Made by a program: the position numbers and the translations under genes. From positions 32,001-96,000 of the IMG/VR virus record IMGVR_UViG_3300027749_000051: a DNA stretch of 64,000 nucleotides; one strand, 5' to 3'. This DNA comes from a virus. How positions within the stretch are numbered: the stretch's first letter is position 1; the number at the start of each line of letters is the position of its first letter. The notes under the pieces are model-generated. The model was not told the DNA's origin. It saw nothing but the letters and a program-made list of their open reading frames with translations, and searched no databases. This document shows positions 1 through 64,000 of this stretch, in pieces.

Positions 1-530
1 TTCCTGTTGAGAAAGTAGTAATTAAAGAGGTTATTAAAGAAGTTCCTGTTGAAAAAGTTGTCACAAAAATAGAATATATTAGTGACAATACTCAGATAAA
101 TGAACTACTATTAAAAATACAAGAGTTGGAAAACGCACCACCTAAGATAGTTGAGAAAATTGTTGAGGTGGTAAAAGAAGTTCCTGTTGATAAGATTATT
201 GAAGTAACGAAGGAAGTAATTGTTGAAAAGATTGTTGAGGTAGTAAAAGAGGTTCCTGTTGAGAAGATTGTTGAGGTAATAAAGGAAGTGATTGTTGAAA
301 AGATTATTGAGGTTACAGTTGAGAAAATTATTACCCAACAAGATGATGGATTAAAACCTAAACTTGACGCACTTCAGAAGACAGTTATGAAGTTGAAACA
401 AGACAACATAGATAAAGACAATAAAATTAAAGAATACGAGAAGACGATTCAGGATATACAGAACTTCCAATCAGAAACGAAAGCGATGTATTTAAAGGGA
501 TCCAATTTGGATGATAAATTATATAGATAA
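1..530 (+). CDS. 5'-truncated protein with VEKIVEV(V/I)KEVP repeats and C-terminal coiled coil
   Basis: Frame is open from base 3 (PVEKVVIKEVIKEVPVEK...), so the gene starts before the window; many EKIVEV-type repeats. Confidence 0.8.
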   Translation, partial: PVEKVVIKEVIKEVPVEKVVTKIEYISDNTQINELLLKIQELENAPPKIVEKIVEVVKEVPVDKIIEVTKEVIVEKIVEVVKEVPVEKIVEVIKEVIVEKIIEVTVEKIITQQDDGLKPKLDALQKTVMKLKQDNIDKDNKIKEYEKTIQDIQNFQSETKAMYLKGSNLDDKLYR

Positions 531-534
531 AATT

Positions 535-888
535 ATGACAATTAAAGTTTTAGTGTGGTTTATTCTAAGCTATGGGCTTATGAGTATTATGGTCTTCGGA
601 TCAATTTTTAAAGGGTTGAGGAATACAATAAAGGAGTGGGGAGAATCAAAATTGCCGCTTCATTCATTTGGTGAATTTCTATACGGGATATTGAGTTGTC
701 CACTTTGTTTTTCAACATGGGGTGGATTCTTTCTTGGAATTTTTGTATATTCACCAGTACACCAGTTATTTGATGTTAGTTGTTTAATATCTTGGTTCTT
801 TGATGGTATCTTATCTTCAGGGGCGGTATGGGCAATCAATGCAATAATTGAATGGTTCGAGGTTAATCGACCAGAAAATAAAGATTAA
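535..888 (+). CDS. DUF1360-like membrane protein
   Basis: Hydrophobic segments with CPLCFSTW motif; ATG 535 preferred over 511. Confidence 0.6.
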   Translation: MTIKVLVWFILSYGLMSIMVFGSIFKGLRNTIKEWGESKLPLHSFGEFLYGILSCPLCFSTWGGFFLGIFVYSPVHQLFDVSCLISWFFDGILSSGAVWAINAIIEWFEVNRPENKD

Positions 889-905
889 ATTAATTTAAAA
901 ACATT

Positions 906-1043
906 ATGAAAGGATTAGTCGCATTATTTTTATTACTTTGGTGTACAATTACAATTGTCCCAATGGTGGTTTTATTGTTGGAGTTAGTGGTCAGTGGTAA
1001 AGATTGTTTACTAAATGATCTTGTATCAGAAATCAATCGTTAA
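906..1043 (+). CDS. possible 45-aa hydrophobic peptide (not in ORF track)
   Basis: MKGLVALFLLLWCTITIVPMVVLLLELVVSGK...; fills gap between genes. Confidence 0.35.
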   Translation: MKGLVALFLLLWCTITIVPMVVLLLELVVSGKDCLLNDLVSEINR

Positions 1044-1055
1044 TAATTTAGAACA

Positions 1056-1223
1056 ATGGGTATTAGAAAAAAAGAACACAGAAAAAAAGTTGAGTTAAGA
1101 AATCAAAAAATCAAAGGAGCAAAAAACGCAATGCAACGATTATTTGATGAAACAATGAAGAAGCAAATCGAAGAGCTTAAGAAAAAACAAGAATTATCAG
1201 GTCAGACTGAAAACCAAAATTAA
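1056..1223 (+). CDS. 55-aa basic helical protein (not in ORF track)
   Basis: MGIRKKEHRKKVELRNQKIKG...; stop is 2 nt before next ATG. Confidence 0.65.
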   Translation: MGIRKKEHRKKVELRNQKIKGAKNAMQRLFDETMKKQIEELKKKQELSGQTENQN

Positions 1224-1225
1224 TA

Positions 1226-3607
1226 ATGAAATGGGATTTATTTAATCCGCCGCCAATTTTTAATTACAAAAACATGCCCACAAAGTTAGATGTTTCAACT
1301 TTGGAGAATCCTTACATTCAAGTAGTTTGGGAGGACATTCCAGAAAATTTCACACAAGAGAGGATTAAGTCGGTTCGACAATACTTTATGAAGAAGTATG
1401 TATCAACCAATATCAATGTTATCACAAAGTTAAAATTAACCGATGATGATACACAACAAACGGTTGATGTCGCTTCCAACATTATGGATAAGAATTATCA
1501 AAAAGAATTGATAAACTCTCTGCTCCAATCCAAAAACCATGATCAATATTTCGATCAAATTATGGCTATTGATACATCAGTTGAAAATCGAATGTTGGCA
1601 AATGAAGTTGAGATAACTCCATTCAAACGATGGTATATTAAAAAAATTGAATTCAGTAACTTCTTATCCTATGGTGAGAACCAAGTTATTGATTTTGATA
1701 AATGTAATGGAATTACGGTTGTTGAGTCAAATCCTCCAAATTTCGGTGGTAAATCAGTATTAACTGTGGATCTATTGTTATATCTATTCTTTAACACAAC
1801 GACCAAAACTCAAAAGGCAGAAGAAATCTTTAATAGGTTTACAGACAAAAATGTGGTTAGTGTTAAGGGGGAGATTATAATAGATGGGGAAGAATATATT
1901 ATCGCCCGCAAAATAGAGAGAAAGAAATCCAAAACAGGAGAATGGAATGTAAAAACTGAATTGGATTTCTTTAAGAAACTTGCCGATGGACAATTACAAA
2001 ATTTCACAGGAGAACAACGAAGGGAAACTGAGAACTTTATTAAGACATCCATTGGAAGCATGGACGATTTTTTGATGACCATTGTCACCACAGGGTCAAA
2101 TTTGGAGGATCTGCTCGATGCCAAGCCAACTGCTCGCGGACAGGTATTGAGTCGATTCTTGGGGTTGGAGTTCCTTAAGAAGAAGGAAGAAACGGGGAAA
2201 GAGATTTATTCGGAGTTCTCAAAAGGGATGATGTCAAATGTTTATAACACCGAGACATTAAACCAGGGAAATGAGACAGCAAAAACTGATATTCAAAGTC
2301 TAACAGATGAGATTAAATTGTTAGATATTAAGATTGAGGATGTTGATAAACGACAACAGAGAGGACAAGAATATAAGGAGAATCTCCTTAGTTCAAAGTA
2401 CACCGACATTGACCACGAATTACTTGTTCTAAATCCTGATAATCTAAACTCAACCATCTTTGATCTGGATAATAATTGCAAAACAGTCAAGAATCAAATT
2501 GATGAAATAAAACTGGTTGAACCATCAGAGTTTTATCACGAAGACAAGCATGATGAAGTTAAGGAATTGTTAACCAACGCCAAGATAGAACATGCGGGAG
2601 CCACCACTAAGGTTGAAGATATTGATGCGATGGTTAAAAAGTTTGGTGGGGGAATACAATGTGAACATTGTGGAATTAAACTTATTGAAGCCGAGATAAC
2701 CAAGAAAAGAATTGGTGAACTTGAAGAATGGAAACAAAAAGTTTTAGATTTAGGTAAGGATGTTATTGAACTGGACAAGAAAGAAAAATCATTTGTCCAG
2801 TTGAAAAAGGAGTTTGATGAATATGAGAAAAACAAACTAATCAAGGAGAAGTTTGAAATTTCATTGGAGTCGAATGAGATAAAGTTATCCCAAGCAAAAG
2901 ATAAACTTAAACGGTACCAAGAGGTTCAGGATAAGATTAAAAAGAACAATGAGATTGAATCCCAATTGATTAAAGCTAACCTACGTATTGACGAGTTAAT
3001 ATCCGAGAAACGAGGTTATGAAAGAACTCAGGCAAGCAATCAAACACAGATCGTTAATCTACAATCCAAGATTGAAAAGAATAATGATATCATCTTGAGA
3101 ATTGCTGAAGAGTTTGAACGAGAAAAGTTGTTTAAGATCTATATTGAAGTATTTGGTAAGAACGGAATTACCAAAGTTATTATGAAGACTATGATGCCAT
3201 TAATAAACTCTGAACTTCAACGACTACTTCAGGACTCTTGTTATTTTAACTTGGAGATTCGGATTAGTGATAAGAACGAGGTGGAGTTTATTATGATTGA
3301 TAATTCAACAGGTATTGAGAAGTTAATGGTTTCAGGATCTGGATATGAACGGACAATTGCATCGTTGGCGTTAAGGGCGGTCTTATCAAAGGTGTGTTCA
3401 TTACCAAAACCAAATATCGTGGTTATGGACGAGGTCTTCGGTAAGATAAGTAATGATAATCTTGAAATGGTTGGTGAGTTTTTTATAAAGATTAAGGATT
3501 ATTTTGAAAAGATTTTTGTGATAAGTCATAATCCTTTAATAAGTAATTGGGCGAACAATGTGGTTAAAATAACAAAGACCGATAATATTTCAAAAGTCTC
3601 TCAATAA
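1226..3607 (+). CDS. SbcC/Rad50/gp46-like SMC ATPase with N-terminal extension
   Basis: Walker A (NFGGKS), zinc hook CEHC in long coiled coil, signature SGSGYE, Walker B VVMDE, ISH loop. Confidence 0.9.
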   Translation: MKWDLFNPPPIFNYKNMPTKLDVSTLENPYIQVVWEDIPENFTQERIKSVRQYFMKKYVSTNINVITKLKLTDDDTQQTVDVASNIMDKNYQKELINSLLQSKNHDQYFDQIMAIDTSVENRMLANEVEITPFKRWYIKKIEFSNFLSYGENQVIDFDKCNGITVVESNPPNFGGKSVLTVDLLLYLFFNTTTKTQKAEEIFNRFTDKNVVSVKGEIIIDGEEYIIARKIERKKSKTGEWNVKTELDFFKKLADGQLQNFTGEQRRETENFIKTSIGSMDDFLMTIVTTGSNLEDLLDAKPTARGQVLSRFLGLEFLKKKEETGKEIYSEFSKGMMSNVYNTETLNQGNETAKTDIQSLTDEIKLLDIKIEDVDKRQQRGQEYKENLLSSKYTDIDHELLVLNPDNLNSTIFDLDNNCKTVKNQIDEIKLVEPSEFYHEDKHDEVKELLTNAKIEHAGATTKVEDIDAMVKKFGGGIQCEHCGIKLIEAEITKKRIGELEEWKQKVLDLGKDVIELDKKEKSFVQLKKEFDEYEKNKLIKEKFEISLESNEIKLSQAKDKLKRYQEVQDKIKKNNEIESQLIKANLRIDELISEKRGYERTQASNQTQIVNLQSKIEKNNDIILRIAEEFEREKLFKIYIEVFGKNGITKVIMKTMMPLINSELQRLLQDSCYFNLEIRISDKNEVEFIMIDNSTGIEKLMVSGSGYERTIASLALRAVLSKVCSLPKPNIVVMDEVFGKISNDNLEMVGEFFIKIKDYFEKIFVISHNPLISNWANNVVKITKTDNISKVSQ

Positions 3608-3660
3608 AATGGGACTTTTTTTGTTGACACATCAACGAAAAAATCAAAAAAGAAAAGTTT

Positions 3661-4551
3661 ATGATTAAAACACCTATAAGGTATGCGGGAGGAAAAAGCA
3701 AGGCGATTAAGATAATAACGCCATTTGTTGAGGGTATTGATAAAATAGTTTCACCATTTATTGGTGGGGGATCTTTGGAGGTTCATTGGGCATCAATGGG
3801 AAAACAAGTTATTGGATATGATTTATTTGATGTTCTTGTTAATTTTTGGAATGTTCTATTGAATAATAAGGGAGAATTGGTTGAGAAGTTAAGACAAATT
3901 AATCCAACATCTGGTGAATATACCCGAATCAAAGAGATATTGATGAAATGGGATAATACACAGGATATGTTGAAAGATTGGAAGACGGGATATTATAAAA
4001 GAGATGATGTAATTTCTTTGGATAGTATAACCGCGGCAGCTTATTATTATTTTAATCACAACACATCTTATGGTCCTGGTTATTTGGGTTGGGGATCATC
4101 TGTTTATTTACAACCTAAGAAATGGGATGATATGATTAGTAAGATATCCAAATTTGAATTACCTACTCTATCAGTGAATCAAGGAAGTTTTGAATCTATA
4201 TTACCGAACCATACTAACGATTTCTTATATTTGGATCCTCCATATTTCTTAGAGAAGGATGCTGACAATAAAATGTTCACAGGGATTTATCCGATGAGAA
4301 ATATACCAGTCCATCACAATGGATTTAATCACGAATTATTGAGAAATATGTTAAAGGATCACAAGGGCGGATTTGTCTTGTCTTATAATAATTGTGAAAC
4401 GATTAGAGATTATTATAGTGAGTTTGAGTTCCATTATCCAACATGGAATTACTCTATGGGTAACGGAGAAAAACGAATAGGTAAGAACAGAATAGAGGCG
4501 GGAATTACAAATACTAAAGACTCACATGAAATTTTAATCGTAAAACGATAA
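3661..4551 (+). CDS. Dam-like (D12 class) DNA adenine methyltransferase
   Basis: RYAGGKS, PFIGGGS, YLDPPY. Confidence 0.9.
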   Translation: MIKTPIRYAGGKSKAIKIITPFVEGIDKIVSPFIGGGSLEVHWASMGKQVIGYDLFDVLVNFWNVLLNNKGELVEKLRQINPTSGEYTRIKEILMKWDNTQDMLKDWKTGYYKRDDVISLDSITAAAYYYFNHNTSYGPGYLGWGSSVYLQPKKWDDMISKISKFELPTLSVNQGSFESILPNHTNDFLYLDPPYFLEKDADNKMFTGIYPMRNIPVHHNGFNHELLRNMLKDHKGGFVLSYNNCETIRDYYSEFEFHYPTWNYSMGNGEKRIGKNRIEAGITNTKDSHEILIVKR

Positions 4552-4616
4552 TATTTCAAAGGTCTCTCAATAAAATGGAGGAGGGGTTATTTTAAATGTT
4601 TTTTTATATTTTATAG

Positions 4617-5039
4617 ATGAAAAAGATTGTTTGTTTTGAGTGTGGTAATGATGACGAAATACACAATCATCATGTGGTTCCAAAAATATTGGGTGGAACA
4701 AAGACCATTCCATTATGTTTAAGTTGCCATGGTAAAGTTCATGGGGTTGATTTTATTAATCATAAGAAATTAACAAGAGAAGGATTGGCAAATGCAAAAA
4801 AACGAGGGGTAAAATTAGGTACCCCAAATAATTTAAATGGGGAAGCGAGAAAAAAGGGCCTAAATAAAGTTATTGAAAATAGGATATCTAATGCTAATTG
4901 GAATCGGGCTAAAGATTTTATATCTAAAGTAAAAATTAAAAAATTATCAACATTATCCTCGATGCTTAATGAAAATGGGTATAAAACAAGGCAAGGATGT
5001 TTTTTTACTGCGGCAACTGTTAAAAGATTGATTAATTAA
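4617..5039 (+). CDS. HNH endonuclease fused to resolvase-like C-terminal DNA-binding region
   Basis: CFEC..HNHHVVPKILGG..CLSCHGKVH then TREGLANAKKRGVKLG. Confidence 0.7.
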   Translation: MKKIVCFECGNDDEIHNHHVVPKILGGTKTIPLCLSCHGKVHGVDFINHKKLTREGLANAKKRGVKLGTPNNLNGEARKKGLNKVIENRISNANWNRAKDFISKVKIKKLSTLSSMLNENGYKTRQGCFFTAATVKRLIN

Positions 5040-5073
5040 ACAATATTAGAATTAGTTTTATTATATTTGTCGA

Positions 5074-5688
5074 ATGATGAAAGGATATTTATATTTGGCG
5101 ACAGATGGGGTTGGTGATTTCAAAAAATTTGGAATAGCTTCCAATCCCAATATACGATTAATTAATTATAATACTACGGAACATTTAAGACCGATATATT
5201 TCGAGAAAGTATTTGGGTTTAAAAGTTATTCTGATGCCAGAGATGCTGAGACACAACTCAGGAGAGAATTAAAGCAATATATTATTCAGACCCATCACAT
5301 TGAGACTTTTGTATGTAATGAGATCACAGAGAATATTTTTAACGAATCAACCAAAGAATACGTAGTTATTGACTTTACAAATGATTATGCCGGAAACATA
5401 CAAAACAAAAGATTTCCATATTATAAGGAGTTATTAAAATTAATTAACTTCGCATTAGATGTCGGAATGTGTAAAATTGTTTTAGAGAGATTGATTATTA
5501 AACATAAGGTCGGTTATTATCGTGAGAATGCACCACCAAGAGTTATTATGGAGGATAGGATTAAACATTTAATTCAACTTGGTAATAAAGAGTTATGTTG
5601 GGATAATAAACCAAGAATGTTGGATAGGATGCAAAAATTCTATTGTTTGGAGGAAGAAATTAAATCACTATTAGTTAATTTACAATAG
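5074..5688 (+). CDS. GIY-YIG/T5orf172-like nuclease domain protein
   Basis: YLYLA..KKFGIASNPNIRL..E..L pattern. Confidence 0.55.
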   Translation: MMKGYLYLATDGVGDFKKFGIASNPNIRLINYNTTEHLRPIYFEKVFGFKSYSDARDAETQLRRELKQYIIQTHHIETFVCNEITENIFNESTKEYVVIDFTNDYAGNIQNKRFPYYKELLKLINFALDVGMCKIVLERLIIKHKVGYYRENAPPRVIMEDRIKHLIQLGNKELCWDNKPRMLDRMQKFYCLEEEIKSLLVNLQ

Positions 5689-5740
5689 TTGGGTTAGGAA
5701 AGTTTATTTTTTTGTATTACCTTTATAAAAAATTATATCA

Positions 5741-6256
5741 ATGAAGAATTATATCTTAACAGTTGTCGGTTCATTTGAATCCGAAGAAATGTGTAAACAA
5801 ATTGCGTTATCAATAACTCCAATTGTTGATTCGCCGAATCTAAAATTCCAATACATGGGAGGAGTGTTGTTATTTCATTTTGCAACAGAGGTTCCTAAAG
5901 ACGAAGTCTATTTTTATGTCTTTGACGCATTATTTGATGTCAGTGAAACATTCATTTTGACAGAGATAACTGACGAAGTGTCAGTTTCTATGACACTTGA
6001 GCTTGAAAAACATTTACTTGATTTAGATAATATTGGTGATGATGTGACTATGTTATTGGATATGAACCAGATAAAGTATGGTCAGTATAACTCAGAGGAG
6101 GAAGAGGAAAGTTTTGTGGCATTACTTTTGGAGGAAGTAAGTCAATCATCTAAAAAACCAGCATTAGATGAGATTTTAGAGAAAATTTATAAGCAAGGAT
6201 TTGACTCCTTAAGTTTATTTGAAAAAAATGTATTGGACACTTACAGTAAAACTTAA
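5741..6256 (+). CDS. hypothetical protein with DUF6576-like C-terminal motif
   Basis: LDEILEKIYKQGFDSLSLFEKNVL. Confidence 0.55.
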   Translation: MKNYILTVVGSFESEEMCKQIALSITPIVDSPNLKFQYMGGVLLFHFATEVPKDEVYFYVFDALFDVSETFILTEITDEVSVSMTLELEKHLLDLDNIGDDVTMLLDMNQIKYGQYNSEEEEESFVALLLEEVSQSSKKPALDEILEKIYKQGFDSLSLFEKNVLDTYSKT

Positions 6257-6259
6257 TCT

Positions 6260-7057
6260 ATGAAAGAAAAATCGGTTATTCCTATTAATCAAGACGAGAT
6301 CCGTCATTACTTGAAAGACTTAAGAAAGTTAAAAGTAATGACTCCTGAGAGAGAACGAGAACTCTCCAGACGTATGTTATCCAACGAGATTTCTGATGAA
6401 GAAAAGGTTGAGATACATAAGGAACTTTTAGAAGGAAATCTTAGGTTTGTGATTACTGTTAGTAAGCAATATCAGAATCAGGGATTAGACCTGTCTGATT
6501 TAATTGCTGAGGGTAATCTTGGACTAATGAAGGCAATTGAGAATTTTGATTGGTCTAAAAAACTAAGATTTATCTCATATGCGGTATGGTGGGTAAGACA
6601 ATCGATCTTCCAATCATTGAATGAAAATGCAAGAACAATTCGATTACCAGTAAATGTTGTACAAGAACTTCACAAGGCGAAGAAGGAGTTAGATAAAGCA
6701 GGAGTTGAACTACCTGACAAGTTTGTAAATCTACCTTATACTATTAATTTAGATAAACCCTTGAATGAAGAAGGAGATACCTTAATTGACATTCTTAACA
6801 ATCCAAATGCTGACTTAGCTGACGCAGGATTTTCAACTGAGCAAACATTGAAGGATAAGTTGATTAGTATGTTGAATATACTGGATGACAGAGAGAAAGT
6901 TATTATTCAAGACTATTTTGGGTTGTCAGGATCAACAAGAACCTTAGAGGACATTGGTAATGATTTTGATCTAACAAAGGAAAGGGTTAGACAGATTAAA
7001 GAGAAAGCCCTTAGGAAATTACGGAACGAGACGGGTATTCTATTTGATTATCTGTAA
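6260..7057 (+). CDS. RpoD/sigma70-family RNA polymerase sigma factor (Bacteroidota-like)
   Basis: Region 2 NLRFVITVSKQYQNQGLDLSDLIAEGNLGL..FISYAVWWVRQSI; region 4 TLEDIG..LTKERVRQIKEKALRKLR. Confidence 0.92.
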   Translation: MKEKSVIPINQDEIRHYLKDLRKLKVMTPERERELSRRMLSNEISDEEKVEIHKELLEGNLRFVITVSKQYQNQGLDLSDLIAEGNLGLMKAIENFDWSKKLRFISYAVWWVRQSIFQSLNENARTIRLPVNVVQELHKAKKELDKAGVELPDKFVNLPYTINLDKPLNEEGDTLIDILNNPNADLADAGFSTEQTLKDKLISMLNILDDREKVIIQDYFGLSGSTRTLEDIGNDFDLTKERVRQIKEKALRKLRNETGILFDYL

Positions 7058-7127
7058 AATGATATAAAAGGTGTATTTATTAAGTACACCTTTTATATTT
7101 TATATAATAAACTAAAAATGTTTTGAT

Positions 7128-7409
7128 ATGAAAAAATTTATTGAAAATAATTTTACGATTATTGTTTTGGTTGTTGCAATATTAGGACTTCTTAAAAGTT
7201 GTAATGATTCAAAAGAGATATCTAAAATAAAGAGAGAGATTGCTGCTATTAAAGACTCAACATATACTAAGATTGAACTTAAAAAAGAATTGGTAATAAG
7301 TGGGCTAGAAGCGGAGAAAAGAATGATTCAAGCAACCGATAGAAAGTTATTGGATGTTAGACGACAAACTGAAATTGAAGAACAAATAAAAAAGCTTAAA
7401 GGAGAATAA
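7128..7409 (+). CDS. membrane-anchored hypothetical protein
   Basis: N-terminal hydrophobic helix followed by Cys and coiled coil. Confidence 0.6.
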   Translation: MKKFIENNFTIIVLVVAILGLLKSCNDSKEISKIKREIAAIKDSTYTKIELKKELVISGLEAEKRMIQATDRKLLDVRRQTEIEEQIKKLKGE

Positions 7410-7410
7410 T

Positions 7411-8286
7411 ATGAATTGGTTTCAAAGAAATTTTAATACAATAATTTATACATGTTTCTTAGTCCCAATTTTGACTGTTGCATTTGTATCTATTTCTCAT
7501 GTCTCAAAATGGTATGGTATCTCCAACCCAATGAGTTGGGCGATCTACTTATCAATTGGTATTGAGATTGCTGCCCTTTCAGCCTTGGCAGCAATATCTG
7601 CTCAGATGGGAAGAAAGGTATATTTTCCTTTTGGTATCGTAACCTTAATCCAATTCATTGGTAATATTTTCTTTGCATATCAATATATTGATGTGACTTC
7701 TCAGTCGTTTAAAGACTGGATGGATATGGTAGATCCTCTTGTGAGCTTTTTAGGCGTTGAGTCAGGAGATGTAGTTGGACATAAACGATTCCTGGCATTA
7801 TTCGCTGGAGGTATGTTACCAATTATCTCACTTTCATTTTTACATATGTTAGTTAAATTTGAAGAAGAGGAGAAGAAAAAGTCTAAGGATAAAAAACCGA
7901 ATGATGTTGATATTGATGAGTTAAGTATCGCAGCAGGTAAGAAGGAATTTGAGAATGATAACTTAAAGTATACTCCGACGGAAAACGAATTACAACAAAT
8001 TGAAGAACAATTAAAACGACTTAATGATTTGAAATTTGGTAAGACCATTAAGGATGAGATTGTACCTGAGGAAGTAATCGAGGCACCAATAGAAAATATA
8101 TCCCAAGAAGATGATTGGAGTAATGAAATGGAAGAAGAATATTGGGCTTCACAAATTCTTGAACCATTTATTGAAACAGAAGATGTTCCAGAAATTGTGG
8201 AAGTTATTATAGAAAGTGAACCAGCACCTGAGGAAACACCAGAACCTCAAATAAATAGGTTGAGTTATTTAAGAAGAGATGCGTGA
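7411..8286 (+). CDS. multi-pass membrane protein with acidic tail
   Basis: About four hydrophobic segments then E/D-rich C-terminus. Confidence 0.65.
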   Translation: MNWFQRNFNTIIYTCFLVPILTVAFVSISHVSKWYGISNPMSWAIYLSIGIEIAALSALAAISAQMGRKVYFPFGIVTLIQFIGNIFFAYQYIDVTSQSFKDWMDMVDPLVSFLGVESGDVVGHKRFLALFAGGMLPIISLSFLHMLVKFEEEEKKKSKDKKPNDVDIDELSIAAGKKEFENDNLKYTPTENELQQIEEQLKRLNDLKFGKTIKDEIVPEEVIEAPIENISQEDDWSNEMEEEYWASQILEPFIETEDVPEIVEVIIESEPAPEETPEPQINRLSYLRRDA

Positions 8287-8884
8287 AATTTGTAAATATG
8301 GGAATTTTAAACCTATAGGAAAACAAAAAAGAAAACGACAGATTATTTTATGTCACACCTCAAGGGAGTCCGAAGAATATTTGGCCTCCCTTAAATTTAG
8401 GTATAATGGTAAGTTTAATCGAATACCTAACTATCTGATTAAAAAAGATGGTGAGATATTACAACTATTAACTGACAACGGGTACAATGATTTTTTTGAT
8501 GATGAGAACATTAATAAAAACTCAATCGTCATTTGTTTAGAAAATTTAGGTTGGTTAGAAAAGAAACCTTTGTCTACGGATTACATTAACTGGAAAGGAA
8601 GTATTTATAGTGGACAGGTATTCGAAAAAAAATGGAGAGACTTCTTTTTTTGGGACCCATATACACTACCTCAATTAAAATCAACGGCTGAGTTATGTGT
8701 ATCACTAACCGATTCTCTCCAAATAGAAAAAAGATGTATTGGACATAATACGAAAGTAGATGGTGTATCCAATTTTGATGGAATAGTTACTAGGAGTAAT
8801 TTTAGTGGCAATTTTACAGACCTAAACCCATCTTTTGATTTTGAAACTTTTATAAAATTTTTTGAAAATGAGCAATTTGCATAA
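8279..8884 (+). CDS. N-acetylmuramoyl-L-alanine amidase (Amidase_2)-like protein
   Basis: IILCHTS, NYLIKKDGEILQL, SIVICLEN, CIGHN. Confidence 0.65.
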   Translation: MREICKYGNFKPIGKQKRKRQIILCHTSRESEEYLASLKFRYNGKFNRIPNYLIKKDGEILQLLTDNGYNDFFDDENINKNSIVICLENLGWLEKKPLSTDYINWKGSIYSGQVFEKKWRDFFFWDPYTLPQLKSTAELCVSLTDSLQIEKRCIGHNTKVDGVSNFDGIVTRSNFSGNFTDLNPSFDFETFIKFFENEQFA

Positions 8885-9440
8885 TGACAGGTACGATGAG
8901 ATTAAATCTCTAATTAAGAGATCTAAATTGTTGTTTGAACAAGACGGCCAATTAAATGTTGCCGATGATGTTGAGAGTAGAATAAGCCAAGATATGGATT
9001 ATGAAACTGCTGAAGATGATATGGAACAGGGTAAGAAACCAAGTCCTAAAGATAAGACACAAAAATATAGAATTTCTGGTGGTATATTATCTCTTCACGG
9101 AAAGAATAGAAATGAATTAGATATAACAACTGATGAGAAGGTTGCATTCCAAGAGACTATGGATGAATTCGTTAATGAGGTTTCTGACTTGGCGGATTTC
9201 AACACATTAAATGTCTATACCAATAGTGTTGAATGGTCTGGTAAATTGATTGATGAGGATATAGACTTTATTTTTGCCATAGGTGAAGATAGTGGAATAT
9301 ATATCAATGGACAAATGATTAAGGTTGACGCTGAATTCTTGGATGTTATCGATAAACTACAGAAATACTATCAGAAATTTAAATCTAAATGGGGTAAAGT
9401 TCTTGCTAGTAGAAAGAAAACAAAAGAATCACCATTATAA
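8862..9440 (+). CDS. hypothetical protein
   Basis: Long ORF overlapping neighbours. Confidence 0.6.
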   Translation: MKMSNLHNDRYDEIKSLIKRSKLLFEQDGQLNVADDVESRISQDMDYETAEDDMEQGKKPSPKDKTQKYRISGGILSLHGKNRNELDITTDEKVAFQETMDEFVNEVSDLADFNTLNVYTNSVEWSGKLIDEDIDFIFAIGEDSGIYINGQMIKVDAEFLDVIDKLQKYYQKFKSKWGKVLASRKKTKESPL

Positions 9441-9441
9441 T

Positions 9442-9810
9442 ATGATAGGATTAATTTTAGGAAATTTCAAAATAATAAAGAATGTGTTAATTGTTCTTGC
9501 AATTTCTGCATTGATTTGGTTAGTTTCTGAAAGAATAACTAAGATTGGAATGCCAGACTCTAGTCGTACTAAAATAGATTCATTGAATACTGAGATAAGT
9601 AAAATTTATCAGAATCAAAAAAAGATTGATAGTAGTATTGTGAATTTTAATAAACAGGTTAGTAATATTGATAATAACATATCTAATATTAAAAATCAAA
9701 AAGAAACAATTAAAGAAGTTTACTATGGTAAGATTAATCGTGTTAATGAGTATAATGATGCTCAGATTGACAGCTTTTTCACAAACCGCTACGGATATAC
9801 AACCCGTTAA
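9442..9810 (+). CDS. N-terminal TM plus coiled-coil protein (spanin-like candidate)
   Basis: ATG 9442 right after upstream stop; TM NVLIVLAISALIWLV then heptads. Confidence 0.55.
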   Translation: MIGLILGNFKIIKNVLIVLAISALIWLVSERITKIGMPDSSRTKIDSLNTEISKIYQNQKKIDSSIVNFNKQVSNIDNNISNIKNQKETIKEVYYGKINRVNEYNDAQIDSFFTNRYGYTTR

Positions 9811-10138
9811 GAGTTTTCCAATTCCTGTTGTTAAACTTATTATTAAAGACTTAATAAGTGGTGACATGGCTAAAGTGGAGTTAAAGTTAACTGAACAACA
9901 ATTACGAGAAACAGAAAACAAAGTATCACTTAAGGATAGTATTATTGGATCGATGAGATTGAAGGAATTAGGGTATACTCAAATTATTGGTGATCAGAAT
10001 CAAAAATTTGGTGTTCTTGAGGATTATACTAAGAAAGTAGAATTGAATCTCAAGAAAGAAAAATTTAAGAGTAAATTTAAGTCTATATTGGGTGGAGCCG
10101 CAATTACGGCATTAACAGTTTTTTTAGTTACAAAATAA
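9725..10138 (+). CDS. exported protein with signal peptide and C-terminal TM (spanin-like partner candidate)
   Basis: MVRLIVLMSIMMLRLTAFS-Q signal; overlaps previous gene by 86 nt. Confidence 0.55.
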   Translation: MVRLIVLMSIMMLRLTAFSQTATDIQPVKSFPIPVVKLIIKDLISGDMAKVELKLTEQQLRETENKVSLKDSIIGSMRLKELGYTQIIGDQNQKFGVLEDYTKKVELNLKKEKFKSKFKSILGGAAITALTVFLVTK

Positions 10139-10383
10139 TGGCACTTACAAGTACAGAAGTAAAAGAAATCGAAGTATTGATTCGTAAAGAAATAAAAAAC
10201 TTTATGGAGGTTAGTACTATTAAACAATACGAGGACAAAATAATGGATCGTATTCATAAAGAAATGGTAAAAGGTAAATTAGAAGGTGATGTTAAAGAGA
10301 TAGCCCTAAGAATGTTCCGAGAATTCTATCAGTTTATGTGGATGAATAGAAGTTATTGGGAGCCAAGATTAAAAAACGCTTAA
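10138..10383 (+). CDS. hypothetical protein
   Basis: Start overlaps upstream stop. Confidence 0.6.
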   Translation: MALTSTEVKEIEVLIRKEIKNFMEVSTIKQYEDKIMDRIHKEMVKGKLEGDVKEIALRMFREFYQFMWMNRSYWEPRLKNA

Positions 10384-10384
10384 T

Positions 10385-11368
10385 ATGGAACAGACATCTG
10401 GCGACTTATTTAAAAAATCACTTCAAAAGGCATATACTTCTGATCCATCAATTAAATTAAATGATGCAACTCTTTTTGATGTAAACCAATATACTCAAGC
10501 AATGAAAGAAGAAAATTTGGAGGGAGGACTTGCTGATAATGAAAATTTGGAGGATATTGCTAAAAAGTATGTAACAAAGAAATCTTCTTTGGAACAAATC
10601 ATGTTTAAGTTGAAGAAACAGTTAAAAAAAGGAATTAAAAAAGAAATGGATCATACTAATAGTGTGAAAACCGCAAGAGAAATTGCTATGGATCATTTAT
10701 CGAAGATTCCAAATTATTATGATAGGTTGAAGAAAGTTGAACCAAATGAGGCGACAGGTTCAGGATCTTCTGGAGTATTTTCAGGACCAATTGCGTTTAA
10801 AGAACAAGAGAATGAATTTAGTGAGGAGTGGAGTGAAAAATATAAAAAATCTATAGACTGTTCTAATCCAAAAGGTTTTAGCCAGAGAGCTCATTGCCAA
10901 GGACGTAAGAAGAAAGAAACAAAAGAAACTACAGGTTCAGGTTCGTCTGGAGGATTCTCAGCACCTATTGGATTTAAAGATAGTGAGTTCTTAAGAAAAA
11001 GTTTTGCTGAGACACCTAATAGTCCAATTAAAGAACAAGAAGAAAAGGTTGAAGCGACAGAAGCCACAGGTTCAGGGTCAGTTGGAGGATATTCATCACC
11101 ATCAATGTGGGCGAAATCGACAAAGAAAAAAGATTGGGGACCAAGTCGTAAGACTCAATATAAAGGGGGATCTTTTGTGTCTGTTAAGAAGAAATGTTCG
11201 AAGTTTCCTTATTGTAATCAGGGGGACATTAAAGCATTAAACATAACTAAAAATGAGTCGGTACAAGAAGCGATTAAGAATGTTTCAAGAAAATTAAATT
11301 TGGGTGAGAACATTATCTCGACAATTTTAGAGAATGAGTACAAGAAATTGAATAAAAGAGGGAAATAA
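10385..11368 (+). CDS. modular putative virion internal protein with three E-(A/T)TGSGS(S/V)G repeats
   Basis: EATGSGSSGVFSGP, ETTGSGSSGGFSAP, EATGSGSVGGYSSP; DUF5661-like GIKKEMDHT..AREIAMDHL. Confidence 0.6.
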   Translation: MEQTSGDLFKKSLQKAYTSDPSIKLNDATLFDVNQYTQAMKEENLEGGLADNENLEDIAKKYVTKKSSLEQIMFKLKKQLKKGIKKEMDHTNSVKTAREIAMDHLSKIPNYYDRLKKVEPNEATGSGSSGVFSGPIAFKEQENEFSEEWSEKYKKSIDCSNPKGFSQRAHCQGRKKKETKETTGSGSSGGFSAPIGFKDSEFLRKSFAETPNSPIKEQEEKVEATEATGSGSVGGYSSPSMWAKSTKKKDWGPSRKTQYKGGSFVSVKKKCSKFPYCNQGDIKALNITKNESVQEAIKNVSRKLNLGENIISTILENEYKKLNKRGK

Positions 11369-11392
11369 AGATATTTATTATAAAAACTTAAA

Positions 11393-12994
11393 ATGGATAA
11401 TTTCAAAAAAAATATTGATAAATTAGTTTCAAGAATTCTTAACGAAGAAATTGAAAACAAAGTTAAACAAATTGCTGAAGAAATGGGTGAATGGACAGAG
11501 ATTAAAGTTGACGAAGACCTTACAGGTGGTCAAAGTAAATTAGATGTTGCTGAGCCAAAAGGTAAATTAACTGCCGCAGACTTTAAAAAATTAAGGGATT
11601 CGAAATCTTCTAAAAAAGAAGTTGATGAATTTTTCTTTGATGATGATGAAAATGAAGAAGAAGAGAATGCTGAGGAACTATCTTCACAAGAACCAACTTA
11701 TGTTGGAAAAGGTCTTGAAGGTAAAAAACCAAGAATGATTGGATCATTTGATGATGACCATGGATGGTTTGACCATAGGGACAAACAGATTCATCCTGAT
11801 GAACTTGAAGATTATGATGAAGAAAATTTTCCTGATGTTGAGTCATTACTTGCAAAACATGGTAATAGACAACCATGGTTTAGTGGTGATAATGCGAGAG
11901 AAATGTTTAGGTCGTATCAGAATAAGTTTGGAGGAAAGCCATTTAGAGTGAGAATTCCAAAATTAGATGTTGAAGAACAAGAATGTGACGAATGTGGTGG
12001 TAAGATGTATGAATCTAAAGACGAAAAGTGGATTCAAAAGACTGACATGAAGAAAGGTTCTTTACATAAAACATTAGGCGTTCCTGAAGGAGATAAAATT
12101 CCTGTTGCTAAATTAAAATCATTAAAGAAAGAATTGACCAAAAAATCTGAGGGTGATAAAAAATTGTCGGCGGCTGATTCAAAATTACTTAAACAAGTTA
12201 ATTTGGCGTTAACCCTTAAAGATATTAAAGAGAATAAGGATACATTAAAATTAACAGAAGACGAATTAATTGACATGATTGAAAAAATTGTGTTGGAACA
12301 AAAAGTTAAAGATAAGGCTGAAATTGATAATATTAGTAAAAAAGAACCTGAGGGTTTAAAAAAGACTAACAAAGTTTTAGAATTGAATAAAAAAGAAAAT
12401 GAGGATTACTCAAAAGAAGTTGTTAAAAAAATGAAGGATTATTTAAAAGACGCTACTAAGGCGGAATATGATGAGAATCCTGAAAGATTTCCTGAGAGTA
12501 ATTACACTTTAGATAAAGATTCTAAGATTGCGAAATACGACCCATCTGAAGCTGTTGATGAGTATATTGAAGCATTTGCATATCCAGGTCAAACTAATAT
12601 CGTTTTTGATGAGATAAAACCTGATGACAAGAAGATTACAAAATATTTAGAGGGTGATAGTACTACAGGCAATGCTGTGGTGGATAAAAAAGGAAAGGCG
12701 TTAGGAAATGTTGTTCCAAGTAAAGCTGGAGAAAGATTCAAAAAGAATTACGATGAAAACCTATATGGCGCAGAACAAATGAAAGCTTCTTATAAAAGAC
12801 AATCACAACCAGTTGATATTGCTGGAGGAGAAAAAATAAAAGGAAGTCTTAAAAACGCGAAAAAGAGCTCAATTGATAAGGCAAGTAGTATATTAAACCA
12901 ACTTGAATCTACAGAAGATAAAGCGTCAAAAATTATCTCTGAGGAAATGGTTAAAATGAAAGATCTTATTTCCTACAATAGAAAAACTCAATAA
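11393..12994 (+). CDS. large charged putative head/core protein
   Basis: TATTTAT motif upstream; many I/L-x-E sites; very K/E rich. Confidence 0.5.
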   Translation: MDNFKKNIDKLVSRILNEEIENKVKQIAEEMGEWTEIKVDEDLTGGQSKLDVAEPKGKLTAADFKKLRDSKSSKKEVDEFFFDDDENEEEENAEELSSQEPTYVGKGLEGKKPRMIGSFDDDHGWFDHRDKQIHPDELEDYDEENFPDVESLLAKHGNRQPWFSGDNAREMFRSYQNKFGGKPFRVRIPKLDVEEQECDECGGKMYESKDEKWIQKTDMKKGSLHKTLGVPEGDKIPVAKLKSLKKELTKKSEGDKKLSAADSKLLKQVNLALTLKDIKENKDTLKLTEDELIDMIEKIVLEQKVKDKAEIDNISKKEPEGLKKTNKVLELNKKENEDYSKEVVKKMKDYLKDATKAEYDENPERFPESNYTLDKDSKIAKYDPSEAVDEYIEAFAYPGQTNIVFDEIKPDDKKITKYLEGDSTTGNAVVDKKGKALGNVVPSKAGERFKKNYDENLYGAEQMKASYKRQSQPVDIAGGEKIKGSLKNAKKSSIDKASSILNQLESTEDKASKIISEEMVKMKDLISYNRKTQ

Positions 12995-13032
12995 AATTCA
13001 CATTTGAAATCATTTTACTATATTCTCCATAG

Positions 13033-13500
13033 ATGAACTCTATGGAGAATTTTTTTAATTGGATGATTACACCAATATCAAAAGAAGAAGTTATTTTGTG
13101 GTTTAATGCTCATAATATGTTTTATGAGAGAATTGAATTATATGGCGATATATTTAAATCATTAAATATTGTCATTATAGACACCTATATGGGTGATGAA
13201 ACAAGTGAAACCAAGATATCCTTGTCCCAAGAGGATAAAAATTCACATTTTGAATGGTGTTGGAACCGTGTAATTGATGATTTCCAAAAAGAAAATGTTA
13301 TAATTAAACTTAATGGTGAACATAGAAATTATGTTAGATCATTTTTTATGGACACATTTTATAATCAATCTGAAAAAAAATTCAAAAACTCGATTTCTAA
13401 ATTTTTAAATGATATGTTTGACATGGAAAAACCATTTAGCAAATCTGATTTAGATATTTTAACTGAGATATATAAGTTAATGGAAAAAAACATAGAGTGA
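13033..13500 (+). CDS. hypothetical protein
   Basis: ORF with normal codon use. Confidence 0.6.
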   Translation: MNSMENFFNWMITPISKEEVILWFNAHNMFYERIELYGDIFKSLNIVIIDTYMGDETSETKISLSQEDKNSHFEWCWNRVIDDFQKENVIIKLNGEHRNYVRSFFMDTFYNQSEKKFKNSISKFLNDMFDMEKPFSKSDLDILTEIYKLMEKNIE

Positions 13501-13581
13501 AAAAAGTCCTTATTCTATTTACACCAGGATAAAAAAACTTAATATTCCACTATAAACAATAAACAAAAATAAATTTAAAAA

Positions 13582-13764
13582 ATGGAAACATTAGAAAAAA
13601 TCAAAGAATTGACTGAATCGCTTTCACTTGACGCAGCAAAATTCTACAAAGGTAATAAGAGCGCTGGAACAAGAGCACGGAAAACTGCACAAGAATTAAA
13701 AGCATTACTTCAAGTGTTCAGAGGTGAGATCCTAGGAAACAAAAAGACTGAGGATAATGCATAA
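13582..13764 (+). CDS. histone H1-like protein, Hc1 family
   Basis: KGNKSAGTRARK motif typical of Hc1 family. Confidence 0.8.
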   Translation: METLEKIKELTESLSLDAAKFYKGNKSAGTRARKTAQELKALLQVFRGEILGNKKTEDNA

Positions 13765-13945
13765 TATTGGATCAATATATCTTTTTATATTTGTATTCGC
13801 AATATTAGTGGTATTGAAGAATTCCACAAAATTTATAAGCGCCCTGTTACAAAAAGAACCAAAACCTTTGGTTTATAGTAACGGGGAGCTTATAACCCTC
13901 GGGTTATCAATTAGTTATATCATAACATATCTTTTATCAAAATGA
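13757..13945 (+). CDS. small two-TM membrane protein
   Basis: Two hydrophobic helices. Confidence 0.55.
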   Translation: MHNIGSIYLFIFVFAILVVLKNSTKFISALLQKEPKPLVYSNGELITLGLSISYIITYLLSK

Positions 13946-14379
13946 GCCTATATAAAGAACTTTTACCATTTGTAGATTATATCCATTCGATCAGGAAGTT
14001 GAAAACATATCTAAGTTTCGATATGGTTTTTCCTAATAAGTGGTCAATGCCAAAAAACATAACAGAAGAAGGGCAAATAGTTGGATTTGAATCTGAAGAT
14101 CCAAATATGAAAGGAGTGTCTTTCGTTGCCGCAATAGATGAAAAAGAAGTTTCATTAATTGTCGGCAAGATTGGTAAGATAATTAAAATGAATAAAGAAC
14201 GGGAGTTAAAAGAAAAACTTTTTAAACAGACCGTTGATCAACTAAAACAAACATTCGAAAAGAATGGGTTGGATAAACTACAAAATCTTTACTTTGATTT
14301 TGAGGAAACAGAACCAGAAATAGAATTAATTAATCAAAATGAACAGGAATCAACATCTATTGAATTGGTTGACGAGTGA
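13942..14379 (+). CDS. hypothetical protein
   Basis: Overlaps upstream stop. Confidence 0.6.
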   Translation: MSLYKELLPFVDYIHSIRKLKTYLSFDMVFPNKWSMPKNITEEGQIVGFESEDPNMKGVSFVAAIDEKEVSLIVGKIGKIIKMNKERELKEKLFKQTVDQLKQTFEKNGLDKLQNLYFDFEETEPEIELINQNEQESTSIELVDE

Positions 14380-14524
14380 AAAACTAAAAGACGATAAGGA
14401 ATTAAATCGTACTAAAATTAATTATGCAAAAGATATTGTAAAATTAAAAAAAGAACAAATGTTTCCTGAAAAAAAAGAACTCACCTTATGGCAGAAAATA
14501 AAAATATTAGTATTGGGGAATTAG
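14339..14524 (+). CDS. hypothetical protein
   Basis: Short ORF in operon; start uncertain. Confidence 0.45.
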   Translation: MNRNQHLLNWLTSEKLKDDKELNRTKINYAKDIVKLKKEQMFPEKKELTLWQKIKILVLGN

Positions 14525-14718
14525 AAAAATTAGCATTAATTGCTCAATCAGTACAATCCATTTTTAGTGGTAAATCAACAATTATATTCGAACTACCTAA
14601 GGGAGAGTATGGTAGTGTTATTAATCATTTTAGAGAGGTTGATAGACATCACAAGCAATTCTCTATTGATATCTCAGGAACAGAATTTCATTTTATTTTG
14701 GTTGAGGTAGAGTCGTAA
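14488..14718 (+). CDS. hypothetical protein
   Basis: ORF in operon. Confidence 0.55.
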   Translation: MAENKNISIGELEKLALIAQSVQSIFSGKSTIIFELPKGEYGSVINHFREVDRHHKQFSIDISGTEFHFILVEVES

Positions 14719-15334
14719 ATTTCCGATACAATATCTTTTTATCTATTCCTGAAGACTCCAGTAAACTATAAAGGTATTTTCTTTGCGGAGAAGAGTAATC
14801 TTTAATAAAAAGACAATCTCCTCGTTTAATCTTAAAGAAGTATTTTGAGAGGCAATCAACAAATCTTGATGCCTCTTCTTCTGTTTTAAGGGTAAATAAA
14901 TTTAGTTTTTCTTCTTCCTGTATTAGTATTTTATTATTCAAAACAGAAACCATCTTTAATCCATCTCCCTTCAAATAAAGTCTGATTAGTTCCTGAACGG
15001 TGATTTTCTTACTCTTCTTAATATCAAATATTGTTTCTTCTTTTCTATATGGCGCTATATGACTAATGCTCATTCCGTCTTCTTCCAACTTTATTTTGAT
15101 ATTTCTACCAAAATCATCATTTATATAAACTGGCGATAGTTGAATTGATGATGTGATTATTGCGACTTCGTAACTACAAGACTTACCATTTTCAAATTCG
15201 GAATTAAAGATTACCTCTCCAGACTTTTTTATTAGGTCATCATAAAACGATTTTGCTCGTGATAGCGTAATAAACTCCTTTATTATTTTTTTCTTTTTTT
15301 TATTCTTGAATAATACGATAATGTAGTTTCCCAT
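14693..15334 (-). CDS. hypothetical protein
   Basis: 213-aa ORF, only long frame here. Confidence 0.65.
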   Translation of the reverse strand: MGNYIIVLFKNKKKKKIIKEFITLSRAKSFYDDLIKKSGEVIFNSEFENGKSCSYEVAIITSSIQLSPVYINDDFGRNIKIKLEEDGMSISHIAPYRKEETIFDIKKSKKITVQELIRLYLKGDGLKMVSVLNNKILIQEEEKLNLFTLKTEEEASRFVDCLSKYFFKIKRGDCLFIKDYSSPQRKYLYSLLESSGIDKKILYRKFTTLPQPK

Positions 15335-15336
15335 AT

Positions 15337-16260
15337 ATGAAAGATTATTATAAAATCCTAGAAGTTGAAGAGAAAGCGAGTACAGAAGAGATAAAAAAAA
15401 GTTTTAGAACGCTTTCTAAGAAATATCACCCAGATAGAAACCCTAATGGGGATGAAAAGTTTAAAGAAATTGCCGAGGCTTATGAAGTCTTAGGTAATAA
15501 AGACAAAAGACAAAAATACGATAATTCAAAGAATAATCCTTTTCAAGGGACTAACTTTGAAGACTTCTTTAGTTCAATGTTTAATGGACAAAATAATGGG
15601 CATCCACAACAAAGAAGAAATGCAGTACCTGATAAAGTAGTTAAACTTCAGATCACACCAATTGACTCATATAAAGGAGCGACGAAATCAATCCAATATA
15701 TGAAGGAAAATCATTGCCCTGTATGTAGTGGCTCTGGTGGAGAACAACAGATCTGTGGGACTTGTAATGGGGCTGGATTTCAAATTAGAACCTTAGGTAC
15801 TGGATTTATGGTACAACATGTAAGAACTGTTTGTAATGGTTGTGGGGGACAAGGATATACATTAGTTAATAGATGTTATCATTGTGATGGTAGGGGTACT
15901 AAATCAAGTGTTAACAATGTTGATATTAAACTCCCTGTTGGTAGTGATAGTGGACAGTTCCTAAAGTTAGAGAAATATGGGGATTTTAAGAATGGGGATT
16001 ATGGTAATTTAATAATTCAAATAGAATTGTTAAATAAAGATGGGTTTGAAAAGATTAATAATGATCTGGTTTATAACCTGTTCTTGGACTTGGAAGCGTT
16101 AAAACGAGATAAGTACTCGATTCCTCATCCTGATGGGGAATTAAACATTGATTCACCAAGAATTTTTGATACTTCAAAACCCTTAAGATTAAGGGGTAAA
16201 GGATTTCCAGGTGGGGATATGTATATTAAGTTGAATGTTAAGTTTGAAAGACCTATTTAA
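15337..16260 (+). CDS. dnaJ: DnaJ-type chaperone
   Basis: J domain with HPD, four CxxCxGxG repeats, C-terminal domain. Confidence 0.92.
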   Translation: MKDYYKILEVEEKASTEEIKKSFRTLSKKYHPDRNPNGDEKFKEIAEAYEVLGNKDKRQKYDNSKNNPFQGTNFEDFFSSMFNGQNNGHPQQRRNAVPDKVVKLQITPIDSYKGATKSIQYMKENHCPVCSGSGGEQQICGTCNGAGFQIRTLGTGFMVQHVRTVCNGCGGQGYTLVNRCYHCDGRGTKSSVNNVDIKLPVGSDSGQFLKLEKYGDFKNGDYGNLIIQIELLNKDGFEKINNDLVYNLFLDLEALKRDKYSIPHPDGELNIDSPRIFDTSKPLRLRGKGFPGGDMYIKLNVKFERPI

Positions 16261-16399
16261 ATAGGGAGATCAACTTTCCAAATAGTACAACTGTTCCGTA
16301 GATTGAGGACGCTAGTAGATATAGTCCTAAAATGATTCCTCCTATTTGAGTTTTTGAAGGACCTTTTTGTTTACACGATTTACATTCTTTTTCTGACAT
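16253..16399 (-). CDS. small CxxC plus TM protein
   Basis: MSEKECKSCKQ.. then hydrophobic helix; start moved to ATG 16399. Confidence 0.55.
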   Translation of the reverse strand: MSEKECKSCKQKGPSKTQIGGIILGLYLLASSIYGTVVLFGKLISLFK

Positions 16400-16444
16400 T
16401 TGTGTTTGAATTTTTAAAATAATAATGAGATATTTGTTGAAAGT

Positions 16445-16500
16445 AAACTCCACATATTTCTGTGTGGAGTTTGTTTTTATGTGAAAAAAAATTATATTTG
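16445..16500 (+). promoter_or_regulatory. Bacteroidota-type promoter overlapped by a 10-bp inverted repeat
   Basis: TTTG 16470-16473, 19 nt, TATATTTG 16493-16500; AAACTCCACA/TGTGGAGTTT arms at 16445-16454 and 16463-16472. Confidence 0.6.
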
Positions 16501-16553
16501 ATGAAGTGATTAAAATAATTAATGATAAAAAAAAATATAGAAAAAAATAAATT

Positions 16554-17396
16554 ATGGCAATGAGTTATATTGGTGGCAAGAGCCGCATTGGCCGGTGGAT
16601 AGTTCCATTCTACCCACAGGACATGGAAACATACGTTGAGACATTCGGAGGGATGTACTGGTGTTTCTTTAATATGGATTTGAGTCAATACCCGAATCTA
16701 AATAAGGTTGTTTATAATGACTTTAATCCTTTGAATTATAATCTATTCAAATGTGTTCAGAATCCATCGGAGTTACAAAGGGTATTAGATATGATACCAG
16801 TTCAACAGATGGGAGTGGAAACTACTCCAATAGAGTTTAAAGAGAAATTCAAGACTTTTCAATCAGAAGTATTTAATTCAGGGTTTACGGTAAATGTTCC
16901 TGATTATGATATTGCTGCAAAGTATGTTTATGTCCTCACACAAGTGTTTAGTGGTAGCAAGCCTGAGACATCATCGTTTATTGATTTGAAGGGGAAATAT
17001 AGGTCCAAATACCTATCATTTAGGGATAAATTGAGTAAACCTACTTGGGTAGATCACTTTCTAAAGATAACTGATGTTGAGAATATGGATTTTGCTGATG
17101 TTATTCAGAAGTATGATTCTCCATCGACTTATATCTATCTGGATCCTCCCTATTGGCGGACGGAAAACTATTATAATAACCATGATTTTGATAGACAAGA
17201 TCATGAAAGACTCGCAAATGTGTTAAATAAGATACAGGGTAAGTTCAGTTTATCTTATTATGATTTTGATTTATTACACGAGTGGTTTCCTGAAGATAGG
17301 TTTAGATGGGAGTCTAAAGAATTTGCTAAAGCGGCGGCGGCAAAAAAAGGAGTGAAACAAAATATGGGAAAAGAATTGTTAATTCTAAATTATTAG
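16554..17396 (+). CDS. second Dam-like DNA adenine methyltransferase
   Basis: SYIGGKS, ETFGG, YLDPPY. Confidence 0.88.
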   Translation: MAMSYIGGKSRIGRWIVPFYPQDMETYVETFGGMYWCFFNMDLSQYPNLNKVVYNDFNPLNYNLFKCVQNPSELQRVLDMIPVQQMGVETTPIEFKEKFKTFQSEVFNSGFTVNVPDYDIAAKYVYVLTQVFSGSKPETSSFIDLKGKYRSKYLSFRDKLSKPTWVDHFLKITDVENMDFADVIQKYDSPSTYIYLDPPYWRTENYYNNHDFDRQDHERLANVLNKIQGKFSLSYYDFDLLHEWFPEDRFRWESKEFAKAAAAKKGVKQNMGKELLILNY

Positions 17397-17439
17397 TTAT
17401 TTTTGCATCCTTAATATATTTATTATAAAATTCTTTAAC

Positions 17440-18765
17440 ATGAAATTTACACCAATACTAAGAACAATAATTACTGAACAGACAAGAGTTGAAGTACTTT
17501 ATAATGCTTTGACTGAGCCAAGAAAAGATAAGGAGGGAAAAAAATTAAAACCTTTTCTAACTAAAGATGAATTCGTTACTTTAGTTGGGGCTGATCCAGA
17601 CACTAAATTAAATGATGTGGACATTCAAAACGCAAACAAAGCAGAGTTGTCAAAAGTTAAGGCTGGAAAATATGTTCAATGGTTAATTAAAAATTATTTA
17701 AATCCTCAAACAGAAACCCAAGCAGGTGAACATGGACATAATAGAGAAGTTGCACAACTTAAAGAAAGATTTATTGAGGACTTATATAAAATAACTGACG
17801 ATCTTAAAAAATTTGAAAGATTTAAATCAAAGATTAAAGGTGAAAGAGATATTAATAAGTTAACACCTCGACAATTATATGATACGGTTAAAGACTTTGA
17901 CTTAACGGTTGCCACAACAACAAAGGCGGAAAGAAAACAAGCTCCTGTTCATCCTGGTGCAAAAATAGTTTATGATGGAAATAATTGGAGAGTAATTGAG
18001 ATTGAGGATAAGGGTAGTCTTGGAAAAGAGGCGGCATGTTTTTACGGAGGTAATAATCAAGAGACTAGATGGTGTACATCTGCACCAGGTGGGTCTCAAT
18101 TTGAAAGACATATTAATCAAGGTCCATTATATGTGGTTTTTAATCCTAATGATCCTAATGTATCGCCAACAACAGGTCTTCCAGTTCAAAGATGGCAATT
18201 CCATTTTCCTACAAACCAATTTATGGATTATCACGATCATCCAATTGACTTAGTTCAAATGTTGAATACGGATATGTCTGAATTAAAAGACGTATTTAAA
18301 CCTGAGTTTGCAAAGGGGTTAACAATTGGTGGTGGAACAAAATTTGTTGTTGATAGTTTCACTAATGGGGCAATAGGTAAATTTATTGCGTTATATGGGT
18401 TAGACGATTTAATTAGTAGTCTTCCAGAAACTTTAATAGAGTTTCAAATCACCAATAGAGATTCTAATAAAAACATTGACATTAGAATTCCTGATGATAT
18501 TTCAAGATTTAAGAATTTAGAGATGATTGGATTAGATAATGTTATTTCTAGTATACCAGATTCAATATGTAATATTAAGACATTAAAATTTATTGGGTTA
18601 ATGAATAATCAGAATCTAAAAACTGTTCCTGAATGTTTGGGAGATTTACCAAAACTTGTATTTTTAAATACCAACGGGTCTCCTAATTTTAAACTACCTA
18701 AGAAATTGGAAGAAAGAGGAAATGTTCTTGGTGATGGTTTATGGGATTTTAATGAGGAAAATTAA
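17440..18765 (+). CDS. WCT-motif phage protein with C-terminal leucine-rich repeats
   Basis: ETRWCTSA..LYVVF..WQFHF; LRR-like IPDDISRFKNL, IPDSICNIKTL, VPECLGDLPKL. Confidence 0.7.
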   Translation: MKFTPILRTIITEQTRVEVLYNALTEPRKDKEGKKLKPFLTKDEFVTLVGADPDTKLNDVDIQNANKAELSKVKAGKYVQWLIKNYLNPQTETQAGEHGHNREVAQLKERFIEDLYKITDDLKKFERFKSKIKGERDINKLTPRQLYDTVKDFDLTVATTTKAERKQAPVHPGAKIVYDGNNWRVIEIEDKGSLGKEAACFYGGNNQETRWCTSAPGGSQFERHINQGPLYVVFNPNDPNVSPTTGLPVQRWQFHFPTNQFMDYHDHPIDLVQMLNTDMSELKDVFKPEFAKGLTIGGGTKFVVDSFTNGAIGKFIALYGLDDLISSLPETLIEFQITNRDSNKNIDIRIPDDISRFKNLEMIGLDNVISSIPDSICNIKTLKFIGLMNNQNLKTVPECLGDLPKLVFLNTNGSPNFKLPKKLEERGNVLGDGLWDFNEEN

Positions 18766-18778
18766 ATCTGTTAATAAT

Positions 18779-19057
18779 ATGAGTGTTGATGTTGAAATTT
18801 ATTTAAATAACATCATTAGGTTCTTCAAACAAAATCCTCAGGATCTTTTGAATTTAGTTCCTGAAGAAAATGAACAAGAATTTTATGATAAATTACGGGA
18901 AGTTGCATTTAAGAATTACAATAAGATTGGAGAGGCAAATTTAACTCAATCTCAAATTATAAAAATTTGTGAAGAATTAATTTCAAAGAAAACAATACAA
19001 GAGGAAGTTAGAAAACTTTTTGGTAAGACGAGTTTCGGATATTATGGATTAAATTAG
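18779..19057 (+). CDS. hypothetical protein
   Basis: Probable start ATG 18779 (MSVDVEIY). Confidence 0.55.
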   Translation: MSVDVEIYLNNIIRFFKQNPQDLLNLVPEENEQEFYDKLREVAFKNYNKIGEANLTQSQIIKICEELISKKTIQEEVRKLFGKTSFGYYGLN

Positions 19058-19126
19058 ATCATATTGTTTATGATAATTAAGTGGGGGGCAATTGTCCTCC
19101 ATTTTATTTTTTACTATATTTGTTTT

Positions 19127-20797
19127 ATGAAAGAATTGTTGTTTAAAGAGAACTTCGAGAAATACGAAAGCACTGAGTATCATAATTTTAATTTATATGA
19201 TGATTTATCTTATGATGGACGAATTAATCTTTTGGAGTATCAATTGAATATTGCCAAAGATAAAAAGGCTAAACCTGTTTTTGTTATTTCCAAATTTCAT
19301 CAGGATAAGGAGACGTATATGGAAAATTATGGTAATCCTTTTTATTCTTTAATAAAGACCTATCTTATGATAGTTGTCGAGAAAAACGAGAACAAAGTCT
19401 CATTAAAGTTTTTCGAAGGTTTAAGACGACGAGATGTAGGAAAACAATGGTTCACCACTAAGAAGATGATAGATTTTATAACTGTTAATGTTAAAACAGG
19501 TAATATCTATCATGGACATATCTATGATTATCAGTTAAAGAAAGGCGCCAAAAAATCAATTCGTAAGAATACATTTATTAATGAGCCCTTAAATGATCTT
19601 ATGAGTAAAATTAAACATCGTCTTGGTCTATATGGGGATCATTCTTATGATACATTAATGAACGCAGTATCAAAATTTATGAATGAGGTGGATGGTAAAG
19701 ATAGTTCTAATCAGGACACATTATCATTTAGCCAAAGATTATTCCAATATTATCTTGAAAGAAAACGAATAAAATACCCAAATAATTTTTATGTCTACCA
19801 TTCTCAACTTTTTGGACCTTTAAGAAAAGTTTTGAATAAACACAATAATAAATTGATTGAATCGTTTATGGTTTACAATAAACTTTCAGGTAAAAAGATT
19901 AAGAAGGCTCTTCATAATTGTAATAAACTGAATATCTCTTTGTTATCAGAATCTAAAAGATTATTTGGTGATGATTGGATTAATCAAGATGAAGGGGTTA
20001 TAAGTAAGTTACTGGATTCTAAGTTACCATTTCAACCTTATCCTGAAGAATTTAAAAACATGGTTTCACAACAGGAACTTAAGAAAGTGTATGATCTTTT
20101 TAAGGAAGTCTATATTAATAATCAATTAGATGCTTATACATTTTTTGATCATATCCGATTATATACCGAACTTAAGATTTATGGGGAGAACGATCTTAGA
20201 TGGCATTCAACTGATAATAAAGGAACATCATTTCGAGAGGAACACTTGGACTGGTCAGATAAAATACAATATTATAAACAAGGAATATATAAAAGGATTT
20301 ATCCTGATCATTTTTATAAGACTATCCAAAAAGAAATTGATGGATATTTTCCAATCTTACTTGATAATAGTTTTTCTTATAATGGGGAAAGTTCGGTTCA
20401 ATCAAATTGTGTTAAGACTTATATCTCAAGACCAAATTCTTTAATTATTTCATTACGAAAAGGTAGTGGGGATTCTGAGGAACGAGCAACAATTGATTAT
20501 AAATTAACTTTAGATAGAAAGCATAATTTAGTTAATGCTGAGAGGATACAGAGTTTAGGTAAGTTCAATAAGTCACTTGACCCTAGTTGGAATGTGGTGC
20601 TATTTAAATTGGATTTAATTGTCTTATCTTGTGTTATGACAAAATTTGAACCATTTAAAATAGTAAAGGAAACCAAATCAGGGTTTATCTTTAATTCTGA
20701 ATCAGATTGGGATGAGAATGGTAATTTAGTTTGGAATAATGACCTGAGGGCTAATATGGTATTAAATGAACTTGGGATGTTTAATGATTATTTATGA
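19127..20797 (+). CDS. PcfJ-like domain protein
   Basis: YNGESSVQSNCVKTY, ISLR, ERATI; start 19127 follows TATATTTG at 19115-19122. Confidence 0.7.
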   Translation: MKELLFKENFEKYESTEYHNFNLYDDLSYDGRINLLEYQLNIAKDKKAKPVFVISKFHQDKETYMENYGNPFYSLIKTYLMIVVEKNENKVSLKFFEGLRRRDVGKQWFTTKKMIDFITVNVKTGNIYHGHIYDYQLKKGAKKSIRKNTFINEPLNDLMSKIKHRLGLYGDHSYDTLMNAVSKFMNEVDGKDSSNQDTLSFSQRLFQYYLERKRIKYPNNFYVYHSQLFGPLRKVLNKHNNKLIESFMVYNKLSGKKIKKALHNCNKLNISLLSESKRLFGDDWINQDEGVISKLLDSKLPFQPYPEEFKNMVSQQELKKVYDLFKEVYINNQLDAYTFFDHIRLYTELKIYGENDLRWHSTDNKGTSFREEHLDWSDKIQYYKQGIYKRIYPDHFYKTIQKEIDGYFPILLDNSFSYNGESSVQSNCVKTYISRPNSLIISLRKGSGDSEERATIDYKLTLDRKHNLVNAERIQSLGKFNKSLDPSWNVVLFKLDLIVLSCVMTKFEPFKIVKETKSGFIFNSESDWDENGNLVWNNDLRANMVLNELGMFNDYL

Positions 20798-21135
20798 TGA
20801 AGACACCAAAATTAATTAACGCATTAGAGAAAGTTGGGGGTGTATTCTCCGAAACAAATTATGGTCTTTGTAATGGAAATCTTGCGGAGTATCTAAACGG
20901 AAAGAAATTAGATAGGGTTTTTGAGAAGGGAGATTTAAATCAGAGAGGTAAACTTTCTTTTCATGAAATTATTTATAAAAGTCGACAAGACTTTTATCTT
21001 TACATAAAATTAGTTCCAGGAATTGACGAAGTTTGGTCTCTGACTATTTATTATAAACCTGAACAACAGAATGAATTAGTGTTGTTCATAACACAACTTT
21101 TAAAACCATTTATAAATGCAACAAATAACAACTGA
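20794..21135 (+). CDS. hypothetical protein
   Basis: Coupled ORF. Confidence 0.6.
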   Translation: MMKTPKLINALEKVGGVFSETNYGLCNGNLAEYLNGKKLDRVFEKGDLNQRGKLSFHEIIYKSRQDFYLYIKLVPGIDEVWSLTIYYKPEQQNELVLFITQLLKPFINATNNN

Positions 21136-21439
21136 TGAATTAAAAGAAAAAATAGCAAATAAAGAAAGTTTTGTTCTCGATCTTTTTGCGACTTGGTGTG
21201 GTCCGTGCAAGATGATGCACACAAGTATGGTTCATGCTGAACAATTAACAGAACAAAGAGCAAAAGGAAAACCAACTCATAATTTCTATCAATTAGATAT
21301 TGAAAGTGATAGGGAGTATGTTATTGGGGAGTTAGGGATCAGGAGTGTGCCAACACTAAAAGTTTTTACTGAAGGACAAGAAACTTATTCGAAGGCTGGA
21401 GTTTTAACTACGAATGAAATTTATGATTTAGTTAAGTAA
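21116..21439 (+). CDS. thioredoxin
   Basis: ATWCGPC, IRSVPT. Confidence 0.9.
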   Translation: MQQITTDELKEKIANKESFVLDLFATWCGPCKMMHTSMVHAEQLTEQRAKGKPTHNFYQLDIESDREYVIGELGIRSVPTLKVFTEGQETYSKAGVLTTNEIYDLVK

Positions 21440-21440
21440 T

Positions 21441-21746
21441 ATGAAAGATTTAAATATTATCGTGTATACTATGAAGGGGTGTCATCATTGTACTAACTTT
21501 AAGGAAATGTTGGTAAATGAAGGGATTGAGTTTTTTGATCGAGACATTGATGAGTACCAACAAGAATATGATATGTATTGTGAAGTTGCCGAGAATGATT
21601 TAATTCCGGCATTATTAATAATTGAGGGAGACGATAGTAACGATGATCGTAAAACTTTCATATATGCGCCAGACAGGAACTATAATGAGTTGACTGAGGC
21701 ATTAGAATTAATTAACAATCATCGTAGAAACGTCGGAATAATTTAG
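21441..21746 (+). CDS. glutaredoxin-like protein
   Basis: YTMKGCHHC, cis-Pro motif LIP. Confidence 0.8.
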   Translation: MKDLNIIVYTMKGCHHCTNFKEMLVNEGIEFFDRDIDEYQQEYDMYCEVAENDLIPALLIIEGDDSNDDRKTFIYAPDRNYNELTEALELINNHRRNVGII

Positions 21747-22498
21747 ATTATAATAAAGTTTTTATTAATTTTCTTTAAAAAATCGTAATCTTTAAGTGGA
21801 TTTGTGAGTTCAACACTCCAATCCACTTTTTTTATTTCTTTTTCCATCGAGCTCATATCAAAATCAAAGACATCTAATATTGCAGATTTTAAGGTTTTAT
21901 CCTCAGAGTTTGTCTTATGGTTAAAGATTGAGAAATTGGATTCATCCTCATCAATCTTATTACCTGTTAATTTCATTGTAAGGGTGGTAAATGGATAGAT
22001 AGGGGATATGTTATATATGAGGTGTTTGAAGTAATAATAATGTAACCTGCCTTGTCCTAATGAATATCCGTGAGGGAATTCAGAACAATTAATCATATTT
22101 TGGTTATCAACCTTAATTGGCCTTAAATTATAGTCATAAGAACATTTATCTTTAGATAACGATTCGATTTGATCTGGATGATAAGAACAATTAGATGAAT
22201 TAAAGAATGAGAAGATGTATTCTGTTGGTTTATTAATGTCACAATTATACTCAATAAGGTCTATGGTATGGGAAACTTTAACACCTTCAACTAATATGTC
22301 GAATTTTTTAATGAATTCTCCGACAATTTTAGGTAAGTCCAATACTTCATTATGTGAGGTCTTCCCTTTTATAATGTAAAAGTTTATACAGTCTACAACT
22401 TGTATTATTGATTCTTCATCTTGTGGTATTTTATTTAATATAAAATCTGTCAATAAATTTGTTATTGATATTCTGCTTCCAATTTCTTTTAAAATCAT
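21743..22498 (-). CDS. hypothetical protein, possible degenerate MetK fold
   Basis: By-eye resemblance to MetK N-terminal and middle segments; catalytic motifs missing. Confidence 0.4.
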   Translation of the reverse strand: MILKEIGSRISITNLLTDFILNKIPQDEESIIQVVDCINFYIIKGKTSHNEVLDLPKIVGEFIKKFDILVEGVKVSHTIDLIEYNCDINKPTEYIFSFFNSSNCSYHPDQIESLSKDKCSYDYNLRPIKVDNQNMINCSEFPHGYSLGQGRLHYYYFKHLIYNISPIYPFTTLTMKLTGNKIDEDESNFSIFNHKTNSEDKTLKSAILDVFDFDMSSMEKEIKKVDWSVELTNPLKDYDFLKKINKNFIII

Positions 22499-22620
22499 TT
22501 TTAATTAGTACTTATTGTTTATTGTTTGATGAATTATAGTAAAATTAAATAAAAAAACGAATACAAGGTTTCAGTAATAAACCAAATTACTTGTATTTAT
22601 AATTAAGAGTAAAAGTTTTC

Positions 22621-24411
22621 ATGGCAAAAGATATTCTAATTGTACCTAGTAATAGTATTTCACAAACTTCCGATAGAATACCCTATATTAATTTTATTAA
22701 TAATGCGGGTAGTACTCCAATCGCTTTAAAAGTCTTATCAGGCGCAAAAATAACATTCTCTTCTTCAACACAAGCAGACATATTAGTAATAGATCCATCT
22801 AACCTATTGATTTCAGTAGGCTATACTCTTAATGTCCGAAGTTATTTTGCGATTAATGGGGTTCAAATTATTAATGGAACATTAAATTGGGTTGGTCCTA
22901 CTACGAATATTGCTGGTGCACAAGGGGCTCAAGGAACTGCAGGTACGACTGGAGCACAGGGTAATGTTGGAACTGCAGGAGCCCAAGGAGCTGCTAGTAC
23001 AACTACGGGAGCACAAGGGGCTCAAGGAAATACGGGAACTACAGGAACACAAGGATCGATTGGGGCACAAGGAAATACTGGAACTGCGGGATCACAAGGC
23101 GCCACGGGTAATACTGGAGCACAAGGGTCAACAGGAAATATCGGAACCACGGGGCCACAAGGCGCCCAAGGACCTAAAGGGAATCAAGGAGCTCAGGGCG
23201 CTACAGGAACTACGGGATCACAAGGAGCTACAGGAAATACTGGAGCACAAGGATCAACAGGTAATACGGGAACTGCGGGACCACAAGGAGCGACAGGTAA
23301 TACTGGTGCACAAGGGGCAAAAGGTAATACAGGAACTACTGGACCACAAGGGGCACAAGGAAATACTGGATCACAAGGTGCCACAGGAAATACTGGTGTT
23401 GCAGGATCTCAAGGAGCTCAAGGAACTAAAGGACCTCAAGGCGCCACCGGAACTACGGGATCTCAAGGTGCTACTGGAACTACGGGATCTCCTGGACCAA
23501 CAGGCGCTACTGGAACTGCAGGATCTCCTGGACCGACAGGGTCACAAGGGGCGACAGGAACAGCGGGAACTACCGGACCACAAGGAGCACAAGGGTCTCA
23601 AGGGTCTACGGGAACAAAAGGTCCTCAAGGCGCCACAGGAAATGCTGGAGGAACTGGACCAGCCGGACCAACAGGGGCAACAGGAACTAAAGGTCCACAA
23701 GGGGCGACAGGAACTGCTGGAACTGCGGGACCAACAGGATCACAAGGAGCAAAAGGACCTCAGGGATCAACAGGTGCTCAAGGTGCGGTTGGGCCATCAT
23801 CAATTACTTGTTATTCTAATACCACTATGTGGGCGGGTACTTCTAAATGTACCTTCACTTGCCAGTACGCTAAAGGAACGATTGTTTACCCATATCAACA
23901 AACTAGTTATTTGAATTATGCTGCGAATATGTATAGAACAGCAACTAATTGTAGTAATAGTACTTGTGATTTTGCTAGTTGGTGGGCAACTGCAACTGAT
24001 TATAATGATAATACATATTGTCAAGTTCCGAATACAACATGTGGATATTCTACTAGTACCACATTATGTACAAGTTATTCTGATATTAGATTAAAAGGCG
24101 GTATTGAAACCATTGAAAATGCTTTAAATAAGATAATGCAAATCGAAGCGGTTGAATATGATTGGAATAAAAATTTAGATCCTGGATTATATGAATATTT
24201 TGAAAAACAAAAAAAATTACATACAATTGGACTTATAGCACAAAATGTTAGAATGATTTTTCCTGAGGTTGTAAGAATGAATCTTGACGGATATTACTCA
24301 ATCGACTACAAGAAGCTAAATGCTGTCTTAGTGGAAGGTATCAAACAACAGGTAGTATTTGTTGATGAAATTGATAAAGAATTAGATTATTTAGAGTTAA
24401 CTATTAATTAA
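22621..24411 (+). CDS. collagen-like tail/virion fibre 1 with Cys-rich domain and peptidase S74 chaperone
   Basis: About 295 aa Gly-X-Y, then Cys-rich segment, then SDIRLK. Confidence 0.88.
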
Positions 24412-25940
24412 TGGCGAACATTATAATATATCCACAAGGTAACGTAGGTAATACGGATCCTAATATTGTTTTTAACGATGGAACAAATCTATTGGCTCTT
24501 AACACTAAGGATCAATATCTATCGTTATCTTCCACGACGGTATCGGCTGGAGTACAAATTGGGGCACAGAATGTTATTGTTTCAGGCGCTACGATTACAG
24601 GACCTACTTCGGGATTATATGTTGGGGCATCTCAAACAAAATGGGTTGATGCTTCAGGTGTGTGGGTTGGATCAACAACAGGTATTAAAGGACCTCAAGG
24701 TGCAATAGGAAATTCAGGAACTGCGGGATCACAAGGAGCTCAAGGTACAGGACCTGGAGCACAAGGAGCTCAAGGTATTGCTGGATCACAAGGGGCGCAA
24801 GGTGCTCAGGGGGCGACAGGTACAGGACAACAAGGTGCTCAGGGCGCACAAGGAAATATTGGTGTTGCGGGATCTCAAGGTGCTCAAGGTACAGGTGTTG
24901 GTGCACAAGGCGCTCAAGGTAATGTTGGCCCTGATGGGGCACAAGGTGCTGGTAGTAAAAGTGCTGGAGCTGTAGGTGCTCAAGGGAATATTGGAATAAC
25001 AGGGGCACAAGGTGCTCAAGGTGCTAATACGGGAGCACAAGGTGCTCAAGGTAACGTAGGACCTACAGGAGCACAAGGTGCTCAAGGCGCCAACACAGGA
25101 GCACAAGGGGCTCAAGGTAATGTGGGTCCGATATCATCCACAGGTGCTCAAGGTCCTACGGGAGCTCAAGGAGCCCAAGGTAATGTGGGAATTGCGGGGG
25201 CACAAGGGAATATAAGTGTAACACAGGGGGCTCAAGGAAATGTGGGACCTACAGGGGCACAAGGGAATATTGGAACTGCTGGATCGACAACTGGTGCGCA
25301 AGGTGCTACAGGTACTGCAGGCGGACCAGGATCTACAGGTGCACAAGGAAACCCAGGTACCAATGGAGGGGCAGGATCGCCAGGGGCAACAGGTAATGCT
25401 GGAAGCGCTGGAGCAACAACTGGAGCACAAGGAGCGACAGGAAGTTTAGGACCTCCAGGTGCAACAACAGGGGCTCAAGGTGCTGTTGGACCGACAGGTG
25501 CGCAAGGTAACCCAGGAACTGCGGGTTCACCTGGACCAACCGGGGCTCAGGGTGCCACAGGATCACAAGGAGCACAAGGTTCTCAAGGTCCTTCTTCAGA
25601 TAGAAGGTTAAAGGATAATATTAAAAAACTTGAAAATGTTTTAGATAAAACAAAACAGATTCAAGGTGTTCAATTTGAATGGAATCACGATCATCCAAAA
25701 ATTAAACAAAAAGAATCTATTGTTTTTCAATCGGCATTTTCTGGAGATGCAATTGGATTTATAGCCCAAGAATTGGAGAAAGTATTACCTGAAGTTGTCT
25801 TTACAGATGAAGATCAGTTTAAATCTGTTGAATATGGACAAATGGTTAGCTTGGGTATTGGAAGTATCCAAGAAGTACAGACTCGTATTGATTCAATAAA
25901 TGAGAGAATAAACAAATTAAAAAAAGTAATCGGTGGCTGA
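24411..25940 (+). CDS. collagen-like fibre 2 with peptidase S74 chaperone
   Basis: About 305 aa interrupted Gly-X-Y; SDRRLK directly after. Confidence 0.88.
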   Translation: MANIIIYPQGNVGNTDPNIVFNDGTNLLALNTKDQYLSLSSTTVSAGVQIGAQNVIVSGATITGPTSGLYVGASQTKWVDASGVWVGSTTGIKGPQGAIGNSGTAGSQGAQGTGPGAQGAQGIAGSQGAQGAQGATGTGQQGAQGAQGNIGVAGSQGAQGTGVGAQGAQGNVGPDGAQGAGSKSAGAVGAQGNIGITGAQGAQGANTGAQGAQGNVGPTGAQGAQGANTGAQGAQGNVGPISSTGAQGPTGAQGAQGNVGIAGAQGNISVTQGAQGNVGPTGAQGNIGTAGSTTGAQGATGTAGGPGSTGAQGNPGTNGGAGSPGATGNAGSAGATTGAQGATGSLGPPGATTGAQGAVGPTGAQGNPGTAGSPGPTGAQGATGSQGAQGSQGPSSDRRLKDNIKKLENVLDKTKQIQGVQFEWNHDHPKIKQKESIVFQSAFSGDAIGFIAQELEKVLPEVVFTDEDQFKSVEYGQMVSLGIGSIQEVQTRIDSINERINKLKKVIGG

Positions 25941-27402
25941 AAATATTATAATTACCCCATCAGGTGCAACCATAAATTTTTATGATTCGGCATCCACATT
26001 GACGACATTGGTTATTACATCAGGTGCGCTAAATTTTAAAAGATCTGGTACGACTTATCTTGCGGTGGATAATACTTATCCGAACTTTAGGACTAATGGT
26101 GGTTCAAATCTATGGGTTAAAAATACTTTAATTAATGACGCTGGAACCTTAATCACAAATAGTGGGTGGGGTGGAACAGCACAGCCAACAGGAGCGCAAG
26201 GCGCTCAAGGTACCGTAGGATCACAAGGTGCTCAAGGTACTGCAGGTTCACAAGGTGCTCAAGGTACTGCGGGACCAACAGGTGCACAAGGAACAACAGG
26301 AGCACAAGGTTCAGTTGGCGCTCAAGGTTCTCAAGGATCACAGGGAGCTCAAGGGACAACTGGAGCACAAGGTTCTCAAGGGGGTCAAGGTGCACAAGGT
26401 TCTCAGGGATCACAAGGAACAACTGGCGCTCAAGGTTCTCAAGGAGGACAAGGTGCTCAAGGTGCCCAAGGATCACAAGGAACAACTGGATCACAAGGTG
26501 CTCAAGGAGGACAAGGCGCTCAAGGAGCTCAAGGATCGCAAGGAACAACTGGATCACAAGGTGCTCAAGGAGGACAAGGTGCTCAAGGAGCTCAGGGATC
26601 TCAAGGGGCTGCTAATGGGGTACAAGGTGCTCAAGGTGGCCAAGGAGCTCAAGGAGCTCAAGGATCGCAAGGAACAACTGGATCTCAAGGTGCTCAGGGA
26701 GGACAAGGTTCTCAAGGTGCTCAGGGAGGACAAGGTTCTCAAGGAGCACAAGGATCGACAGGAGGACAAGGAGCACAAGGATCACAAGGAAGTGGTGGAG
26801 GTAGCGGACCTCAAGGTGCTCAAGGAGCCCAAGGATCTGCAGCAGGAAGTGGACCAACTGGAGCACAAGGAGCACAAGGTGCCGCGGGTGGCCAAGGATC
26901 ACAGGGTGCGCAAGGATCAACGGGACCGGCAGGTCCTCAAGGATCACAAGGTGCTGCGGGTGGTCAAGGATCACAAGGAGCTCAAGGATCTGCTGCAGGT
27001 GCGGGACCAACAGGTGCTCAAGGTGCTACAGGATCACAAGGAGCTCAAGGAGCCACAGGATCACCAGGTCCATCAGATGCACGACTCAAACGTAATATTA
27101 GATCAATTGAGAATCCATTATCTAAAGTTAAGAAGATTAGAGGAGTTTCTTTTATATGGAATGATAAGAGTGTAAATGAATCATCCGAGAGAGATATTGG
27201 ATTTATTGCTCAGGAACTTCAATATGTGTTACCTGAATTGGTGTTTAAAAATAATAAAGAAAATTCGTTCTACCAAGTTAAATATGGAGATATTATTGCA
27301 CTTTGTTTGGAGGCAATTAAAGAACAATCTGAATTACTTATACTTAGGGAAGAAAGATTGGGAAGAATAGAAACAAGAGCAAAAGAAAAGGGACTAATTT
27401 AA
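25933..27402 (+). CDS. collagen-like fibre 3 with peptidase S74 chaperone
   Basis: GTG start overlapping previous gene; about 295 aa GAQ/GSQ; SDARLK. Confidence 0.88.
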   Translation: MAENIIITPSGATINFYDSASTLTTLVITSGALNFKRSGTTYLAVDNTYPNFRTNGGSNLWVKNTLINDAGTLITNSGWGGTAQPTGAQGAQGTVGSQGAQGTAGSQGAQGTAGPTGAQGTTGAQGSVGAQGSQGSQGAQGTTGAQGSQGGQGAQGSQGSQGTTGAQGSQGGQGAQGAQGSQGTTGSQGAQGGQGAQGAQGSQGTTGSQGAQGGQGAQGAQGSQGAANGVQGAQGGQGAQGAQGSQGTTGSQGAQGGQGSQGAQGGQGSQGAQGSTGGQGAQGSQGSGGGSGPQGAQGAQGSAAGSGPTGAQGAQGAAGGQGSQGAQGSTGPAGPQGSQGAAGGQGSQGAQGSAAGAGPTGAQGATGSQGAQGATGSPGPSDARLKRNIRSIENPLSKVKKIRGVSFIWNDKSVNESSERDIGFIAQELQYVLPELVFKNNKENSFYQVKYGDIIALCLEAIKEQSELLILREERLGRIETRAKEKGLI

Positions 27403-27415
27403 GTCCCTTTTTTTA
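27386..27415. terminator. bidirectional intrinsic terminator
   Basis: AAAAGGGACT-aattta-AGTCCCTTTT between convergent genes. Confidence 0.75.
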
Positions 27416-28399
27416 TTAGATATAGTCACTAAAAAACTCGTTAACATTTTTTTCAACCTCACGATAATCGGGATAGTCAGGTGGACTTACACTTATACAG
27501 TCAATAGACTCCTTTAATATAGATAGGTATACTGGATCATAGTCTAAGCTATATGAATGCTCGCTGGATAGGAAATCATTTATAATACCTTCAAAATTTA
27601 TGATTGGTAGTCTATAGGTGTAAACTGTTGTGTTTGCGTGAAATTTATGGGGTCTTGATAATGTTTCACCACGACCTTCAAAATAGTCGTTTATTTCACT
27701 CCATATACTATTATAAATTTCGGATTCATATGCATTTTGATAGGCATTACCATGAATAGAATATAATTCACTTTTCAAATCTGCAAGTTCGTCATTTAAT
27801 AAACGCTTCATTGTTTTTTCGTCCTTCACGATTCGTTCAACATTAGATTCATTCACCTCAACATAATCATCATGTCCTTGTTCTTCGGCTATGGATTCTA
27901 GTTCATCAGTTGTAGGTTCAATCTTTATCCCATTTAAATTATCTATAATGTAGGTGAATAATGTTTTTTGATTTTTAGGGTTAAGTTCTTCAATTACATC
28001 TCGGTATACATCATCAGTTGTATCATATCCATAATCACTATCGTACTCACCACTTAGAATTGATTCAATAGTGTCTTGTGCAATGTCATTTCTTCCATCA
28101 CAGAATAGTTTAGCAATATCTCCTAAATTATCTATTTCTAAATAAGGTTTTCCATCTATAAATTCAACATCATATAAAATGTCTGATAAAGTTTTATAGT
28201 ATAATGGTTTGTCATTTTCGTATGCCCATAAAATAAATTGATTTTGCCATTCTTCTGAATCTTTTGATGCGGGATCTATTTCAGAGATTAAACCTTTTCT
28301 TTTAACAAAATTAAAAAAGTTTTGGTAACTTCCAATATATGGAAGATATTGATTAAAATCGCCATTATTTAAGGCGTCTATAAGGTATTTGATATCCAT
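27416..28399 (-). CDS. acidic hypothetical protein
   Basis: 327-aa ORF; TATTTAT motif upstream on minus strand. Confidence 0.65.
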   Translation of the reverse strand: MDIKYLIDALNNGDFNQYLPYIGSYQNFFNFVKRKGLISEIDPASKDSEEWQNQFILWAYENDKPLYYKTLSDILYDVEFIDGKPYLEIDNLGDIAKLFCDGRNDIAQDTIESILSGEYDSDYGYDTTDDVYRDVIEELNPKNQKTLFTYIIDNLNGIKIEPTTDELESIAEEQGHDDYVEVNESNVERIVKDEKTMKRLLNDELADLKSELYSIHGNAYQNAYESEIYNSIWSEINDYFEGRGETLSRPHKFHANTTVYTYRLPIINFEGIINDFLSSEHSYSLDYDPVYLSILKESIDCISVSPPDYPDYREVEKNVNEFFSDYI

Positions 28400-28465
28400 A
28401 ACTTATAAATATAAAAAAAGGGACAAATATATTTGTCCCTTTTAAAAAAATGAATAACTTTGTGA

Positions 28466-28639
28466 TTAGATTGTTTTTTTATTCACATTGTAATATTTTT
28501 CAACAGTTTTTTTGATTGCCGCTTTGATTCCTTCAGTTTGAGCTTGTTTACCGGCTGCTTGAGCCTGTTGTACTTGTTCTTGTGTTTGAGCTTGTGTTTG
28601 AGCATCATTATTACTACCTTTACATCCACATCCTGCCAT
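28466..28639 (-). CDS. 57-aa MAGCGCK-start, Gln-rich protein (not in ORF track)
   Basis: MAGCGCKGSNNDAQTQAQTQEQVQQAQAAGK... Confidence 0.7.
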   Translation of the reverse strand: MAGCGCKGSNNDAQTQAQTQEQVQQAQAAGKQAQTEGIKAAIKKTVEKYYNVNKKTI

Positions 28640-28659
28640 GATAATTGTTTTTTTTTTGT

Positions 28660-29247
28660 TTAGTTTATTATTTTAAAAATATGTTTATAACAAGTTTTTC
28701 TTATTGATCCTGTGCTTCCATTATGGACTTTTTTACCTCTTAATGAATATGATAACTTCATTCTAACATAAGACGGTTTACCTTTAGTAAATCCATTACT
28801 AATTAAGTAATTTGCTCCATCGACTAATGTTTCAAATATAAGTTCCTGTTTAGTTTCTATGTTTATTAATGAAAATTTACTAAAATTTCCATTTTTATTT
28901 TGATTGTATTTTGATAATTTAATTTTAACTTCATCATTGTAACAATTTCTTCGAAACTCATTAACAGTTGCTAAATTATAACCAAAATCTAGTTGATTAG
29001 ATTTATATTGGTTAATATAGTAGTTTTCTCGTTCAATCAATAGTTTTGGTTCACAATATTCGAGACATTCAAATATAAAAGAGTCTTTACCAAATTTATT
29101 ATATGAATTTTGTAAATAATCATTATCGTGAATATTTTTATTTAACATCCAAAAATGTTTAGACTTTCGTTTTTTAATTTTTAAAGAACTACCTATATAA
29201 ACCTTATTATTTATGATGTTAGTTATTTTATATATTCCACATCCCAT
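28660..29247 (-). CDS. GIY-YIG homing endonuclease (Seg/I-TevI-like)
   Basis: GIYKITNIINNKVYIGSS..R...H; E..YI; GYN. Confidence 0.88.
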   Translation of the reverse strand: MGCGIYKITNIINNKVYIGSSLKIKKRKSKHFWMLNKNIHDNDYLQNSYNKFGKDSFIFECLEYCEPKLLIERENYYINQYKSNQLDFGYNLATVNEFRRNCYNDEVKIKLSKYNQNKNGNFSKFSLINIETKQELIFETLVDGANYLISNGFTKGKPSYVRMKLSYSLRGKKVHNGSTGSIRKTCYKHIFKIIN

Positions 29248-29312
29248 AATAATAAGTATTCTCTTTATTGAAATATAGAGATAAATGACTATTTATTAAA
29301 TAAAAAACACTC

Positions 29313-31055
29313 ATGAATTTTTTAGAATTATTAAAAGAAGGTAAAGTTGAGGACTTTAAAGAGAAGTATGGTAGGAAATTTTCGACAGATCATCTCAATA
29401 AAATTACATCCTCAGTTCCGAAGAAATACTTGGAATGGGTTGGAAAAGTTATTGATGATGTTAATTTTGATGAGAATATTCAAAAATTAGTTGATGGTAT
29501 TAATAAATTTGAAAAGCATTCAACGAATCTTCCATTAACGGATATCAACCAATATAAAAGTTTAGATCAACTTCTTAAAGGAATTTCTGATTATGAGAAT
29601 AAGCCAAGAAGAGATTTTAAACAAGTTAAGGGTGGAATTGTTGTTTATGATGATGGAAGATACTTTGTTGTAAACCCATCAGATCATGAGACATCGTGTT
29701 ATTATGGTAAAGGAACGAAGTGGTGTACAGCTGCGGATAGTGATATTCATTTTAAACAATTTAATGAAGATGGTAAGTTATTTTACATTTTAGATAGGAG
29801 TAAACCAACAAATGATCCGACATATAAAGTTGCCTTATTAAAGAAGTTTGATGGTAATGAAACTTTTTATGATGCAAAAGATGAAACATTTAATGTTAGT
29901 AACGCAAAGATATTATTTGGAACTGATGTTTATGATAAGATTATGGGTTCAGTTAACGATTATTTGAAACAAGAATTTTCAGAACAACTGAAGATATATG
30001 GTGATAAAGAATTGGCAAAAAAAGAAAAAGAAAGAATTGAAAAGCTAAGACAACGAAGAATACTTTTGGAAAAAGAGGTTGCCGCTCAGTTAAGAAGAGA
30101 TAATTTTGAATGGGAGTTAGGCCCTGATTGTCCTGAAGTGGGATTGAAGGCACATGCTTTATTAAAGTCTTTGGACGATCTTGGTGAGGTTGAAGCAAGA
30201 ACATCTGAAGATAATCAGGAAATATCTAAAATTAAAACTCAAATTGAAGGATTACAAAATGAGGGTGGAGATAACACAGAAGAAATTGAAGAATTAGAAC
30301 AAGAATTGGAGGAGTTAATAAATAAGATTGATGTTTATAATATTATTCCAATAGGATCTTATTATGATACAACAGAGTTTGAGGTTATAAATTCCTCAGT
30401 AGATGGTAATACATATGCAGTTGGTGATGAGGGTGAGATCGATTCAAGTGCTTATGAAAGTGTTGAGCAATTAGTTGACGATATTGGATATGAAGGATTC
30501 AGTAGAAATTTTGTTATGAATTATTTGGATACTGATGCAATTGAGGGCACTGCTGAGGATATCTATAACCAAGATGTTTATAATTGTCCTGAATGTTATC
30601 TTTCTGAAGATCAAAGAATGTTATCAAGAGAACAAGAGAGTGAGATTGATCGTCTTGAAAATAGAGCTGAAAAACTTAAGGCAACAATCGAGCAACTTAA
30701 AAAAGAAAAGGCTCAACATGATAATGAACTAATTGATGAGAAGATTGAAGAACTAACTGATTTAATTGATGAGATTGAAACAGAGATTGAAGAAATACGT
30801 AATGATCCTGATGGGGACTGGCCTGATGATTTATTAGAGGAAGCAATTAAAGATAGAGTTAGTGAAGCGATGGATGATCCAGAATCGTTTTTGAATGAGA
30901 TGGGATTTTCATTTAGTGATTATATTGACAAAGATGAGTTTATAAAGGCGGTTATTGATGAGGATGGATATGCACATACATTAGCTAGATATGATGGAAG
31001 CGCCGATGAGGTTTCGGTTAATGGTGTATCTTTTTATGTGATGAGAATTGATTAA
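29313..31055 (+). CDS. WCT-motif phage protein with acidic coiled-coil C-terminus
   Basis: SCYYGKGTKWCTAA, LFYI; shares domain with 17440-18765. Confidence 0.65.
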   Translation: MNFLELLKEGKVEDFKEKYGRKFSTDHLNKITSSVPKKYLEWVGKVIDDVNFDENIQKLVDGINKFEKHSTNLPLTDINQYKSLDQLLKGISDYENKPRRDFKQVKGGIVVYDDGRYFVVNPSDHETSCYYGKGTKWCTAADSDIHFKQFNEDGKLFYILDRSKPTNDPTYKVALLKKFDGNETFYDAKDETFNVSNAKILFGTDVYDKIMGSVNDYLKQEFSEQLKIYGDKELAKKEKERIEKLRQRRILLEKEVAAQLRRDNFEWELGPDCPEVGLKAHALLKSLDDLGEVEARTSEDNQEISKIKTQIEGLQNEGGDNTEEIEELEQELEELINKIDVYNIIPIGSYYDTTEFEVINSSVDGNTYAVGDEGEIDSSAYESVEQLVDDIGYEGFSRNFVMNYLDTDAIEGTAEDIYNQDVYNCPECYLSEDQRMLSREQESEIDRLENRAEKLKATIEQLKKEKAQHDNELIDEKIEELTDLIDEIETEIEEIRNDPDGDWPDDLLEEAIKDRVSEAMDDPESFLNEMGFSFSDYIDKDEFIKAVIDEDGYAHTLARYDGSADEVSVNGVSFYVMRID

Positions 31056-31082
31056 TGATTTGATTAAGTTTATTATTATGAT

Positions 31083-31859
31083 ATGGGAAGAAAAAAGAAA
31101 ATATTATTCAAATTAAGCCCCGAGTGGATGCTCAAAGCACCAGTTGATTTTGAATATAACAAATATACTTTGTTGGACTATTTGCAGAAGTGTGAGAAAA
31201 GGTTTGATAAGTTAGAGATTTATCCTGACTTTGTTGAGTTATCTTTACATCTTGCTAATCTACAATCTTTGGCGAAAGAGAATACTTTACTACTAACTAA
31301 TAAGAAGTTTGAGTCCTGTGATGATGAGATCTTATTACGAGAGTTGGTTCCAAAGAAAACCCGAGATTTAACGAAGGAAGAAGAAGATGAGTTAGAGAAA
31401 ACAATTAAGTTCTCTGGTAACAAATTGTTTGATGCGTTTAATATTGCGAAATCAATATGGAATCTGGCATATGATAATTTGGATGTCTTCATTAAGAAGA
31501 ATCGGAAGTTCTTGGATAGTGGATGTGGATTTATTTATTTCTACAAAAAAAGTGAAAGCCTTTTATATGTTTGGGAATATGAAATAAAGAAACAAAAGGG
31601 TGAAACATATGTTGAGAAGACTTATCTAAGACCATTATATACAGGACCATCCGAAGAAACATTAAACACAATCATTGATAGTTTCTCCACATGGAAAGAT
31701 AAGACTGGATGTAAAACTCTACCGATATTCGAATTAAGATCATCACAAGACTTTCCAATGGAAGAAACTTTAATCCCAATAATGAAACGGAAAATTATGT
31801 CATATGTTATTCAATCTGGAAATGTTGAAAAGGTTAATAATTTTGACACTAACAATTAA
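31083..31859 (+). CDS. hypothetical protein
   Basis: 258-aa ORF. Confidence 0.65.
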   Translation: MGRKKKILFKLSPEWMLKAPVDFEYNKYTLLDYLQKCEKRFDKLEIYPDFVELSLHLANLQSLAKENTLLLTNKKFESCDDEILLRELVPKKTRDLTKEEEDELEKTIKFSGNKLFDAFNIAKSIWNLAYDNLDVFIKKNRKFLDSGCGFIYFYKKSESLLYVWEYEIKKQKGETYVEKTYLRPLYTGPSEETLNTIIDSFSTWKDKTGCKTLPIFELRSSQDFPMEETLIPIMKRKIMSYVIQSGNVEKVNNFDTNN

Positions 31860-31878
31860 TTTATTAATTATTTAAATT

Positions 31879-32145
31879 ATGAAATCAAGATTAATTATTT
31901 TGGCGTTTATTACAATTCTATTCAGTTCTTGTTATGTGATGGATATTCCATCGTATAACTCTTATCCGTCTTACCATAGTTATTATAGTTATCCGTCTTA
32001 CCATAGTTATTATGGTTATAATCGAGGAAGGATAATTTCACGAGGTCATGTAGAACATTATGGTGGAGGTGGTCATTATAACGGAAGTAATTATCACGGA
32101 GGTGGTAGTACTCGAGGATATAATATCCAAAGTAGAAGAAAATAA
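31879..32145 (+). CDS. small lipoprotein with Tyr/Ser/Gly/His low-complexity body
   Basis: Lipobox-like LFSSC; internal 27-nt period duplication (YPSYHSYY) at 31962 and 31989. Confidence 0.7.
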   Translation: MKSRLIILAFITILFSSCYVMDIPSYNSYPSYHSYYSYPSYHSYYGYNRGRIISRGHVEHYGGGGHYNGSNYHGGGSTRGYNIQSRRK

Positions 32146-32223
32146 ATTGAAATCCACTAGACTTAGTGGATTTTTTTTATTATAATTGTAGATAAATAAA
32201 CTTAACATGGAGGAAAGAAAACG

Positions 32224-32448
32224 ATGAAATGTATTAGATTGATTGGATGGGGTGTTAATGCTGACGCCAAAGAAATTCTAAGAGTTAAAGACTCAGAAGC
32301 AGAATTAAAAGTTAGAACTAAAGAATGGGAATATATTCCTAAGAATGTGTGGAAACTTGAGGGACGAGTTGTTAGAAGTTCTAAACAAGAAGAAACTGAA
32401 GTTGTTGAAAAACATACTAAAGCATCAAATAAGAAAAAGAAGAAATGA
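32224..32448 (+). CDS. hypothetical protein
   Basis: Short basic ORF. Confidence 0.5.
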   Translation: MKCIRLIGWGVNADAKEILRVKDSEAELKVRTKEWEYIPKNVWKLEGRVVRSSKQEETEVVEKHTKASNKKKKK

Positions 32449-32551
32449 AAAAGTTCTTAAAGAAGATCGAGTTTTTTATTGACTATTATTTTACATGGAT
32501 GTTGTATAATGGTCGTAAAACTGATGACTATAATAACTATATGATAAAAAA

Positions 32552-32788
32552 ATGGGGGAACATGAAATGACAGAAGAAATGGTAGATCATCCAAATCACT
32601 ATGGGGGAGATAGTCCTTATGAAGTGATTAAAGTGTGTGAGGCTTGGGAGTTAGATAATGACGCTTATCTATTCAATGTGGTAAAATATATTGCAAGAGC
32701 CGGTAAAAAAGATGTGGAGAAAGAGTTGGAAGATTTAAAGAAAGCATCATTCTATTTGGATAGAAAAATAAAAAACTTAGAGAAATGA
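32552..32788 (+). CDS. DUF3310 family protein
   Basis: VDHPNHY..KYIARAGKK..DLKKA. Confidence 0.85.
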   Translation: MGEHEMTEEMVDHPNHYGGDSPYEVIKVCEAWELDNDAYLFNVVKYIARAGKKDVEKELEDLKKASFYLDRKIKNLEK

Positions 32789-33222
32789 TTTTTTGGCTTA
32801 CTGGTCAGCCAGGTTCAGGAAAAACAACTTTGGCTAAATGGATTTATGCGTCTATTCTTAATAAAAAAGTAATAGTAGATGGTGATGATATTAGAGAAAT
32901 ATTCGAGAATAAAGATTATAGTGAACAAGGAAGAAGAAAGAATGTTGAGCTAGCGCAGAACATTGCATTATTTTTACATAATAAAGGTGTTGATGTTATT
33001 GTTTCAGTTGTCTCTCCGTATAGGGATCAAAGAGAAAGTTTCAAAGAAAGACTGAAAGATAATATTACAGAACTTTATATTCATTGTGATGATGAACGAG
33101 GAAGAGAAAAATACCATGTCTTAAATTATGAACCACCAATTGATAATTTCATGGATGTTGATACCACAAATGACGATGACTTTACAAGCTTTCAATTAAT
33201 AAGAGAAAAATTAAAAATATGA
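32785..33222 (+). CDS. cysC: adenylyl-sulfate (APS) kinase
   Basis: WLTGQPGSGKTT, DGDDIR, R..NV, SPY..R, YEPP. Confidence 0.82.
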   Translation: MIFWLTGQPGSGKTTLAKWIYASILNKKVIVDGDDIREIFENKDYSEQGRRKNVELAQNIALFLHNKGVDVIVSVVSPYRDQRESFKERLKDNITELYIHCDDERGREKYHVLNYEPPIDNFMDVDTTNDDDFTSFQLIREKLKI

Positions 33223-34079
33223 GAAAATTAGAAGATATTACAAATACCGTCATTAATGGAGATTGTGTTGAGGTAATGAAGGAACTTCCTGAATCTACAG
33301 TAGATCTGGTTGTGACATCACCTCCATATAATGTTGGGATTGATTACGATACTCACTATGACAGACTAGAGATGGATGACTATTGGAATTGGACTGAGAA
33401 ATGGTTATCCGAATCTTATAGATTGTTAAAAGATGATGGGAGAATTGCTATCAATATTCCATATGAAGTGAATGTTCAGACTAGAGGTGGTAGAGTATTA
33501 TTTATGGCTGAGTTCTGGCAAGTGATGAAGAAGGTAGGATTTAATTTCTTCGGACTGATTGACCTTGATGAAGTTTCACCACATAGAAGTAAGACTACCG
33601 CTTGGGGATCGTGGATGTCGCCTTCCTCACCATATATCTACAATCCAAAGGAATGTGTAATCTTGGCGTATAAGAAGAATCAAATTAAAAAGATTAAGGG
33701 TGAACCACAATGGGTTGGTAAACCTGTTAATTTGGAGTTAGAAGATGGGTCAATAAAGAAAAAAATTGTTTATCAGGAAGATCATAAGAAAGAGTTTATG
33801 GAACTTGTTTATGGGCAATGGAATTACTTTGCAGATACCAAACAGATGACCAAAGCGACCTTTTCAATGGATATTCCATCAAAGGCGATCAAGATCCTTA
33901 CTTATAGAAATGATGTTGTTTTAGACCCTTTCTGTGGATCTGGTACTAGTTTAGTTGCCGCTGAAGTGGAGGGCAGACGATGGATTGGAATAGAACTAAG
34001 TGATAATTATTCCAAAGTCGCCAAGGAACGAGTCCAATCTTTTGTGGATAATAAAAAACAATTGAAATTAGAGTTATAA
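33219..34079 (+). CDS. N4-cytosine/N6-adenine DNA methyltransferase (beta class)
   Basis: TSPPY precedes DPFCGSGT. Confidence 0.88.
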   Translation: MRKLEDITNTVINGDCVEVMKELPESTVDLVVTSPPYNVGIDYDTHYDRLEMDDYWNWTEKWLSESYRLLKDDGRIAINIPYEVNVQTRGGRVLFMAEFWQVMKKVGFNFFGLIDLDEVSPHRSKTTAWGSWMSPSSPYIYNPKECVILAYKKNQIKKIKGEPQWVGKPVNLELEDGSIKKKIVYQEDHKKEFMELVYGQWNYFADTKQMTKATFSMDIPSKAIKILTYRNDVVLDPFCGSGTSLVAAEVEGRRWIGIELSDNYSKVAKERVQSFVDNKKQLKLEL

Positions 34080-34080
34080 A

Positions 34081-34105
34081 AAAAGGGTTTCAACACCCTT
34101 TTTTT
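34081..34105 (+). terminator. intrinsic terminator
   Basis: AAAAGGGT-ttcaac-ACCCTTTTTTT. Confidence 0.7.
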
Positions 34106-34145
34106 ATGCGGATAGATATTTATAAACAAACTTAAGTATAATATT

Positions 34146-34517
34146 ATGAAAGAAGAATTAATTTTAGAACTAGTCCAAATACAAAATCAGTTTAGATTTT
34201 TACATTGGCAAACTTTTGGAGATGCTAAGCATAGGGCTTATGATATGATTTACAAATCATTAGGAAAACTTATTGATAAGTTCGCAGAGGCTTTGATGGG
34301 TAAACAAGGGAGGTTTGAATTTGATTCTGAATTTTCAATATTATTTCAAGATATAAAAACTATTAGTGTTCAAGATTTTGTTGACTCAATAACAGAATTT
34401 TTGGTTGGAATGACGGATAAACTTGATTCAAGATATGACACCGACTTATTAAACATAAGAGATGAGATGTTAGGTGATATCAACCAACTAAAATACTTAT
34501 TAACTTTAAAATATTAA
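34146..34517 (+). CDS. DUF5856/ferritin-like four-helix protein
   Basis: LHWQT..AKHRAY..D.F.E..MG; NIRDEML..YLLTL. Confidence 0.75.
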   Translation: MKEELILELVQIQNQFRFLHWQTFGDAKHRAYDMIYKSLGKLIDKFAEALMGKQGRFEFDSEFSILFQDIKTISVQDFVDSITEFLVGMTDKLDSRYDTDLLNIRDEMLGDINQLKYLLTLKY

Positions 34518-34519
34518 TT

Positions 34520-34867
34520 ATGTCACAGAAAATTATTAGATTAACCGAAGCGGATTTAAATCGAATTGTAAAAAAAATTATTAAAGAAAGTGATTTTGAG
34601 CATGAAAATTTGATTAGAGGTATTCAGAAATTTTTAAATGAGAAATTAAAGACTAGGTTAAAAATTGATGGAAAAACAGGACCAAATTCAGACACTGAGA
34701 AAGCAATCTCGAAATACCAACTAATGATTGGTGTTTATCCTGTGGATGGTATATGGGGTGAAATAACAGAGAGTAAGATGCCTAAAAGAGATGTACAAAG
34801 ACTTAAAGATCTTATTGCCGAAGAGGGGGGAATTATTGATACCTTCTTAAATAATATAGGTTTATAA
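34520..34867 (+). CDS. peptidoglycan-binding-like domain with IIRLTE leader
   Basis: IQKFLN..LKIDGKTGPNS..AI..YQ..VDGIWG. Confidence 0.7.
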   Translation: MSQKIIRLTEADLNRIVKKIIKESDFEHENLIRGIQKFLNEKLKTRLKIDGKTGPNSDTEKAISKYQLMIGVYPVDGIWGEITESKMPKRDVQRLKDLIAEEGGIIDTFLNNIGL

Positions 34868-36282
34868 TGAAAAAACTAATCAGTGAGACAGGTCTACGCG
34901 ACATTTCTGCTTTAAGGAAGAGATATCCTAAGGCAGAAATTTATTTTCATCAGGATCTTGATGGGGTGGCAACTGCATTAGGGATGAAGAAATATCTTGA
35001 GGACAATGGTATTAAAGTTGTCGATGCCCATATTATTCAATATGGAGATAAGGAGTTTTCAATTAAAAAGAATGATGCTCAAGGAGACACGATGCCTGTC
35101 TTAGTTGATTTTGCTCACGGTAAACCAATGTTTGTTATTCATACTGACCATCACGACAAACAAGTCGGAGTGGAAAAAGATACTTCAAAACATTTTGGTA
35201 GTGCTCGTTCAAATGTTGAGACCATTTCACAAATAGTTTCTCCAAAGGATTTGTTTCCAAATCCTGATATCCTTTTAATTAGTACTGTTGACTCAGCAGA
35301 TTTTGCCAAGTATGATTTAACACCTGACGATGTTGTTAATTATCTATATAGAATAGATAAGGAGGTACCTCTACAAAAGAATAAGATGTTGTTAGGGTTA
35401 GTGATTAATAAATTGTTATTGGCGTTTAAGAACAAACCAGGATTTTTAGAAAGTTTAGTGATGAATTCAGAACCTTCTCTATTATCCATCTTAAATAATA
35501 TTAAGAAATGGATGAGAGAAACTAAATCACCAGGTCCTGAAGAACTTCAGAAAAATGCTGAAGATTATAGGGAGACAATGAAAACTTATCCAAAACAAAA
35601 AGTAAGTGATGGAATAATTTATCAATATGGTGGTGGAAGAATGATTAAGCCAGGATCTTATGATAGGTATACTGCATTCCGTAATAATCCTGATGCAGAT
35701 TTTTTAATTATGGCTTGGCCTATGGGATTACTTCAGGCATCTTGTAATCCATTTAAAAAAGATCGTGAATTAAAAGGAGTTAATCTTGGAGAAATTGCCC
35801 AAGAAGTTTTAGGTAGATGGGAATCACAACTTAAAACAAGAAGCATACCTTTATCAACAATAAAATGGATTAGCGAGACTGGTGTTAACCCTGAAAGTGT
35901 CGGATTTACTTTCAAAGACTTTGACGCATTGTATGGTGGTAAGTTTATGTTTATGGATGGTGGCGAAAAGGCGTTGAAGAAAATTGAAGAGATTATGGAT
36001 AAGCCATTCACAGATTTAACCGAAGATGAAAAAAATCTTTTAGATAAGATTGGGATTAATGCTTGGGAATTAATTCAGGCAGGTTCAGGGGGACATAAAT
36101 GTATTACCAACATTTCGGGACTAAATTATTTAGGTAGAGCTAAACGACCACCACAAGGTTCATATCGTTATGACCCGGAAAGAGAAGACGCGGCTTATAT
36201 CAAATTCCTTAAAACATTGGCGTCTGAATTTGAGAAAAAACTAAAAGAAAAGATTAACGAATCAAAAGAAAAAGTAGAATAA
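34867..36282 (+). CDS. DHH/DHHA1-family phosphoesterase
   Basis: HQDLDG, VDF, TDHHD, C-terminal GGH. Confidence 0.72.
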   Translation: MKKLISETGLRDISALRKRYPKAEIYFHQDLDGVATALGMKKYLEDNGIKVVDAHIIQYGDKEFSIKKNDAQGDTMPVLVDFAHGKPMFVIHTDHHDKQVGVEKDTSKHFGSARSNVETISQIVSPKDLFPNPDILLISTVDSADFAKYDLTPDDVVNYLYRIDKEVPLQKNKMLLGLVINKLLLAFKNKPGFLESLVMNSEPSLLSILNNIKKWMRETKSPGPEELQKNAEDYRETMKTYPKQKVSDGIIYQYGGGRMIKPGSYDRYTAFRNNPDADFLIMAWPMGLLQASCNPFKKDRELKGVNLGEIAQEVLGRWESQLKTRSIPLSTIKWISETGVNPESVGFTFKDFDALYGGKFMFMDGGEKALKKIEEIMDKPFTDLTEDEKNLLDKIGINAWELIQAGSGGHKCITNISGLNYLGRAKRPPQGSYRYDPEREDAAYIKFLKTLASEFEKKLKEKINESKEKVE

Positions 36283-36343
36283 AAAATAGATTTGTGGTGG
36301 ACATAAATGAATGATTTACTATATTTATAGTAAATCATTTTTT

Positions 36344-37804
36344 ATGCTAAAAACAATAGAATTAACTTTTAATATTGCAGGAAATGTTGGGAATTATTAT
36401 AAAGAAAATAATATAGATATTAAATATAATAGTATTAATACTATACCAATTGAGAAAGTAAATCCTGATAGTCATTTAATGGTTGACGCCATTTGTGATG
36501 TTTGTGGTAAAGAGACTAAAGTACAATATAGAAGATATAATAAATCTATTAAAAATGGGGGATATTACTCTTGTTCGTCTAAATGTGGAAAGAATAAGAC
36601 AATAGAGACTAATATTGTTAAGTACGGGTCAAATTCATACTTTGAAAGTAATGAGTTTAAAGATAAATCAAAGAAAACATTTTTAACTAAATGGGGGGTA
36701 GATCATTTTAGACGAAGCGATCAATGGAAAGTTGAAAATAGTATTGCGGAAATTGAAAAACGAAAAAAAACAATATTTGATACATTTATCGGTGAAAATC
36801 CAAAAATTATTGGGCAAGATGGTGATAATTTTATAATTAGTTGTGAGATTCATGGGCAGTCAACAATACCTAAATCTATATTTGCAAATAGAAAAATAAT
36901 TGGAACCGAATTTTGTACCATTTGTAAACCGATTGAATCTAATATTTCAGGAAAAGAAGTATTGTTGAAAAAGTTGATTTCTGAAATATATGATGGAAAA
37001 ATTATTATTGGATATAAAATTGAACGAAAAGAAATTGATATCTTTTTACCTGACATTAATATTGGGTTTGAATTTAATGGGTTAAGATGGCACTCTGAAT
37101 TATTTAAAGAAAAAGAATACCATATTAATAAGACTAATTTATGTAAATTGCATGGAATACGACTAATTCATATATTTGAAGATGATTTTGATTTTAAATT
37201 AGATATCGTTAAATCAATAATATCTAATGTTATTGGGAAAAGCGAAATAATTCCAGCAAGGAAAACAACAATTAAAAGAATAAATGAAAAGGATATTGTT
37301 AAAATATTTTTAAATGAAAATCATCTTCAAGGATTTGTTAACACGAATATTAATTATGGGTTATATTATGACGGTGAATTAGTTAGTTTAATGACCTTCT
37401 CAAAATTAAGAAAAATTTTTAAAAATAAAATATTGGATAATAGTTATGAACTAGTGAGATTTTGTAATAAAATTGGTATCGGGGTTATAGGTGGGGCTTC
37501 AAAATTATTTAAGAATTTTTTAATTGAATATAATCCTAAAGATGTGATATCTTATTGTGATATTTCTTGGGCGACTGGAGATTTGTATAAGAGATTAGGA
37601 TTTGATTCTTTATGTATAACTCCACCAAATTATTATTATGTTATTAATAGAAACCGAGAAAATAGAATAAAATATCAAAAACATAAATTGGTTAAACTCG
37701 GGTATGATGAAAATATGACCGAATCTAAAATTATGAATAGTAGGGGGTATTTTAGAATCTATAATTGTGGAAATGAGAAATACATTTATAAAAATACGAA
37801 TTAA
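36344..37804 (+). CDS. Hef-like free-standing homing endonuclease (Zn finger plus PD-(D/E)xK-like plus C-terminal domain)
   Basis: CDVC..SCSSKC; EIDIFL..GFEFNGLRWHS; YELVRFCN..IGGASKL..SYCD; start 36344 after TATTTAT. Confidence 0.7.
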   Translation: MLKTIELTFNIAGNVGNYYKENNIDIKYNSINTIPIEKVNPDSHLMVDAICDVCGKETKVQYRRYNKSIKNGGYYSCSSKCGKNKTIETNIVKYGSNSYFESNEFKDKSKKTFLTKWGVDHFRRSDQWKVENSIAEIEKRKKTIFDTFIGENPKIIGQDGDNFIISCEIHGQSTIPKSIFANRKIIGTEFCTICKPIESNISGKEVLLKKLISEIYDGKIIIGYKIERKEIDIFLPDINIGFEFNGLRWHSELFKEKEYHINKTNLCKLHGIRLIHIFEDDFDFKLDIVKSIISNVIGKSEIIPARKTTIKRINEKDIVKIFLNENHLQGFVNTNINYGLYYDGELVSLMTFSKLRKIFKNKILDNSYELVRFCNKIGIGVIGGASKLFKNFLIEYNPKDVISYCDISWATGDLYKRLGFDSLCITPPNYYYVINRNRENRIKYQKHKLVKLGYDENMTESKIMNSRGYFRIYNCGNEKYIYKNTN

Positions 37805-38151
37805 TCAACTACATAACGGACAGAGTCACCTGTTTTAATCTCAAGGTTTTCACAGGTACCACCTTCGACTTCAAGAACAATATTACCATAACCACAATAA
37901 GTTTTACAATCTTTGGTGTCACAAGGGGGACAATTATGATGTATTTTTGTGATTATGTGATCTTTAATGATAATTATATCAAGAGAGGTTATACAATTTT
38001 TCATATAAAAACATTGTTTATCTCCGCCCATTAAAAATAATAGTCCGTCAAAAGAATTATCAAAAGTCTTTCCCATCATACCGATTGATTGGGACTTTTT
38101 ATCGGTAAGTGTTTTGACATTAAAAATATTTTTATTAATTTTAACTCTCAT
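37801..38151 (-). CDS. DUF192 family protein
   Basis: SIGMMG..GLLF..FYMKNC..LDII..VLEV. Confidence 0.8.
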   Translation of the reverse strand: MRVKINKNIFNVKTLTDKKSQSIGMMGKTFDNSFDGLLFLMGGDKQCFYMKNCITSLDIIIIKDHIITKIHHNCPPCDTKDCKTYCGYGNIVLEVEGGTCENLEIKTGDSVRYVVD

Positions 38152-38164
38152 AACAATAAATACA

Positions 38165-38581
38165 ATGGAAATTAAAAGGAGCTCAGGTGTTCTTGTAAAG
38201 TGTGAAGATAAAGTTCTTCTTTGTAAAAGAAATAAGGAAAAAACTTTTCCAGGAATGTGGTCTATACCTGGAGGAGGAATGGAAGAGGGAGAATCATCTA
38301 AAGAATGCGCTAAGAGAGAGTTCTTTGAGGAGACCTCAGTTGATATTGATGATGATGATTTGGAGTTTATTGGTATAATTCCTTGTTATCGCAAAGAATG
38401 GAAGGAAATTAAAGGATATATGTATGTTTATCTTTTAGTAGTTGATGAAGAAATTATACCAGATCTTGAAATGGCTATGGATGGTTTTGAACACACCGCT
38501 TGTGATTATTTTAAGTTATCTGAAATTGATCCATTGACGACAGGAGACAACCTTTATAATTTAATTAAAACTACAATTTAA
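38165..38581 (+). CDS. NUDIX hydrolase
   Basis: PGGGMEEGESSKECAKREFFEET Nudix box. Confidence 0.9.
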   Translation: MEIKRSSGVLVKCEDKVLLCKRNKEKTFPGMWSIPGGGMEEGESSKECAKREFFEETSVDIDDDDLEFIGIIPCYRKEWKEIKGYMYVYLLVVDEEIIPDLEMAMDGFEHTACDYFKLSEIDPLTTGDNLYNLIKTTI

Positions 38582-38598
38582 ATAAAATAGAGTAATAA

Positions 38599-38630
38599 TT
38601 TGTTTATTTAAAATATGTTTTATATCTTTG
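38599..38630 (+). promoter_or_regulatory. Bacteroidota-type -33/-7 promoter
   Basis: TTTG, 20 nt, TATCTTTG. Confidence 0.75.
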
Positions 38631-38648
38631 TAGTCTAAAATAAACGAT

Positions 38649-38930
38649 ATGAACTTACCACAACACAACATCAAGATTCAACACGAGACATTCGGTATTC
38701 TTTTGAATGAAACTTTCGTAGATCCAATTCAGTTTAAATTATTCTTAAAAATGGTTCAAGGATGTTTGGAACTTAAGAATGATCTTACATTCTTTAATGG
38801 TGTTGATTTTTTGGTTCATATCCCTTTTAAGCATCTAACGAACTCAATTATTGTTACTAATGTAGACACATATACATTAGCGGATCATTTGATTAACAAA
38901 TCAAAGGTTGAGGCGTTAGAAACAAGATAA
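38649..38930 (+). CDS. hypothetical protein
   Basis: Follows promoter. Confidence 0.65.
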   Translation: MNLPQHNIKIQHETFGILLNETFVDPIQFKLFLKMVQGCLELKNDLTFFNGVDFLVHIPFKHLTNSIIVTNVDTYTLADHLINKSKVEALETR

Positions 38931-39016
38931 TTTCAAGTTTCCAAGTTCGTTAAATTTGGTGGTGGAAGGCTGTCGACCGACTAGCCCCAAGAGAGAGACT
39001 TCGGTCTCTTTCTTTT

Positions 39017-39871
39017 TTATTCAATATATTCTTCAATATTTATGGAGTTAAAATTTCCGGTAATTCTCATTGATTTATCAAACTCTAAAGTTGGTTCATC
39101 ATCAAAAAAATTGCAATACATTTCACCACTTTTAACCTCTGGTATAAAAATATGATGGTCTTCAAATGACTTTAATATGATATATTGGGATGACATAGAT
39201 TCGAATCGTTGAAATGACATAACAGGATTTAATGTGTCTTCTTCTAATTCACATTTATTTTTTAGATTAGTGTTCCAAGTGGCAATAAAATAACTTGTGT
39301 ATTCGTGTTCGTTAGTTTCGATTTCACCAGTGCCCTCACATCTTTCACATTCTACCCATCCTTCATCGCATTTTTTATTAGTACAGTCGTATTCTCCTTC
39401 TCCTCCACATCTAGGGCAAGTTTCTTCTCCTGTCCCACGACAGTTATTACACTTTTCATCGTCATCGTGAGGATCGGTTCCGTCGCCGCCACAATATTCG
39501 CATTCAACAACACCATTACCATGACAATATTCACAATCATTTGTTCCACTTCTTCCACAATGGGAACAATCATGTGAGCCTTGTCCGTCACATCTTTGAC
39601 ATTCAGTTGTATAAAAGTCTTCATTTCGTGTGAATAGATTCGCAAATGATATTTGATTTAATAATTTATCTGCGAGAATAAAATCGTTTTGTGTTTTAAG
39701 TGAATAAATATAAAATACTAATTTTACAATATTTTCTGCGCCTAAAAGGGAAAAATATACTTTTTGGGATTCTAATAATGGGATTATATCATAATAGATC
39801 TCTTGAACAGTATTTGACTTAGGGATCGTATCTTCAATTTTGGACGCTATTTTTTTAATTCTTTCGTTCAT
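39017..39871 (-). CDS. protein with tandem DnaJ-type CxxCxGxG zinc fingers
   Basis: About eight CxxCxGxG-like units in central region. Confidence 0.75.
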   Translation of the reverse strand: MNERIKKIASKIEDTIPKSNTVQEIYYDIIPLLESQKVYFSLLGAENIVKLVFYIYSLKTQNDFILADKLLNQISFANLFTRNEDFYTTECQRCDGQGSHDCSHCGRSGTNDCEYCHGNGVVECEYCGGDGTDPHDDDEKCNNCRGTGEETCPRCGGEGEYDCTNKKCDEGWVECERCEGTGEIETNEHEYTSYFIATWNTNLKNKCELEEDTLNPVMSFQRFESMSSQYIILKSFEDHHIFIPEVKSGEMYCNFFDDEPTLEFDKSMRITGNFNSINIEEYIE

Positions 39872-40224
39872 AATTTTAAAAATTGGTATTCAGGATGAAT
39901 GTCGTCTTGTGATTTTATACCTAAGAATGAGAGTTTATAGGTATCTAGTATCATGTCTTTTAGATCTTCTTGGGCATCATACATTTCAAAATAGTATTTG
40001 AAATCATCATCGTCGTAAGAGCCATTCTTAATAGAATAGTTTCTGACTAAAAACTTCATTGTAATATCTTTCTCTCCTTTGTATTCTCCCATATTGGCAT
40101 TTAATAATAATAAATAAAAATCTAAATGTATTTGTCTACTCTCCCATGCAAAACTTTTTATTATTTTGAAGTGATGGACATCCGATCCACTTAATTTGTT
40201 TAATATACTTGTTACGTCAGTCAT
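39868..40224 (-). CDS. hypothetical protein
   Basis: TATTTAT upstream on minus strand. Confidence 0.6.
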   Translation of the reverse strand: MTDVTSILNKLSGSDVHHFKIIKSFAWESRQIHLDFYLLLLNANMGEYKGEKDITMKFLVRNYSIKNGSYDDDDFKYYFEMYDAQEDLKDMILDTYKLSFLGIKSQDDIHPEYQFLKL

Positions 40225-40275
40225 TCTAATAAATAGATTTATTTTTTATTTTATTCCAGTTATACTTTAGTTATT

Positions 40276-40854
40276 ATGGCGCAAGATAATCAAATTTTAA
40301 ACATTTCCGAAAAATATAAATATATTTGGTGGGGGCCAGAAAGAACTGGAAGTAGAACCGTTGCAGAAGTGTTAAGTTATTTCGATTTCAAGCGAGGGGG
40401 AATGCCCATATATCAAGCCGGACAACATGATTACAGACATACATGTTATATGCCTGATAGTGTTAAAGATTATGGATTAATATGTAGTGCTCGTAATCCA
40501 TATGCCAGGACATTATCTATCTTTACTACATTATTTCCCTCATATACTGACAAGAGCGTAGATGGGTTTAAGAAGTTCATAAAATATGATCTTAATGGAC
40601 ATGAATTACTTCGAATGATTACTAGCCCAACTTTTACAAAAATACCTGATTATATAATCAGACTTGAACACTTAAAAGAAGATTTTATGAAATTACCATT
40701 TTTAAGAGATGTTTTATCGGAGAGACATATAGATATGATGATTCAACATGGTAAGGAAATGGTGAAATGGGAAGACTATTATGATGATGAAACAAAAGAA
40801 ATTGTCTATGGATTTACAAAACATCATTTTAATATGTTTAAATATGAAAAATAA
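40276..40854 (+). CDS. sulfotransferase family 2-like protein
   Basis: 5'-PSB-like PERTGSRT, 3'-PB-like RNPYARTLS, IRLEHLKEDF. Confidence 0.7.
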   Translation: MAQDNQILNISEKYKYIWWGPERTGSRTVAEVLSYFDFKRGGMPIYQAGQHDYRHTCYMPDSVKDYGLICSARNPYARTLSIFTTLFPSYTDKSVDGFKKFIKYDLNGHELLRMITSPTFTKIPDYIIRLEHLKEDFMKLPFLRDVLSERHIDMMIQHGKEMVKWEDYYDDETKEIVYGFTKHHFNMFKYEK

Positions 40855-40886
40855 TTTGGTAGATTAAAATAAGTTATATATCTTTG
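40855..40886 (+). promoter_or_regulatory. Bacteroidota-type -33/-7 promoter
   Basis: TTTG, 20 nt, TATCTTTG. Confidence 0.75.
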
Positions 40887-40912
40887 TTGAACAAACAAAA
40901 ACAAAAAGACAT

Positions 40913-41386
40913 ATGACAACTACAGCGACCCCATCGATTATCAAAGTTAGTAATGATTCAGTATTAGCCGGAGATGTATTTCACGGAAGTTTCAAGACCT
41001 CAGTTAAAGGTAAAGATTTAACAATTATTGTTTCGAATCACCTTAAAGATGTTGAGGCGAAATATGACTTCCGTGTGGCTACAAAATGTAAGGCGGGATT
41101 TATTACAATCTCCGATTGTGAGAATAGTTCGGTTAATATTATCAAAGGATTTAAGAAAAACGCATTGGTTAATATCCAAGTTAAAAAGACTTACGATAGT
41201 GGAAAGTGTTTATGGTTTGATGTATTTACCACAAAGAATAATAAATGGTACTCAATCGATAAGACTTTCCTTGATGTTCTTACGGTGGGTGATATGAGAA
41301 CATCATTTCCTGACATGTGTGATATGAAATTGTGGGAAATGGTTGGGGCTAAGACTTGGGCTGACAAAGCTTTCACTAACAACTAA
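40913..41386 (+). CDS. hypothetical protein
   Basis: Follows promoter. Confidence 0.65.
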   Translation: MTTTATPSIIKVSNDSVLAGDVFHGSFKTSVKGKDLTIIVSNHLKDVEAKYDFRVATKCKAGFITISDCENSSVNIIKGFKKNALVNIQVKKTYDSGKCLWFDVFTTKNNKWYSIDKTFLDVLTVGDMRTSFPDMCDMKLWEMVGAKTWADKAFTNN

Positions 41387-41424
41387 TAATTAATCCCCGA
41401 AAGGGGATTTTTTATTAGTGGATA

Positions 41425-41455
41425 TTTGTTAATTGATAAAAGTTGTTTATCTTTG
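41425..41455 (+). promoter_or_regulatory. Bacteroidota-type -33/-7 promoter
   Basis: TTTG, 19 nt, TATCTTTG. Confidence 0.75.
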
Positions 41456-41478
41456 TAGAAACAAAAACACTAAAAGAT

Positions 41479-42222
41479 ATGACAACTACCACCACAATTC
41501 AAAGAGTTAGCAATTACCAAGGTAATAACTCATTTATTCTTAAAATGAAAGACGCAGTTTCAAAGTGGGGAAGGCTGACTCCAAAGCAATTAGAGTCAGT
41601 TGAGAAATGTTTGAACTCCGAAGTTAAGTCGGTTGATATGGAGAATCTTCCTGAGGACATCAAGAGGATTGTGAATTATGACGGGGTGAATACTTTTGTT
41701 AATGAGATTGCTTCTAAGTTTAAAAAGTATGGTACTTTGACTGAGAAACAGATCTCCGCAGCGGTTAAGTCAATTATTAAGGAGGAAGACAAAGAAAAAA
41801 CTATTCGAGTTAATTGGCCTACTCCTGGCGAAACAATTATCGTTGGTCGTAATGTGGGTCAACAGTTGAAAGAGACATATGGTTTAGAGTTTAATCCAAC
41901 CTTATTGGATGTTACAAGATTGTTGGCGGTTAGTCCAAAGGCTGTTAAGTTTGCTGGTAAGATGACTATTAACAGAGCAAAAGTTTGTTTGTGTTGTTCT
42001 AAGACTCTTACAGATGAGTTTTCAATGTTGACCAATGTTGGTCCTATCTGTTCTAAGTATATGAAGGTTCCATACATCACAGATCGTTCTCAGGTAAATG
42101 AATTTCGTGAGAGATATTTGAAACGAGTTGAGGAGATCGGTGAGATGGAATTTTGGGTCCCAAGAAAACAGATCAAAAAATGGGAGGGCAGTACAGAATC
42201 AATCTTAAGAGTACTGAGATAA
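41479..42222 (+). CDS. hypothetical protein with DUF6011-like zinc finger
   Basis: CLCCSKTLTD..S....VGPICSK; two repeated N-terminal helical units. Confidence 0.6.
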   Translation: MTTTTTIQRVSNYQGNNSFILKMKDAVSKWGRLTPKQLESVEKCLNSEVKSVDMENLPEDIKRIVNYDGVNTFVNEIASKFKKYGTLTEKQISAAVKSIIKEEDKEKTIRVNWPTPGETIIVGRNVGQQLKETYGLEFNPTLLDVTRLLAVSPKAVKFAGKMTINRAKVCLCCSKTLTDEFSMLTNVGPICSKYMKVPYITDRSQVNEFRERYLKRVEEIGEMEFWVPRKQIKKWEGSTESILRVLR

Positions 42223-42233
42223 TAAAGAGTGTG

Positions 42234-42327
42234 GATCGGATGGCGGAATTGGTAGACGCTATACGTAGATAACAACCGATATTTTAGAGGGCGTGTTATT
42301 ATACAGGTTCGAACCCTGTTCCGATCA
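42234..42327 (+). ncRNA. tRNA-like RNA 1 with enlarged anticodon loop (no assignable anticodon)
   Basis: Acceptor GATCGGA/TCCGATC, D arm GGCGGAATTGGTAGACGC, T arm ACAGG-TTCGAAC-CCTGT; 26-nt loop. Confidence 0.75.
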
Positions 42328-42345
42328 CTTTAAAATAGTATTAAT

Positions 42346-42446
42346 AGTTAGGTGGCGGAATTGGTTAGACGCTGACCACAATAAGATAGGTTTACAATAT
42401 GGTCTTAAAGTTACTTATCATACAGGTTCGAATCCTGTCCTGACTA
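42346..42446 (+). ncRNA. tRNA-like RNA 2 with enlarged anticodon loop (no assignable anticodon)
   Basis: Acceptor AGTTAGG/CCTGACT, near-identical D arm, T arm ACAGG-TTCGAAT-CCTGT; 21-nt loop. Confidence 0.75.
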
Positions 42447-42515
42447 CAAATATTTAGTTAAGTATAGTTTTAGAACAATTTGTTCATATGTTTAAAAAAA
42501 AATAAAGGGGAGAAA

Positions 42516-43019
42516 ATGACATCACAGTTAAAAGAAATGATTGAAACAGGGAGGATCTCTGTTGTTCAAGTTGCGGAATCAATAAAGAGGGATAAGAAAC
42601 CCTCTAAAGATAGTAAAATCTCTGATTCAGAGAAGAAAAAGTTTTGGACTATCTTTAAGAAAAAAACCAATAAAAAAATTGATTCATCATTATTTCCTGA
42701 GTCACAACGGGAAAAAATGATTAATGATGTCATGGATAATTTTGATTTTGAAAGATGTCATTTGGCTATGAAGGCATTAGATTGGTATTGGATTGGTGTT
42801 GGAGTTCCAACGGTTGAAATGCTACAGGACTCTGCGTTAGATAGAATCTTTTCGGCGATCAAAGGACTATCGTCAAGTAATGGTAAACTCCCTAAGAACT
42901 CACAATACTTTTCACAAAGTGGTGGATTAAAGGCAACTGCTTGGAGAAATAAACGAGGTGTGGTTGAGAGTATTCGGTTGGAATTTATTTTATCTGAATC
43001 CAACTCTGATTTAGTTTGA
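42516..43019 (+). CDS. hypothetical protein
   Basis: Probable start ATG 42516. Confidence 0.55.
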   Translation: MTSQLKEMIETGRISVVQVAESIKRDKKPSKDSKISDSEKKKFWTIFKKKTNKKIDSSLFPESQREKMINDVMDNFDFERCHLAMKALDWYWIGVGVPTVEMLQDSALDRIFSAIKGLSSSNGKLPKNSQYFSQSGGLKATAWRNKRGVVESIRLEFILSESNSDLV

Positions 43020-43029
43020 TATTATTATA

Positions 43030-44280
43030 TTGATGAAGACTAAAAAACCAAGTGCTATCGTTTACGGATGGGATAGAGAAGGTGAAGAGATTTTAGTGTC
43101 TGATGTTTATTTTGAAGAGTCATTATTTGATGATGTTATTGTTTATTCTTTACCATACCGAGATACGGTTGTTGAGGATTATTCTAAGTATCAACCAGAT
43201 TTGATAATTTCAATAAACAAAGATATTAATATTCCTCACTACCAACTTGGGAGATTACATATTCATCTTGATAACCTTGATGGTGATAATGTCTTGGCGA
43301 ATATTATTGTTTGTCAATCTGTCTTTAGAAATTGTGAAGTAATTAGGTCCAGGTTCTCTATTTTCACTCCAGTTTATAAAACAGGTGAACGTATTCGCCG
43401 AACTTATGATGGTCTTAAAAATCAGATATGGACCAACTGGGAGTGGGTTATTGTTGATGATTCTCCTGATGAAGAAACTTGGGAAATCTTAAAAGAAATC
43501 TCAGATAAAGATTATCGGGTTAAATTAAATCGAGTCTATCCATTAACGGGCGGCAATGTTGGATTAGCGAAACATAGGGCGGCAATGTTATGTGATGGTG
43601 ATTGGTTAGTGGAATTGGATCATGATGATTATCTAACTTCTGAATGTCTTTCAACATGTAATGATGCGATTGAGAAGTTTCCTGATGGGAAGTTCTTATA
43701 TACAAATTGTTCAGAAATATATGATGATGGGGAACCAAAATATTATGACCATGACTGGTCTGGTAATTGGTATGGTAGACATGATAACTATTTTGATTTT
43801 GGTTATGCCGGACATGAGTGGGTTAATGTTGATGGGGAAAATATATTGGGACATTTTTATCCTGATGTTAACCCATTAACAATCCGATTTAATATCAGTA
43901 TGCCTAATCATGCTAGAATGTGGGAAAGGAATTTCTACCATGAAATTGGTGGACATAACAAAAAAACTCCTGTTGCTGATGATCTGGAAATTATTGTTCG
44001 AAGTTTTTTAAAAACACGGATGATTCATGTGAAAAAAGTGTTATATTTTCAATATAACAATAGGAATAGTACTGTTGATAATAACGCGAATGATATAAAC
44101 CGAAGAGCCAGATTAATTAGGGATTATTATGATGTCGCAATTCACAATCGAATTACTGAACTTGGATTTCATGACTGGAATTGGATTGAAGAAGAAGGAC
44201 ATTCACAAAAGTTTCAAAACAAAGCTCCCATCAGAAAGTATTTTGATGAAGAAGAAGTAATGAATTACATTTATGAGTAA
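43030..44280 (+). CDS. glycosyltransferase family 2
   Basis: FSIFTPVY, WVIVDDS, ELDHDD. Confidence 0.88.
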   Translation: MMKTKKPSAIVYGWDREGEEILVSDVYFEESLFDDVIVYSLPYRDTVVEDYSKYQPDLIISINKDINIPHYQLGRLHIHLDNLDGDNVLANIIVCQSVFRNCEVIRSRFSIFTPVYKTGERIRRTYDGLKNQIWTNWEWVIVDDSPDEETWEILKEISDKDYRVKLNRVYPLTGGNVGLAKHRAAMLCDGDWLVELDHDDYLTSECLSTCNDAIEKFPDGKFLYTNCSEIYDDGEPKYYDHDWSGNWYGRHDNYFDFGYAGHEWVNVDGENILGHFYPDVNPLTIRFNISMPNHARMWERNFYHEIGGHNKKTPVADDLEIIVRSFLKTRMIHVKKVLYFQYNNRNSTVDNNANDINRRARLIRDYYDVAIHNRITELGFHDWNWIEEEGHSQKFQNKAPIRKYFDEEEVMNYIYE

Positions 44281-45448
44281 AAAAACAAAAATTTGTTTGA
44301 ATGCGATGGTTGGTAATGAAGCGCCGACCATCATGAGAATGCTGGAGTCTGTGGCTTCATATATTGACTATTGGGTGATCCAATGTAATGGTAAGGAAGA
44401 CAATACCAAAGAAATAATTGAGAACTTTTTCCAAGAAAAAGGAATTCCTGGTTTTACATATGTAATTGATTGGAATTTTCCAGGTTGGAATAGAGATCAT
44501 ACATTACAAACTTGTTTGAGTGCAGATCATGGATGTGATTGGATATTGAGAATGGATGCCGATGAAACTTTGGCAGTTGATAATGATTTTGATTGGAGTA
44601 TCTTGGATGATATTTCAGTTGACAGTTATAATATCACCGCTCAGGCTGGTCAAACTAAATATTTTAGAACATGGTTTTGGAATGCAAAAAGACCGTGGTT
44701 CTTTCAACACGATAAACGACATGAAACAATTCATTTACCAGAAATTGGTGAGGATTTCCAAAGATTCGACATGCCATACGGGTTTAGACATATGGTCTCA
44801 CAGGATGGTCAGACATGGTATGTTCCAAGAAAATTCTTGAGAGATGCATTAGAGTTGGAGATTGATAAAGTTGTTGGAAATAAAGTGTTAGAGGATCATT
44901 ATCATCTTTGGTATTTGGCGAAAAGTTATTCTGATTCATATGGTAATCCTGATGAGTTACCATTTGGTAAAGATCATTCTGACGAATATGCAAGAAGATC
45001 TATTTGGTATTATGAGATGTTTCTAAAGAAATCTCATAAGTGGGATGGTAGTGGTGTTCCAGAACGACAAGATGAAATGGCATACTATGCTTTGATTATG
45101 ATGGGTATTGCTCATGGATTTATAGGTAATTTAGATAAGTCTTATAAATGTTTCAGAGACGCCGAGTTATTCTGTTCAGGACGAAACGAACATTTACTTT
45201 ATCTTGCTTTGGAATTAGAAAAACAAAAAAAATATATTGATATTCTTCCAATTATTGAGGAGATGTGTAATCCTGAAAAAGTTAATCCATTTCCAAATAG
45301 AACATTCTTAATCGAAGATAGAGCTTATATGAATACAAGTAATTTCTTGAATGAATATAAAGAAAAAATTGAAAATGGGTGTAAAGAAAAAACTGAGATA
45401 ACATCAAAACCATTTATTTTTAAGAGCGTTAAGTTTGACTTTAAATGA
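44273..45448 (+). CDS. GT2-like glycosyltransferase with helical/TPR-like C-terminus
   Basis: ICLNAMVGNEA, WILRMDADE, HE motif. Confidence 0.8.
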   Translation: MSKKTKICLNAMVGNEAPTIMRMLESVASYIDYWVIQCNGKEDNTKEIIENFFQEKGIPGFTYVIDWNFPGWNRDHTLQTCLSADHGCDWILRMDADETLAVDNDFDWSILDDISVDSYNITAQAGQTKYFRTWFWNAKRPWFFQHDKRHETIHLPEIGEDFQRFDMPYGFRHMVSQDGQTWYVPRKFLRDALELEIDKVVGNKVLEDHYHLWYLAKSYSDSYGNPDELPFGKDHSDEYARRSIWYYEMFLKKSHKWDGSGVPERQDEMAYYALIMMGIAHGFIGNLDKSYKCFRDAELFCSGRNEHLLYLALELEKQKKYIDILPIIEEMCNPEKVNPFPNRTFLIEDRAYMNTSNFLNEYKEKIENGCKEKTEITSKPFIFKSVKFDFK

Positions 45449-46551
45449 TTTTAATGAATAAAAATATATATGATTATCTTATCGTTGGCGCTGGAGTTTT
45501 TGGTTCGGTTTGTGCCTATGAACTTACCAAAAAAGGGAAAAAATGTTTAGTAATTGATAAACGAAAAGTTATAGGGGGAAATTGTTATACTGAAAATATA
45601 AATGGTATTCATGTTCACAAATATGGTGCACATATATTTCATACAAACGATAAACATTTATGGGATTATGTTAATCAATTTGCAACATTTAAACCTTTTA
45701 TTAATAGTCCGATTGCGAACTACAAGGGAGAGATTTATGCTCTCCCTTTTAATATGTGGACATTTAATAAATTATGGGGTGTTACTACACCTGAGGACGC
45801 AAAACAAAAAATAGATAGTCAAAAATACAATGGAGAGGTGACTAATCTTGAAGAGCAAGCCTTATCAATGGTTGGAAAAGATGTGTATGAGAAACTAATC
45901 AAAGGGTATACTGAAAAACAATGGAATAAATCTGCAACAGAACTCCCGCCATCTATTATTAAAAGATTGCCAGTTCGATTCACTTGGGACAATAATTATT
46001 TCAATGACAAGTATCAGGGAATACCTATTGACGGATATACACAGATATTTGAAAAGATGCTTGAGAATGTTGATGTAACACTTGGTATTGATTATTTTGA
46101 GGATAAAGAATATTTGGATTCTCTTGCTGATAAAGTAATCTATACTGGACCAATAGATAAGTTTTTTGATTATAAGTTTGGAAGACTTGAATATAAAAGT
46201 TTAAGATGGGAAACACAAGTTTTAGAAACAGATAATTTCCAAGGTAATCCTGTTGTTAATTATACTGATTCTGAAGTACCATATACCCGAATATTAGAAC
46301 ATAAATGGTTTGACCATCAGAACCAAAAGGGAACTGTTATTAGTTATGAATACCCAATGGAATATACTAAAGAAACTGAACCGTATTATCCTATAAGGGA
46401 TGAAAATAATATTGAAATATATGAAAAATATTATTCAGAGGCAAAGAATCTTGATAAGTATATTTTTGGAGGAAGATTAGGAACTTATGTTTATTACGAT
46501 ATGCATCAAGTTATTGATCAAGCACTCAATACGATAAAAGATATTAATTGA
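45445..46551 (+). CDS. glf: UDP-galactopyranose mutase
   Basis: GAGVFG, GGNCY, HKYGAHIFHT, YQGIP, GRLGTYVYYDMH. Confidence 0.95.
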   Translation: MILMNKNIYDYLIVGAGVFGSVCAYELTKKGKKCLVIDKRKVIGGNCYTENINGIHVHKYGAHIFHTNDKHLWDYVNQFATFKPFINSPIANYKGEIYALPFNMWTFNKLWGVTTPEDAKQKIDSQKYNGEVTNLEEQALSMVGKDVYEKLIKGYTEKQWNKSATELPPSIIKRLPVRFTWDNNYFNDKYQGIPIDGYTQIFEKMLENVDVTLGIDYFEDKEYLDSLADKVIYTGPIDKFFDYKFGRLEYKSLRWETQVLETDNFQGNPVVNYTDSEVPYTRILEHKWFDHQNQKGTVISYEYPMEYTKETEPYYPIRDENNIEIYEKYYSEAKNLDKYIFGGRLGTYVYYDMHQVIDQALNTIKDIN

Positions 46552-46565
46552 TATATTTATATCTA

Positions 46566-46967
46566 ATGAAAGTTAGTATAAAGAAAAACGGAGACTGTCT
46601 TAAGAATGAGGATATGCCAGTTATTAAAGAATTTGTTAAATTCTTAAAAACACAATTATCTTTAACGGATGATGTCCATATTACCCTTGTGGACAAAAGA
46701 ATATCTCCAATGACTACTGGAGTAAGACTTGGTAAACATCGTATTAATGTGTTAGCCAAAGATAGAATGTTAATCGATATACTTCGTACTATTGCACATG
46801 AATGGGTTCATGAGTATCAACATCAGAAAATGGGATTAAAGGACACTGATAAGATACAGGATATTGGAGGACCCGAAGAGAATATGTGTAATATATTATC
46901 AGGAATCTTCATTAAAAAGTTTCAAAAGAATAATCCTGAGTTTGAACACCAAATCTATCACGAATAA
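46566..46967 (+). CDS. small zinc-metalloprotease-like (HExxH) protein
   Basis: LRTIAHEWVHEYQH; start 46566 after TATTTAT. Confidence 0.7.
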   Translation: MKVSIKKNGDCLKNEDMPVIKEFVKFLKTQLSLTDDVHITLVDKRISPMTTGVRLGKHRINVLAKDRMLIDILRTIAHEWVHEYQHQKMGLKDTDKIQDIGGPEENMCNILSGIFIKKFQKNNPEFEHQIYHE

Positions 46968-46984
46968 TTTATCATAGGTATTGA

Positions 46985-47013
46985 TTGTCACAATAATGTA
47001 ATTGTTTTGTAAT
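46985..47013 (+). promoter_or_regulatory. Pho-box-like triple 11-bp direct repeat
   Basis: TGTCAC, TGTAAT, TGTAAT at 46986, 46997, 47008 upstream of porin-pstS. Confidence 0.6.
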
Positions 47014-47068
47014 CGCTTTACATGGATACAAACATCTTTATTGTTAAATAAACAATTAAAATTATCTT

Positions 47069-48436
47069 ATGAAAAAACTACAATTATTATTTCTTGCATT
47101 GTTTTTTGGTATTGTGTTTAATTTAAGTGCACAAGAACAAACAACAAGTGAAAAGTTAACCGAACTAAATGACAGGGTTAATGGACTATCTGAAAGGATT
47201 GCAACTAACGAATCTGACTTATCTAAATTAACTAAGATTAAGGTTTCAGGTTACATTCAATCTCAGTATCAAAACTTTGAAACTCCCTCCTTACTTTCTA
47301 AATCTCAAAACTATTTTTCACTTAGAAGAGTTAGAGTAAAATTTACTTATGAAGCGCTTGATGGTGTAAAATTTGTTTTACAACCTGATTTTGCTCCGGG
47401 TGGTCTTTCCTTAAAAGACGCTTATGTGGTAGTAAATGACCATTGGACTAAATCGTTTAGTTTATGGGGTGGAAAGTTCAACAGACCAAATTATGAAGTT
47501 GAATATTCGTCAAGTCAGAGAGAATTACCTGAGCGTTCATTAGTTATTAGAACATTATATCCTGGTGAGCGTGCGATAGGTACAAAATTAGAATTTAATC
47601 CTACAACTATACCACTTCATGTTCAGTTTGCCGTTCTAAATGGTAGTGATGGTTTAACTATTGCAAACAATGCTGGTGTTAATCTTAATGCTACTGACAA
47701 TATTGACTATGATAATTTCAAAGATATTATGGCTCGTATAACATACAACCTTAGTCTTGGAAGTTTTGGTGGATTAGATTTCGGTGGACATGGATATTTT
47801 GGATCGTTAAAATCAAATTCTACTAGAACATTAAATGGTGACTATTCAACACTAACTAATACTAAAATTGGAAATTCAATTGGTAGAAATTGGTTAGGTG
47901 GAGAATTTCAATTATTTGCTGATGTGTTAGGTGGTTTATCGGTTAAAGGAGAATATATCGCTGGTAAAAATGCGACTATCGGATATGCTGCGGTTCCTGC
48001 CGCAGGTAGTGTTGCAGCAATCCCTGAGGTATCAAATTTCCAAAATAACTTCAATGGTGGATATCTTTATTTCATTAAAAACTTAGGTAAGAGAAATCAG
48101 ATTGCATTTAGATATGATTACTATGACCCTAATACAAATATATCAGGAAAAGATGTTACAATAATAGGATTTACAAGTACTGATGCAACCTTGAAATCAA
48201 AGTTAAGTGGTAAGGGAGATCTTGCAACAACTACATATGGATTTGCGTTACATCATTATTATGATGATAATATTAGAATCACAATTGGGTATGATATTGT
48301 TCAAAATGAAAAAGTTGGAACTGTTGGGAAAGTTGTTGATAACTATACCACATCTACAGGAGCACCAATTAAAGCTGATTGGAGTAATATTATTAACCAG
48401 AATGTATTAACAATAAGAATTCAAGCTAAATTTTAA
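47069..48436 (+). CDS. phosphate-selective (OprO/OprP-like) outer-membrane porin
   Basis: Signal peptide ending LSA-Q, coiled plug, IKVSGYIQ..LRRVRVKF, LKDAY, terminal Phe; adjacent to pstS. Confidence 0.8.
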   Translation: MKKLQLLFLALFFGIVFNLSAQEQTTSEKLTELNDRVNGLSERIATNESDLSKLTKIKVSGYIQSQYQNFETPSLLSKSQNYFSLRRVRVKFTYEALDGVKFVLQPDFAPGGLSLKDAYVVVNDHWTKSFSLWGGKFNRPNYEVEYSSSQRELPERSLVIRTLYPGERAIGTKLEFNPTTIPLHVQFAVLNGSDGLTIANNAGVNLNATDNIDYDNFKDIMARITYNLSLGSFGGLDFGGHGYFGSLKSNSTRTLNGDYSTLTNTKIGNSIGRNWLGGEFQLFADVLGGLSVKGEYIAGKNATIGYAAVPAAGSVAAIPEVSNFQNNFNGGYLYFIKNLGKRNQIAFRYDYYDPNTNISGKDVTIIGFTSTDATLKSKLSGKGDLATTTYGFALHHYYDDNIRITIGYDIVQNEKVGTVGKVVDNYTTSTGAPIKADWSNIINQNVLTIRIQAKF

Positions 48437-48442
48437 GATAAT

Positions 48443-49273
48443 ATGAAAAAATTAAATATTTTAATTACAGCGGTTGTACTATTCATTAGTTCAATAGCGT
48501 TTATCGCGGCACCAGAAAGAATTACTATTAAAGGTTCTGATACTATGGTTATCTTGGCACAACGATGGGCTGAGGTTTATATGAAATCTAATAGTAACGT
48601 GGCTCTTCAAGTTACTGGAGGTGGATCAGGGATTGGTATATCGGCATTGATTAATGGATCTACTGATATTGCTAATGCTAGTCGTAAAATGAAACCAACT
48701 GAGAAGGATAAACTTAAATCAAGATACAATACTTTAGGTGTTGAAGTTGCTTGTGCTAAAGATGGCATTACGATTTATCTAAATCCTGCAAATAAAGTTA
48801 AAGAATTATCAATCGAACAATTAAGTAAGATTTATAAAGGTGAGATAACCAATTGGAAAGAAGTTGGTGGAAACAATCAACCTATTAAACTTTATGGTAG
48901 AGAAAATAGTTCAGGTACATATGTGTTCTTTCAAGAAAATGTTGTAAAGGGAGACTACTCACCAAGTTGTCAGACACTACCAGGTACGTCTGCCGTTGTA
49001 AATGCGGTCACAAAAGATGAAAATGGTATTGGATATGGTGGAGCAGCTTACGCTGAAGGAATCGCTATATGTGGGGTAAAGAAAGACAATAATAGTAAAT
49101 CATTTAAACCGACATCTGAAACTATTAAGACTGGCGATTACCCTATTACAAGATATTTATTTATGTATCTTCGTAATAGACCTACAGGTGAAACTAAAAA
49201 ATACATTGATTGGATTTTAGGTACTGAAGGACAAAAGTTAGTTGTTGATTTAGGGTATTTTCCTGTAAAATAA
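48443..49273 (+). CDS. pstS: phosphate ABC transporter substrate-binding protein
   Basis: KGSDT, GGGSGIG, DIANASR, RENSSGT, YPITRYLF. Confidence 0.92.
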   Translation: MKKLNILITAVVLFISSIAFIAAPERITIKGSDTMVILAQRWAEVYMKSNSNVALQVTGGGSGIGISALINGSTDIANASRKMKPTEKDKLKSRYNTLGVEVACAKDGITIYLNPANKVKELSIEQLSKIYKGEITNWKEVGGNNQPIKLYGRENSSGTYVFFQENVVKGDYSPSCQTLPGTSAVVNAVTKDENGIGYGGAAYAEGIAICGVKKDNNSKSFKPTSETIKTGDYPITRYLFMYLRNRPTGETKKYIDWILGTEGQKLVVDLGYFPVK

Positions 49274-49326
49274 TACAACATCTATAAATAAAAAAAGGAG
49301 GTAATATATTACTTCCTTTTTTTATG

Positions 49327-49638
49327 CTAACAATTACCGGTTAAAGTGTTAATAGAAACTACGACACCCATTTCACTGAATATCTTTTGAATGGTGTCAT
49401 CCATAAACCTATGATAGTCTTTCCTTGAGAAAGTTCCGTCTAATAACATTTTACGGTTTAAGTAACATAGAACAATGGTATCATTTCCTGTTTCGTAAGT
49501 GTATTGTTGTACATCTACATCACAGATTGCTGGGAAATTAAACGCAGCTAGTTCAATAACAATTGATTTGATTGAGGAGAGGTTTTCATTACTTTCACAA
49601 GTAATTCTTCGTGTTTTTTTGAGTTGTTTTTCGGGCAT
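49327..49638 (-). CDS. hypothetical protein
   Basis: 103-aa ORF. Confidence 0.5.
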   Translation of the reverse strand: MPEKQLKKTRRITCESNENLSSIKSIVIELAAFNFPAICDVDVQQYTYETGNDTIVLCYLNRKMLLDGTFSRKDYHRFMDDTIQKIFSEMGVVVSINTLTGNC

Positions 49639-49720
49639 GACAAGATGATTTTATAAGGATTAATGTAGTACAATATTAATCAAAATAACTAAATTAAACA
49701 ACATATAATGTTAAAAGAAT

Positions 49721-49900
49721 ATGAACAAAGAAAATAGAATAGATGGAATTTATATTCCGATAAAGGTTGGTGATATTATTTATAGTGGAAGATTTAAAAA
49801 TAAAAAAACAACTGTAAAAACTATTGGTAGTGATGAATATGGAATGCCTACTATTAATGGAAAAAGAGTATTAACCTTTCGAATTATAAAGAAAGATTAA
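49721..49900 (+). CDS. 59-aa protein (not in ORF track)
   Basis: MNKENRIDGIYIPIKVGDIIYSGRFKNK..GMPTINGK. Confidence 0.65.
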   Translation: MNKENRIDGIYIPIKVGDIIYSGRFKNKKTTVKTIGSDEYGMPTINGKRVLTFRIIKKD

Positions 49901-49912
49901 TACTCTTTTTGA

Positions 49913-50125
49913 TTATGGTTGTAACTTTTTTATTATTTCAGTTATTCCATCACTTCCAAATTTATACCTTTTATAGAGGGCATGTTTGTCTTCCTTGTAC
50001 CAAACTTCAAATCCTGTGTCATCCATAACAACACTAAGAATTTCGCCTGTGTTTGATGAGAAAGTTATCGGAGATTCAGACTCTCCGATAACAAAGTTTC
50101 CGTATTTGTCTACATCTATTTTCAT
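49913..50125 (-). CDS. hypothetical protein
   Basis: Downstream of metK, same strand. Confidence 0.5.
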   Translation of the reverse strand: MKIDVDKYGNFVIGESESPITFSSNTGEILSVVMDDTGFEVWYKEDKHALYKRYKFGSDGITEIIKKLQP

Positions 50126-50132
50126 TACAGAT

Positions 50133-51116
50133 CTACTTCCAGTTAAAATTGTTTCCCATATGTCCCCACATTGCAGTTTCAGAGTATATTGGGTTTTTTA
50201 GGTCCAAATGTTTGATGATACCCTGTGGTGATAAATCGTATTTGTTTAATCCTAGTGGTAGTGTTGCGATGTTAAACTCAATACCATCAATTATTGATGT
50301 GGATTGTAAAGGTTGGTCATATCCGATTGCGTATGATAATTGGACAAATACTTCTTTTGCTGATGGATATGCTTTTAATAGATCTACAGCTACTTTACGA
50401 GCCATATATGCTGCACTTCTATCTACTTTTGTTGCGTCCTTACCACTAAATGCTCCTCCGCCAATCGGGATCCTTGGTCCATAGTTATCCACGGCAAGTT
50501 TTCTACCAGTAACACCAGCATCGGCGTCAAATCCGCCCATATTCCAATCACCAGCAGGATTACAATGTAGTGCCTCGATTCTATAACCTTCAGTTGAACA
50601 GAAATCTTTACATAAAGTTTCTAATTCTTCTTTTGGTGCGTTTTGGAAAGAACACACTACTCTAACACTACGATTTTCTTGGTCTAATGTGATTTGTGTT
50701 TTACCATCGTAAGGGTATTGTTCGTATACCACTTTATTCAACTTTCTTGCCAGATAATATTCTTGTGGTACTAACTCTTCATTCTCATTACATGCATAAC
50801 CAATCATAATTCCTTGGTCACCAGCACCACCAACATCAACACCTTGAGCGATCTCAGGTGATTGTTTTACTAAGTTAATGATAACATCATCAACATTGGC
50901 GATTTCTTTAACGATCTCTCTAATTTTTTCATCTGAAATTTTGTATTCAGATGTTACTTCACCTGTGATGAATACTTTGGAGTGACCTCCACAGGTTTCA
51001 ACGGCACATCTTGATTGTGGGTCGTTTTTTAAATGGTCATCCAAGATTGCGTCTGAGATTCTATCACAAAGCTTATCAGGATGTTTCGGGGATACAAATT
51101 CTGCTGTTCTAATCAT
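50133..51116 (-). CDS. metK: S-adenosylmethionine synthetase (compact form)
   Basis: HPDKLCDRISD, GAGDQG, DAGVTGRK, GGGAFSGKDATKVDRSAAY. Confidence 0.95.
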   Translation of the reverse strand: MIRTAEFVSPKHPDKLCDRISDAILDDHLKNDPQSRCAVETCGGHSKVFITGEVTSEYKISDEKIREIVKEIANVDDVIINLVKQSPEIAQGVDVGGAGDQGIMIGYACNENEELVPQEYYLARKLNKVVYEQYPYDGKTQITLDQENRSVRVVCSFQNAPKEELETLCKDFCSTEGYRIEALHCNPAGDWNMGGFDADAGVTGRKLAVDNYGPRIPIGGGAFSGKDATKVDRSAAYMARKVAVDLLKAYPSAKEVFVQLSYAIGYDQPLQSTSIIDGIEFNIATLPLGLNKYDLSPQGIIKHLDLKNPIYSETAMWGHMGNNFNWK

Positions 51117-51159
51117 ATCAATTTTATTTTATTTTATGTTCTATTTTTAAGTATAATAA

Positions 51160-51189
51160 AAAAGGATGTCAAACTCAAGTTGACATCCT
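51160..51189 (-). terminator. intrinsic terminator between ahcY and metK
   Basis: AGGATGTCAA-7 nt-TTGACATCCT followed by T-run on minus strand. Confidence 0.65.
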
Positions 51190-51212
51190 CTTAATATTTG
51201 TGTTAATTGTTA

Positions 51213-52622
51213 TTAATATCGATATTCGTCTTTTTTGTAAGGACCATTAACATCGACTCCAAGATATTCTGACTGATCTGGTGTTAAGGTTGTTAACTTG
51301 ATTCCTAATTGACCAATATGTAATCTTGCCACTTCTTCATCCAAATGTTTTGGTAATGTGTGAACACCTACAGGGTAATCATTTGTCGCCAATTCAATTT
51401 GAGCTAAGACTTGGTTGGTGAATGAGGTACTCATTACAAAAGATGGGTGACCTGTTGCACACCCTAAGTTAACTAATCTACCTTCAGCCAATAGATAGAT
51501 TGAGTGTCCATCTTCGAAAGTATATTTATCAACCTGTGGTTTGATATTTGTTCTGATAACAGTTTTATCAGAATGTAATTTTTCTACTTGGATCTCATTA
51601 TCGAAATGTCCGATATTACAAACAATTGCCTCATCCTTCATTTGTGACATGTGTTCCAATGTAATAACATCTTTATTACCTGTTGTGGTTACATAGATAT
51701 TACCAACAGATAATGAATCTTCAATTGTCTGTACTTGGAACCCTTCCATTGATGCTTGTAATGCGCAGATGGGGTCAATCTCAGTTATGATAACTCGTGC
51801 TCCATAACTCTTCATAGACTTCGCACATCCTTTGCCAACATCACCATATCCTGCAATTACAACAACTTTACCAGCGATCATAACATCTGTTGCTCGTTTG
51901 ATTCCATCAGCAAGTGATTCACGACAACCATATAAGTTATCGAATTTGGATTTGGTTACAGAGTCATTAACATTAAATGCTGGGAACAATAGTTTATCGT
52001 TTTCATACATTTGATATAATCTATGTACACCTGTTGTTGTTTCTTCAGATACTCCAATAATTCCTTCAACCGCATTTTCCCATCGTTCATTGTTAGATGA
52101 TAGAATTTCTTTTAGAATATGGTTAAACTCATATTCGTCTTCACCATTGGTTGGAAGATCTAAGATGTTTGGATCTTTTTCAGCATCATACCCACGATGG
52201 ATCATTAATGTTGCGTCGCCACCATCATCAACAATTAAGTTTGGCCCTTCACCATTAGGAAATTCCAATGCTTTAGCGGTACACCACCAATATTCTTCTA
52301 ATGTTTCACCTTTCCATGCAAAAACAGGAATACCTGCTTCAGCAATGGCTGCGGCAGCATGATCTTGTGTTGAGAAAATATTACAACTACACCATCTAAC
52401 ATCTGCTCCAAGTTCTTTTAATGTTTCAATTAACACTGCAGTTTGGATTGTCATATGTAATGACCCAGTAATTTTGTGTCCTGATAAAGGTTTAGTTTTA
52501 CCATATTTCTCACGAAGAGACATAAGTCCTGGCATTTCTTTTTCTGCAATCTTAATTTCTTTTCTTCCGTATTCTGCAAGATTAATATCTGCTACGGCAT
52601 AGTCTGTAAATTCCATATTCAT
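51213..52622 (-). CDS. ahcY: S-adenosylhomocysteine hydrolase
   Basis: [50 protein letters not shown]. Confidence 0.97.
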
Positions 52623-52735
52623 TTTATTATTTAATTTATTGTGTTGTTTATAATATATAATCGAACTTATGATTTTATTAAATAATTTAAAGAATAATTT
52701 AATAAAATAGTTGTATTTATAGATAAACTATATCT

Positions 52736-52918
52736 ATGAAAACATTAATAATTATTGTGCTTATTATTGCAATTGTTGCTTTAATTAGCTTTGCTGTTTA
52801 TGCGGTTCGAGATCATAAAGATGAGATATCCGATATTATTAAAGATGAAGAACGGATAGTTAAAATCGCAATTAAGGAAAAGATAAAGAATATATTTAAA
52901 AAAATCTTTAATAAGTAA
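52736..52918 (+). CDS. small membrane protein
   Basis: N-terminal TM; TATTTAT at 52714. Confidence 0.6.
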   Translation: MKTLIIIVLIIAIVALISFAVYAVRDHKDEISDIIKDEERIVKIAIKEKIKNIFKKIFNK

Positions 52919-52947
52919 AAGAATCCCCACTTGGGGATTTTTTTATT

Positions 52948-53322
52948 TTATTGATATTGTTCGTAACTCTTTTCTTCAGTTAAGTTAGACCCTGTCAATT
53001 CATTTATTTGTCGTTTGACTTCAGATCGTTTATCGTTAATGAAATAAACTGATCTTGCGGTTTGAATGAAATCGTCACCAAAATCTTTTGATCTTTCTAG
53101 ATCTCTGATATGGTCTTCAATGTCCCATAGTTGATTGTTTATCTTATACAATTCTTGGTAAAGAGGGTGAGTCTTCTCAATGATTGTGGCTACTGCAGAG
53201 TCCAATATTAAAAACTCTTTTTGTAGGTTTGTTAGTTTATCTACATTTGAGATACGACTAATTTTAATTTCTATAATAGATAGTTTATCTACTATTTCTC
53301 CGTTTGATACTTCAATATTCAT
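52948..53322 (-). CDS. DUF6165 family protein
   Basis: IEVSNGEIVDKLSIIEIK..LWDIED..R.VY..ND.R. Confidence 0.8.
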   Translation of the reverse strand: MNIEVSNGEIVDKLSIIEIKISRISNVDKLTNLQKEFLILDSAVATIIEKTHPLYQELYKINNQLWDIEDHIRDLERSKDFGDDFIQTARSVYFINDKRSEVKRQINELTGSNLTEEKSYEQYQ

Positions 53323-53326
53323 TTTA

Positions 53327-53857
53327 CTATGTTTTAGATTTATGATTTAATATTTCTTCAACCTTATAATCTTCCCAACTGCCAGCATCTATAGTTTTTT
53401 CTACCTTATGATTAAGGACATCTTCTATATCAGTTTCAGGAAAATTAAATACAACCACAGGTTTTTCTATTTTATAATCGAGGACATTATCTATGTTACG
53501 GTTATCTCTGCCTTGGAAAGATAAAGTTTTTTCTACCTTATGATTGAGGACATCTTCTACTTCCGATTCATCTATAATATTTCTATGTCGAGGTGTATCT
53601 ACTTTATAATTAAGGATATCTTCTACAAAAGAGGATAGGATAGGTTCAAACTCATTTCGTTCCATTGAAAATATGGTAAAAAAATCAGAGAAAAACCACC
53701 ATCTCCAATACAAGATTCCTCGTTTTTTATATTCTAAATACCAATACTTATTTTCTCTGTCAATAATCCATATGGAGTCTTCATATGGAATTATCTCAGT
53801 ATGTTTCAGATCATTATATAGTTTATCAAATATTATTTTCTTTAATCTGGGGTTCAT
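53327..53857 (-). CDS. array-gene paralog 1 (WWRW domain plus five degenerate 22-aa units)
   Basis: Shared ~75-aa N-domain; VEDILNxKV units at 66-nt period. Confidence 0.85.
   Translation of the reverse strand: MNPRLKKIIFDKLYNDLKHTEIIPYEDSIWIIDRENKYWYLEYKKRGILYWRWWFFSDFFTIFSMERNEFEPILSSFVEDILNYKVDTPRHRNIIDESEVEDVLNHKVEKTLSFQGRDNRNIDNVLDYKIEKPVVVFNFPETDIEDVLNHKVEKTIDAGSWEDYKVEEILNHKSKT
53328..53627 (-). repeat. in-frame 36+30 nt repeat-spacer array, 5 degenerate repeats, 4 spacers
   Basis: Repeats at 53592, 53526, 53460, 53394, 53328 (plus-strand starts). Confidence 0.75.
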
Positions 53858-53858
53858 T

Positions 53859-54408
53859 TTAATTAAGTATATTATCTACTTTAACAGGCCATGGGCAATA
53901 ATCTGCTTTTGCTGTATTTACCTTATGATTCAGTACATCGTCCAATATTTTGTAGTTCTCAACCAATGATTTCATAGATGTTTCTCCATTATGGTTAAGT
54001 ACATCTGCCGTCGGGTTTACGAATCCGCAATAACCGATCTTAGTTGCATCTACCTTATGATTAAGGATGTCTTCCTCTTTAGTGTAACCTGTTGTGTTTC
54101 GCCAAGTAGATATTGTTACTTTAGGGTTAAGGATGTCTTTCACCACTGGTGTTTGCGAATCGTTTGTAAAAAAGGATTTACTTACCTTATGATTAAGGAT
54201 GTTTTCCACCTTAAGATGAGTAAGAAAATCTATACCATTAGATGTACTTACCTTATGATTAAGGATGACTTCCACCGATGCGATGGCTGGACCAACACCA
54301 GTATCGGATGTGTTTACCTTATAATTAAGGATGTCTTCCACCAATGCAGAGAAAGCATTTGAAAGAAGAACAGATGTGCCTACCTTATGATTAAGGATGT
54401 CTTCCACC
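53859..54408 (-). CRISPR. CRISPR-like in-frame array: 8 full repeats plus a truncated one, 8 unique 30-nt spacers
   Basis: First repeat GGTGGAAGACATCCTTAATCATAAGGTAGGCACATC (54373-54408); strict 66-nt period; degenerates distally; no cas gene in window. Confidence 0.55.
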
Positions 54409-54638
54409 ATAGAAGTTAGAAATGGTTTATACTCATTTTGTTCCAATGAGAATAGTTGGAAAAAATTATTGAAAAACTCCCATCTCCACCATAATGTTCC
54501 TGATTTTTCAAATTCAAAATACCAGTACTTTTCTTTTCTATCAATAAACCATATCGCATTATTATATGGGATTATCTCCACATGTTTCAGATCGTTATAT
54601 AGTTTATCTAATATAATTTTTTTTAATCTCTCGTTCAT
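53859..54638 (-). CDS. array-gene paralog 2 (WWRW domain plus nine 22-aa units)
   Basis: Same N-domain; longest array. Confidence 0.88.
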   Translation of the reverse strand: MNERLKKIILDKLYNDLKHVEIIPYNNAIWFIDRKEKYWYFEFEKSGTLWWRWEFFNNFFQLFSLEQNEYKPFLTSMVEDILNHKVGTSVLLSNAFSALVEDILNYKVNTSDTGVGPAIASVEVILNHKVSTSNGIDFLTHLKVENILNHKVSKSFFTNDSQTPVVKDILNPKVTISTWRNTTGYTKEEDILNHKVDATKIGYCGFVNPTADVLNHNGETSMKSLVENYKILDDVLNHKVNTAKADYCPWPVKVDNILN

Positions 54639-54641
54639 AGT

Positions 54642-55109
54642 TTATATTTTATTTACCTTACGATTTAAGATTCTTTCTACCAATCCTTCAGGTGGAACTT
54701 CATCAAAGAATGTTGTTTTTACCTTACGATTTAAGATGTCTTCCACCCAGCCTTTGGCTTTACCTATGAAATTATTTGATGTATCTACCTTACGATTTAA
54801 GATGTCTTCCACCGGGTCGATCGATTGATATTCCCCATTGAAAGATGTATCTACCTTACGATTTAAGATGTCTTCCACCATATCTCGTATAAGTGGCTCA
54901 TACTCATCTCGTTCCAATGAAAACAGGTAGAAAAAATTATTGAAAAACTCCCATCTCCACCACAGAGTTCCATTTTTATTCAATTTAAAGTACCAGTATT
55001 TTTCATTTGGATCTATTGCCCATATATTGCCATCATCGACAATAATTTCGGAGCCCTTCATATCGTTCAAAAGTTTATCAAATATTATTTTCTTTATCCT
55101 GTCGTTCAT
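54642..55109 (-). CDS. array-gene paralog 3 (WWRW domain plus four 22-aa units)
   Basis: Same N-domain. Confidence 0.88.
   Translation of the reverse strand: MNDRIKKIIFDKLLNDMKGSEIIVDDGNIWAIDPNEKYWYFKLNKNGTLWWRWEFFNNFFYLFSLERDEYEPLIRDMVEDILNRKVDTSFNGEYQSIDPVEDILNRKVDTSNNFIGKAKGWVEDILNRKVKTTFFDEVPPEGLVERILNRKVNKI
54646..54879 (-). CRISPR. CRISPR-like in-frame array: 4 repeats, 3 spacers
   Basis: Two identical GGTGGAAGACATCTTAAATCGTAAGGTAGATACATC (54844, 54778), third ends AAAACAAC, fourth degenerate. Confidence 0.6.
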
Positions 55110-55128
55110 ATCATCTAAATTATCTTGG

Positions 55129-55159
55129 CAAAGATATTAAAAAAGATTAATACAACAAA
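55129..55159 (-). promoter_or_regulatory. Bacteroidota-type promoter driving the array-gene cluster
   Basis: Minus strand TTTG (55156-55159), 19 nt, TATCTTTG (55129-55136). Confidence 0.75.
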
Positions 55160-55173
55160 ATATTTTCAAGGAT

Positions 55174-55205
55174 ATTGTGTGATTGAATTAATTTTATTAT
55201 CTTTG
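55174..55205 (+). promoter_or_regulatory. divergent Bacteroidota-type promoter
   Basis: ATTG, 20 nt, TATCTTTG. Confidence 0.65.
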
Positions 55206-55245
55206 TGGAATAGAAAGTAAGTTATTAAATTAAAAGTTAAATAAT

Positions 55246-55407
55246 ATGTGGGTTAAGAAGAAGATTTTGGATCATTGGACTTATATTGAAAGAAAGACCA
55301 AAGTATTTGTTAGACGGGATTATCGTAATAACACCGTTGTGATTAATTTTATGGAAGGTGGTCCTTGTACTTTATATACTTATAAAGGTGAATGGATTGC
55401 GGGTTAA
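55246..55407 (+). CDS. 53-aa protein (not in ORF track)
   Basis: MWVKKKILDHWTYIERK...; first ORF after promoter. Confidence 0.55.
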   Translation: MWVKKKILDHWTYIERKTKVFVRRDYRNNTVVINFMEGGPCTLYTYKGEWIAG

Positions 55408-55428
55408 AAAAGAATTGGAGGAAAAGAA

Positions 55429-55980
55429 ATGAGCGGAGGACACTTTGATTACAAACAAAACGAAATCGGTTATATTGCCGATGAGATAGAAAGCACCATT
55501 GAAAGAAATGGTAAGGAAAAGACCCAAGAGGAATTAAGAGATGAAGGATGGTGTAATTCTGAATTTCATAATCAATATCCTGAAGATAAATTTCACTATA
55601 AATATCCGGATGATGTTATTGAGAAATTTAAAGAGGCTGTTAATTTATTAAGAAAAGCACAAATCTATGCTCACAGAATTGATAGGTTATTATCAGGAGA
55701 TGATGGAGAAGAATCATTTATTAAACGATTAAATGATGAATTGGATAAAATTGAGATTCCACTACCAAATGACGCGTTAATAGAGGCGGCACAACGATAT
55801 AAGGAAAATGTTAGTGCAGGAGCGCTTACATCATCTAGTAATGGTTTAACATTGTCACCATCAACTATTAGTGGAATATGGAGTAGTAGCACTACTACTT
55901 GGAAAGGTGGTTATGTCACAAATAACTTTGAATCTTATTATATGGGTGAGAATGGTAATAAACATATAAATAATAAATGA
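55429..55980 (+). CDS. hypothetical phage protein
   Basis: MSGGHFDY..DWLLSGDDGE-like motif (DRLLSGDDGEESF). Confidence 0.65.
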   Translation: MSGGHFDYKQNEIGYIADEIESTIERNGKEKTQEELRDEGWCNSEFHNQYPEDKFHYKYPDDVIEKFKEAVNLLRKAQIYAHRIDRLLSGDDGEESFIKRLNDELDKIEIPLPNDALIEAAQRYKENVSAGALTSSSNGLTLSPSTISGIWSSSTTTWKGGYVTNNFESYYMGENGNKHINNK

Positions 55981-56435
55981 AAACTCAGAAAGAATATCCT
56001 GAGACACACTTCAGGAGCAGTGAGGCGGAAAGAATTCACAATGAGGGTTATGAACTGATGCTCATTAATAATACTTTACCTTTTAACAACAGACCAGTTC
56101 TCGGAGATGCAAAACACGGATTTGTTAGTATGAGTTGGGATGCTTGGCATAAGAATAGGGATAGTATGAGACTTAAACGACTTACCAATCCTCAACTCCT
56201 CAACGGAGAAATTAAGAATGATAGAATCGTTTCATTATATAAAGGATGTAAGGTTCATCTAATGAATAAGGGTGGGACATACATTGTTAAATCATATGAT
56301 AATGAGGTGGCTGTGATCACTTGTCAGAGATGGGTTAACCAGAAAGAATGGGGACAAAGATACAGAGATACCTTAACAGTTCCAAGAAGTGAAATAAAAT
56401 GTCATTATGGGGGAACAAAATACGGCAAGTTGTAA
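55977..56435 (+). CDS. hypothetical protein
   Basis: Coupled ORF. Confidence 0.6.
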   Translation: MKTQKEYPETHFRSSEAERIHNEGYELMLINNTLPFNNRPVLGDAKHGFVSMSWDAWHKNRDSMRLKRLTNPQLLNGEIKNDRIVSLYKGCKVHLMNKGGTYIVKSYDNEVAVITCQRWVNQKEWGQRYRDTLTVPRSEIKCHYGGTKYGKL

Positions 56436-56479
56436 TATTTTTATTATATTTGTATAATTAATCATTAAATCTTTTAGAT

Positions 56480-56731
56480 ATGACCGAATCGGACAGTGCT
56501 ATTTTAGAAACACTTATTACAAAGTTATTAGAAGGAGTTGAATTAGAATCAAAAACAGAAACCGCGATTGGATATCACGGAAGTTCACAGGGAGAAGAGA
56601 TTACTTATACGATACATTATAATCCGTATCGTAGGACTTGGGAACCAAAAGAGTTTGCCTTAATGGGGCATGTGTTCTCAAAAATTAAACCAATAATCTT
56701 AAAAATTATAAATAAAGATGGGAATGTTTGA
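56480..56731 (+). CDS. hypothetical protein
   Basis: Follows TATATTTG at 56445-56452. Confidence 0.55.
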   Translation: MTESDSAILETLITKLLEGVELESKTETAIGYHGSSQGEEITYTIHYNPYRRTWEPKEFALMGHVFSKIKPIILKIINKDGNV

Positions 56732-57101
56732 TACACTTTACATCAATATAGACAAATTGCCTATATCTGATAAGGAAAAAGAAACTATCGGCAATGATAC
56801 CGAATGGCAGACCAAATCTTTTGATTGCGTCTTAACGGAGATATACATAACCGATCAGAACGAATTAAAGATCAATCGATGGAATTATGAGGATGTTCCA
56901 TTGGAAGACAGACCAAATCCACTTAAAGAAGGAATACTTGGATTTATGGGAAGCCTGAGAAGAGCCAATGAGAGATTGGAAATAATGTCTTATAATGGAT
57001 ATGTTAACTTTTATGGTAAAGGAGGAGATGATTGGTATGAGTTTAATGCCAAGTTTATTGATGGACTACTTCAAGGGATTGAGGGTGGAAAAATAGTTTA
57101 A
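56718..57101 (+). CDS. hypothetical phage protein
   Basis: MGMFD..WQTKSFDC..W.EF.A.F..G pattern. Confidence 0.65.
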   Translation: MGMFDTLYINIDKLPISDKEKETIGNDTEWQTKSFDCVLTEIYITDQNELKINRWNYEDVPLEDRPNPLKEGILGFMGSLRRANERLEIMSYNGYVNFYGKGGDDWYEFNAKFIDGLLQGIEGGKIV

Positions 57102-57106
57102 GGTTG

Positions 57107-57268
57107 ATGAAGCATAGTTTTTGGAGGATATGGGCAAAATCATTAGGGGAGAAAACAGGAGAGACCGATGAGGAAGCAGATAGAGTTGCGATGGTTAGAA
57201 CAATAATCTTAATGGTATACATTATAACCAATTTAGTTATAATCGCAGGAATAATTAGACACTGGTAA
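57107..57268 (+). CDS. 53-aa conserved small phage membrane protein (not in ORF track)
   Basis: WRIWAKSLGEK..ADRVA..RT..ITN...AGIIRHW. Confidence 0.7.
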   Translation: MKHSFWRIWAKSLGEKTGETDEEADRVAMVRTIILMVYIITNLVIIAGIIRHW

Positions 57269-57300
57269 TTAACCCTCACCCAAAAGGTGGGGGTTAATTA
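57268..57300. terminator. bidirectional terminator of CCTCACC/GGTGGGG family
   Basis: AACCCTCACC-caaaa-GGTGGGGGTT between convergent genes. Confidence 0.75.
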
Positions 57301-57561
57301 TGAGATAACTTTAACTGGCAACTTATATCCTTTTTTGAACCAAGCGGATATAACAATAAGGATTACATTATCAATGTAACCTTTTCCAAACTTCTTATTC
57401 AACTCGGACCTAACTATATCACTACAATACATTGTTGAGGTCTTAATATCAAATAAGAAATACTCGTTATGCCAGGTCTGCTCAACCTTATCATAGTAAA
57501 GGTATGGGAACCCAAATTTATCATCTATGAATTTAACTATGTGTTTTTCTATTGTTGTCAT
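57298..57561 (-). CDS. hypothetical protein
   Basis: 87-aa ORF. Confidence 0.55.
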   Translation of the reverse strand: MTTIEKHIVKFIDDKFGFPYLYYDKVEQTWHNEYFLFDIKTSTMYCSDIVRSELNKKFGKGYIDNVILIVISAWFKKGYKLPVKVIS

Positions 57562-57588
57562 ATATACAAATATAATATATTTATTAAT

Positions 57589-58110
57589 ATGAACTTACAA
57601 GAAAACATACACAGGATTAAGGAAATGATGGGGATTAATGAAAAGCATGATCTCCTGAATAAACCTATCAAAGATATTATAGACCAAGTGGGAGGATATG
57701 GAACAGGATTCAACACCGATGAAGACGCCATAGAAGAAATAGAATATGTGGTATCAAGTGATTTTCCTGAAGGTCTGAATAACATTCCAACTAAAGTAAT
57801 CTTATATAGAGTTATATTATTGGAAGATGGTAAATCCATTAACGAGGATCAGGTTGGGGAACATTTCATTTCGGATACAAGACATATAGATAGATCGTTC
57901 TTGGAAAAGATAGATATATGGGACAATTGGGATGCGGACAATTCCAAGTTATGGTTACTACAATGTGAAACGGATGGGGATAATATAGATATAGAAAGAA
58001 CATTAGGTAATAGAGTTCAATATCCTCGTGAGAATGAATTCACCCTGAAGAACGATAAAAAGATTAGGTTGATAAAGAAAAAGATACTTAATAAAGAACA
58101 GCTTAGATGA
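57589..58110 (+). CDS. MNLQENI-leader protein, ADP-ribosyltransferase-like fold
   Basis: Start 57589 after TATTTAT; LYR, HFIS, ENE pattern. Confidence 0.5.
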   Translation: MNLQENIHRIKEMMGINEKHDLLNKPIKDIIDQVGGYGTGFNTDEDAIEEIEYVVSSDFPEGLNNIPTKVILYRVILLEDGKSINEDQVGEHFISDTRHIDRSFLEKIDIWDNWDADNSKLWLLQCETDGDNIDIERTLGNRVQYPRENEFTLKNDKKIRLIKKKILNKEQLR

Positions 58111-58637
58111 AATACATAATTACTGAGAGACAATATAGAGTGATATCCGAAGAAGTTAATCCTCGCATCAAAGAAATTATCTTCAATAAGTTATTGAATG
58201 ATATGAAGGGTGTTGAGATTATTGAAGATAATGGTAGCATATGGGCAATAGATCCTGATGAGAAATACTGGTACTTTGAGTTGCAAGAAAACGGAACTTT
58301 ATGGTGGAGATGGGGATTTTTCAATAATTTTTTCAAGTTATTTTCAATAGAAAGAAATGAGTTTGAACCACTTATGCGTGAACTGGTGGAAGACATCTTG
58401 AATCGCAAGGTAGTCACATCACTTCTAGTGCAATTCCTTGGTGACCTAATGGTGGAAGACATCTTGAATCGCAAGGTAGTCACATCCCACAGCGGACAGA
58501 TTCACGTCCAAAGCCAGGTGGAAGACATCTTGAATCGCAAGGTAGTCACATCTAGTGGGCATGACCAAAGATTAACAATGTCAATAAAAGACATATTAAA
58601 TCGTAGGAATAAGATAACCAAAGATGAGAACTTTTAA
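58107..58637 (+). CDS. array-gene paralog 4 with added MKYIITE leader
   Basis: Same WWRW N-domain; near-identical segments to paralog 3. Confidence 0.88.
   Translation: MKYIITERQYRVISEEVNPRIKEIIFNKLLNDMKGVEIIEDNGSIWAIDPDEKYWYFELQENGTLWWRWGFFNNFFKLFSIERNEFEPLMRELVEDILNRKVVTSLLVQFLGDLMVEDILNRKVVTSHSGQIHVQSQVEDILNRKVVTSSGHDQRLTMSIKDILNRRNKITKDENF
58385..58618 (+). CRISPR. CRISPR-like in-frame array: three identical 36-nt repeats plus degenerate fourth, three 30-nt spacers
   Basis: GGTGGAAGACATCTTGAATCGCAAGGTAGTCACATC at 58385, 58451, 58517. Confidence 0.65.
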
Positions 58638-58640
58638 GAT

Positions 58641-58958
58641 ATGAAACTACAAGAGAACATAGACAGAATTAAACAAGTGATGGGAGTTATCAATGAAGAT
58701 AAACCATCAATCCATATTTTACGGAGATTACCTCAAATAGAGAGGGCATTAAATCAGACATTATATTATTTATCTCCTTGTGAATATGATGATGTGGAAT
58801 ATTATACTGAACATGTATTACACCAACTTAGGGAATATTTTGAAGATTATGAAGAAGAAGAAGAGGTTGAACCTTTTGCGGCAACAAATTATGTTGCAGA
58901 ATATTTATCATCTGAAATAGAAGAATATTACGATGACCGTAAAACAGAATGTGAATAA
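58641..58958 (+). CDS. MKLQENI-leader acidic protein
   Basis: Shared leader. Confidence 0.65.
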   Translation: MKLQENIDRIKQVMGVINEDKPSIHILRRLPQIERALNQTLYYLSPCEYDDVEYYTEHVLHQLREYFEDYEEEEEVEPFAATNYVAEYLSSEIEEYYDDRKTECE

Positions 58959-59022
58959 TAAAGAATATTCACTTAGACATAAACTATACAATATCAAATA
59001 AATCTATACAATATTTTTTATA

Positions 59023-59712
59023 ATGAAACTACAAGAGAATATAGATAGGATAAAACAAGTGATGGGGATTATTACAGAATCACGACCAGGATTTTGTTTA
59101 CCGAAAGATTATACTCCAGGAACAAAATATGGAAGGGATGAGTTAGCTAAGATGTTTGTATGTTTTACAAAAGATCCGAAGAAGTTTCCATTATTGGCGG
59201 TTAAGGAATGGTTATTTCCACAATTACCTGGTGGAGGATTTACGCCCCAAGATCCAATGAGTATGAGTTATGGTCAACCATATACTTTTACTATGGAAAG
59301 AATGGCAAAAGTAGAAGATAAAAATACAAGAAATATCACAGTCGGAATAAAAACCATTGACCCAACTCAATTACCTGATGAAACAAAAAGATGGTTTAGT
59401 ATAAAACAAAAATCTCCAGGATTTCAAGATAGATTTGACTATCAGATAAATAAGATAAGGGAGAATGACTATGATACTACAGTTATAACACCTCAAGATG
59501 AGCCTATGGTTTTTGAGGTTATAAATAGAAAGTTATATATTCAAGAAGGGTGGCATAGGTTAATGGCGATCTTAATGTTATTGGAGAAGGGGGAAATAAT
59601 TCCTGATCAGGCTAAAGTATATGCTGTAACTGTATTTAGATCTCCCGATTTTAAGTTAAAAATAGTGGATAAACCAGAAGGCCTTTTTGAAAACATAAGA
59701 AATTACCAATAA
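59023..59712 (+). CDS. MKLQENI-leader protein with ParB/Srx-like motif
   Basis: LYIQEGWHRLMA resembles IxDGxHR. Confidence 0.55.
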   Translation: MKLQENIDRIKQVMGIITESRPGFCLPKDYTPGTKYGRDELAKMFVCFTKDPKKFPLLAVKEWLFPQLPGGGFTPQDPMSMSYGQPYTFTMERMAKVEDKNTRNITVGIKTIDPTQLPDETKRWFSIKQKSPGFQDRFDYQINKIRENDYDTTVITPQDEPMVFEVINRKLYIQEGWHRLMAILMLLEKGEIIPDQAKVYAVTVFRSPDFKLKIVDKPEGLFENIRNYQ

Positions 59713-59734
59713 TAACCAAGATAGATTTATAACA

Positions 59735-60214
59735 ATGAAACTACAAGAGAATATAGATAGGATAAAACAAGTGATGGGGATTAATGAAACCTTTGACGCA
59801 GGGGTGGAACCAACTCTTAGAGACACCTATAACGAAGATGGGGCAAAAGTATATTCATACATCCTTCCGTCAAAGAAAGATGAAAAAGATTACATCATCA
59901 ACTTAAAGTTCTATAAGGAGTTTAAGGACCCGAAAATCAAAGATACATATAAAGATGTTATGGTAATAGATTTTAATCTTGGGGCAGGGACTTATTACAA
60001 TACCAACCTTAATGAAGTATTTTATATCTTTGCTTCAATCAATAAACTTATAGAGAAGTATAAGAAGAAGTTCCAATATCTTATGGGTTATTCAAACAAA
60101 GATAGATTGTCCTTATATAAGAAAGCATTGTCAAGAGCAAATTATTTGGAACTGGTAGATGAGGGATCACATCATATCATATATAAGAACAAAGATTATT
60201 CACGATGGTTCTAA
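59735..60214 (+). CDS. MKLQENI-leader hypothetical protein
   Basis: First 49 nt identical to 59023 gene. Confidence 0.65.
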   Translation: MKLQENIDRIKQVMGINETFDAGVEPTLRDTYNEDGAKVYSYILPSKKDEKDYIINLKFYKEFKDPKIKDTYKDVMVIDFNLGAGTYYNTNLNEVFYIFASINKLIEKYKKKFQYLMGYSNKDRLSLYKKALSRANYLELVDEGSHHIIYKNKDYSRWF

Positions 60215-60221
60215 ACCATAC

Positions 60222-60251
60222 AAGACCTCACCTAATAAGTGGGGTTTTTTT
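60222..60251 (+). terminator. CCTCACC/GTGGGG-family terminator
   Basis: AAGACCTCACCTAATAAGTGGGG plus T-run; 23 nt identical to copy at 63766. Confidence 0.8.
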
Positions 60252-60350
60252 ATTAAAAATAATTACGCAATTTTCCTAGCTAGGAGTTGACTGGTAAAAA
60301 ATAATTTCATATCATTGTAATATAATTAAACATTAAAAATATTAGAAGAT

Positions 60351-60758
60351 ATGAATGAAATAGAAAAAATTATTAGAAAACATCAGGATGAGTTTAACGC
60401 AATGGTAATGAGTTTTGTTATGGGGAAAAAAAATAAACAAAATAAGTCCCCGAAGACTATGTATGAGTTATGTGTGATGGGTAAGGTCTATAGGAACGAG
60501 AAGTTTGTGGATACCTATAAAGAGTTTTTAAGAAACATTTTAGCCGTTCACTCATATGATACCATTTCTGATGCATTAAATGGATTTGTTAAAAGAGATC
60601 CACAAGAATTAGCTCCGTGTAGTCGTGACAAGGGTTGTGTTGTTATGTTAAAGGAAGATATATTCTTATCCACATACAGCTCCACAGAAATGAAGAAAAA
60701 TCATATTAAGAAAATATGTGATAGTCTTAACCTTCCTTATAGTTTCAGTAAAATGTAA
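60351..60758 (+). CDS. hypothetical protein
   Basis: Flanked by terminators. Confidence 0.6.
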   Translation: MNEIEKIIRKHQDEFNAMVMSFVMGKKNKQNKSPKTMYELCVMGKVYRNEKFVDTYKEFLRNILAVHSYDTISDALNGFVKRDPQELAPCSRDKGCVVMLKEDIFLSTYSSTEMKKNHIKKICDSLNLPYSFSKM

Positions 60759-60767
60759 TAGTTCTTT

Positions 60768-60794
60768 ACCTCACCATAACGGTGGGGTTTTTTT
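60768..60794 (+). terminator. CCTCACC/GGTGGGG-family terminator
   Basis: ACCTCACC-ataac-GGTGGGGT plus T-run. Confidence 0.8.
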
Positions 60795-60830
60795 ATTGAT
60801 TAAAATTGATTAATTTTTATATTATGAAAT

Positions 60831-61781
60831 ATGAAAGATTTAATTTTTATCAGTGCTTATTGTCCAACCGAGGAACAAGAAAGGGCTCTTGAAAGGTGTG
60901 TTAATCATGTATTAGAATGTGGGAAACACATTGTCTTAGTTTCTCACACACATGTGCCAATCCATATTCAAAAAAAATGCCAATACTACGTTTATGATTA
61001 TAACAATGAAATTTCAGACGATTATAATTTGTTAGGACATCATCATTTTAAGTTTGGAAATAACAGAATACAATCAAGATTCTTCAACAAATATTTTTAT
61101 GGTTTCGCCATATATAGAATGTTCGCAATAGCATGTCAAATTGCGATAAATTTTGGATATCAAAATATTCATCACATTGAATATGATGGTCAGTTGTTAG
61201 ATAAAAATTTAATTGATGAAAATAGTAAACACCTTGAAGAATATGATTCTGTAATATACACAGATAACGGTAAAGAAGATGGGTTTCTTTTTGGTTCTTT
61301 CAAATCTTTGAAAGTAAGTTCATTACCTGAGAATTTGAAAAACTATAACAAAGAGTTTATTGATACTGAAATGAGAATAATTGAGCCAAAACAATTAGAG
61401 GTTTTTACAAAAAATCTATTCCTAAATTCAGGAAAAGTATTGTTTAAGAATGAACTAACGGATGATAGATTTAAAAGGGGAGATAGAGTTTTTCATCGGA
61501 ACTTACACTTTACTCTGTATTACAATGCATCAGATAGAACCTTAAACATTTTTTATAACTCTGTTAAAGACTCATCGGAAAAAATTATTGTTATAGTCAA
61601 TAAAACAACAATGGTTAATATACAAACCAAACCTTATCATTGGCATACAAAACCGTTGGGTATTTTTGACGAGATTAATCATGTAAGAGTGGACAATTCA
61701 GAAAAAATTATTTATGATAAAACCTTTGATAGCCAATTTAGAGAGGTATTCAAAATAAAGTCATACATCGTTAGTGAATAA
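60831..61781 (+). CDS. hypothetical protein, possibly GT-A-like
   Basis: IFISAYC..IVLVSHT..HHIEYD; coupled to next two genes. Confidence 0.45.
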   Translation: MKDLIFISAYCPTEEQERALERCVNHVLECGKHIVLVSHTHVPIHIQKKCQYYVYDYNNEISDDYNLLGHHHFKFGNNRIQSRFFNKYFYGFAIYRMFAIACQIAINFGYQNIHHIEYDGQLLDKNLIDENSKHLEEYDSVIYTDNGKEDGFLFGSFKSLKVSSLPENLKNYNKEFIDTEMRIIEPKQLEVFTKNLFLNSGKVLFKNELTDDRFKRGDRVFHRNLHFTLYYNASDRTLNIFYNSVKDSSEKIIVIVNKTTMVNIQTKPYHWHTKPLGIFDEINHVRVDNSEKIIYDKTFDSQFREVFKIKSYIVSE

Positions 61782-62598
61782 GATAATCAATTTTACTCCA
61801 ACAGGAACACAAACCACAAGGGACAATTCCTTAGCTCCATTATTACCGAATGAAATAATAGAGGAAGTTCATAGCGCGAATGAGGTGGGGATTTCAATTG
61901 TACATCTACATGCAAGAGATGAAGAGACAAATAACACTTACAAGAAAGAAGTGTATCAAAAGATTATAGAAGGGATAAAAAAACATTGTCCTGACTTGTT
62001 GATTTGTGTTTCATTAACGGGAAGAAACTTCCCTGAGTTAGAGAAAAGAGCCGAGGTATTACAATTAAAACCTGATATGGGCTCGCTAACCATGTCATCA
62101 TTAAACTTTCCATCAGGGGCATCAATTAATCAACCTGAGACCATCTTATCTTTAATAAACGAGATGGACAAATATGGTGTACAACCTGAGATAGAATGTT
62201 TTGACGCAGGAATGTTAAACTATACAAATTACATTATTTCAAAGAACATATTAAAGCCACCATATCACATCAATGTTATATTAGGAAACATATACAATGG
62301 GCAATGTGATTTTGGGACCTTATCATCAATTAAATCTAATCTACCAGCAAATTCATATACTTGTTTGGGTGGTATAGGCTCTCAACAACTAAAGAGTACC
62401 ACATATGGATTATTAGATTTCGATGGTATTAGAATCGGGATAGAGGATAATCTATATTACAAAGATAAGGAAAAAACAACAAACATAGATCTATTAAAAA
62501 GGGCACATAGGATAATGAATGAATTAGATATGACACATTATACATCAAACGAATTGAGACAAAAAGGATATGGAAACAAACTTATTAATATTAGGTAA
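61774..62598 (+). CDS. beta-keto acid cleavage enzyme (BKACE/DUF849, Kce-like)
   Basis: TPTG, IVHLHARD, PDMGSL, EIECFD, RIGIEDN. Confidence 0.9.
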   Translation: MNKIINFTPTGTQTTRDNSLAPLLPNEIIEEVHSANEVGISIVHLHARDEETNNTYKKEVYQKIIEGIKKHCPDLLICVSLTGRNFPELEKRAEVLQLKPDMGSLTMSSLNFPSGASINQPETILSLINEMDKYGVQPEIECFDAGMLNYTNYIISKNILKPPYHINVILGNIYNGQCDFGTLSSIKSNLPANSYTCLGGIGSQQLKSTTYGLLDFDGIRIGIEDNLYYKDKEKTTNIDLLKRAHRIMNELDMTHYTSNELRQKGYGNKLINIR

Positions 62599-63214
62599 GG
62601 GGGATAATATCATTACAATGGTATTGGATAATTTATATTCAAATGACTTCACGCCCAATATTACAATATACAACAATTTGGATTTACCAATACTAAGTCC
62701 ATTTGACCATTATGATTTTAATGTGGAAGTTTTGAATGATGTTGAGGTTAACAAATACGATTCGCTTGTTCTCGGAGTATATCAACCTCAATACAAGATA
62801 AAGATAATACAAACATTAAATCCTGACATTAACAAGTTTATCAATATTATTCATAGTGGATTAGATATGTCCAAGATGAGTAAATTAGGTTATGGGGTAT
62901 TAATTAATTCCAAAGTATCGATCGCAGCACATACAACCATAGGTAATTTTGTCTCCATCAATAGACATGTCTCCATAGGTCATCATACAAATATAGGTGA
63001 CTATTGTTCAATCAACCCTGGTACCAACATTGGGGGAAATGTAACCATAGGTGAAGGTACAACAATAGGGATGGGGGCTAATGTATTACATCATGTAAAG
63101 ATAGGAAAGAATACCATCATAGGCGCGGGATCAGTTGTAACAAAAGATATTCCCGATAATGTGGTTGCATATGGATCACCTTGTAAAATCGTAAGAGATA
63201 ACCTCACCAAATAA
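62570..63214 (+). CDS. NeuD/PglD-family sugar acyltransferase (hexapeptide repeats)
   Basis: IIH, IGHHT, hexapeptide repeats, GAGSVVTKDIP..YGSPC. Confidence 0.88.
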   Translation: METNLLILGKGDNIITMVLDNLYSNDFTPNITIYNNLDLPILSPFDHYDFNVEVLNDVEVNKYDSLVLGVYQPQYKIKIIQTLNPDINKFINIIHSGLDMSKMSKLGYGVLINSKVSIAAHTTIGNFVSINRHVSIGHHTNIGDYCSINPGTNIGGNVTIGEGTTIGMGANVLHHVKIGKNTIIGAGSVVTKDIPDNVVAYGSPCKIVRDNLTK

Positions 63215-63273
63215 TCGGTGGGGTTTTTTATTTATAAAACATTTGGATAAGTGGAATATATTATATAGATTTG
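63200..63273 (+). promoter_or_regulatory. terminator plus Bacteroidota-type promoter cassette
   Basis: ACCTCACC..GGTGGGG-T run, then TTTG 63242-63245, 20 nt, TAGATTTG 63266-63273. Confidence 0.7.
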
Positions 63274-63309
63274 TGGGATATTATTAACAATTTAAAAAAA
63301 CAGATTATT

Positions 63310-63735
63310 ATGATTCACGAAAGAATTATTTTTAAGGGAAATCCCTCTCAAATACCAAACATTGGTTACTACCTTCTATGTATAATTTTGGCTCCATTAT
63401 TGGGGTTGGGTGTAATAATGTTTCTTGTTAGATATTTGGAAACAAGATTCACTAAATTTGAAATTACGAATGAACGAGTTATTCAACAAAATGGTGTCCT
63501 TTCAAGAAGAACAAATGAAACTGAATTGTATAGAGTTAAAGATATCATATTAGATGAACCATTCTTTTTAAGGATTTTTGGTCTATCTAATATTTTAATA
63601 GTTACATCGGATAGAACTTCTCCACTTATCTTAGTAAACGCTATCGAAAATGGTGGTATAATAAGACGAGAATTGCGTGAGGCGGTAGAATTAAGAAGAG
63701 ATAAGAAAGGTGTAAGAGAAATGGATTTCAGATAA
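63310..63735 (+). CDS. bacterial PH (bPH_2) domain membrane protein
   Basis: TM then F.ITNERVI..G..SR..E.ELYRVKD..F.RIFG..NI. Confidence 0.8.
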   Translation: MIHERIIFKGNPSQIPNIGYYLLCIILAPLLGLGVIMFLVRYLETRFTKFEITNERVIQQNGVLSRRTNETELYRVKDIILDEPFFLRIFGLSNILIVTSDRTSPLILVNAIENGGIIRRELREAVELRRDKKGVREMDFR

Positions 63736-63765
63736 AATCTGTATATAGCTCTGAATGTTTTATAT

Positions 63766-63824
63766 AAGACCTCACCTAATAAGTGGGGGTTTTTATTGTA
63801 TATTAAATAATTTAGTTATCTTTG
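63766..63824 (+). promoter_or_regulatory. terminator plus Bacteroidota-type promoter cassette
   Basis: AAGACCTCACCTAATAAGTGGGGG-T run; TATCTTTG 63817-63824. Confidence 0.7.
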
Positions 63825-63828
63825 TGTC

Positions 63829-64000
63829 ATGCAAACATTCTTACCATATTCAGATATTAGGAAGTCACTAAAGGTTCTTGACAATAAGCGGCTTGGGAAG
63901 CAGCGGGTTGAGGCATTTCAGATTATTAACGCCATACTTGGAAGACCCAAGTTGGACGGAACACCATATAAAGGTTGGTTAAACCATCCGTGTTCTGTTA
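63829..64000 (+). CDS. pyrimidine-dimer DNA glycosylase-like family protein, 3'-truncated (not in ORF track)
   Basis: MQTFLPY..LD.KRLGKQRVEA..GW.NHP. Confidence 0.8.
   Translation, partial: MQTFLPYSDIRKSLKVLDNKRLGKQRVEAFQIINAILGRPKLDGTPYKGWLNHPCSV

Follow-up and report, generated by a model that had tools for sequence, protein, structure and literature searches.

The window analysed here is a 64,000-nucleotide stretch of an uncultured freshwater giant phage (IMGVR_UViG_3300027749_000051:32001-96000), which is part of a 125-kb record estimated to be 42% complete. Within this window lie four paralogous genes (g1 to g4, Table 1), each encoding a conserved N-terminal domain of about 77 residues (KYWY..G.LWWRW.FF) that is followed by units of exactly 22 codons, in which 12 residues are conserved (VEDILNxKVxTS) and 10 are variable. 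The 4+8+3+3 = 18 variable cassettes are all 30 nt long and all different, and no two of them are alike beyond chance (the best pair has 16 of 30 identical positions, with shuffled sequences reaching 15-17). The genes, the 36+30 nt units and the stop-free inserts held up as set out in the preliminary description, with one refinement and one addition. At the nucleotide level the conserved block is 36 nt but starts one base before the codon-aligned repeat, beginning at the third base of the last cassette codon (G in 88-93% of units) and ending at the second base of the T/S codon. In addition, four more paralogs are present in the record outside the window, making eight in total.

Table 1. Positions of the array-bearing genes and of their parts; unprefixed coordinates refer to the window and those with C1 to the whole record.
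Feature	Coordinates	Strand	Description
g1 gene	53327-53857	-	
g1 N-domain	53627-53857	-	
g1 array	53327-53626	-	5 repeats (more diverged, partly AT-drifted) and 4 inserts
g2 gene	53859-54638	-	
g2 N-domain	54408-54638	-	
g2 array	53859-54407	-	9 repeats (degenerating toward the 3' end) and 8 inserts
g2 insert 2	54277-54306	-	30 nt, antisense of a bacterial nuoL fragment
g2 insert 3	54210-54239		replaced in close strains
g3 gene	54642-55109	-	
g3 N-domain	54879-55109	-	77 aa
g3 array	54642-54878	-	4 repeats (the first three nearly identical at nucleotide level, the fourth degenerate) and 3 inserts, ending in the stop codon
g4 gene	58107-58637	+	
g4 N-domain	58107-58385	+	with a 16-residue N-terminal extension (MKYIITERQYRVISEE)
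g4 array	58385-58637	+	3 identical repeats plus 1 degenerate terminal repeat, and 3 inserts
Further paralog	C1:105206-106069		
Further paralog	C1: about 101916-102296		
Further paralog	C1:114130-114783		
Further paralog	C1:115753-116142		

Several lines of evidence indicate that the arrays are translated. When the 18 cassettes were taken together with the three of g5, a paralog outside the window, the 21 cassettes contained no stop codon in the frame of the gene against 9 and 29 in the other forward frames and 7-14 in the reverse frames, the chance of finding no stop in 210 codons being about 3e-7. Extending the analysis to 372 unique inserts from 117 related arrays again yielded no stop in the gene's frame, against 145 and 261 in the other forward frames and 161-164 in each reverse frame. 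All unit spacings measured at the DNA level were multiples of three, and both g5 and the related sequence P0025 continue in frame into a conserved domain of about 105 residues. Variants of shared inserts differed at 16, 19 and 44 sites in codon positions 1, 2 and 3, respectively (p = 1e-4), with pN/pS of 0.18, indicating purifying selection at the protein level, whereas pN/pS for the N-domain family was 0.30. The structure predicted with AlphaFold2 for g3 had pLDDT values of 93-96 over residues 1-92, with the first repeat forming part of the predicted N-domain fold. Searches against Pfam, PHROGs and NCBIfam gave nothing.

The preliminary description had interpreted the arrays as the product of a spacer-acquisition-like integrase writing 30-bp fragments into a protein-coding gene, and had specified four observations that would speak against this view. 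We looked for each of them and none was found, so that the interpretation is supported, although the integrase itself has not been shown. Firstly, with regard to variation in insert length, 495 of the spacings in the 117 arrays were exactly 22 codons, and a DNA scan blind to the reading frame gave 66 nt in 334 cases, the rest being 63, 72, 75, 132 or 138 nt and never 65 or 67. Secondly, the repeats were not conserved merely as protein, as the information profile showed a sharp 36-nt block in 408 units and in 23 independent lineages, with four-fold degenerate sites being 78-100% fixed across the 23 lineages while the four-fold site just past the end of the repeat was random. Thirdly, the inserts were not diverged duplicates of each other, since pairwise identity was strictly bimodal, at most 20/30 or at least 25/30, apart from one pair at 23/30. 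Finally, a match outside the arrays does exist, as insert 2 of g2 corresponds to the antisense strand of a bacterial nuoL gene. It matches positions G468:C8:102326-102354 of a Bacteroidia genome at 27/29 and the same gene in at least five more Bacteroidia genomes, the homology stops at the spacer borders, the gene was identified as NuoL (TIGR01974, E = 8e-232), and the composition-aware chance expectation of such a match is about 1e-5. This is the only one of the 18 window inserts for which a source was found, and none was found for the inserts of g4, g5 or three other loci in the genomes sampled.

We next compared the repeat with those of type VI-B (Cas13b) CRISPR arrays, which have repeats of 36 nt with complementary ends GUUG...CAAC, spacers of 30 nt and a crRNA of 66 nt (Smargon et al., bioRxiv 10.1101/092577). 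A Bacteroidia genome (G152) carries cas13b (NF038190, E = 1.7e-246) directly followed by an array, the repeat of which equals the phage repeats at a mean of 21.3 and a maximum of 28 of 36 positions, in register and in mRNA sense, while shuffled controls gave 10.2±1.9 with a maximum of 16.5. G152 has not been shown to be the host of the phage. The family consensus is GGUG...ACAAC, and GGUG...ACAUC in this window, so that the 3' end fits whereas the 5' end departs from GUUG, position 2 being a G forced by the Val codon; this mixed outcome does not settle whether the complementary ends are retained. Likewise, the base pairs of the bacterial repeat were kept in 65% of cells, against 36-54% for slid controls (81% in the internal helix and 55% in the terminal helix), but without covariation above shuffles, which leaves conservation of the RNA fold undecided and Cas13b binding uncertain.

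The turnover of the inserts resembles that of spacers. Shared inserts were colinear in 105 of 107 array pairs, unshared inserts numbered 1228 on the 5' side, 263 internally and 745 on the 3' side, and repeat identity to the first repeat fell from 0.91 to 0.64 toward the 3' end. In other lake metagenomes, contigs about 98-99% identical in the flanks keep inserts 4-8 of g2 but carry a wholly different insert 3. The metagenome locus L011 shares only the last two inserts of g2 but all four of g1, in the array of which only four single-base differences are listed in contigs of metagenome runs X4 and X10. The last insert and terminal repeat of g4 are shared with the related sequences P0004, P0008 and L008, whereas the 5' inserts differ. 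The GC content of the inserts was 41-43%, against 29% in the N-domain and 32.6% in the phage, their codon-position composition was flat and their dinucleotide signature was natural rather than random. The polarity is however weaker than in classical arrays. Many differences lie on the 3' side and some are internal, so that recombination alone could produce much of the pattern. An ordinary, fast-evolving tandem-repeat protein that arose once, perhaps from a captured CRISPR array or by chance likeness, and that changes only by unequal recombination and cassette exchange between paralogs and phages without any integrase, would agree with the two violations of order, with the internal and the many 3'-side differences, with the movement of cassettes together with their flanking repeat variants, with the presence of eight paralogs that could exchange units and with the absence of an identified integrase in the records and loci searched. 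Nevertheless, recombination cannot create new cassettes, and yet there are 372 unique, mutually unrelated inserts with no intermediates, whereas units of such a protein would be homologous over their whole length and diverge gradually. The GC content at third codon positions is 43% in the inserts against 28% in the N-domain, so that they are not at the mutational equilibrium of the phage, and the borders, sharp to the nucleotide and out of codon register, the fixed synonymous sites and the nuoL insert also speak against this alternative, which we consider unlikely.

The search for the genes of a writing machinery, which the preliminary description had also called for, gave negative results. 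No cas1, cas13b or reverse transcriptase (RVT_1) was found in the incomplete 125-kb record, no cas1 in a related 163-kb record, no close Cas13b relative in viral contigs, and no conserved enzyme gene next to the arrays in 84 loci. The lack of a reverse transcriptase in this incomplete record, together with the absence of a second copy of any insert in the record or the loci, gives no support to a diversity-generating retroelement with its template and variable repeat pair. We also considered a multi-core precursor of ribosomally made, processed peptides, with the N-domain as leader, the constant 12 residues as recognition sites and the variable 10 residues as cores, as in cyanobactin precursors with hypervariable cassettes. 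The architecture, the nucleotide-identical flanks around hypervariable cores and the selection on the peptides would be compatible with this, but no protease, cyclase or other maturation enzyme recurs next to the genes in the 84 loci, an observation that does not decide the matter because many neighbours are of unknown function. As this possibility explains neither the Cas13b-like repeat, the out-of-register borders nor the nuoL insert, we regard it as very improbable.

Taking all the results together, the explanation we favour, with moderate confidence, is that these are CRISPR-type repeat-spacer arrays that double as coding sequence. In this view, the last 36 nt of a small folded phage domain is a translatable derivative of a Bacteroidia type VI-B direct repeat, encoding a helix plus a strand, and a CRISPR integrase would insert 30-bp fragments of DNA present in the infected cell, including host chromosome, at the domain-proximal repeat while duplicating that repeat. 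The likeliest enzyme would be the type II-C Cas1-Cas2 of the host acting in trans, as it does on Cas1-less VI-B arrays, a process established in Flavobacterium columnare (PMC8092290). Because 36+30 = 66 nt = 22 codons, every event would keep the frame, inserts with a stop codon or an off-length would be purged, and the product would be the N-domain with a growing tail of constant short helices separated by variable 10-residue loops, in which persisting cassettes are kept by purifying selection as peptides. Older units would sit at the 3' end, where the repeats decay, and units would also be lost or exchanged by recombination between repeats. Our analyses show the translation of the arrays, their nucleotide-defined geometry, the likeness to a Cas13b repeat, the spacer-like turnover, one insert of bacterial origin and selection on the peptides, whereas the integrase, ongoing acquisition and any function are inferred. 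Our best guess for the function, which is unknown, is a heritable, expandable peptide display used in host take-over or counter-defence, and the transcript may also offer Cas13b-type repeat units as guides or decoys.

Alternatively, the real product could be the RNA, the arrays being Cas-less phage CRISPR arrays whose crRNA-like transcripts act on the Cas13b of the host, either as decoys that soak up the enzyme or as guides against host transcripts such as nuoL mRNA, with translation being secondary, for example to protect a long repeat transcript from Rho termination or decay. The repeats lie in crRNA sense on the mRNA, the 66-nt unit equals the mature VI-B crRNA, the nuoL insert in this sense would be complementary to nuoL mRNA, huge phages carry compact Cas1-less arrays (PMC7162821) and phage repeat mimics that inhibit Cas proteins are known (PMC10651486). 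Processing of the transcript into 66-nt crRNAs was not measured here, as no RNA run is listed for this DNA. The protein-level purifying selection on shared inserts, the integration of the first repeat into a confidently predicted fold, the conserved downstream domain of g5 and P0025 and the only partial retention of the base pairs argue against this reading, and an activated Cas13b would also harm a lytic phage, so that we hold it as possible but unlikely.

CRISPR integration is known only as a way of storing guide-RNA templates, and we found no paper describing arrays of this kind read as protein. Here the same repeat-spacer geometry is kept as an open reading frame in hundreds of phage lineages, with 338 clusters at 50% identity among 1.8 billion representative proteins. 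In its furthest form, which we judge about as likely as not, giant phages of freshwater Bacteroidia have turned a Cas13b-type array into a writable gene, into which the spacer-acquisition machinery of the host inserts pieces of cellular DNA, giving the phage a heritable, growing library of 10-residue peptides on a scaffold, while the same transcript may supply guide or decoy units for the Cas13b of the host. If so, this would be adaptive, Lamarckian-style protein diversification by CRISPR integration, a new route by which foreign DNA is turned directly into peptide cassettes, and a new kind of phage-host interplay around RNA-targeting Cas13b, to which nucleus-forming giant phages are known to be exposed. 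The finding also shows a blind spot, since searches for viral CRISPR repeats mask ORFs first (PMC10651486) and CRISPR finders tend to discard arrays that lie in genes.

Comparison with known systems places the arrays closest to the type VI-B arrays of Bacteroidota filled in trans by type II-C Cas1-Cas2 (Smargon et al., bioRxiv 10.1101/092577; Hoikkala et al., PMC8092290), with which they share the repeat, spacer and unit lengths, the CAAC 3' end of the family consensus, reading from the leader side, unique spacers, a newer 5' end and decayed terminal repeats. They differ in that the array lies inside an ORF, is translated and encodes peptides under selection, in the GGUG 5' end, in the replacement of the stop-creating UUUGA of the host repeat, in the lack of cas13b and cas1 in the record, and in having the coding sequence of a folded domain as 'leader'. 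The compact Cas1-less arrays of huge phages (Al-Shayeb et al. 2020, PMC7162821) also occur in giant phages, with few repeats per array, no acquisition genes, host-like repeats and some spacers matching host chromosomal genes, but they are described as non-coding guide-RNA loci, whereas the frames described here are kept open through every spacer in up to eight paralogous genes per phage. RNA anti-CRISPRs, or solitary repeat units (Camara-Wilpert et al. 2023, PMC10651486), are likewise phage-borne mimics of host repeats, but they are solitary, non-coding and near-identical (at least 90%) to host repeats, while we observed translated arrays of 4-9 repeats with spacers whose best identity to a known repeat is 28/36; none was found for type VI, and the ORF masking in that search would have missed the present arrays. 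Lastly, the hypervariable repeat proteins of the TALE-like and LRR families (Altae-Tran et al. 2020, PMC10392669), a survey in which the present family is not among the five systems listed in the section headings, also combine constant and hypervariable positions in tandem units, but there the variable positions are a few residues that diverge by mutation, whereas here whole 10-residue blocks are unrelated, replaced wholesale, and bounded at nucleotide rather than codon level.

The window belongs to a linear virus record of 125,154 bp with 32.6% GC, whose completeness was put at 42% by CheckV, so that it represents a fragment of a giant phage. Phage hallmarks are present, including an SbcC-like ATPase and three consecutive collagen-repeat, tail-fibre-like genes, each ending in an endosialidase-chaperone domain (Peptidase_S74) and lying in a stretch of 41-43% GC within a genome of about 31% GC. 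Freshwater metagenomes of 13 studies hold the stretch or part of it, but no RNA data set is listed for this DNA. Genes g3, g2 and g1 are tightly packed and are followed on the same strand by a DUF6165 gene and then, back to back, by the genes of S-adenosylhomocysteine hydrolase and SAM synthetase (MetK), a methyl-cycle pair in a phage. A family-2 glycosyltransferase, a UDP-galactopyranose mutase and a beta-keto acid cleavage enzyme are also encoded by the phage. Four neighbouring genes start with nearly the same 16 residues (MKLQENIDRIKQVMGI or MNLQENIHRIKEMMGI) and then differ completely, and g4-g6 and many neighbours in related loci start with MKYIITE.QY; these look like shared N-terminal tags of unknown meaning.

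Positions of the array genes and of the other features examined (window coordinates unless another sequence is named)
Feature	Position	Strand
g3, g2 and g1	55109 down to 53327	-
g4	58107-58637	+
Insert 2 of g2	54277-54306	
Paralog g5	C1:105206-106069	
Domain of g5 downstream of its array	L001 9740-10069 (genome C1:105740-106069)	
SAM synthetase and S-adenosylhomocysteine hydrolase genes	50133-52622	-
Three collagen-repeat genes	22621-27402	+
Four genes with a shared N-terminal start	57589-60214	+
Glycosyltransferase, UDP-galactopyranose mutase and beta-keto acid cleavage enzyme genes	43030-46551 and 61774-62598	+
Long antisense ORFs across the arrays	53991-54828	+
Long antisense ORFs across the arrays	58103-58483	-
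Cas13b array with a variable repeat triplet (Bacteroidia genome G152)	L111 276-707 and L117 about 3830-4120	

The preliminary description of four paralogous genes ending in in-frame arrays of repeats and 30-nt inserts proved to be correct. Each gene encodes a conserved N-domain followed by units of exactly 22 codons, 12 conserved residues and 10 variable ones, with 18 variable cassettes in the window. A profile of the N-domain finds eight paralogs in the record, one of which, g5, runs through four repeats into a further basic, Cys-rich domain of about 105 residues in the same frame (GPWVNICRKD..PCGR..YPKCR), which is nearly identical in the homolog P0025, from a 197-kb contig, and gives no match in Pfam. 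Some homologs among the metagenome proteins (P0002, P0003 and P0012) are single ORFs with two N-domain-array modules in series, so adjacent paralogs can be read through as one protein. Searches of Pfam, PHROGs and NCBIfam gave nothing for g1-g4 or their small neighbours. An exhaustive HMM search of 1.84 billion representative proteins finds 338 clusters at E < 0.001 and 155 at E < 1e-10, among which the 22-residue period dominates, whereas only one hit appears in 185,579 prokaryotic species genomes, on a 2.8-kb contig of a Lake Mendota Bacteroidia bin. The family therefore belongs to phages. We retrieved 80 metagenome loci and 3 viral loci, which yielded 117 arrays with DNA.

Analysis of these sequences showed that the arrays are translated. 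In 372 unique inserts the frame of the gene has no stop, while the other two forward frames have 145 and 261 and each reverse frame has 161-164; the long antisense ORFs of 123-143 aa that run across the arrays arise from the repeats. Inserts of variable length had been named in advance as an observation that would count against spacer-like insertion. A scan for the repeat core without regard to reading frame gave spacings of 66 nt (334 cases), 132 (22), 138 (7), 63 (2), 72, 75 and 24, all of them multiples of three. A real type II-C array, by comparison, mixes 65- and 66-nt units. The N-domain evolves at pN/pS 0.30, and copies of the same insert in different phages differ at codon positions 1/2/3 in 16/19/44 independent sites (p = 1e-4), with pN/pS 0.18; for example, five nucleotide versions of KSFGAPKHFQ encode two peptides. 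The AlphaFold2 model of g3 has pLDDT 93-96 for residues 1-92, and the predicted fold is a helix, four strands and two helices, including the first repeat as part of the last helix and a strand, whereas later repeats are predicted as short helices and the cassettes as disordered. Fold searches with this model found no clear relative (Foldseek E ≥ 0.14; VIA-align Z ≤ 4.2), and the ESM Atlas gave no usable hit.

The repeat is also a nucleotide-level element, a point on which conservation as protein alone would have told against the proposed mechanism. Per-position information over 408 unique units shows a block of exactly 36 conserved nucleotides that is one base out of register with the codons, beginning at the third base of the last cassette codon, which is G in 88-93% of units although the residue there varies, and ending at the second base of the T/S codon. 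The next 30 nt carry no information. Taking one unit from each of 23 lineages (under 80% nucleotide identity in the N-domain) gives the same result: the four-fold degenerate sites inside the block are G 91%, A 78% and A 100%, AAG is preferred over AAA in 100% of units despite the AT-rich genome, and the four-fold site just beyond the block is random. Protein-level selection cannot produce this pattern. Two other readings, a precursor of RiPP type and a diversity-generating retroelement (DGR), were set aside for lack of enzymes in the incomplete record and next to the genes in 84 loci, where many neighbours are of unknown function, and because they do not explain these nucleotide-level borders.

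We next examined the relationship of the repeat to those of Cas13b arrays. Type VI-B repeats have been described by Smargon et al. as 36 nt with 5'-GUUG and CAAC-3' ends, spacers as 30 nt, and the mature crRNA as a 30-nt spacer followed by a 36-nt repeat, and the family consensus here is GGTGGAAGAGGTATTAAATCATAAGGTANNNACAAC. Rfam gave no CRISPR-DR family for the repeats, the only match being a chance one to CRISPR-DR6 inside an N-domain, and exact Cas13b repeat strings were mostly not found in the texts of papers, although one of them (PspCas13b) was verified. A pattern search of 401 Bacteroidia genomes found three genomes with 36+30 arrays. Two are type II-C, one array lying next to cas9 and cas1 and the other next to cas1, whereas the third genome (G152) has no cas1 match but has a Cas13b of 1144 residues (NF038190, E 1.7e-246) directly followed by an array. 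The repeat of this array, GTTGTATATGGTCTTAATTTGAAAGGTAGATACAAC, equals the g3 repeat at 25 of 36 positions, ungapped and in register, and matches 339 distinct phage repeats at a mean of 21.3 and a maximum of 28 positions, while a thousand shuffles give 10.2±1.9 and never exceed 16.5. The likeness is on the mRNA-sense strand, which is the crRNA sense. The repeat of G152 read in the phage frame would contain TGA, and the phage version has ATCGT/ATCAT where the repeat of G152, which is not shown to be the host, has TTTGA. Within one genuine Cas13b array of G152 the repeat varies at positions 28-30 (AAA, AGG, TGA, AGA), which is almost the same place where the phage repeats have their variable triplet (positions 29-31). 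The RNA fold is only partly kept, the internal stem being 81% paired and the terminal stem 55%, with no covariation beyond controls, and we therefore make no claim that Cas13b would bind the transcript. The spacers of the arrays of genomes G152, G183 and G221 do not match these phages.

The inserts behave like spacers. It had been stipulated beforehand that inserts alignable to each other as diverged duplicates would contradict this view, and the pairwise identity of inserts from different arrays is strictly bimodal, at most 20/30 (random level) or at least 25/30 apart from one pair at 23/30, and no two inserts within an array are alike. Insert GC is 41-43%, against 29% in the N-domain, and GC3 is 43% against 28%, with base composition nearly flat over the codon positions and amino-acid composition close to that of translated random DNA. 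The dinucleotide signature, however, is that of natural DNA (TA 0.67, AA 1.18 and CC 1.19, each 7-11 SD from an iid, stop-filtered null). Maps of a group of 41 arrays look like CRISPR spacer maps. Shared inserts are colinear in 105 of 107 array pairs, unshared ones lie 5' (1228), internal (263) or 3' (745), and repeats decay toward the 3' end, from 0.91 to 0.64 identity to the first repeat. In the case of the genes of the window, the metagenome locus L011 shares only the last two inserts of g2 and all four of g1, while the locus L008 and the homologs P0004 and P0008 share only the last insert and the terminal repeat of g4. Contigs from two other lakes or years are 98-99% identical across g1 and the distal part of g2 but carry a completely different insert 3; because the Logan contigs break inside the arrays, the 5' ends of variant arrays were not read.

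An external match for at least one insert had likewise been set as a condition, and we searched the g1-g3 arrays against 41 relatives of the Bacteroidia bin. One stretch hit at least six genomes at the same gene. Insert 2 of g2 matches the Bacteroidia genome G468 at 27 of 29 positions, on the antisense strand of NADH-quinone oxidoreductase subunit L (NuoL; TIGR01974, E 8e-232), in the region encoding DAMAGPTPVS, and similarity stops at both spacer borders. A composition-aware estimate gives about 1e-5 such matches by chance, compared with 0.1-1 for the AT-rich background hits that reached similar bit scores. The exact donor is not among the genomes sampled, including the 66 genomes of the best-matching family. 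In mRNA sense this insert is complementary to nuoL mRNA, and the phage reads the antisense frame whose third positions coincide with those of the donor. A foreign source was verified for this one insert only: searches of the g4 and g5 arrays and of the arrays of three other loci (L034, L084 and L036) against Bacteroidia genomes found no spacer-bounded match, although few candidates were scored for the long queries. A search of 353 inserts against 567 kb of related phage DNA and the phage's own record returned only partial arrays that had not been masked, and noise, and no insert matches the phage's own record or 440 kb of related phage DNA.

The presence of cas1 elsewhere in the genome had also been proposed as a test: no cas1, cas13b or reverse transcriptase lies in the record, which is only 42% complete, no cas1 lies in a related record of 163 kb, and no enzyme gene recurs next to the arrays. 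While the translation of the arrays, their nucleotide-level borders and the bacterial match of one insert are shown by the sequence analysis, the integrase is therefore inferred, and ongoing acquisition is not shown directly. In Flavobacterium columnare, Cas1-less VI-B arrays with 36-bp repeats are filled by the type II-C Cas1-Cas2 in trans and are transcribed from the leader into the array (PMC8092290), which makes the host enzyme the simplest candidate. Recombination between repeats, on the other hand, clearly contributes, given the order violations and the internal and 3' differences. Taking these results together, the proposal that an integrase resembling that of spacer acquisition writes 30-bp fragments into a phage coding gene finds support in our analysis, with neither the enzyme nor the function of the product identified.

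Huge phages carry compact Cas1-less arrays, some with host-like repeats and some with spacers against host genes (PMC7162821). Phages also carry solitary repeat mimics that inhibit Cas complexes, none of which was found for type VI, in a search that masks ORFs first (PMC10651486). Neither those papers nor full-text searches for translated or protein-coding CRISPR arrays describe arrays kept as reading frames, and we consider the finding to lie outside the known kinds of system.

Follow-up and report, generated by a model that had tools for sequence, protein, structure and literature searches.

A 36-nt repeat resembling type VI-B CRISPR repeats forms translated arrays in a phage gene family

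Described arrays and the phage arrays

CRISPR arrays are viewed as memory banks that do not code for protein, and pipelines either mask open reading frames (ORFs) before searching viruses for repeat mimics or discard in-ORF arrays as protein repeats. The type VI-B array of Flavobacterium columnare is chromosomal, non-coding and Cas1-less. It is transcribed from the leader into the array, and it acquires phage and host spacers through the II-C Cas1 acting in trans, a foreign adaptation module that tolerates the different leader and repeat; new spacers are 28-32 bp, mostly 30 (PMC8092290). Phage-borne copies of a host CRISPR repeat have been described as virus-borne mini-arrays and as solitary repeat units that give RNA anti-CRISPRs (Racrs), which are small, intergenic, non-coding RNAs; type VI was the only type without an RNA anti-CRISPR, in a survey that masked ORFs (PMC10651486).

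Herein, we analysed 64,000 nt of a viral record (IMG/VR IMGVR_UViG_3300027749_000051, positions 32,001 to 96,000; hereafter the window) together with related phage arrays. Like the VI-B arrays of F. columnare and F. covae, the phage arrays have a 36-nt repeat and mostly 30-nt spacers. As in F. columnare, the variable end is upstream, the decayed repeats are distal, and the host chromosome is a possible spacer source. Unlike VI-B arrays, they lie within ORFs, always in frame behind one protein domain, and they have no stops, no 29- or 31-nt spacers, a weaker hairpin, no recognisable leader and no cas13b nearby. They share with Racrs the copying of a host CRISPR repeat, but they reach up to nine units, are translated and turn over their spacers; the resemblance would be one of repeat mimicry by a coding locus. 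Targeted hypervariability in an otherwise conserved gene is also shared with diversity-generating retroelements and cyanobactin precursors. However, the retroelements copy mutagenically, whereas the phage variation consists of whole-unit insertion of unrelated DNA, and five related phage records held neither a reverse transcriptase (PF00078) nor a template repeat. By analogy with in-trans acquisition in F. columnare, spacer integration would here take place inside a gene of an infecting phage genome.

In our view, the 36-nt unit is probably a VI-B-type CRISPR direct repeat that resides in a phage gene and is extended by CRISPR-type integration. Since the arrays are read as protein, this suggests that CRISPR-style DNA capture is able to write peptide segments into a gene.

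The gene family and its translated arrays

Eight genes of the family lie in 125 kb of the phage record (the P4 self-match and seven paralogs). The family comprises 493 representative clusters and is widespread in phages; its genes were found in large lake phages, with relatives drawn from IMG/VR. SbcC-like, homing endonuclease and porin genes mark the record as a phage. Each gene encodes a conserved, folded N-terminal domain (N-domain) of ~90 residues, followed by the in-frame array as a C-terminal tail, and the end of the N-domain is encoded by the first repeat.

Paralog P4 (58107-58637, plus strand) consists of the N-domain (58107-58384) and an array (58385-58637) in frame with it. As the sequence-only reading of this DNA had noted, three P4 repeats (58385-58420, 58451-58486 and 58517-58552) are identical over all 36 nt and surround unrelated 30-nt spacers; the spacers are at 58421-58450, 58487-58516 and 58553-58582, and a fourth, decayed repeat follows at 58583-58618. 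The other three paralogs in this region are on the minus strand and form a P3-P2-P1 run in which P3 is the first gene. P3 (54642-55109) has repeats at 54844-54879, 54778-54813, 54712-54747 and 54646-54681, the last of them decayed, with 30-nt spacers between. P2 (53859-54638) has 8-9 units at an exact 66-nt spacing, from 54373-54408 to 53911-53946, and repeat decay increases gradually toward its 3' end. P1 (53327-53857) has the same N-domain and 4-5 decayed units in which the peptide motif is kept.

The spacing between units was 66 nt in 157 of 166 phage pairs and always a multiple of 3. In real CRISPR arrays, it was 66 nt in 75 of 88 pairs and 65 or 67 nt in 12. The phage arrays combine direct repeats of constant length (36 nt) with unique spacers of near-constant length (30 nt), and the cassettes encoded by these spacers show no relation to each other. 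Between close relatives, the differences amount to entire 66-nt units; they have distal cassettes in common, whereas those beside the N-domain differ. P0005 and P0013, for example, have near-identical N-domains and different cassette sets. The arrays are thus polarised in the way expected of growth at a leader end, with variable units beside the N-domain and decayed distal repeats, a pattern also compatible with a constrained C-terminus.

Several observations indicated that the arrays are translated and that their open frame and cassette peptides are under selection. First, no in-frame stop was found in 155 phage spacers, whereas 36 of 102 real-array spacers (35%) had one in the same frame; the other five frames of the phage spacers contained stops in 30-77 of 115. 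Second, the variable columns of related older cassettes were distributed 15:5:4 over codon positions 3:1:2, with a pN/pS of 0.14. In addition, all 122 repeat matches in IMG/VR were in frame behind an N-domain, and the N-domain itself is under purifying selection (dN/dS of 0.15-0.4). A CRISPR array is expected to be a non-coding locus with an AT-rich leader; here, the DNA upstream of the first repeat encodes the selected domain, resembles ordinary coding sequence and shows no likeness to the F. columnare leader. In this widespread family of phage genes, a repeat belonging to a known CRISPR class is both obligatory and translated.

The P4 N-domain was modelled at a pLDDT of ~80, and the array region was low. 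In the structure model, the last helix of the N-domain is encoded in part by the first repeat, so that the repeat may have a protein origin. Searches with the N-domain in Pfam, PHROGs, Foldseek against the PDB, VIA-align wide and the ESM Atlas yielded nothing (the best structural Z, 5.0, was within background), and the BFVD matches were only to the same uncharacterised family. Splicing signals in the repeat were considered and rejected: the spacer ends are not AG, and the record is that of a phage.

Repeat edges, likeness to type VI-B repeats and spacer sources

Position 1 of the repeat is the wobble base of the last spacer codon. The earlier reading had listed 12 such codons ending in G, and all are present: CTG, ATG and CAG in P4, ATG, CCG, TGG and TTG in P3, and ATG, TTG, TCG, AAG and GTG in P2. 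It had also proposed to test in a larger set whether identity drops sharply at positions 1 and 36, and it does. Among 132 unique units, position 0 carries only 0.17 bits of information and position 1 carries 1.62, with G in 125/132; at the other edge, position 36 carries 1.94 bits, with C in 131/132, and position 37 only 0.16. When the set was enlarged to 185 unique repeat units in 50 arrays, drawn from the window phage and its IMG/VR relatives, 178 units had G at position 1 and 179 had C at position 36, and position 37 was mixed (A48/C37/T76/G24). G at position 1 was not at the background wobble rate, nor did the edges follow codon boundaries: third-position G is 14.2% genome-wide, and other wobble positions within spacers had G in 7-21% of units. 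The preceding codon ended in G in 138 of 144 repeats after the first (116 of 122 when ATG and TGG were excluded). P1 is an exception, its decayed repeats having T, A, T and G at position 1. Conservation begins and ends at positions 1 and 36 and the flanking bases vary freely, so that it is the DNA that defines the unit, one base off the codon register. Conservation would ignore codon boundaries in this way because the G and the C are the first and last bases of a CRISPR repeat.

The phage consensus matched the F. columnare/F. covae VI-B repeat (PMC5395568, Table 4) at 24 of 36 positions, and the best variant at 25, with register and orientation unchanged and no gaps. In 200,000 shuffles that preserved composition, 24 was never reached and the maximum was 22. 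Mean identity was 22.0 when the offset was 0, and it was 7-14 elsewhere. The II-C and type V repeats that F. columnare/F. covae also have gave 11-14/36; the F. branchiophilum VI-B repeat gave 22-23/36. We read the F. columnare/F. covae VI-B repeat directly in loci L038 and L042, and in L042 the array follows immediately after cas13b fragments (NF038190) on the same strand. The phage and VI-B repeats alike start with G and finish with C, and their outer and inner stems are co-located. The end motifs of the phage repeat also occur in metagenomic VI-B arrays (L085-L089). The phage repeat fits the 36-nt G-T-T-G ... C-A-A-C class with its conserved 3' half except at position 2, where it has G and the F. 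columnare repeat has T, because a Val codon requires G. The identity to known VI-B repeats (61-69%) is short of near-identity, and a bacterial repeat closer than these was not found; a loose repeat pattern gave only chance single matches in 401 Flavobacteriaceae genomes besides F. covae. Rfam held no family for the repeat, and its sole CRISPR-DR6 row fell in the N-domain, below threshold.

One spacer of ~155 had a convincing source. Spacer 2 of P2 (54277-54306, minus strand) is a 30-nt antisense copy of a Flavobacterium nuoL-type gene. It matched this gene at 29/30 positions in genome G949 (locus L118), at 28/30 in G745 and G909, and at 94% over 33 nt in G004. The match had an E of 9.3e-7 per genome, or ~4e-4 over 401 genomes. 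Homology was confined to the spacer and ended at both of its edges, and the matched ORF is of the nuoL type (PF00361 and PF00662). By our own reading, the F. columnare PAM is absent at this protospacer. For the other spacers, no protospacers were found in the window's record, five related phage records, ~1,000 sampled Bacteroidota genomes or IMG/VR. Other array queries against the Bacteroidota samples gave nothing or chance-level matches in the AT-rich N-domain, and INPHARED phages gave only matches of E = 0.5 outside the spacers. Self-derived spacers were absent from the five related phage genomes as well as from the 125-kb record and related loci, where the L016 matches proved to be a truncated paralogous array. 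A second protospacer for spacer 1 of P4 was rejected, the matches of 23-24/30 being ascribed to chance because they fell in three unrelated genes of three genomes.

Origin of the arrays

The sequence-only reading had interpreted the 36-bp unit as a target-site duplication around a 30-bp insert. Four independent results, namely the DNA-level edges, the VI-B likeness, the 66-nt turnover and the nuoL insert, agree with this proposal. What we infer beyond them is which enzyme integrates, when and where it does so, and what the arrays are for. New units would enter beside the N-domain, where a 30-nt piece of DNA from the infected cell would be inserted and the 36-nt repeat duplicated. The likely enzyme would be the Cas1-Cas2 module of a Flavobacterium-like host acting in trans, for which the Cas1-less VI-B array of F. 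columnare is an analogue; Cas1 was not found in the phages. The frame would be kept on insertion because 66 nt are 22 codons. Insertions of 29 or 31 nt, or those bearing stops, would be lost because the array is translated as a C-terminal tail. In the old distal units, the DNA would decay while the peptide motif stays. Our best guess at the function is a fast-diversifying phage protein tail. The array mRNA may also be bound or cut by Cas13b where a host has one. A further possibility, which we put forward only tentatively, is that the phage offers a repeat gene to host spacer integration, each event adding a 10-residue cassette and a 12-residue copy of the motif, and that the locus also encodes a mimic of a pre-crRNA; CRISPR adaptation would in that case naturally generate protein diversity in a virus.

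Should the proposed host Cas1-Cas2 integration prove true, a virus gene would for the first time be seen to undergo spacer acquisition and to inherit the result. Hypervariable proteins would then have a further, new route of origin, and captured DNA would be recorded naturally in an open reading frame. Two questions about type VI become testable: phage mimicry of its repeats, and the tolerance of the II-C adaptation module for foreign repeats.

We also considered whether the transcript is an RNA decoy that mimics Cas13b pre-crRNA and soaks up or misloads host Cas13b as an RNA anti-CRISPR in array form, translation being secondary, for example for transcription and stability of the RNA. Such a decoy would account for why the nucleotide sequence of the repeat persists across deep divergence, why its edges coincide with the VI-B repeat ends, why its orientation in the mRNA is that of the array downstream of cas13b and why a genome has many copies of it (8 genes in 125 kb); repeat mimicry is established as anti-CRISPR for other types. 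However, Cas13b was present in only 1 of 251 sampled Flavobacterium genomes; a search for it (NF038190) in the window's record and five related phage records, including one that is rated complete, found no match, and a host-encoded Cas13b is possible. The hairpin is also weakened, at -4 to -9 kcal/mol compared with -11 to -12 in real repeats. Its pairs are mostly invariant, 2-35 and 13-25 are mostly mismatched, and no clear covariation was seen, RNAalifold returning no consensus structure. A decoy needs neither stop-free spacers nor peptide-level constraint on the cassettes. Cas13 has collateral activity, and a spacer complementary to host nuoL mRNA would risk turning Cas13b against the infected cell. 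We regard a decoy as unlikely.

Less likely still is an ordinary protein tandem repeat, in which a 22-residue unit spread by unequal crossing-over, 12 residues were kept by gene conversion and selection, the 10-residue linkers diverged, and the Cas13b likeness and the nuoL match are coincidental. The earlier inference that the unit is not an ordinary protein repeat is supported with one addition: although the unit is set on DNA, its array is translated into a genuine protein repeat as well, and both levels apply. Protein-level selection, the place of the first repeat in the last N-domain helix and the retention of the peptide motif at irregular spacing in decayed arrays agree with a protein repeat, and recombination between repeats also yields gains and losses of whole units. 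It does not, however, predict that G is fixed at a free wobble position while the last repeat codon has a third base that is free to vary. Nor does it predict codon choices against genome usage, and within the repeat, Val is GTG in 92% of units (12% genome-wide) and Lys is AAG in 90% (31% genome-wide). The synonymous difference was 0.39 in the first repeat and 0.74 in the N-domain of the same gene pairs. A protein repeat also leaves the origin of the unrelated 30-nt inserts that separate identical repeats unaccounted for, and chance is an improbable cause of the register-specific VI-B match or the edge-bounded 29/30 match.

Cyanobactin genes have DNA-identical flanks around hypervariable cores, and a PatE-like precursor, with the N-domain as leader, 12-residue recognition repeats and excised 10-residue cores, would share this layout of leader, repeated identical flanks and fixed-length hypervariable cores as well as the peptide-level conservation of older cassettes, but we consider it very improbable given that cassette composition resembles translated random DNA, that one cassette is antisense nuoL, that no maturation enzymes were found among the neighbours searched and that the out-of-frame DNA edges are left unexplained.

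Finally, the motif TAnnTTTG, which we take to be the Bacteroidota -7 consensus, occurs just upstream of P3 (55129-55136, minus strand), and a second copy lies at 55198-55205 on the plus strand. The window contains 118 matches to this motif compared with 94 ± 9 expected, and the copy upstream of P3 is a promoter candidate that we offer as a weak lead.

Repeat arrays within a phage gene family

The window spans bases 32001-96000 of an IMG/VR virus record that is 125 kb long, with its completeness rated at 42%. Genes for an SbcC/gp46-like nuclease, for a homing endonuclease and for glycosyltransferases, together with a phosphate-porin-like gene, mark it as a large tailed phage. Four ORFs of the window share an N-terminal domain (N-domain) of about 90 residues with an in-frame array behind it: P1 (53327-53857), P2 (53859-54638) and P3 (54642-55109) on the minus strand, and P4 (58107-58637) on the plus strand. 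Their arrays consist of 36-nt repeats and unrelated 30-nt spacers (cassettes) with a period of exactly 66 nt, and another four paralogs lie elsewhere along the record. A profile search found the N-domain in 493 representative clusters, where it lies at the N-terminus. A 22-residue motif spacing was present in 271 of 369 cases, and all 122 repeat matches in IMG/VR were in frame and behind an N-domain. In the AlphaFold model, the N-domain reached a pLDDT of about 80 and the first repeat contributed to its last helix, while the remaining array region was of low confidence; a structure search with the N-domain returned no match to a known fold.

Several results, some of them from a comparison with real arrays of CRISPR type VI-B, the Cas13b type, indicate that the phage arrays also code for protein. 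First, in-frame stops occurred in 0 of 155 unique phage spacers, versus 36 of 102 VI-B spacers in the equivalent frame; read in their five remaining frames, 30-77 of 115 phage spacers had stops. In addition, the phage unit spacing was a multiple of three without exception, and real arrays also contain units of 65 and 67 nt. Finally, the dN/dS of the N-domain was 0.15-0.4, and the variable columns of related cassettes, a small sample, fell 15 times at third codon positions versus 5 and 4 at the others (pN/pS 0.14).

Several relatives differed in architecture. In three metagenome proteins (P0002, P0003 and P0012), one ORF comprised two complete N-domain-plus-array units head to tail, indicating that read-through between adjacent family genes occurs. 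Behind its array, the paralog P6, outside the window (105206-106069 of the record), extended for about 110 residues rich in Lys and Cys, and this tail was also present in the relative P0025 behind a different N-domain and array. Paralogs P4-P6 and P8 had a similar additional N-terminal stretch ahead of the N-domain. Small consecutive plus-strand ORFs around P4 (57589-58110, 58641-58958, 59023-59712 and 59735-60214) shared a near-identical 15-residue N-terminus (M-K-L-Q-E-N-I-x-R-I-K...) and diverged completely after it. This stretch looks like a module common to unrelated genes; a family search with it gave no match.

Repeat edges and array turnover

The sequence-only reading had proposed that the 36-bp unit is a target-site duplication with edges set on the DNA, rather than an ordinary protein tandem repeat. 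The 12 codons it listed as ending in G at repeat position 1 were present as described, and P4 does carry its three identical repeats. Relatives were collected from IMG/VR via protein and via repeat pattern, and every array was split into units (positions 1-36 are the repeat and 37-66 the spacer). Among 132 unique units, the information rose from 0.17 bits at position 0, the base before the repeat, to 1.62 at position 1 (G in 125/132), remained high through position 36 (C in 131/132, 1.94 bits) and fell to 0.16 at position 37. For 185 unique units from 50 array ORFs, the counts were 178/185 for G at position 1 and 179/185 for C at position 36. Position 1 falls on the third base of the codon that closes a cassette, and position 37 on that of the codon that closes a repeat. 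A wobble base that could vary freely is thus fixed, and the one in the codon of a conserved residue varies. As the genome-wide share of G at third positions is 14%, the repeat edges are set on DNA, one base off the codon register. The proposed DNA-level boundary thus held in the larger set, where G was not at background and the edges did not fall on codons. Codon choice within the repeat was also skewed: its first Val was GTG in 92% of units versus 12% genome-wide, and its Lys was AAG in 90% versus 31%. In the same gene pairs, 74% of synonymous sites differed in the N-domain and 39% in the first repeat.

The arrays of close relatives differed by whole units. Distal cassettes were common to many arrays, cassettes adjacent to the N-domain differed, and distal repeats were decayed. 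The relatives P0005 and P0013 had almost identical N-domains and different cassette sets, indicating that cassette turnover is fast. This polarity is that of a CRISPR array, with the N-domain in the place of the leader. The VI-B array of F. columnare is transcribed from the leader into the array; its spacers are mostly 30 bp and derive from phage and host DNA, and they are acquired by the II-C Cas1 in trans, despite a differing leader and repeat (PMC8092290).

One repeat in array unit 4-5 of three related phages (L011, L012 and L014) carried a 6-nt in-frame insertion, giving a 72-nt unit kept in all three. Repeat length therefore changes only in steps of three.

Likeness to VI-B repeats and the source of one spacer

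F. columnare ATCC 49512 has a 36-nt VI-B repeat with 30-nt spacers, and F. branchiophilum a related repeat (PMC5395568, Table 4). When one genome per prokaryote species was scanned for the pattern, the F. columnare repeat appeared in arrays of F. columnare and F. covae; the F. covae array immediately follows fragments of cas13b (NF038190), in the same orientation. The phage consensus matched the F. columnare repeat at 24 of 36 positions ungapped (25 for the best variant), and 0 of 200,000 shuffles of the repeat attained 24. At offset 0 the mean identity was 22.0, compared with 7-14 at all other offsets. The reverse complement gave 17 matches, and II-C and type V repeats from the same bacteria 11-14. 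Identity to the bacterial repeats found did not exceed 69%. Metagenomic VI-B arrays (L085-L089) held a third variant within the same repeat class. The phage repeat folds into a hairpin with the same two stems as VI-B repeats, although weaker; the phage repeats gave no convincing covariation, and Rfam no matching family.

In F. covae AL-02-36, several stop codons break cas13b (931-4609 of locus L042; also G001:C1:3185305-3188564) into four or more ORFs; the gene is either a pseudogene or affected by assembly errors. The 10 repeats of the adjacent VI-B array were still intact.

The arrays of P1-P3 were searched against 401 sampled Bacteroidota genomes. The sole strong match was that of P2 spacer 2 (54277-54306), at 29/30 in genome G949; this genome is a Flavobacterium, since F. 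covae belongs to the same genus sample. Matches of 28/30 were seen in two further genomes, and a fourth genome was 94% identical over 33 nt. The E value was 9.3e-7 per genome, or about 4e-4 over the whole search, without taking into account that the alignment ends at the spacer edges. The matched ORF encodes a NuoL-type NADH:quinone oxidoreductase subunit (PF00361, PF00662). The spacer corresponds to the antisense strand, so RNA of the phage gene is complementary to the nuoL-type mRNA. For the remaining spacers, no source was traced within the record itself, five related phage records, IMG/VR or about 1,000 sampled Bacteroidota genomes; a partial match of P4 spacer 1, considered as a protospacer, turned out to be chance.

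Proposed mechanism, function and host

The simplest account would be that a VI-B-type repeat within a phage gene serves as a target for a CRISPR integrase. Every integration would add 30 nt of captured DNA and one repeat copy, and only stop-free, in-frame products would survive because the tail is translated and important. Cas1, Cas13b and reverse transcriptase were not found in the phages, and the integrase would therefore be the host's. A Flavobacterium-like host is inferred from just three signs: the nuoL match, the class of the repeat, and a promoter motif whose signal is weak.

As to function, a diversifying protein tail is the candidate that best fits the translation data. The arrays may alternatively mimic Cas13b pre-crRNA, which agrees with the conservation at the nucleotide level, although Cas13b is rare (1 of 251 sampled Flavobacterium genomes). 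RNA anti-CRISPRs were defined in a survey (PMC10651486) that reported no example for type VI and in which ORFs had been masked, so that loci like these arrays would have escaped it. A sink for the host integration machinery is speculation.

Other genes of the window included a full-length S-adenosylhomocysteine hydrolase-like ORF (51213-52622, minus strand), putatively assigned from its own sequence, and an ORF like phosphate-selective porin O/P (47069-48436, plus strand; PF07396). Both are probably host-derived metabolic genes. Three adjoining ORFs at 22621-27402 were made up of collagen-like Gly-X-Y repeats in which many tandem-repeat periods overlap, and their G+C content was 42% versus 31%.

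Follow-up and report, generated by a model that had tools for sequence, protein, structure and literature searches.

Four paralogous genes lie in the window, the whole stretch of 64,000 nucleotides analyzed here, which is taken from a 125-kb record of an uncultured lake jumbo phage. Each gene encodes an 85-aa domain and then continues in frame with units of exactly 36 conserved and 30 unrelated bases. The genes and the features discussed below are as follows.

53327-53857, minus strand: paralog 1 gene, 176 aa; its array is degenerate, with repeats detectable at 53328-53363 and 53526-53627
53859-54638, minus strand: paralog 2 gene, 259 aa, with six DNA-level repeats inside 54043-54408 and further degenerate units running on to the stop
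54642-55109, minus strand: paralog 3 gene, 155 aa, with four DNA-level repeats inside 54646-54879 (open reading frame and repeat scan)
55129-55136, minus strand: TAnnTTTG element, 20 nt upstream of the paralog 3 start
58107-58637, plus strand: paralog 4 gene, 176 aa (open reading frame and translation)
58385-58552, plus strand: paralog 4 array, with 36-nt repeats at 58385-58420, 58451-58486 and 58517-58552
58421-58450 and 58487-58516, plus strand: paralog 4 inserts 1 and 2, 30 nt each
58553-58582 and 58583-58618, plus strand: paralog 4 insert 3, and a last, degenerate repeat extending into the stop region

In paralog 4, a 17-aa extension precedes the conserved N-terminal domain and the in-frame array, whose three repeat copies are 100% identical, and the same architecture is found in 35 homologues. 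The AlphaFold model of this protein has a pLDDT of about 80 at residues 17-100 and below 50 across the array. The family is abundant, with at least 275 confirmed relatives among the 597 metagenome pattern matches listed, and 42 of its loci are found in IMG/VR on contigs of up to 309 kb, with several copies per genome. Apart from a metallophosphoesterase and a GT2, its conserved neighbor genes encode only small unknown proteins, and none of them is a protease, a cyclase or another maturase. The record from which the window comes is 42% complete. Neither it nor any of five related jumbo-phage records, of which one is complete, encodes Cas1 or Cas13b, and in the positive control for the Cas13b search four of five bacterial genomes scored above the cut-off.

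The TAnnTTTG motif is a mark of Bacteroidota promoters. The element upstream of paralog 3 resembles a −7 box of this type and may be the promoter of a paralog 3-2-1 operon. Such sites number 118 in the window against 95 ± 10 expected, a count reached by 2 of 100 shuffles. A −33 TTG element has also been described for Bacteroidota promoters (PMC8092290).

Geometry, turnover and coding constraint of the arrays

The repeat is exactly 36 nt long and the insert exactly 30 nt, and the boundary of the repeat is set at the DNA level. Identity between adjacent units is 0.66-1.0 across the 36 positions and falls abruptly to 0.21-0.32 across the 30 that follow. The first base of the repeat is the third base of the preceding codon, the 36/30 boundaries cut through codons, and a G is invariant at a free wobble position. 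Among related loci, the interval is 66 nt in 691 of 726 cases, and inserts of 29 or 31 nt are almost never seen in the phage arrays.

The 366 inserts are mutually unrelated. Their pairwise identity (7.96/30) is at the random level (7.76 by chance), whereas the repeats remain 70-100% identical, unlike in an ordinary tandem-repeat protein, in which the units have diverged from one ancestor and their variable parts are related to each other. The GC content is 41-43% in the inserts, 32% in the loci and 29% in the domain; within the inserts it is flat across codon positions, and their amino-acid make-up looks random.

About 120 related loci show the behavior of a CRISPR array. Inserts held in common are colinear in 89 of 91 array pairs, and novelty is confined to the 5′ end in 29 pairs and to the 3′ end in 5. 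The peptide of insert 3 in paralog 4 is also present in the homologues P0004 and L043, whose domain-proximal ends differ, and the relative L046 has the distal units of paralog 2 but three different domain-proximal ones. The polarity of growth toward the domain end is a bias rather than a rule: of the unique units, 240 are at the 5′ end, 156 are at the 3′ end and 147 are internal, and arrays that have gained or lost units internally, or are mosaics, occur often. The mismatch count against the first repeat climbs monotonically with the unit index (2.3, 3.3, 4.8, 5.8, 6.1 and 9.9 for units 1-6) and is 11.7 in the terminal repeat. The polarized growth, leader-proximal repeat duplication and distal repeat decay by which a CRISPR array is recognized are all found in the phage arrays.

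The arrays are also kept as reading frames. Repeat intervals are open in frame in 723 of 726 cases and 725 of 726 repeat spacings are divisible by 3; in the bacterial type VI-B arrays used for comparison, 25% of the spacers are not multiples of 3 and 75% are 30 nt. Judged by their substitutions, the inserted peptides are under purifying selection: 57% of the changes within inserts held in common are synonymous, compared with 24% expected (P = 8×10−10). At the nucleotide level, the repeat termini have an identity of 0.89-0.94 at four-fold synonymous sites when distant clades are compared, as against 0.3-0.4 in the domain, and no extra conservation was detected in the 60 leader-like codons that precede the first repeat.

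Likeness to Cas13b-associated repeats

A first-pass annotation of the locus had proposed that the repeats resemble the direct repeats of Bacteroidota type VI-B (Cas13b) arrays, and had named in advance a comparison with composition-matched shuffles as the check. The resemblance held up against repeats adjoining Cas13b genes found in this analysis, the Cas13b neighbors of which were verified. When the phage genome was scored with a weight matrix built from bacterial Cas13b-type repeats only, the phage repeats were the top 10 of 250,238 windows, all in register and in gene sense, i.e., the coding strand carries the crRNA sense. The highest score in the genome (17.8 bits) belongs to repeat 3 of paralog 3 (54712-54747, minus strand), which does end in the 14-mer quoted by the annotation and likened there to the end of the Prevotella buccae repeat. 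The inner 27 nt alone reach a shuffle z of 2.5-4.5 against the matrix in 33 of 35 variants. The phage repeats are identical to the Cas13b-adjacent repeats at 15-23 of 36 positions (mean 19-21/36; shuffles 9.2-9.6, P < 5×10−5), and the repeat of paralog 4 to six of them at 15-22 of 36 (shuffles 9.2 ± 2.0). The annotation had put the match to the Bergeyella zoohelcum Cas13b repeat at 22 of 36, and the top values obtained here, 22-23, are similar. At 9-10 mismatches, the nearest bacterial repeats all belong to the VI-B class, and Cas9-associated repeats are much less similar. The highest identity to any bacterial repeat compared is 26-27/36, and no array with a near-identical repeat was present in 120 bacterial arrays or 151 sampled genomes. 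Type VI-B repeats have complementary ends, 5′-GUUG and CAAC-3′. The 5′ end of the phage repeat is always GGUG, and the 3′ end is CAAC in most variants, CATC in the window and CACC in three.

The hairpin that had been described for the paralog 4 repeat is indeed its RNAfold minimum (pairs 1-36, 2-35 as G·U, 3-34 and 4-33; 8-31, 9-30 and 10-29; 11-27 to 16-22), and has the two-stem shape of Cas13b-adjacent repeats. At −9.2 kcal/mol it has a z of −2.45, with 5 of 200 dinucleotide shuffles folding as well. However, this hairpin is an outlier, and the fold is not conserved thermodynamically across the family. The repeats of paralogs 2 and 3 fold weakly (z of −0.3 and −0.5), the mean z is −0.24 in 35 family variants and −1.98 in bacterial VI-B repeats, and z < −2 is reached by none of the 35 variants but by 12 of 20 bacterial VI-B repeats. 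With the 5′ end always GGUG, 26 of 34 variants have lost the second terminal pair (2-35), and the poly-U open loop of VI-B repeats is absent from the phage repeats. Some weak potential for pairing is still left in the hairpin register, in which 75.6% of cells pair, compared with 28-55% when the partners are slid, and six pairs carry changes on both sides family-wide.

Origin of the inserts

Our leading explanation, with a probability of about 0.45, is that the phage carries the Bacteroidota 36-nt/30-nt class of CRISPR repeats in an in-frame version, nearest to VI-B, and that host Cas1-Cas2 writes the inserts in trans. The gene is laid out like a VI-B array, with the domain coding sequence in the place of the leader, followed by repeat-insert units in crRNA sense. 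A new unit would arise by the insertion of an unrelated 30-bp fragment beside the domain and duplication of the first repeat. We infer that host Cas1-Cas2, acting in trans, is the most likely inserting agent because the phages are without cas genes. Recombination inside the repeats would then delete and shuffle units, and selection on the protein would let only inserts survive that have no stop and keep the frame, the resulting 10-aa peptides then being conserved. The product would be a small folded domain with a hypervariable tail in which constant segments of 12 aa alternate with variable ones of 10 aa. The anatomy of the genes, the likeness to VI-B repeats, the turnover of the arrays and selection at the protein level are shown by the data above, and the identity of the inserting machine and the function of the protein are inferred.

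That host adaptation machinery may act on these genes had also been suggested in the first-pass annotation, and several observations lend it indirect support: the fixed-length unrelated inserts, the DNA-level boundary, the domain-proximal novelty, the decay of the repeats, their constrained termini, the VI-B geometry and orientation, and the lack of Cas1 and Cas13b in the phage records searched. The search for protospacers counts against it. None was found in 1 Mb of related loci or three whole genomes of the phage group, where the best insert match (17/17) was the same as in the shuffled control, and none above shuffled controls was found in 2.3 Gb of cultured phages or 401 Bacteroidota genomes. 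Other points against it are the GGTG start, the missing poly-U loop and the mostly weak folding of the repeats, the incomplete polarity of growth, the leader-like codons without extra conservation, the lack of a near-identical repeat in the bacterial arrays and genomes compared, and the fact that no CRISPR array is known to be translated.

A somewhat less probable alternative is that the product is a hypervariable repeat protein and nothing else, with 22-aa cassettes that come from a non-CRISPR phage mechanism and are swapped by homologous recombination in the constant DNA, so that the Cas13b likeness and the 36/30 geometry would be coincidence or convergence. The strictly kept frame, the purifying selection on the insert peptides, the frequency of internal changes and mosaics and the lack of a thermodynamically conserved hairpin all agree with such a protein, as does the failure to find protospacers, cas genes or a host link in the collections and phage records searched. 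However, selection on a protein cannot account for the invariant wobble G or the sharp, codon-offset 36/30 boundary, it leaves unexplained why four-fold sites are conserved more strongly at the repeat termini, and the VI-B match in register and sense is far above shuffles. Moreover, we know of no non-CRISPR process that inserts fixed-length unrelated fragments between duplicated repeats. The genes might also encode multi-core precursor peptides of the cyanobactin (RiPP) type, in which a leader domain precedes hypervariable cores, each bordered by constant recognition segments, and the cores are excised and set free. Cyanobactin precursors do have a leader and multi-core layout with identical DNA flanks, similar to the leader-like domain and the repeated constant and hypervariable segments seen here, and purifying selection on the cores would fit as well. 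Yet none of the conserved neighbors is a protease, cyclase or other maturase, and neither the origin of new cores nor the VI-B likeness of the repeats would be explained; such peptides are very improbable.

A role of the mRNA itself, which the annotation had raised as a crRNA mimic or guide, seems improbable as well. Host Cas13b would cut the transcript at the repeats, producing either a Racr-like decoy that soaks up Cas13b or mini-array guides against rivals or host transcripts, with translation being secondary. The crRNA sense of the repeats on the coding strand, the two-stem shape of the paralog 4 repeat and the family-wide enrichment of register pairing with its six double changes point in this direction. 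Surveys for Racrs have reported candidates in every CRISPR type except VI but masked open reading frames before searching, and elements inside a reading frame would therefore be missed. On the other hand, the scarcity of stable folds, the broken second terminal pair and the missing poly-U loop argue against an RNA function, the inserts have no match in related phages, cultured phages or sampled Bacteroidota, and an open frame, spacing in multiples of 3 and conserved insert peptides are not needed for it. With selection clearly acting on the protein, crRNA mimicry is plausible as at most a secondary role of well-folding variants such as paralog 4.

Lake Bacteroidota jumbo phages could possibly use host Cas1-Cas2 as a diversity generator that turns random 30-bp fragments into 10-aa peptides, of which the useful ones are kept, although we hold this only tentatively. 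In this reading the phage gene would mimic a VI-B leader and repeat, and a heritable peptide library would be built with host immune hardware. If host Cas1-Cas2 does fill the array, the virus would turn a bacterial immune memory step into a generator of protein diversity, and this would be a new diversity mechanism beside diversity-generating retroelements and cassette recombination.

Comparison with known CRISPR-related systems

To our knowledge, no translated CRISPR array is known, arrays being known only as non-coding templates of guide RNAs. Here, in contrast, the array stays open as a reading frame, with its inserts conserved as peptides; for the combination of CRISPR geometry, CRISPR-like growth and Cas13b-like repeats that can nonetheless be read as protein, we found no published description. 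VI-B arrays are defined by a 36-nt repeat and 30-nt spacers, and those compared here include the arrays that adjoin the Cas13b genes of Labilibaculum euxinus, Chryseobacterium carnipullorum and Mesonia hippocampi (loci L144, L171 and L208). The phage arrays share with them the 36-nt repeat and 30-nt insert, the conserved termini and the GGTA...ACAAC 3′ part of the repeat, as well as the sense orientation relative to transcription, a variable end beside the leader-side sequence, a degenerate terminal repeat and the lack of their own cas1 and cas2. They differ in sitting inside a translated gene, with frame and insert peptides under selection, unlike a non-coding array that is processed into crRNAs. 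Their repeats begin with GGTG instead of the bacterial GTTG, the poly-U loop is absent and the hairpin mostly lost. They are also phage-borne, with no Cas13b nearby in the phage records searched.

Viral mini-CRISPR arrays, solitary repeat units (SRUs) and Racrs likewise bring CRISPR-type repeats into viruses without cas genes and are presumed to use or block host Cas proteins (PMC6858448, PMC10651486). Those elements, however, are non-coding and closely match the host repeat (by at least 90% in the SRU survey), SRUs and Racrs lie behind a promoter, and no case for type VI is known, whereas the phage arrays are coding and about 60-75% like known repeats; with repeats inside open reading frames and a top bacterial identity of 26-27/36, they are not assigned to this class. 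Nor are they assigned to the mini-arrays of interviral conflict, the spacers of which match related viruses, unlike the phage inserts in the 1 Mb of related loci and three genomes, where matches stay at the level of the shuffled control. The family is invisible to surveys that mask open reading frames before the repeat search.

Two further systems bear on the proposed insertion step. In engineered CRISPR adaptation reporters, which are artificial laboratory constructs, spacer integration in a coding sequence alters the reading frame, and integration can be coupled to expression of a reporter protein (PMC5583386). In Flavobacterium columnare, the VI-B array, for which leader-to-array transcription has been reported (PMC8092290), is filled in trans by the Cas1/Cas2 module of a II-C locus (Hoikkala et al. 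2021, PMC8092290). Lacking adaptation genes of its own, this array gains 30-nt spacers at its leader end through the machinery of another locus, which is shared despite differing leader and repeat sequences (PMC8092290). There, the spacers enter a non-coding array on the chromosome of the very cell that supplies the machinery, whereas the putative acceptor here would be a gene of the infecting phage.

Array genes and their genomic setting

The four array genes of the window share one plan, and further copies lie past the window's end in the same record. Each encodes a conserved domain of ~85 amino acids followed by 22-residue units, each with 12 constant and 10 variable positions; counted in DNA, a unit is exactly 36 + 30 nt.

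Array genes in the window
53327-53857, minus strand, paralog 1
53859-54638, minus strand, paralog 2
54642-55109, minus strand, paralog 3
58107-58637, plus strand, paralog 4

Between adjacent units, identity is 0.66-1.0 over the 36 repeat positions and falls abruptly to 0.21-0.32 over the following 30, the insert. The first base of the repeat is the third-position G of the preceding codon, and its last base is position two of the final Thr/Ser codon. Since a free wobble base cannot be fixed by protein selection alone, the repeat unit is defined at the DNA level. Fused forms were also observed. One paralog past the window's end (genome 105188-106066) carries a ~130-aa Lys/Cys-rich C-terminal tail, which is also present in a distant relative on a 197-kb contig (proteins P0014 and P0025 show this tail), and proteins P0002 and P0003 each consist of two domain-plus-array modules fused in tandem in one ORF.

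No match for the family was found in Pfam, PHROGs or the protein atlas, and its homologues are confined to metagenomes and uncultured phages. A single-protein query against viral contigs returned no match, and an alignment query was needed to recover homologues. At least 275 relatives were confirmed among the 597 metagenome pattern matches listed, and the loci compared were 42 from IMG/VR, whose contigs reach 309 kb, and 80 from metagenomes, chiefly of lakes. AlphaFold predicts a small alpha/beta domain with confidence (pLDDT ~80) and a low-confidence array tail. A PDB search with the domain matched no solved fold, and because the best Z was only 4.9, the domain was given no fold; BFVD matches were family members only, from uncultured Caudovirales phages. 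In two related jumbo-phage records, array genes lie within 10 kb of contig ends.

Array genes near contig ends
502-10149, record G001
3884-3985 and 308093-309176, record G002

The window spans bases 32001-96000 of a linear IMG/VR virus record of 125,154 bp with 32.6% GC. CheckV estimates the completeness of the record at 42%, thus it represents part of a jumbo-phage genome. The TAnnTTTG motif is a mark of Bacteroidota promoters. Its mild enrichment in the window (118 elements vs 95 +/- 10 expected) is a hint, not proof, of a Bacteroidota host; the motif scan of the window placed one element 20 nt upstream of paralog 3.

Several neighbouring features were observed. A gene for a DUF6165 protein (52948-53322, minus strand; E 3.7e-13) lies directly downstream of paralog 1 and does not recur as a conserved neighbour of the array genes at other loci. 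Four otherwise unrelated neighbouring genes begin with a near-identical N-terminal peptide of ~16 aa (MKLQENI...MG), and the DNA of these gene starts is 78-95% identical over 59 nt. As a guess only, the peptide might be a signal common to the four proteins, either a propeptide or a targeting sequence, e.g., for the capsid. A different extension, of 17 aa, is common to paralog 4 and its orthologues. Between convergent genes ending at 57101 (plus strand) and 57298 (minus strand), there is a G+C-rich inverted repeat (57265-57300) that looks like a two-way terminator.

Starts of genes with the MKLQENI...MG peptide
57589-57640
58641-58690
59023-59072
59735-59784

Translation and turnover of the arrays

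With repeats located on DNA alone, 723 of 726 adjacent repeat intervals are open in frame, the exceptions being two stops and one frameshift. Repeats are spaced by 66 nt in 691 of these intervals, by 72 nt in 19 and by 63 nt in 10; in bacterial VI-B-class (Cas13b-type) arrays, 25% of spacers have a length not divisible by three. Stops make up 4-8% of codons in the other five insert frames. Furthermore, 43 of the 75 substitutions in shared inserts are synonymous (57% vs 24% expected, P = 8e-10). The open frames and the synonymous excess show that the arrays are translated and that the inserted peptides matter.

The 366 distinct inserts are no more similar to one another than random sequences. 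Their GC content of 41-43% (vs 32% for the loci and 29% for the domain) is flat across codon positions, and their amino-acid make-up is random-looking. From composition and similarity, the inserts look like foreign or arbitrary DNA and not like diverged copies. Mutagenesis of the DGR type was rejected as their source, because the inserts are mutually unrelated and are not A-mutated copies.

The order of shared inserts is the same in 89 of 91 related array pairs. Differences are confined to the end beside the domain in 29 pairs and to the distal end in five, and internal gains, losses and mosaic arrays occur frequently as well. Successive repeats depart more and more from the first (2.3, 3.3, 4.8, 5.8, 6.1 and 9.9 mismatches by unit index), and decay peaks in the terminal repeat (11.7). 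Relatives that differ in their proximal units share the distal insert of paralog 4 or, likewise, the distal units of paralog 2. Among distant clades, four-fold synonymous sites are 0.89-0.94 identical at the repeat termini vs 0.3-0.4 in the domain, and the repeat middle is at background, which places a nucleotide-level constraint at the termini. These termini are the portions that resemble VI-B repeats.

Likeness to Cas13b repeats and the hairpin

Bacterial reference repeats were collected by scanning genomes for two 36-nt units with published VI-B ends, which gave 120 loci. Cas13b (NF038190) adjoins the arrays at Labilibaculum, Muribaculaceae and Prevotella loci and is present in the same genome for four further arrays; a second repeat class from the scan adjoins Cas9. 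In the inner 27 nt, 13-16 positions of the phage consensus agree with the VI-B class vs 4-12 with the Cas9 class. A weight matrix of 20 VI-B-class repeats was run on both strands of the whole phage record, and the top 10 of 250,238 windows were family repeats, in register and in gene sense, with a best score of 17.8 bits vs a mean of -42.9 (SD 10.9). With the termini removed from the matrix, 33 of 35 phage variants still score above shuffles (z 2.5-4.5). The first-pass annotation had proposed a likeness of the repeats to those of VI-B, and the comparison bears it out: in paralog 4, 15-22 of the 36 repeat positions (mean 19.3) agree with six Cas13b-adjacent repeats vs 9.2 +/- 2.0 for shuffles (P < 5e-5), and repeat 3 of paralog 3 shares 16-23. 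The bacterial repeats closest to any phage variant have 9-10 mismatches over 36 positions, and every one is of the VI-B class. Among the bacterial sequences sampled, none had a repeat nearly identical to those of the phage; a covariance model built from the phage repeats on sequence alone matched 151 Bacteroidota genomes no better than chance, and Rfam holds no CRISPR-DR family matching the repeats. The annotation's refuting condition, similarity no higher than in shuffles, is contradicted by these scores, and judged by sequence, the likeness to VI-B repeats is real but partial.

Two other candidate repeats were set aside. The intergenic 36-mer at 57103-57138 (plus strand), the next best matrix match after the family repeats (11.2 bits), does not fold (z +0.89) and is thus probably a chance match as a solitary repeat. 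An Rfam CRISPR-DR6 match at 54440-54475 has an E value of 4.7 and lies outside the repeats. Separately, VI-B-class 36/30 arrays at L187 / L204 (Chlorobiota MAG) and L140 (Ferruginibacter MAG) adjoin large proteins with weak matches to the Cas13b model (107 and 32 bits, cut-off 150 bits), which may be divergent Cas13b-like effectors.

The same annotation had described a hairpin. The paralog 4 repeat does fold as described (-9.2 kcal/mol, z -2.45), with the two-stem outline of Cas13b-adjacent repeats, but it is exceptional. For the repeats of paralogs 2 and 3, folding energies are -4.8 and -3.9 kcal/mol (z about -0.3 and -0.5, respectively), and the variants common in lakes either fold poorly or pair in a different register. 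Among 35 phage variants, z averages -0.24 and never falls below -2; bacterial VI-B repeats average -1.98, with 12 of 20 under -2. With the paralog 4 structure imposed on all variants, 75.6% of cells pair vs 28-55% with slid partners, and both sides change in six pairs; G.U pairs are numerous, pairing is mostly absent at three positions, and a single member of the set supplied the structure. We read the family-wide pairing as a remnant or a weak constraint, not as a maintained Cas13b handle.

Explanations for the inserts

Neither Cas1 nor Cas13b is encoded in the record or in five related jumbo-phage records (one complete), in a search whose positive control gave the expected detection. No protospacer of the inserts was found in related loci, three whole phage genomes, cultured phages or 401 Bacteroidota genomes. 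A 33-nt match to Flavobacterium phages (E 0.3) is at the junction of paralogs 2 and 1, outside the inserts, and a 40-nt match to one Bacteroidota genome is at a gene junction. Given no matches in the phage group, interviral targeting by the inserts is rejected for the genomes tested.

A role as precursor peptides appears the least probable explanation, as the conserved neighbours of the family include no RiPP maturase; they include no cas gene either. A Cas13b decoy or guide role is also improbable, though less so. The Racr survey reported solitary repeats for all types but VI, with ORFs masked before the search. A serious, if doubtful, rival is a cassette system acting at the protein level only, whose inserts are placed by a mechanism other than those known. 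Tentatively, we favor a reading in which host adaptation acts on a phage gene mimicking the leader and repeat of VI-B, and selection operates on the protein (probability about 0.45). We found no description of translated CRISPR-like arrays in the literature. To our knowledge, no process other than CRISPR adaptation separates duplicated 36-bp repeats by unrelated fragments of one fixed length, added mostly at one end. Among CRISPR classes, VI-B alone routinely relies on Cas1-Cas2 supplied in trans, and it is the repeats of this class that the phage repeats resemble, thus the host-adaptation reading is favored.
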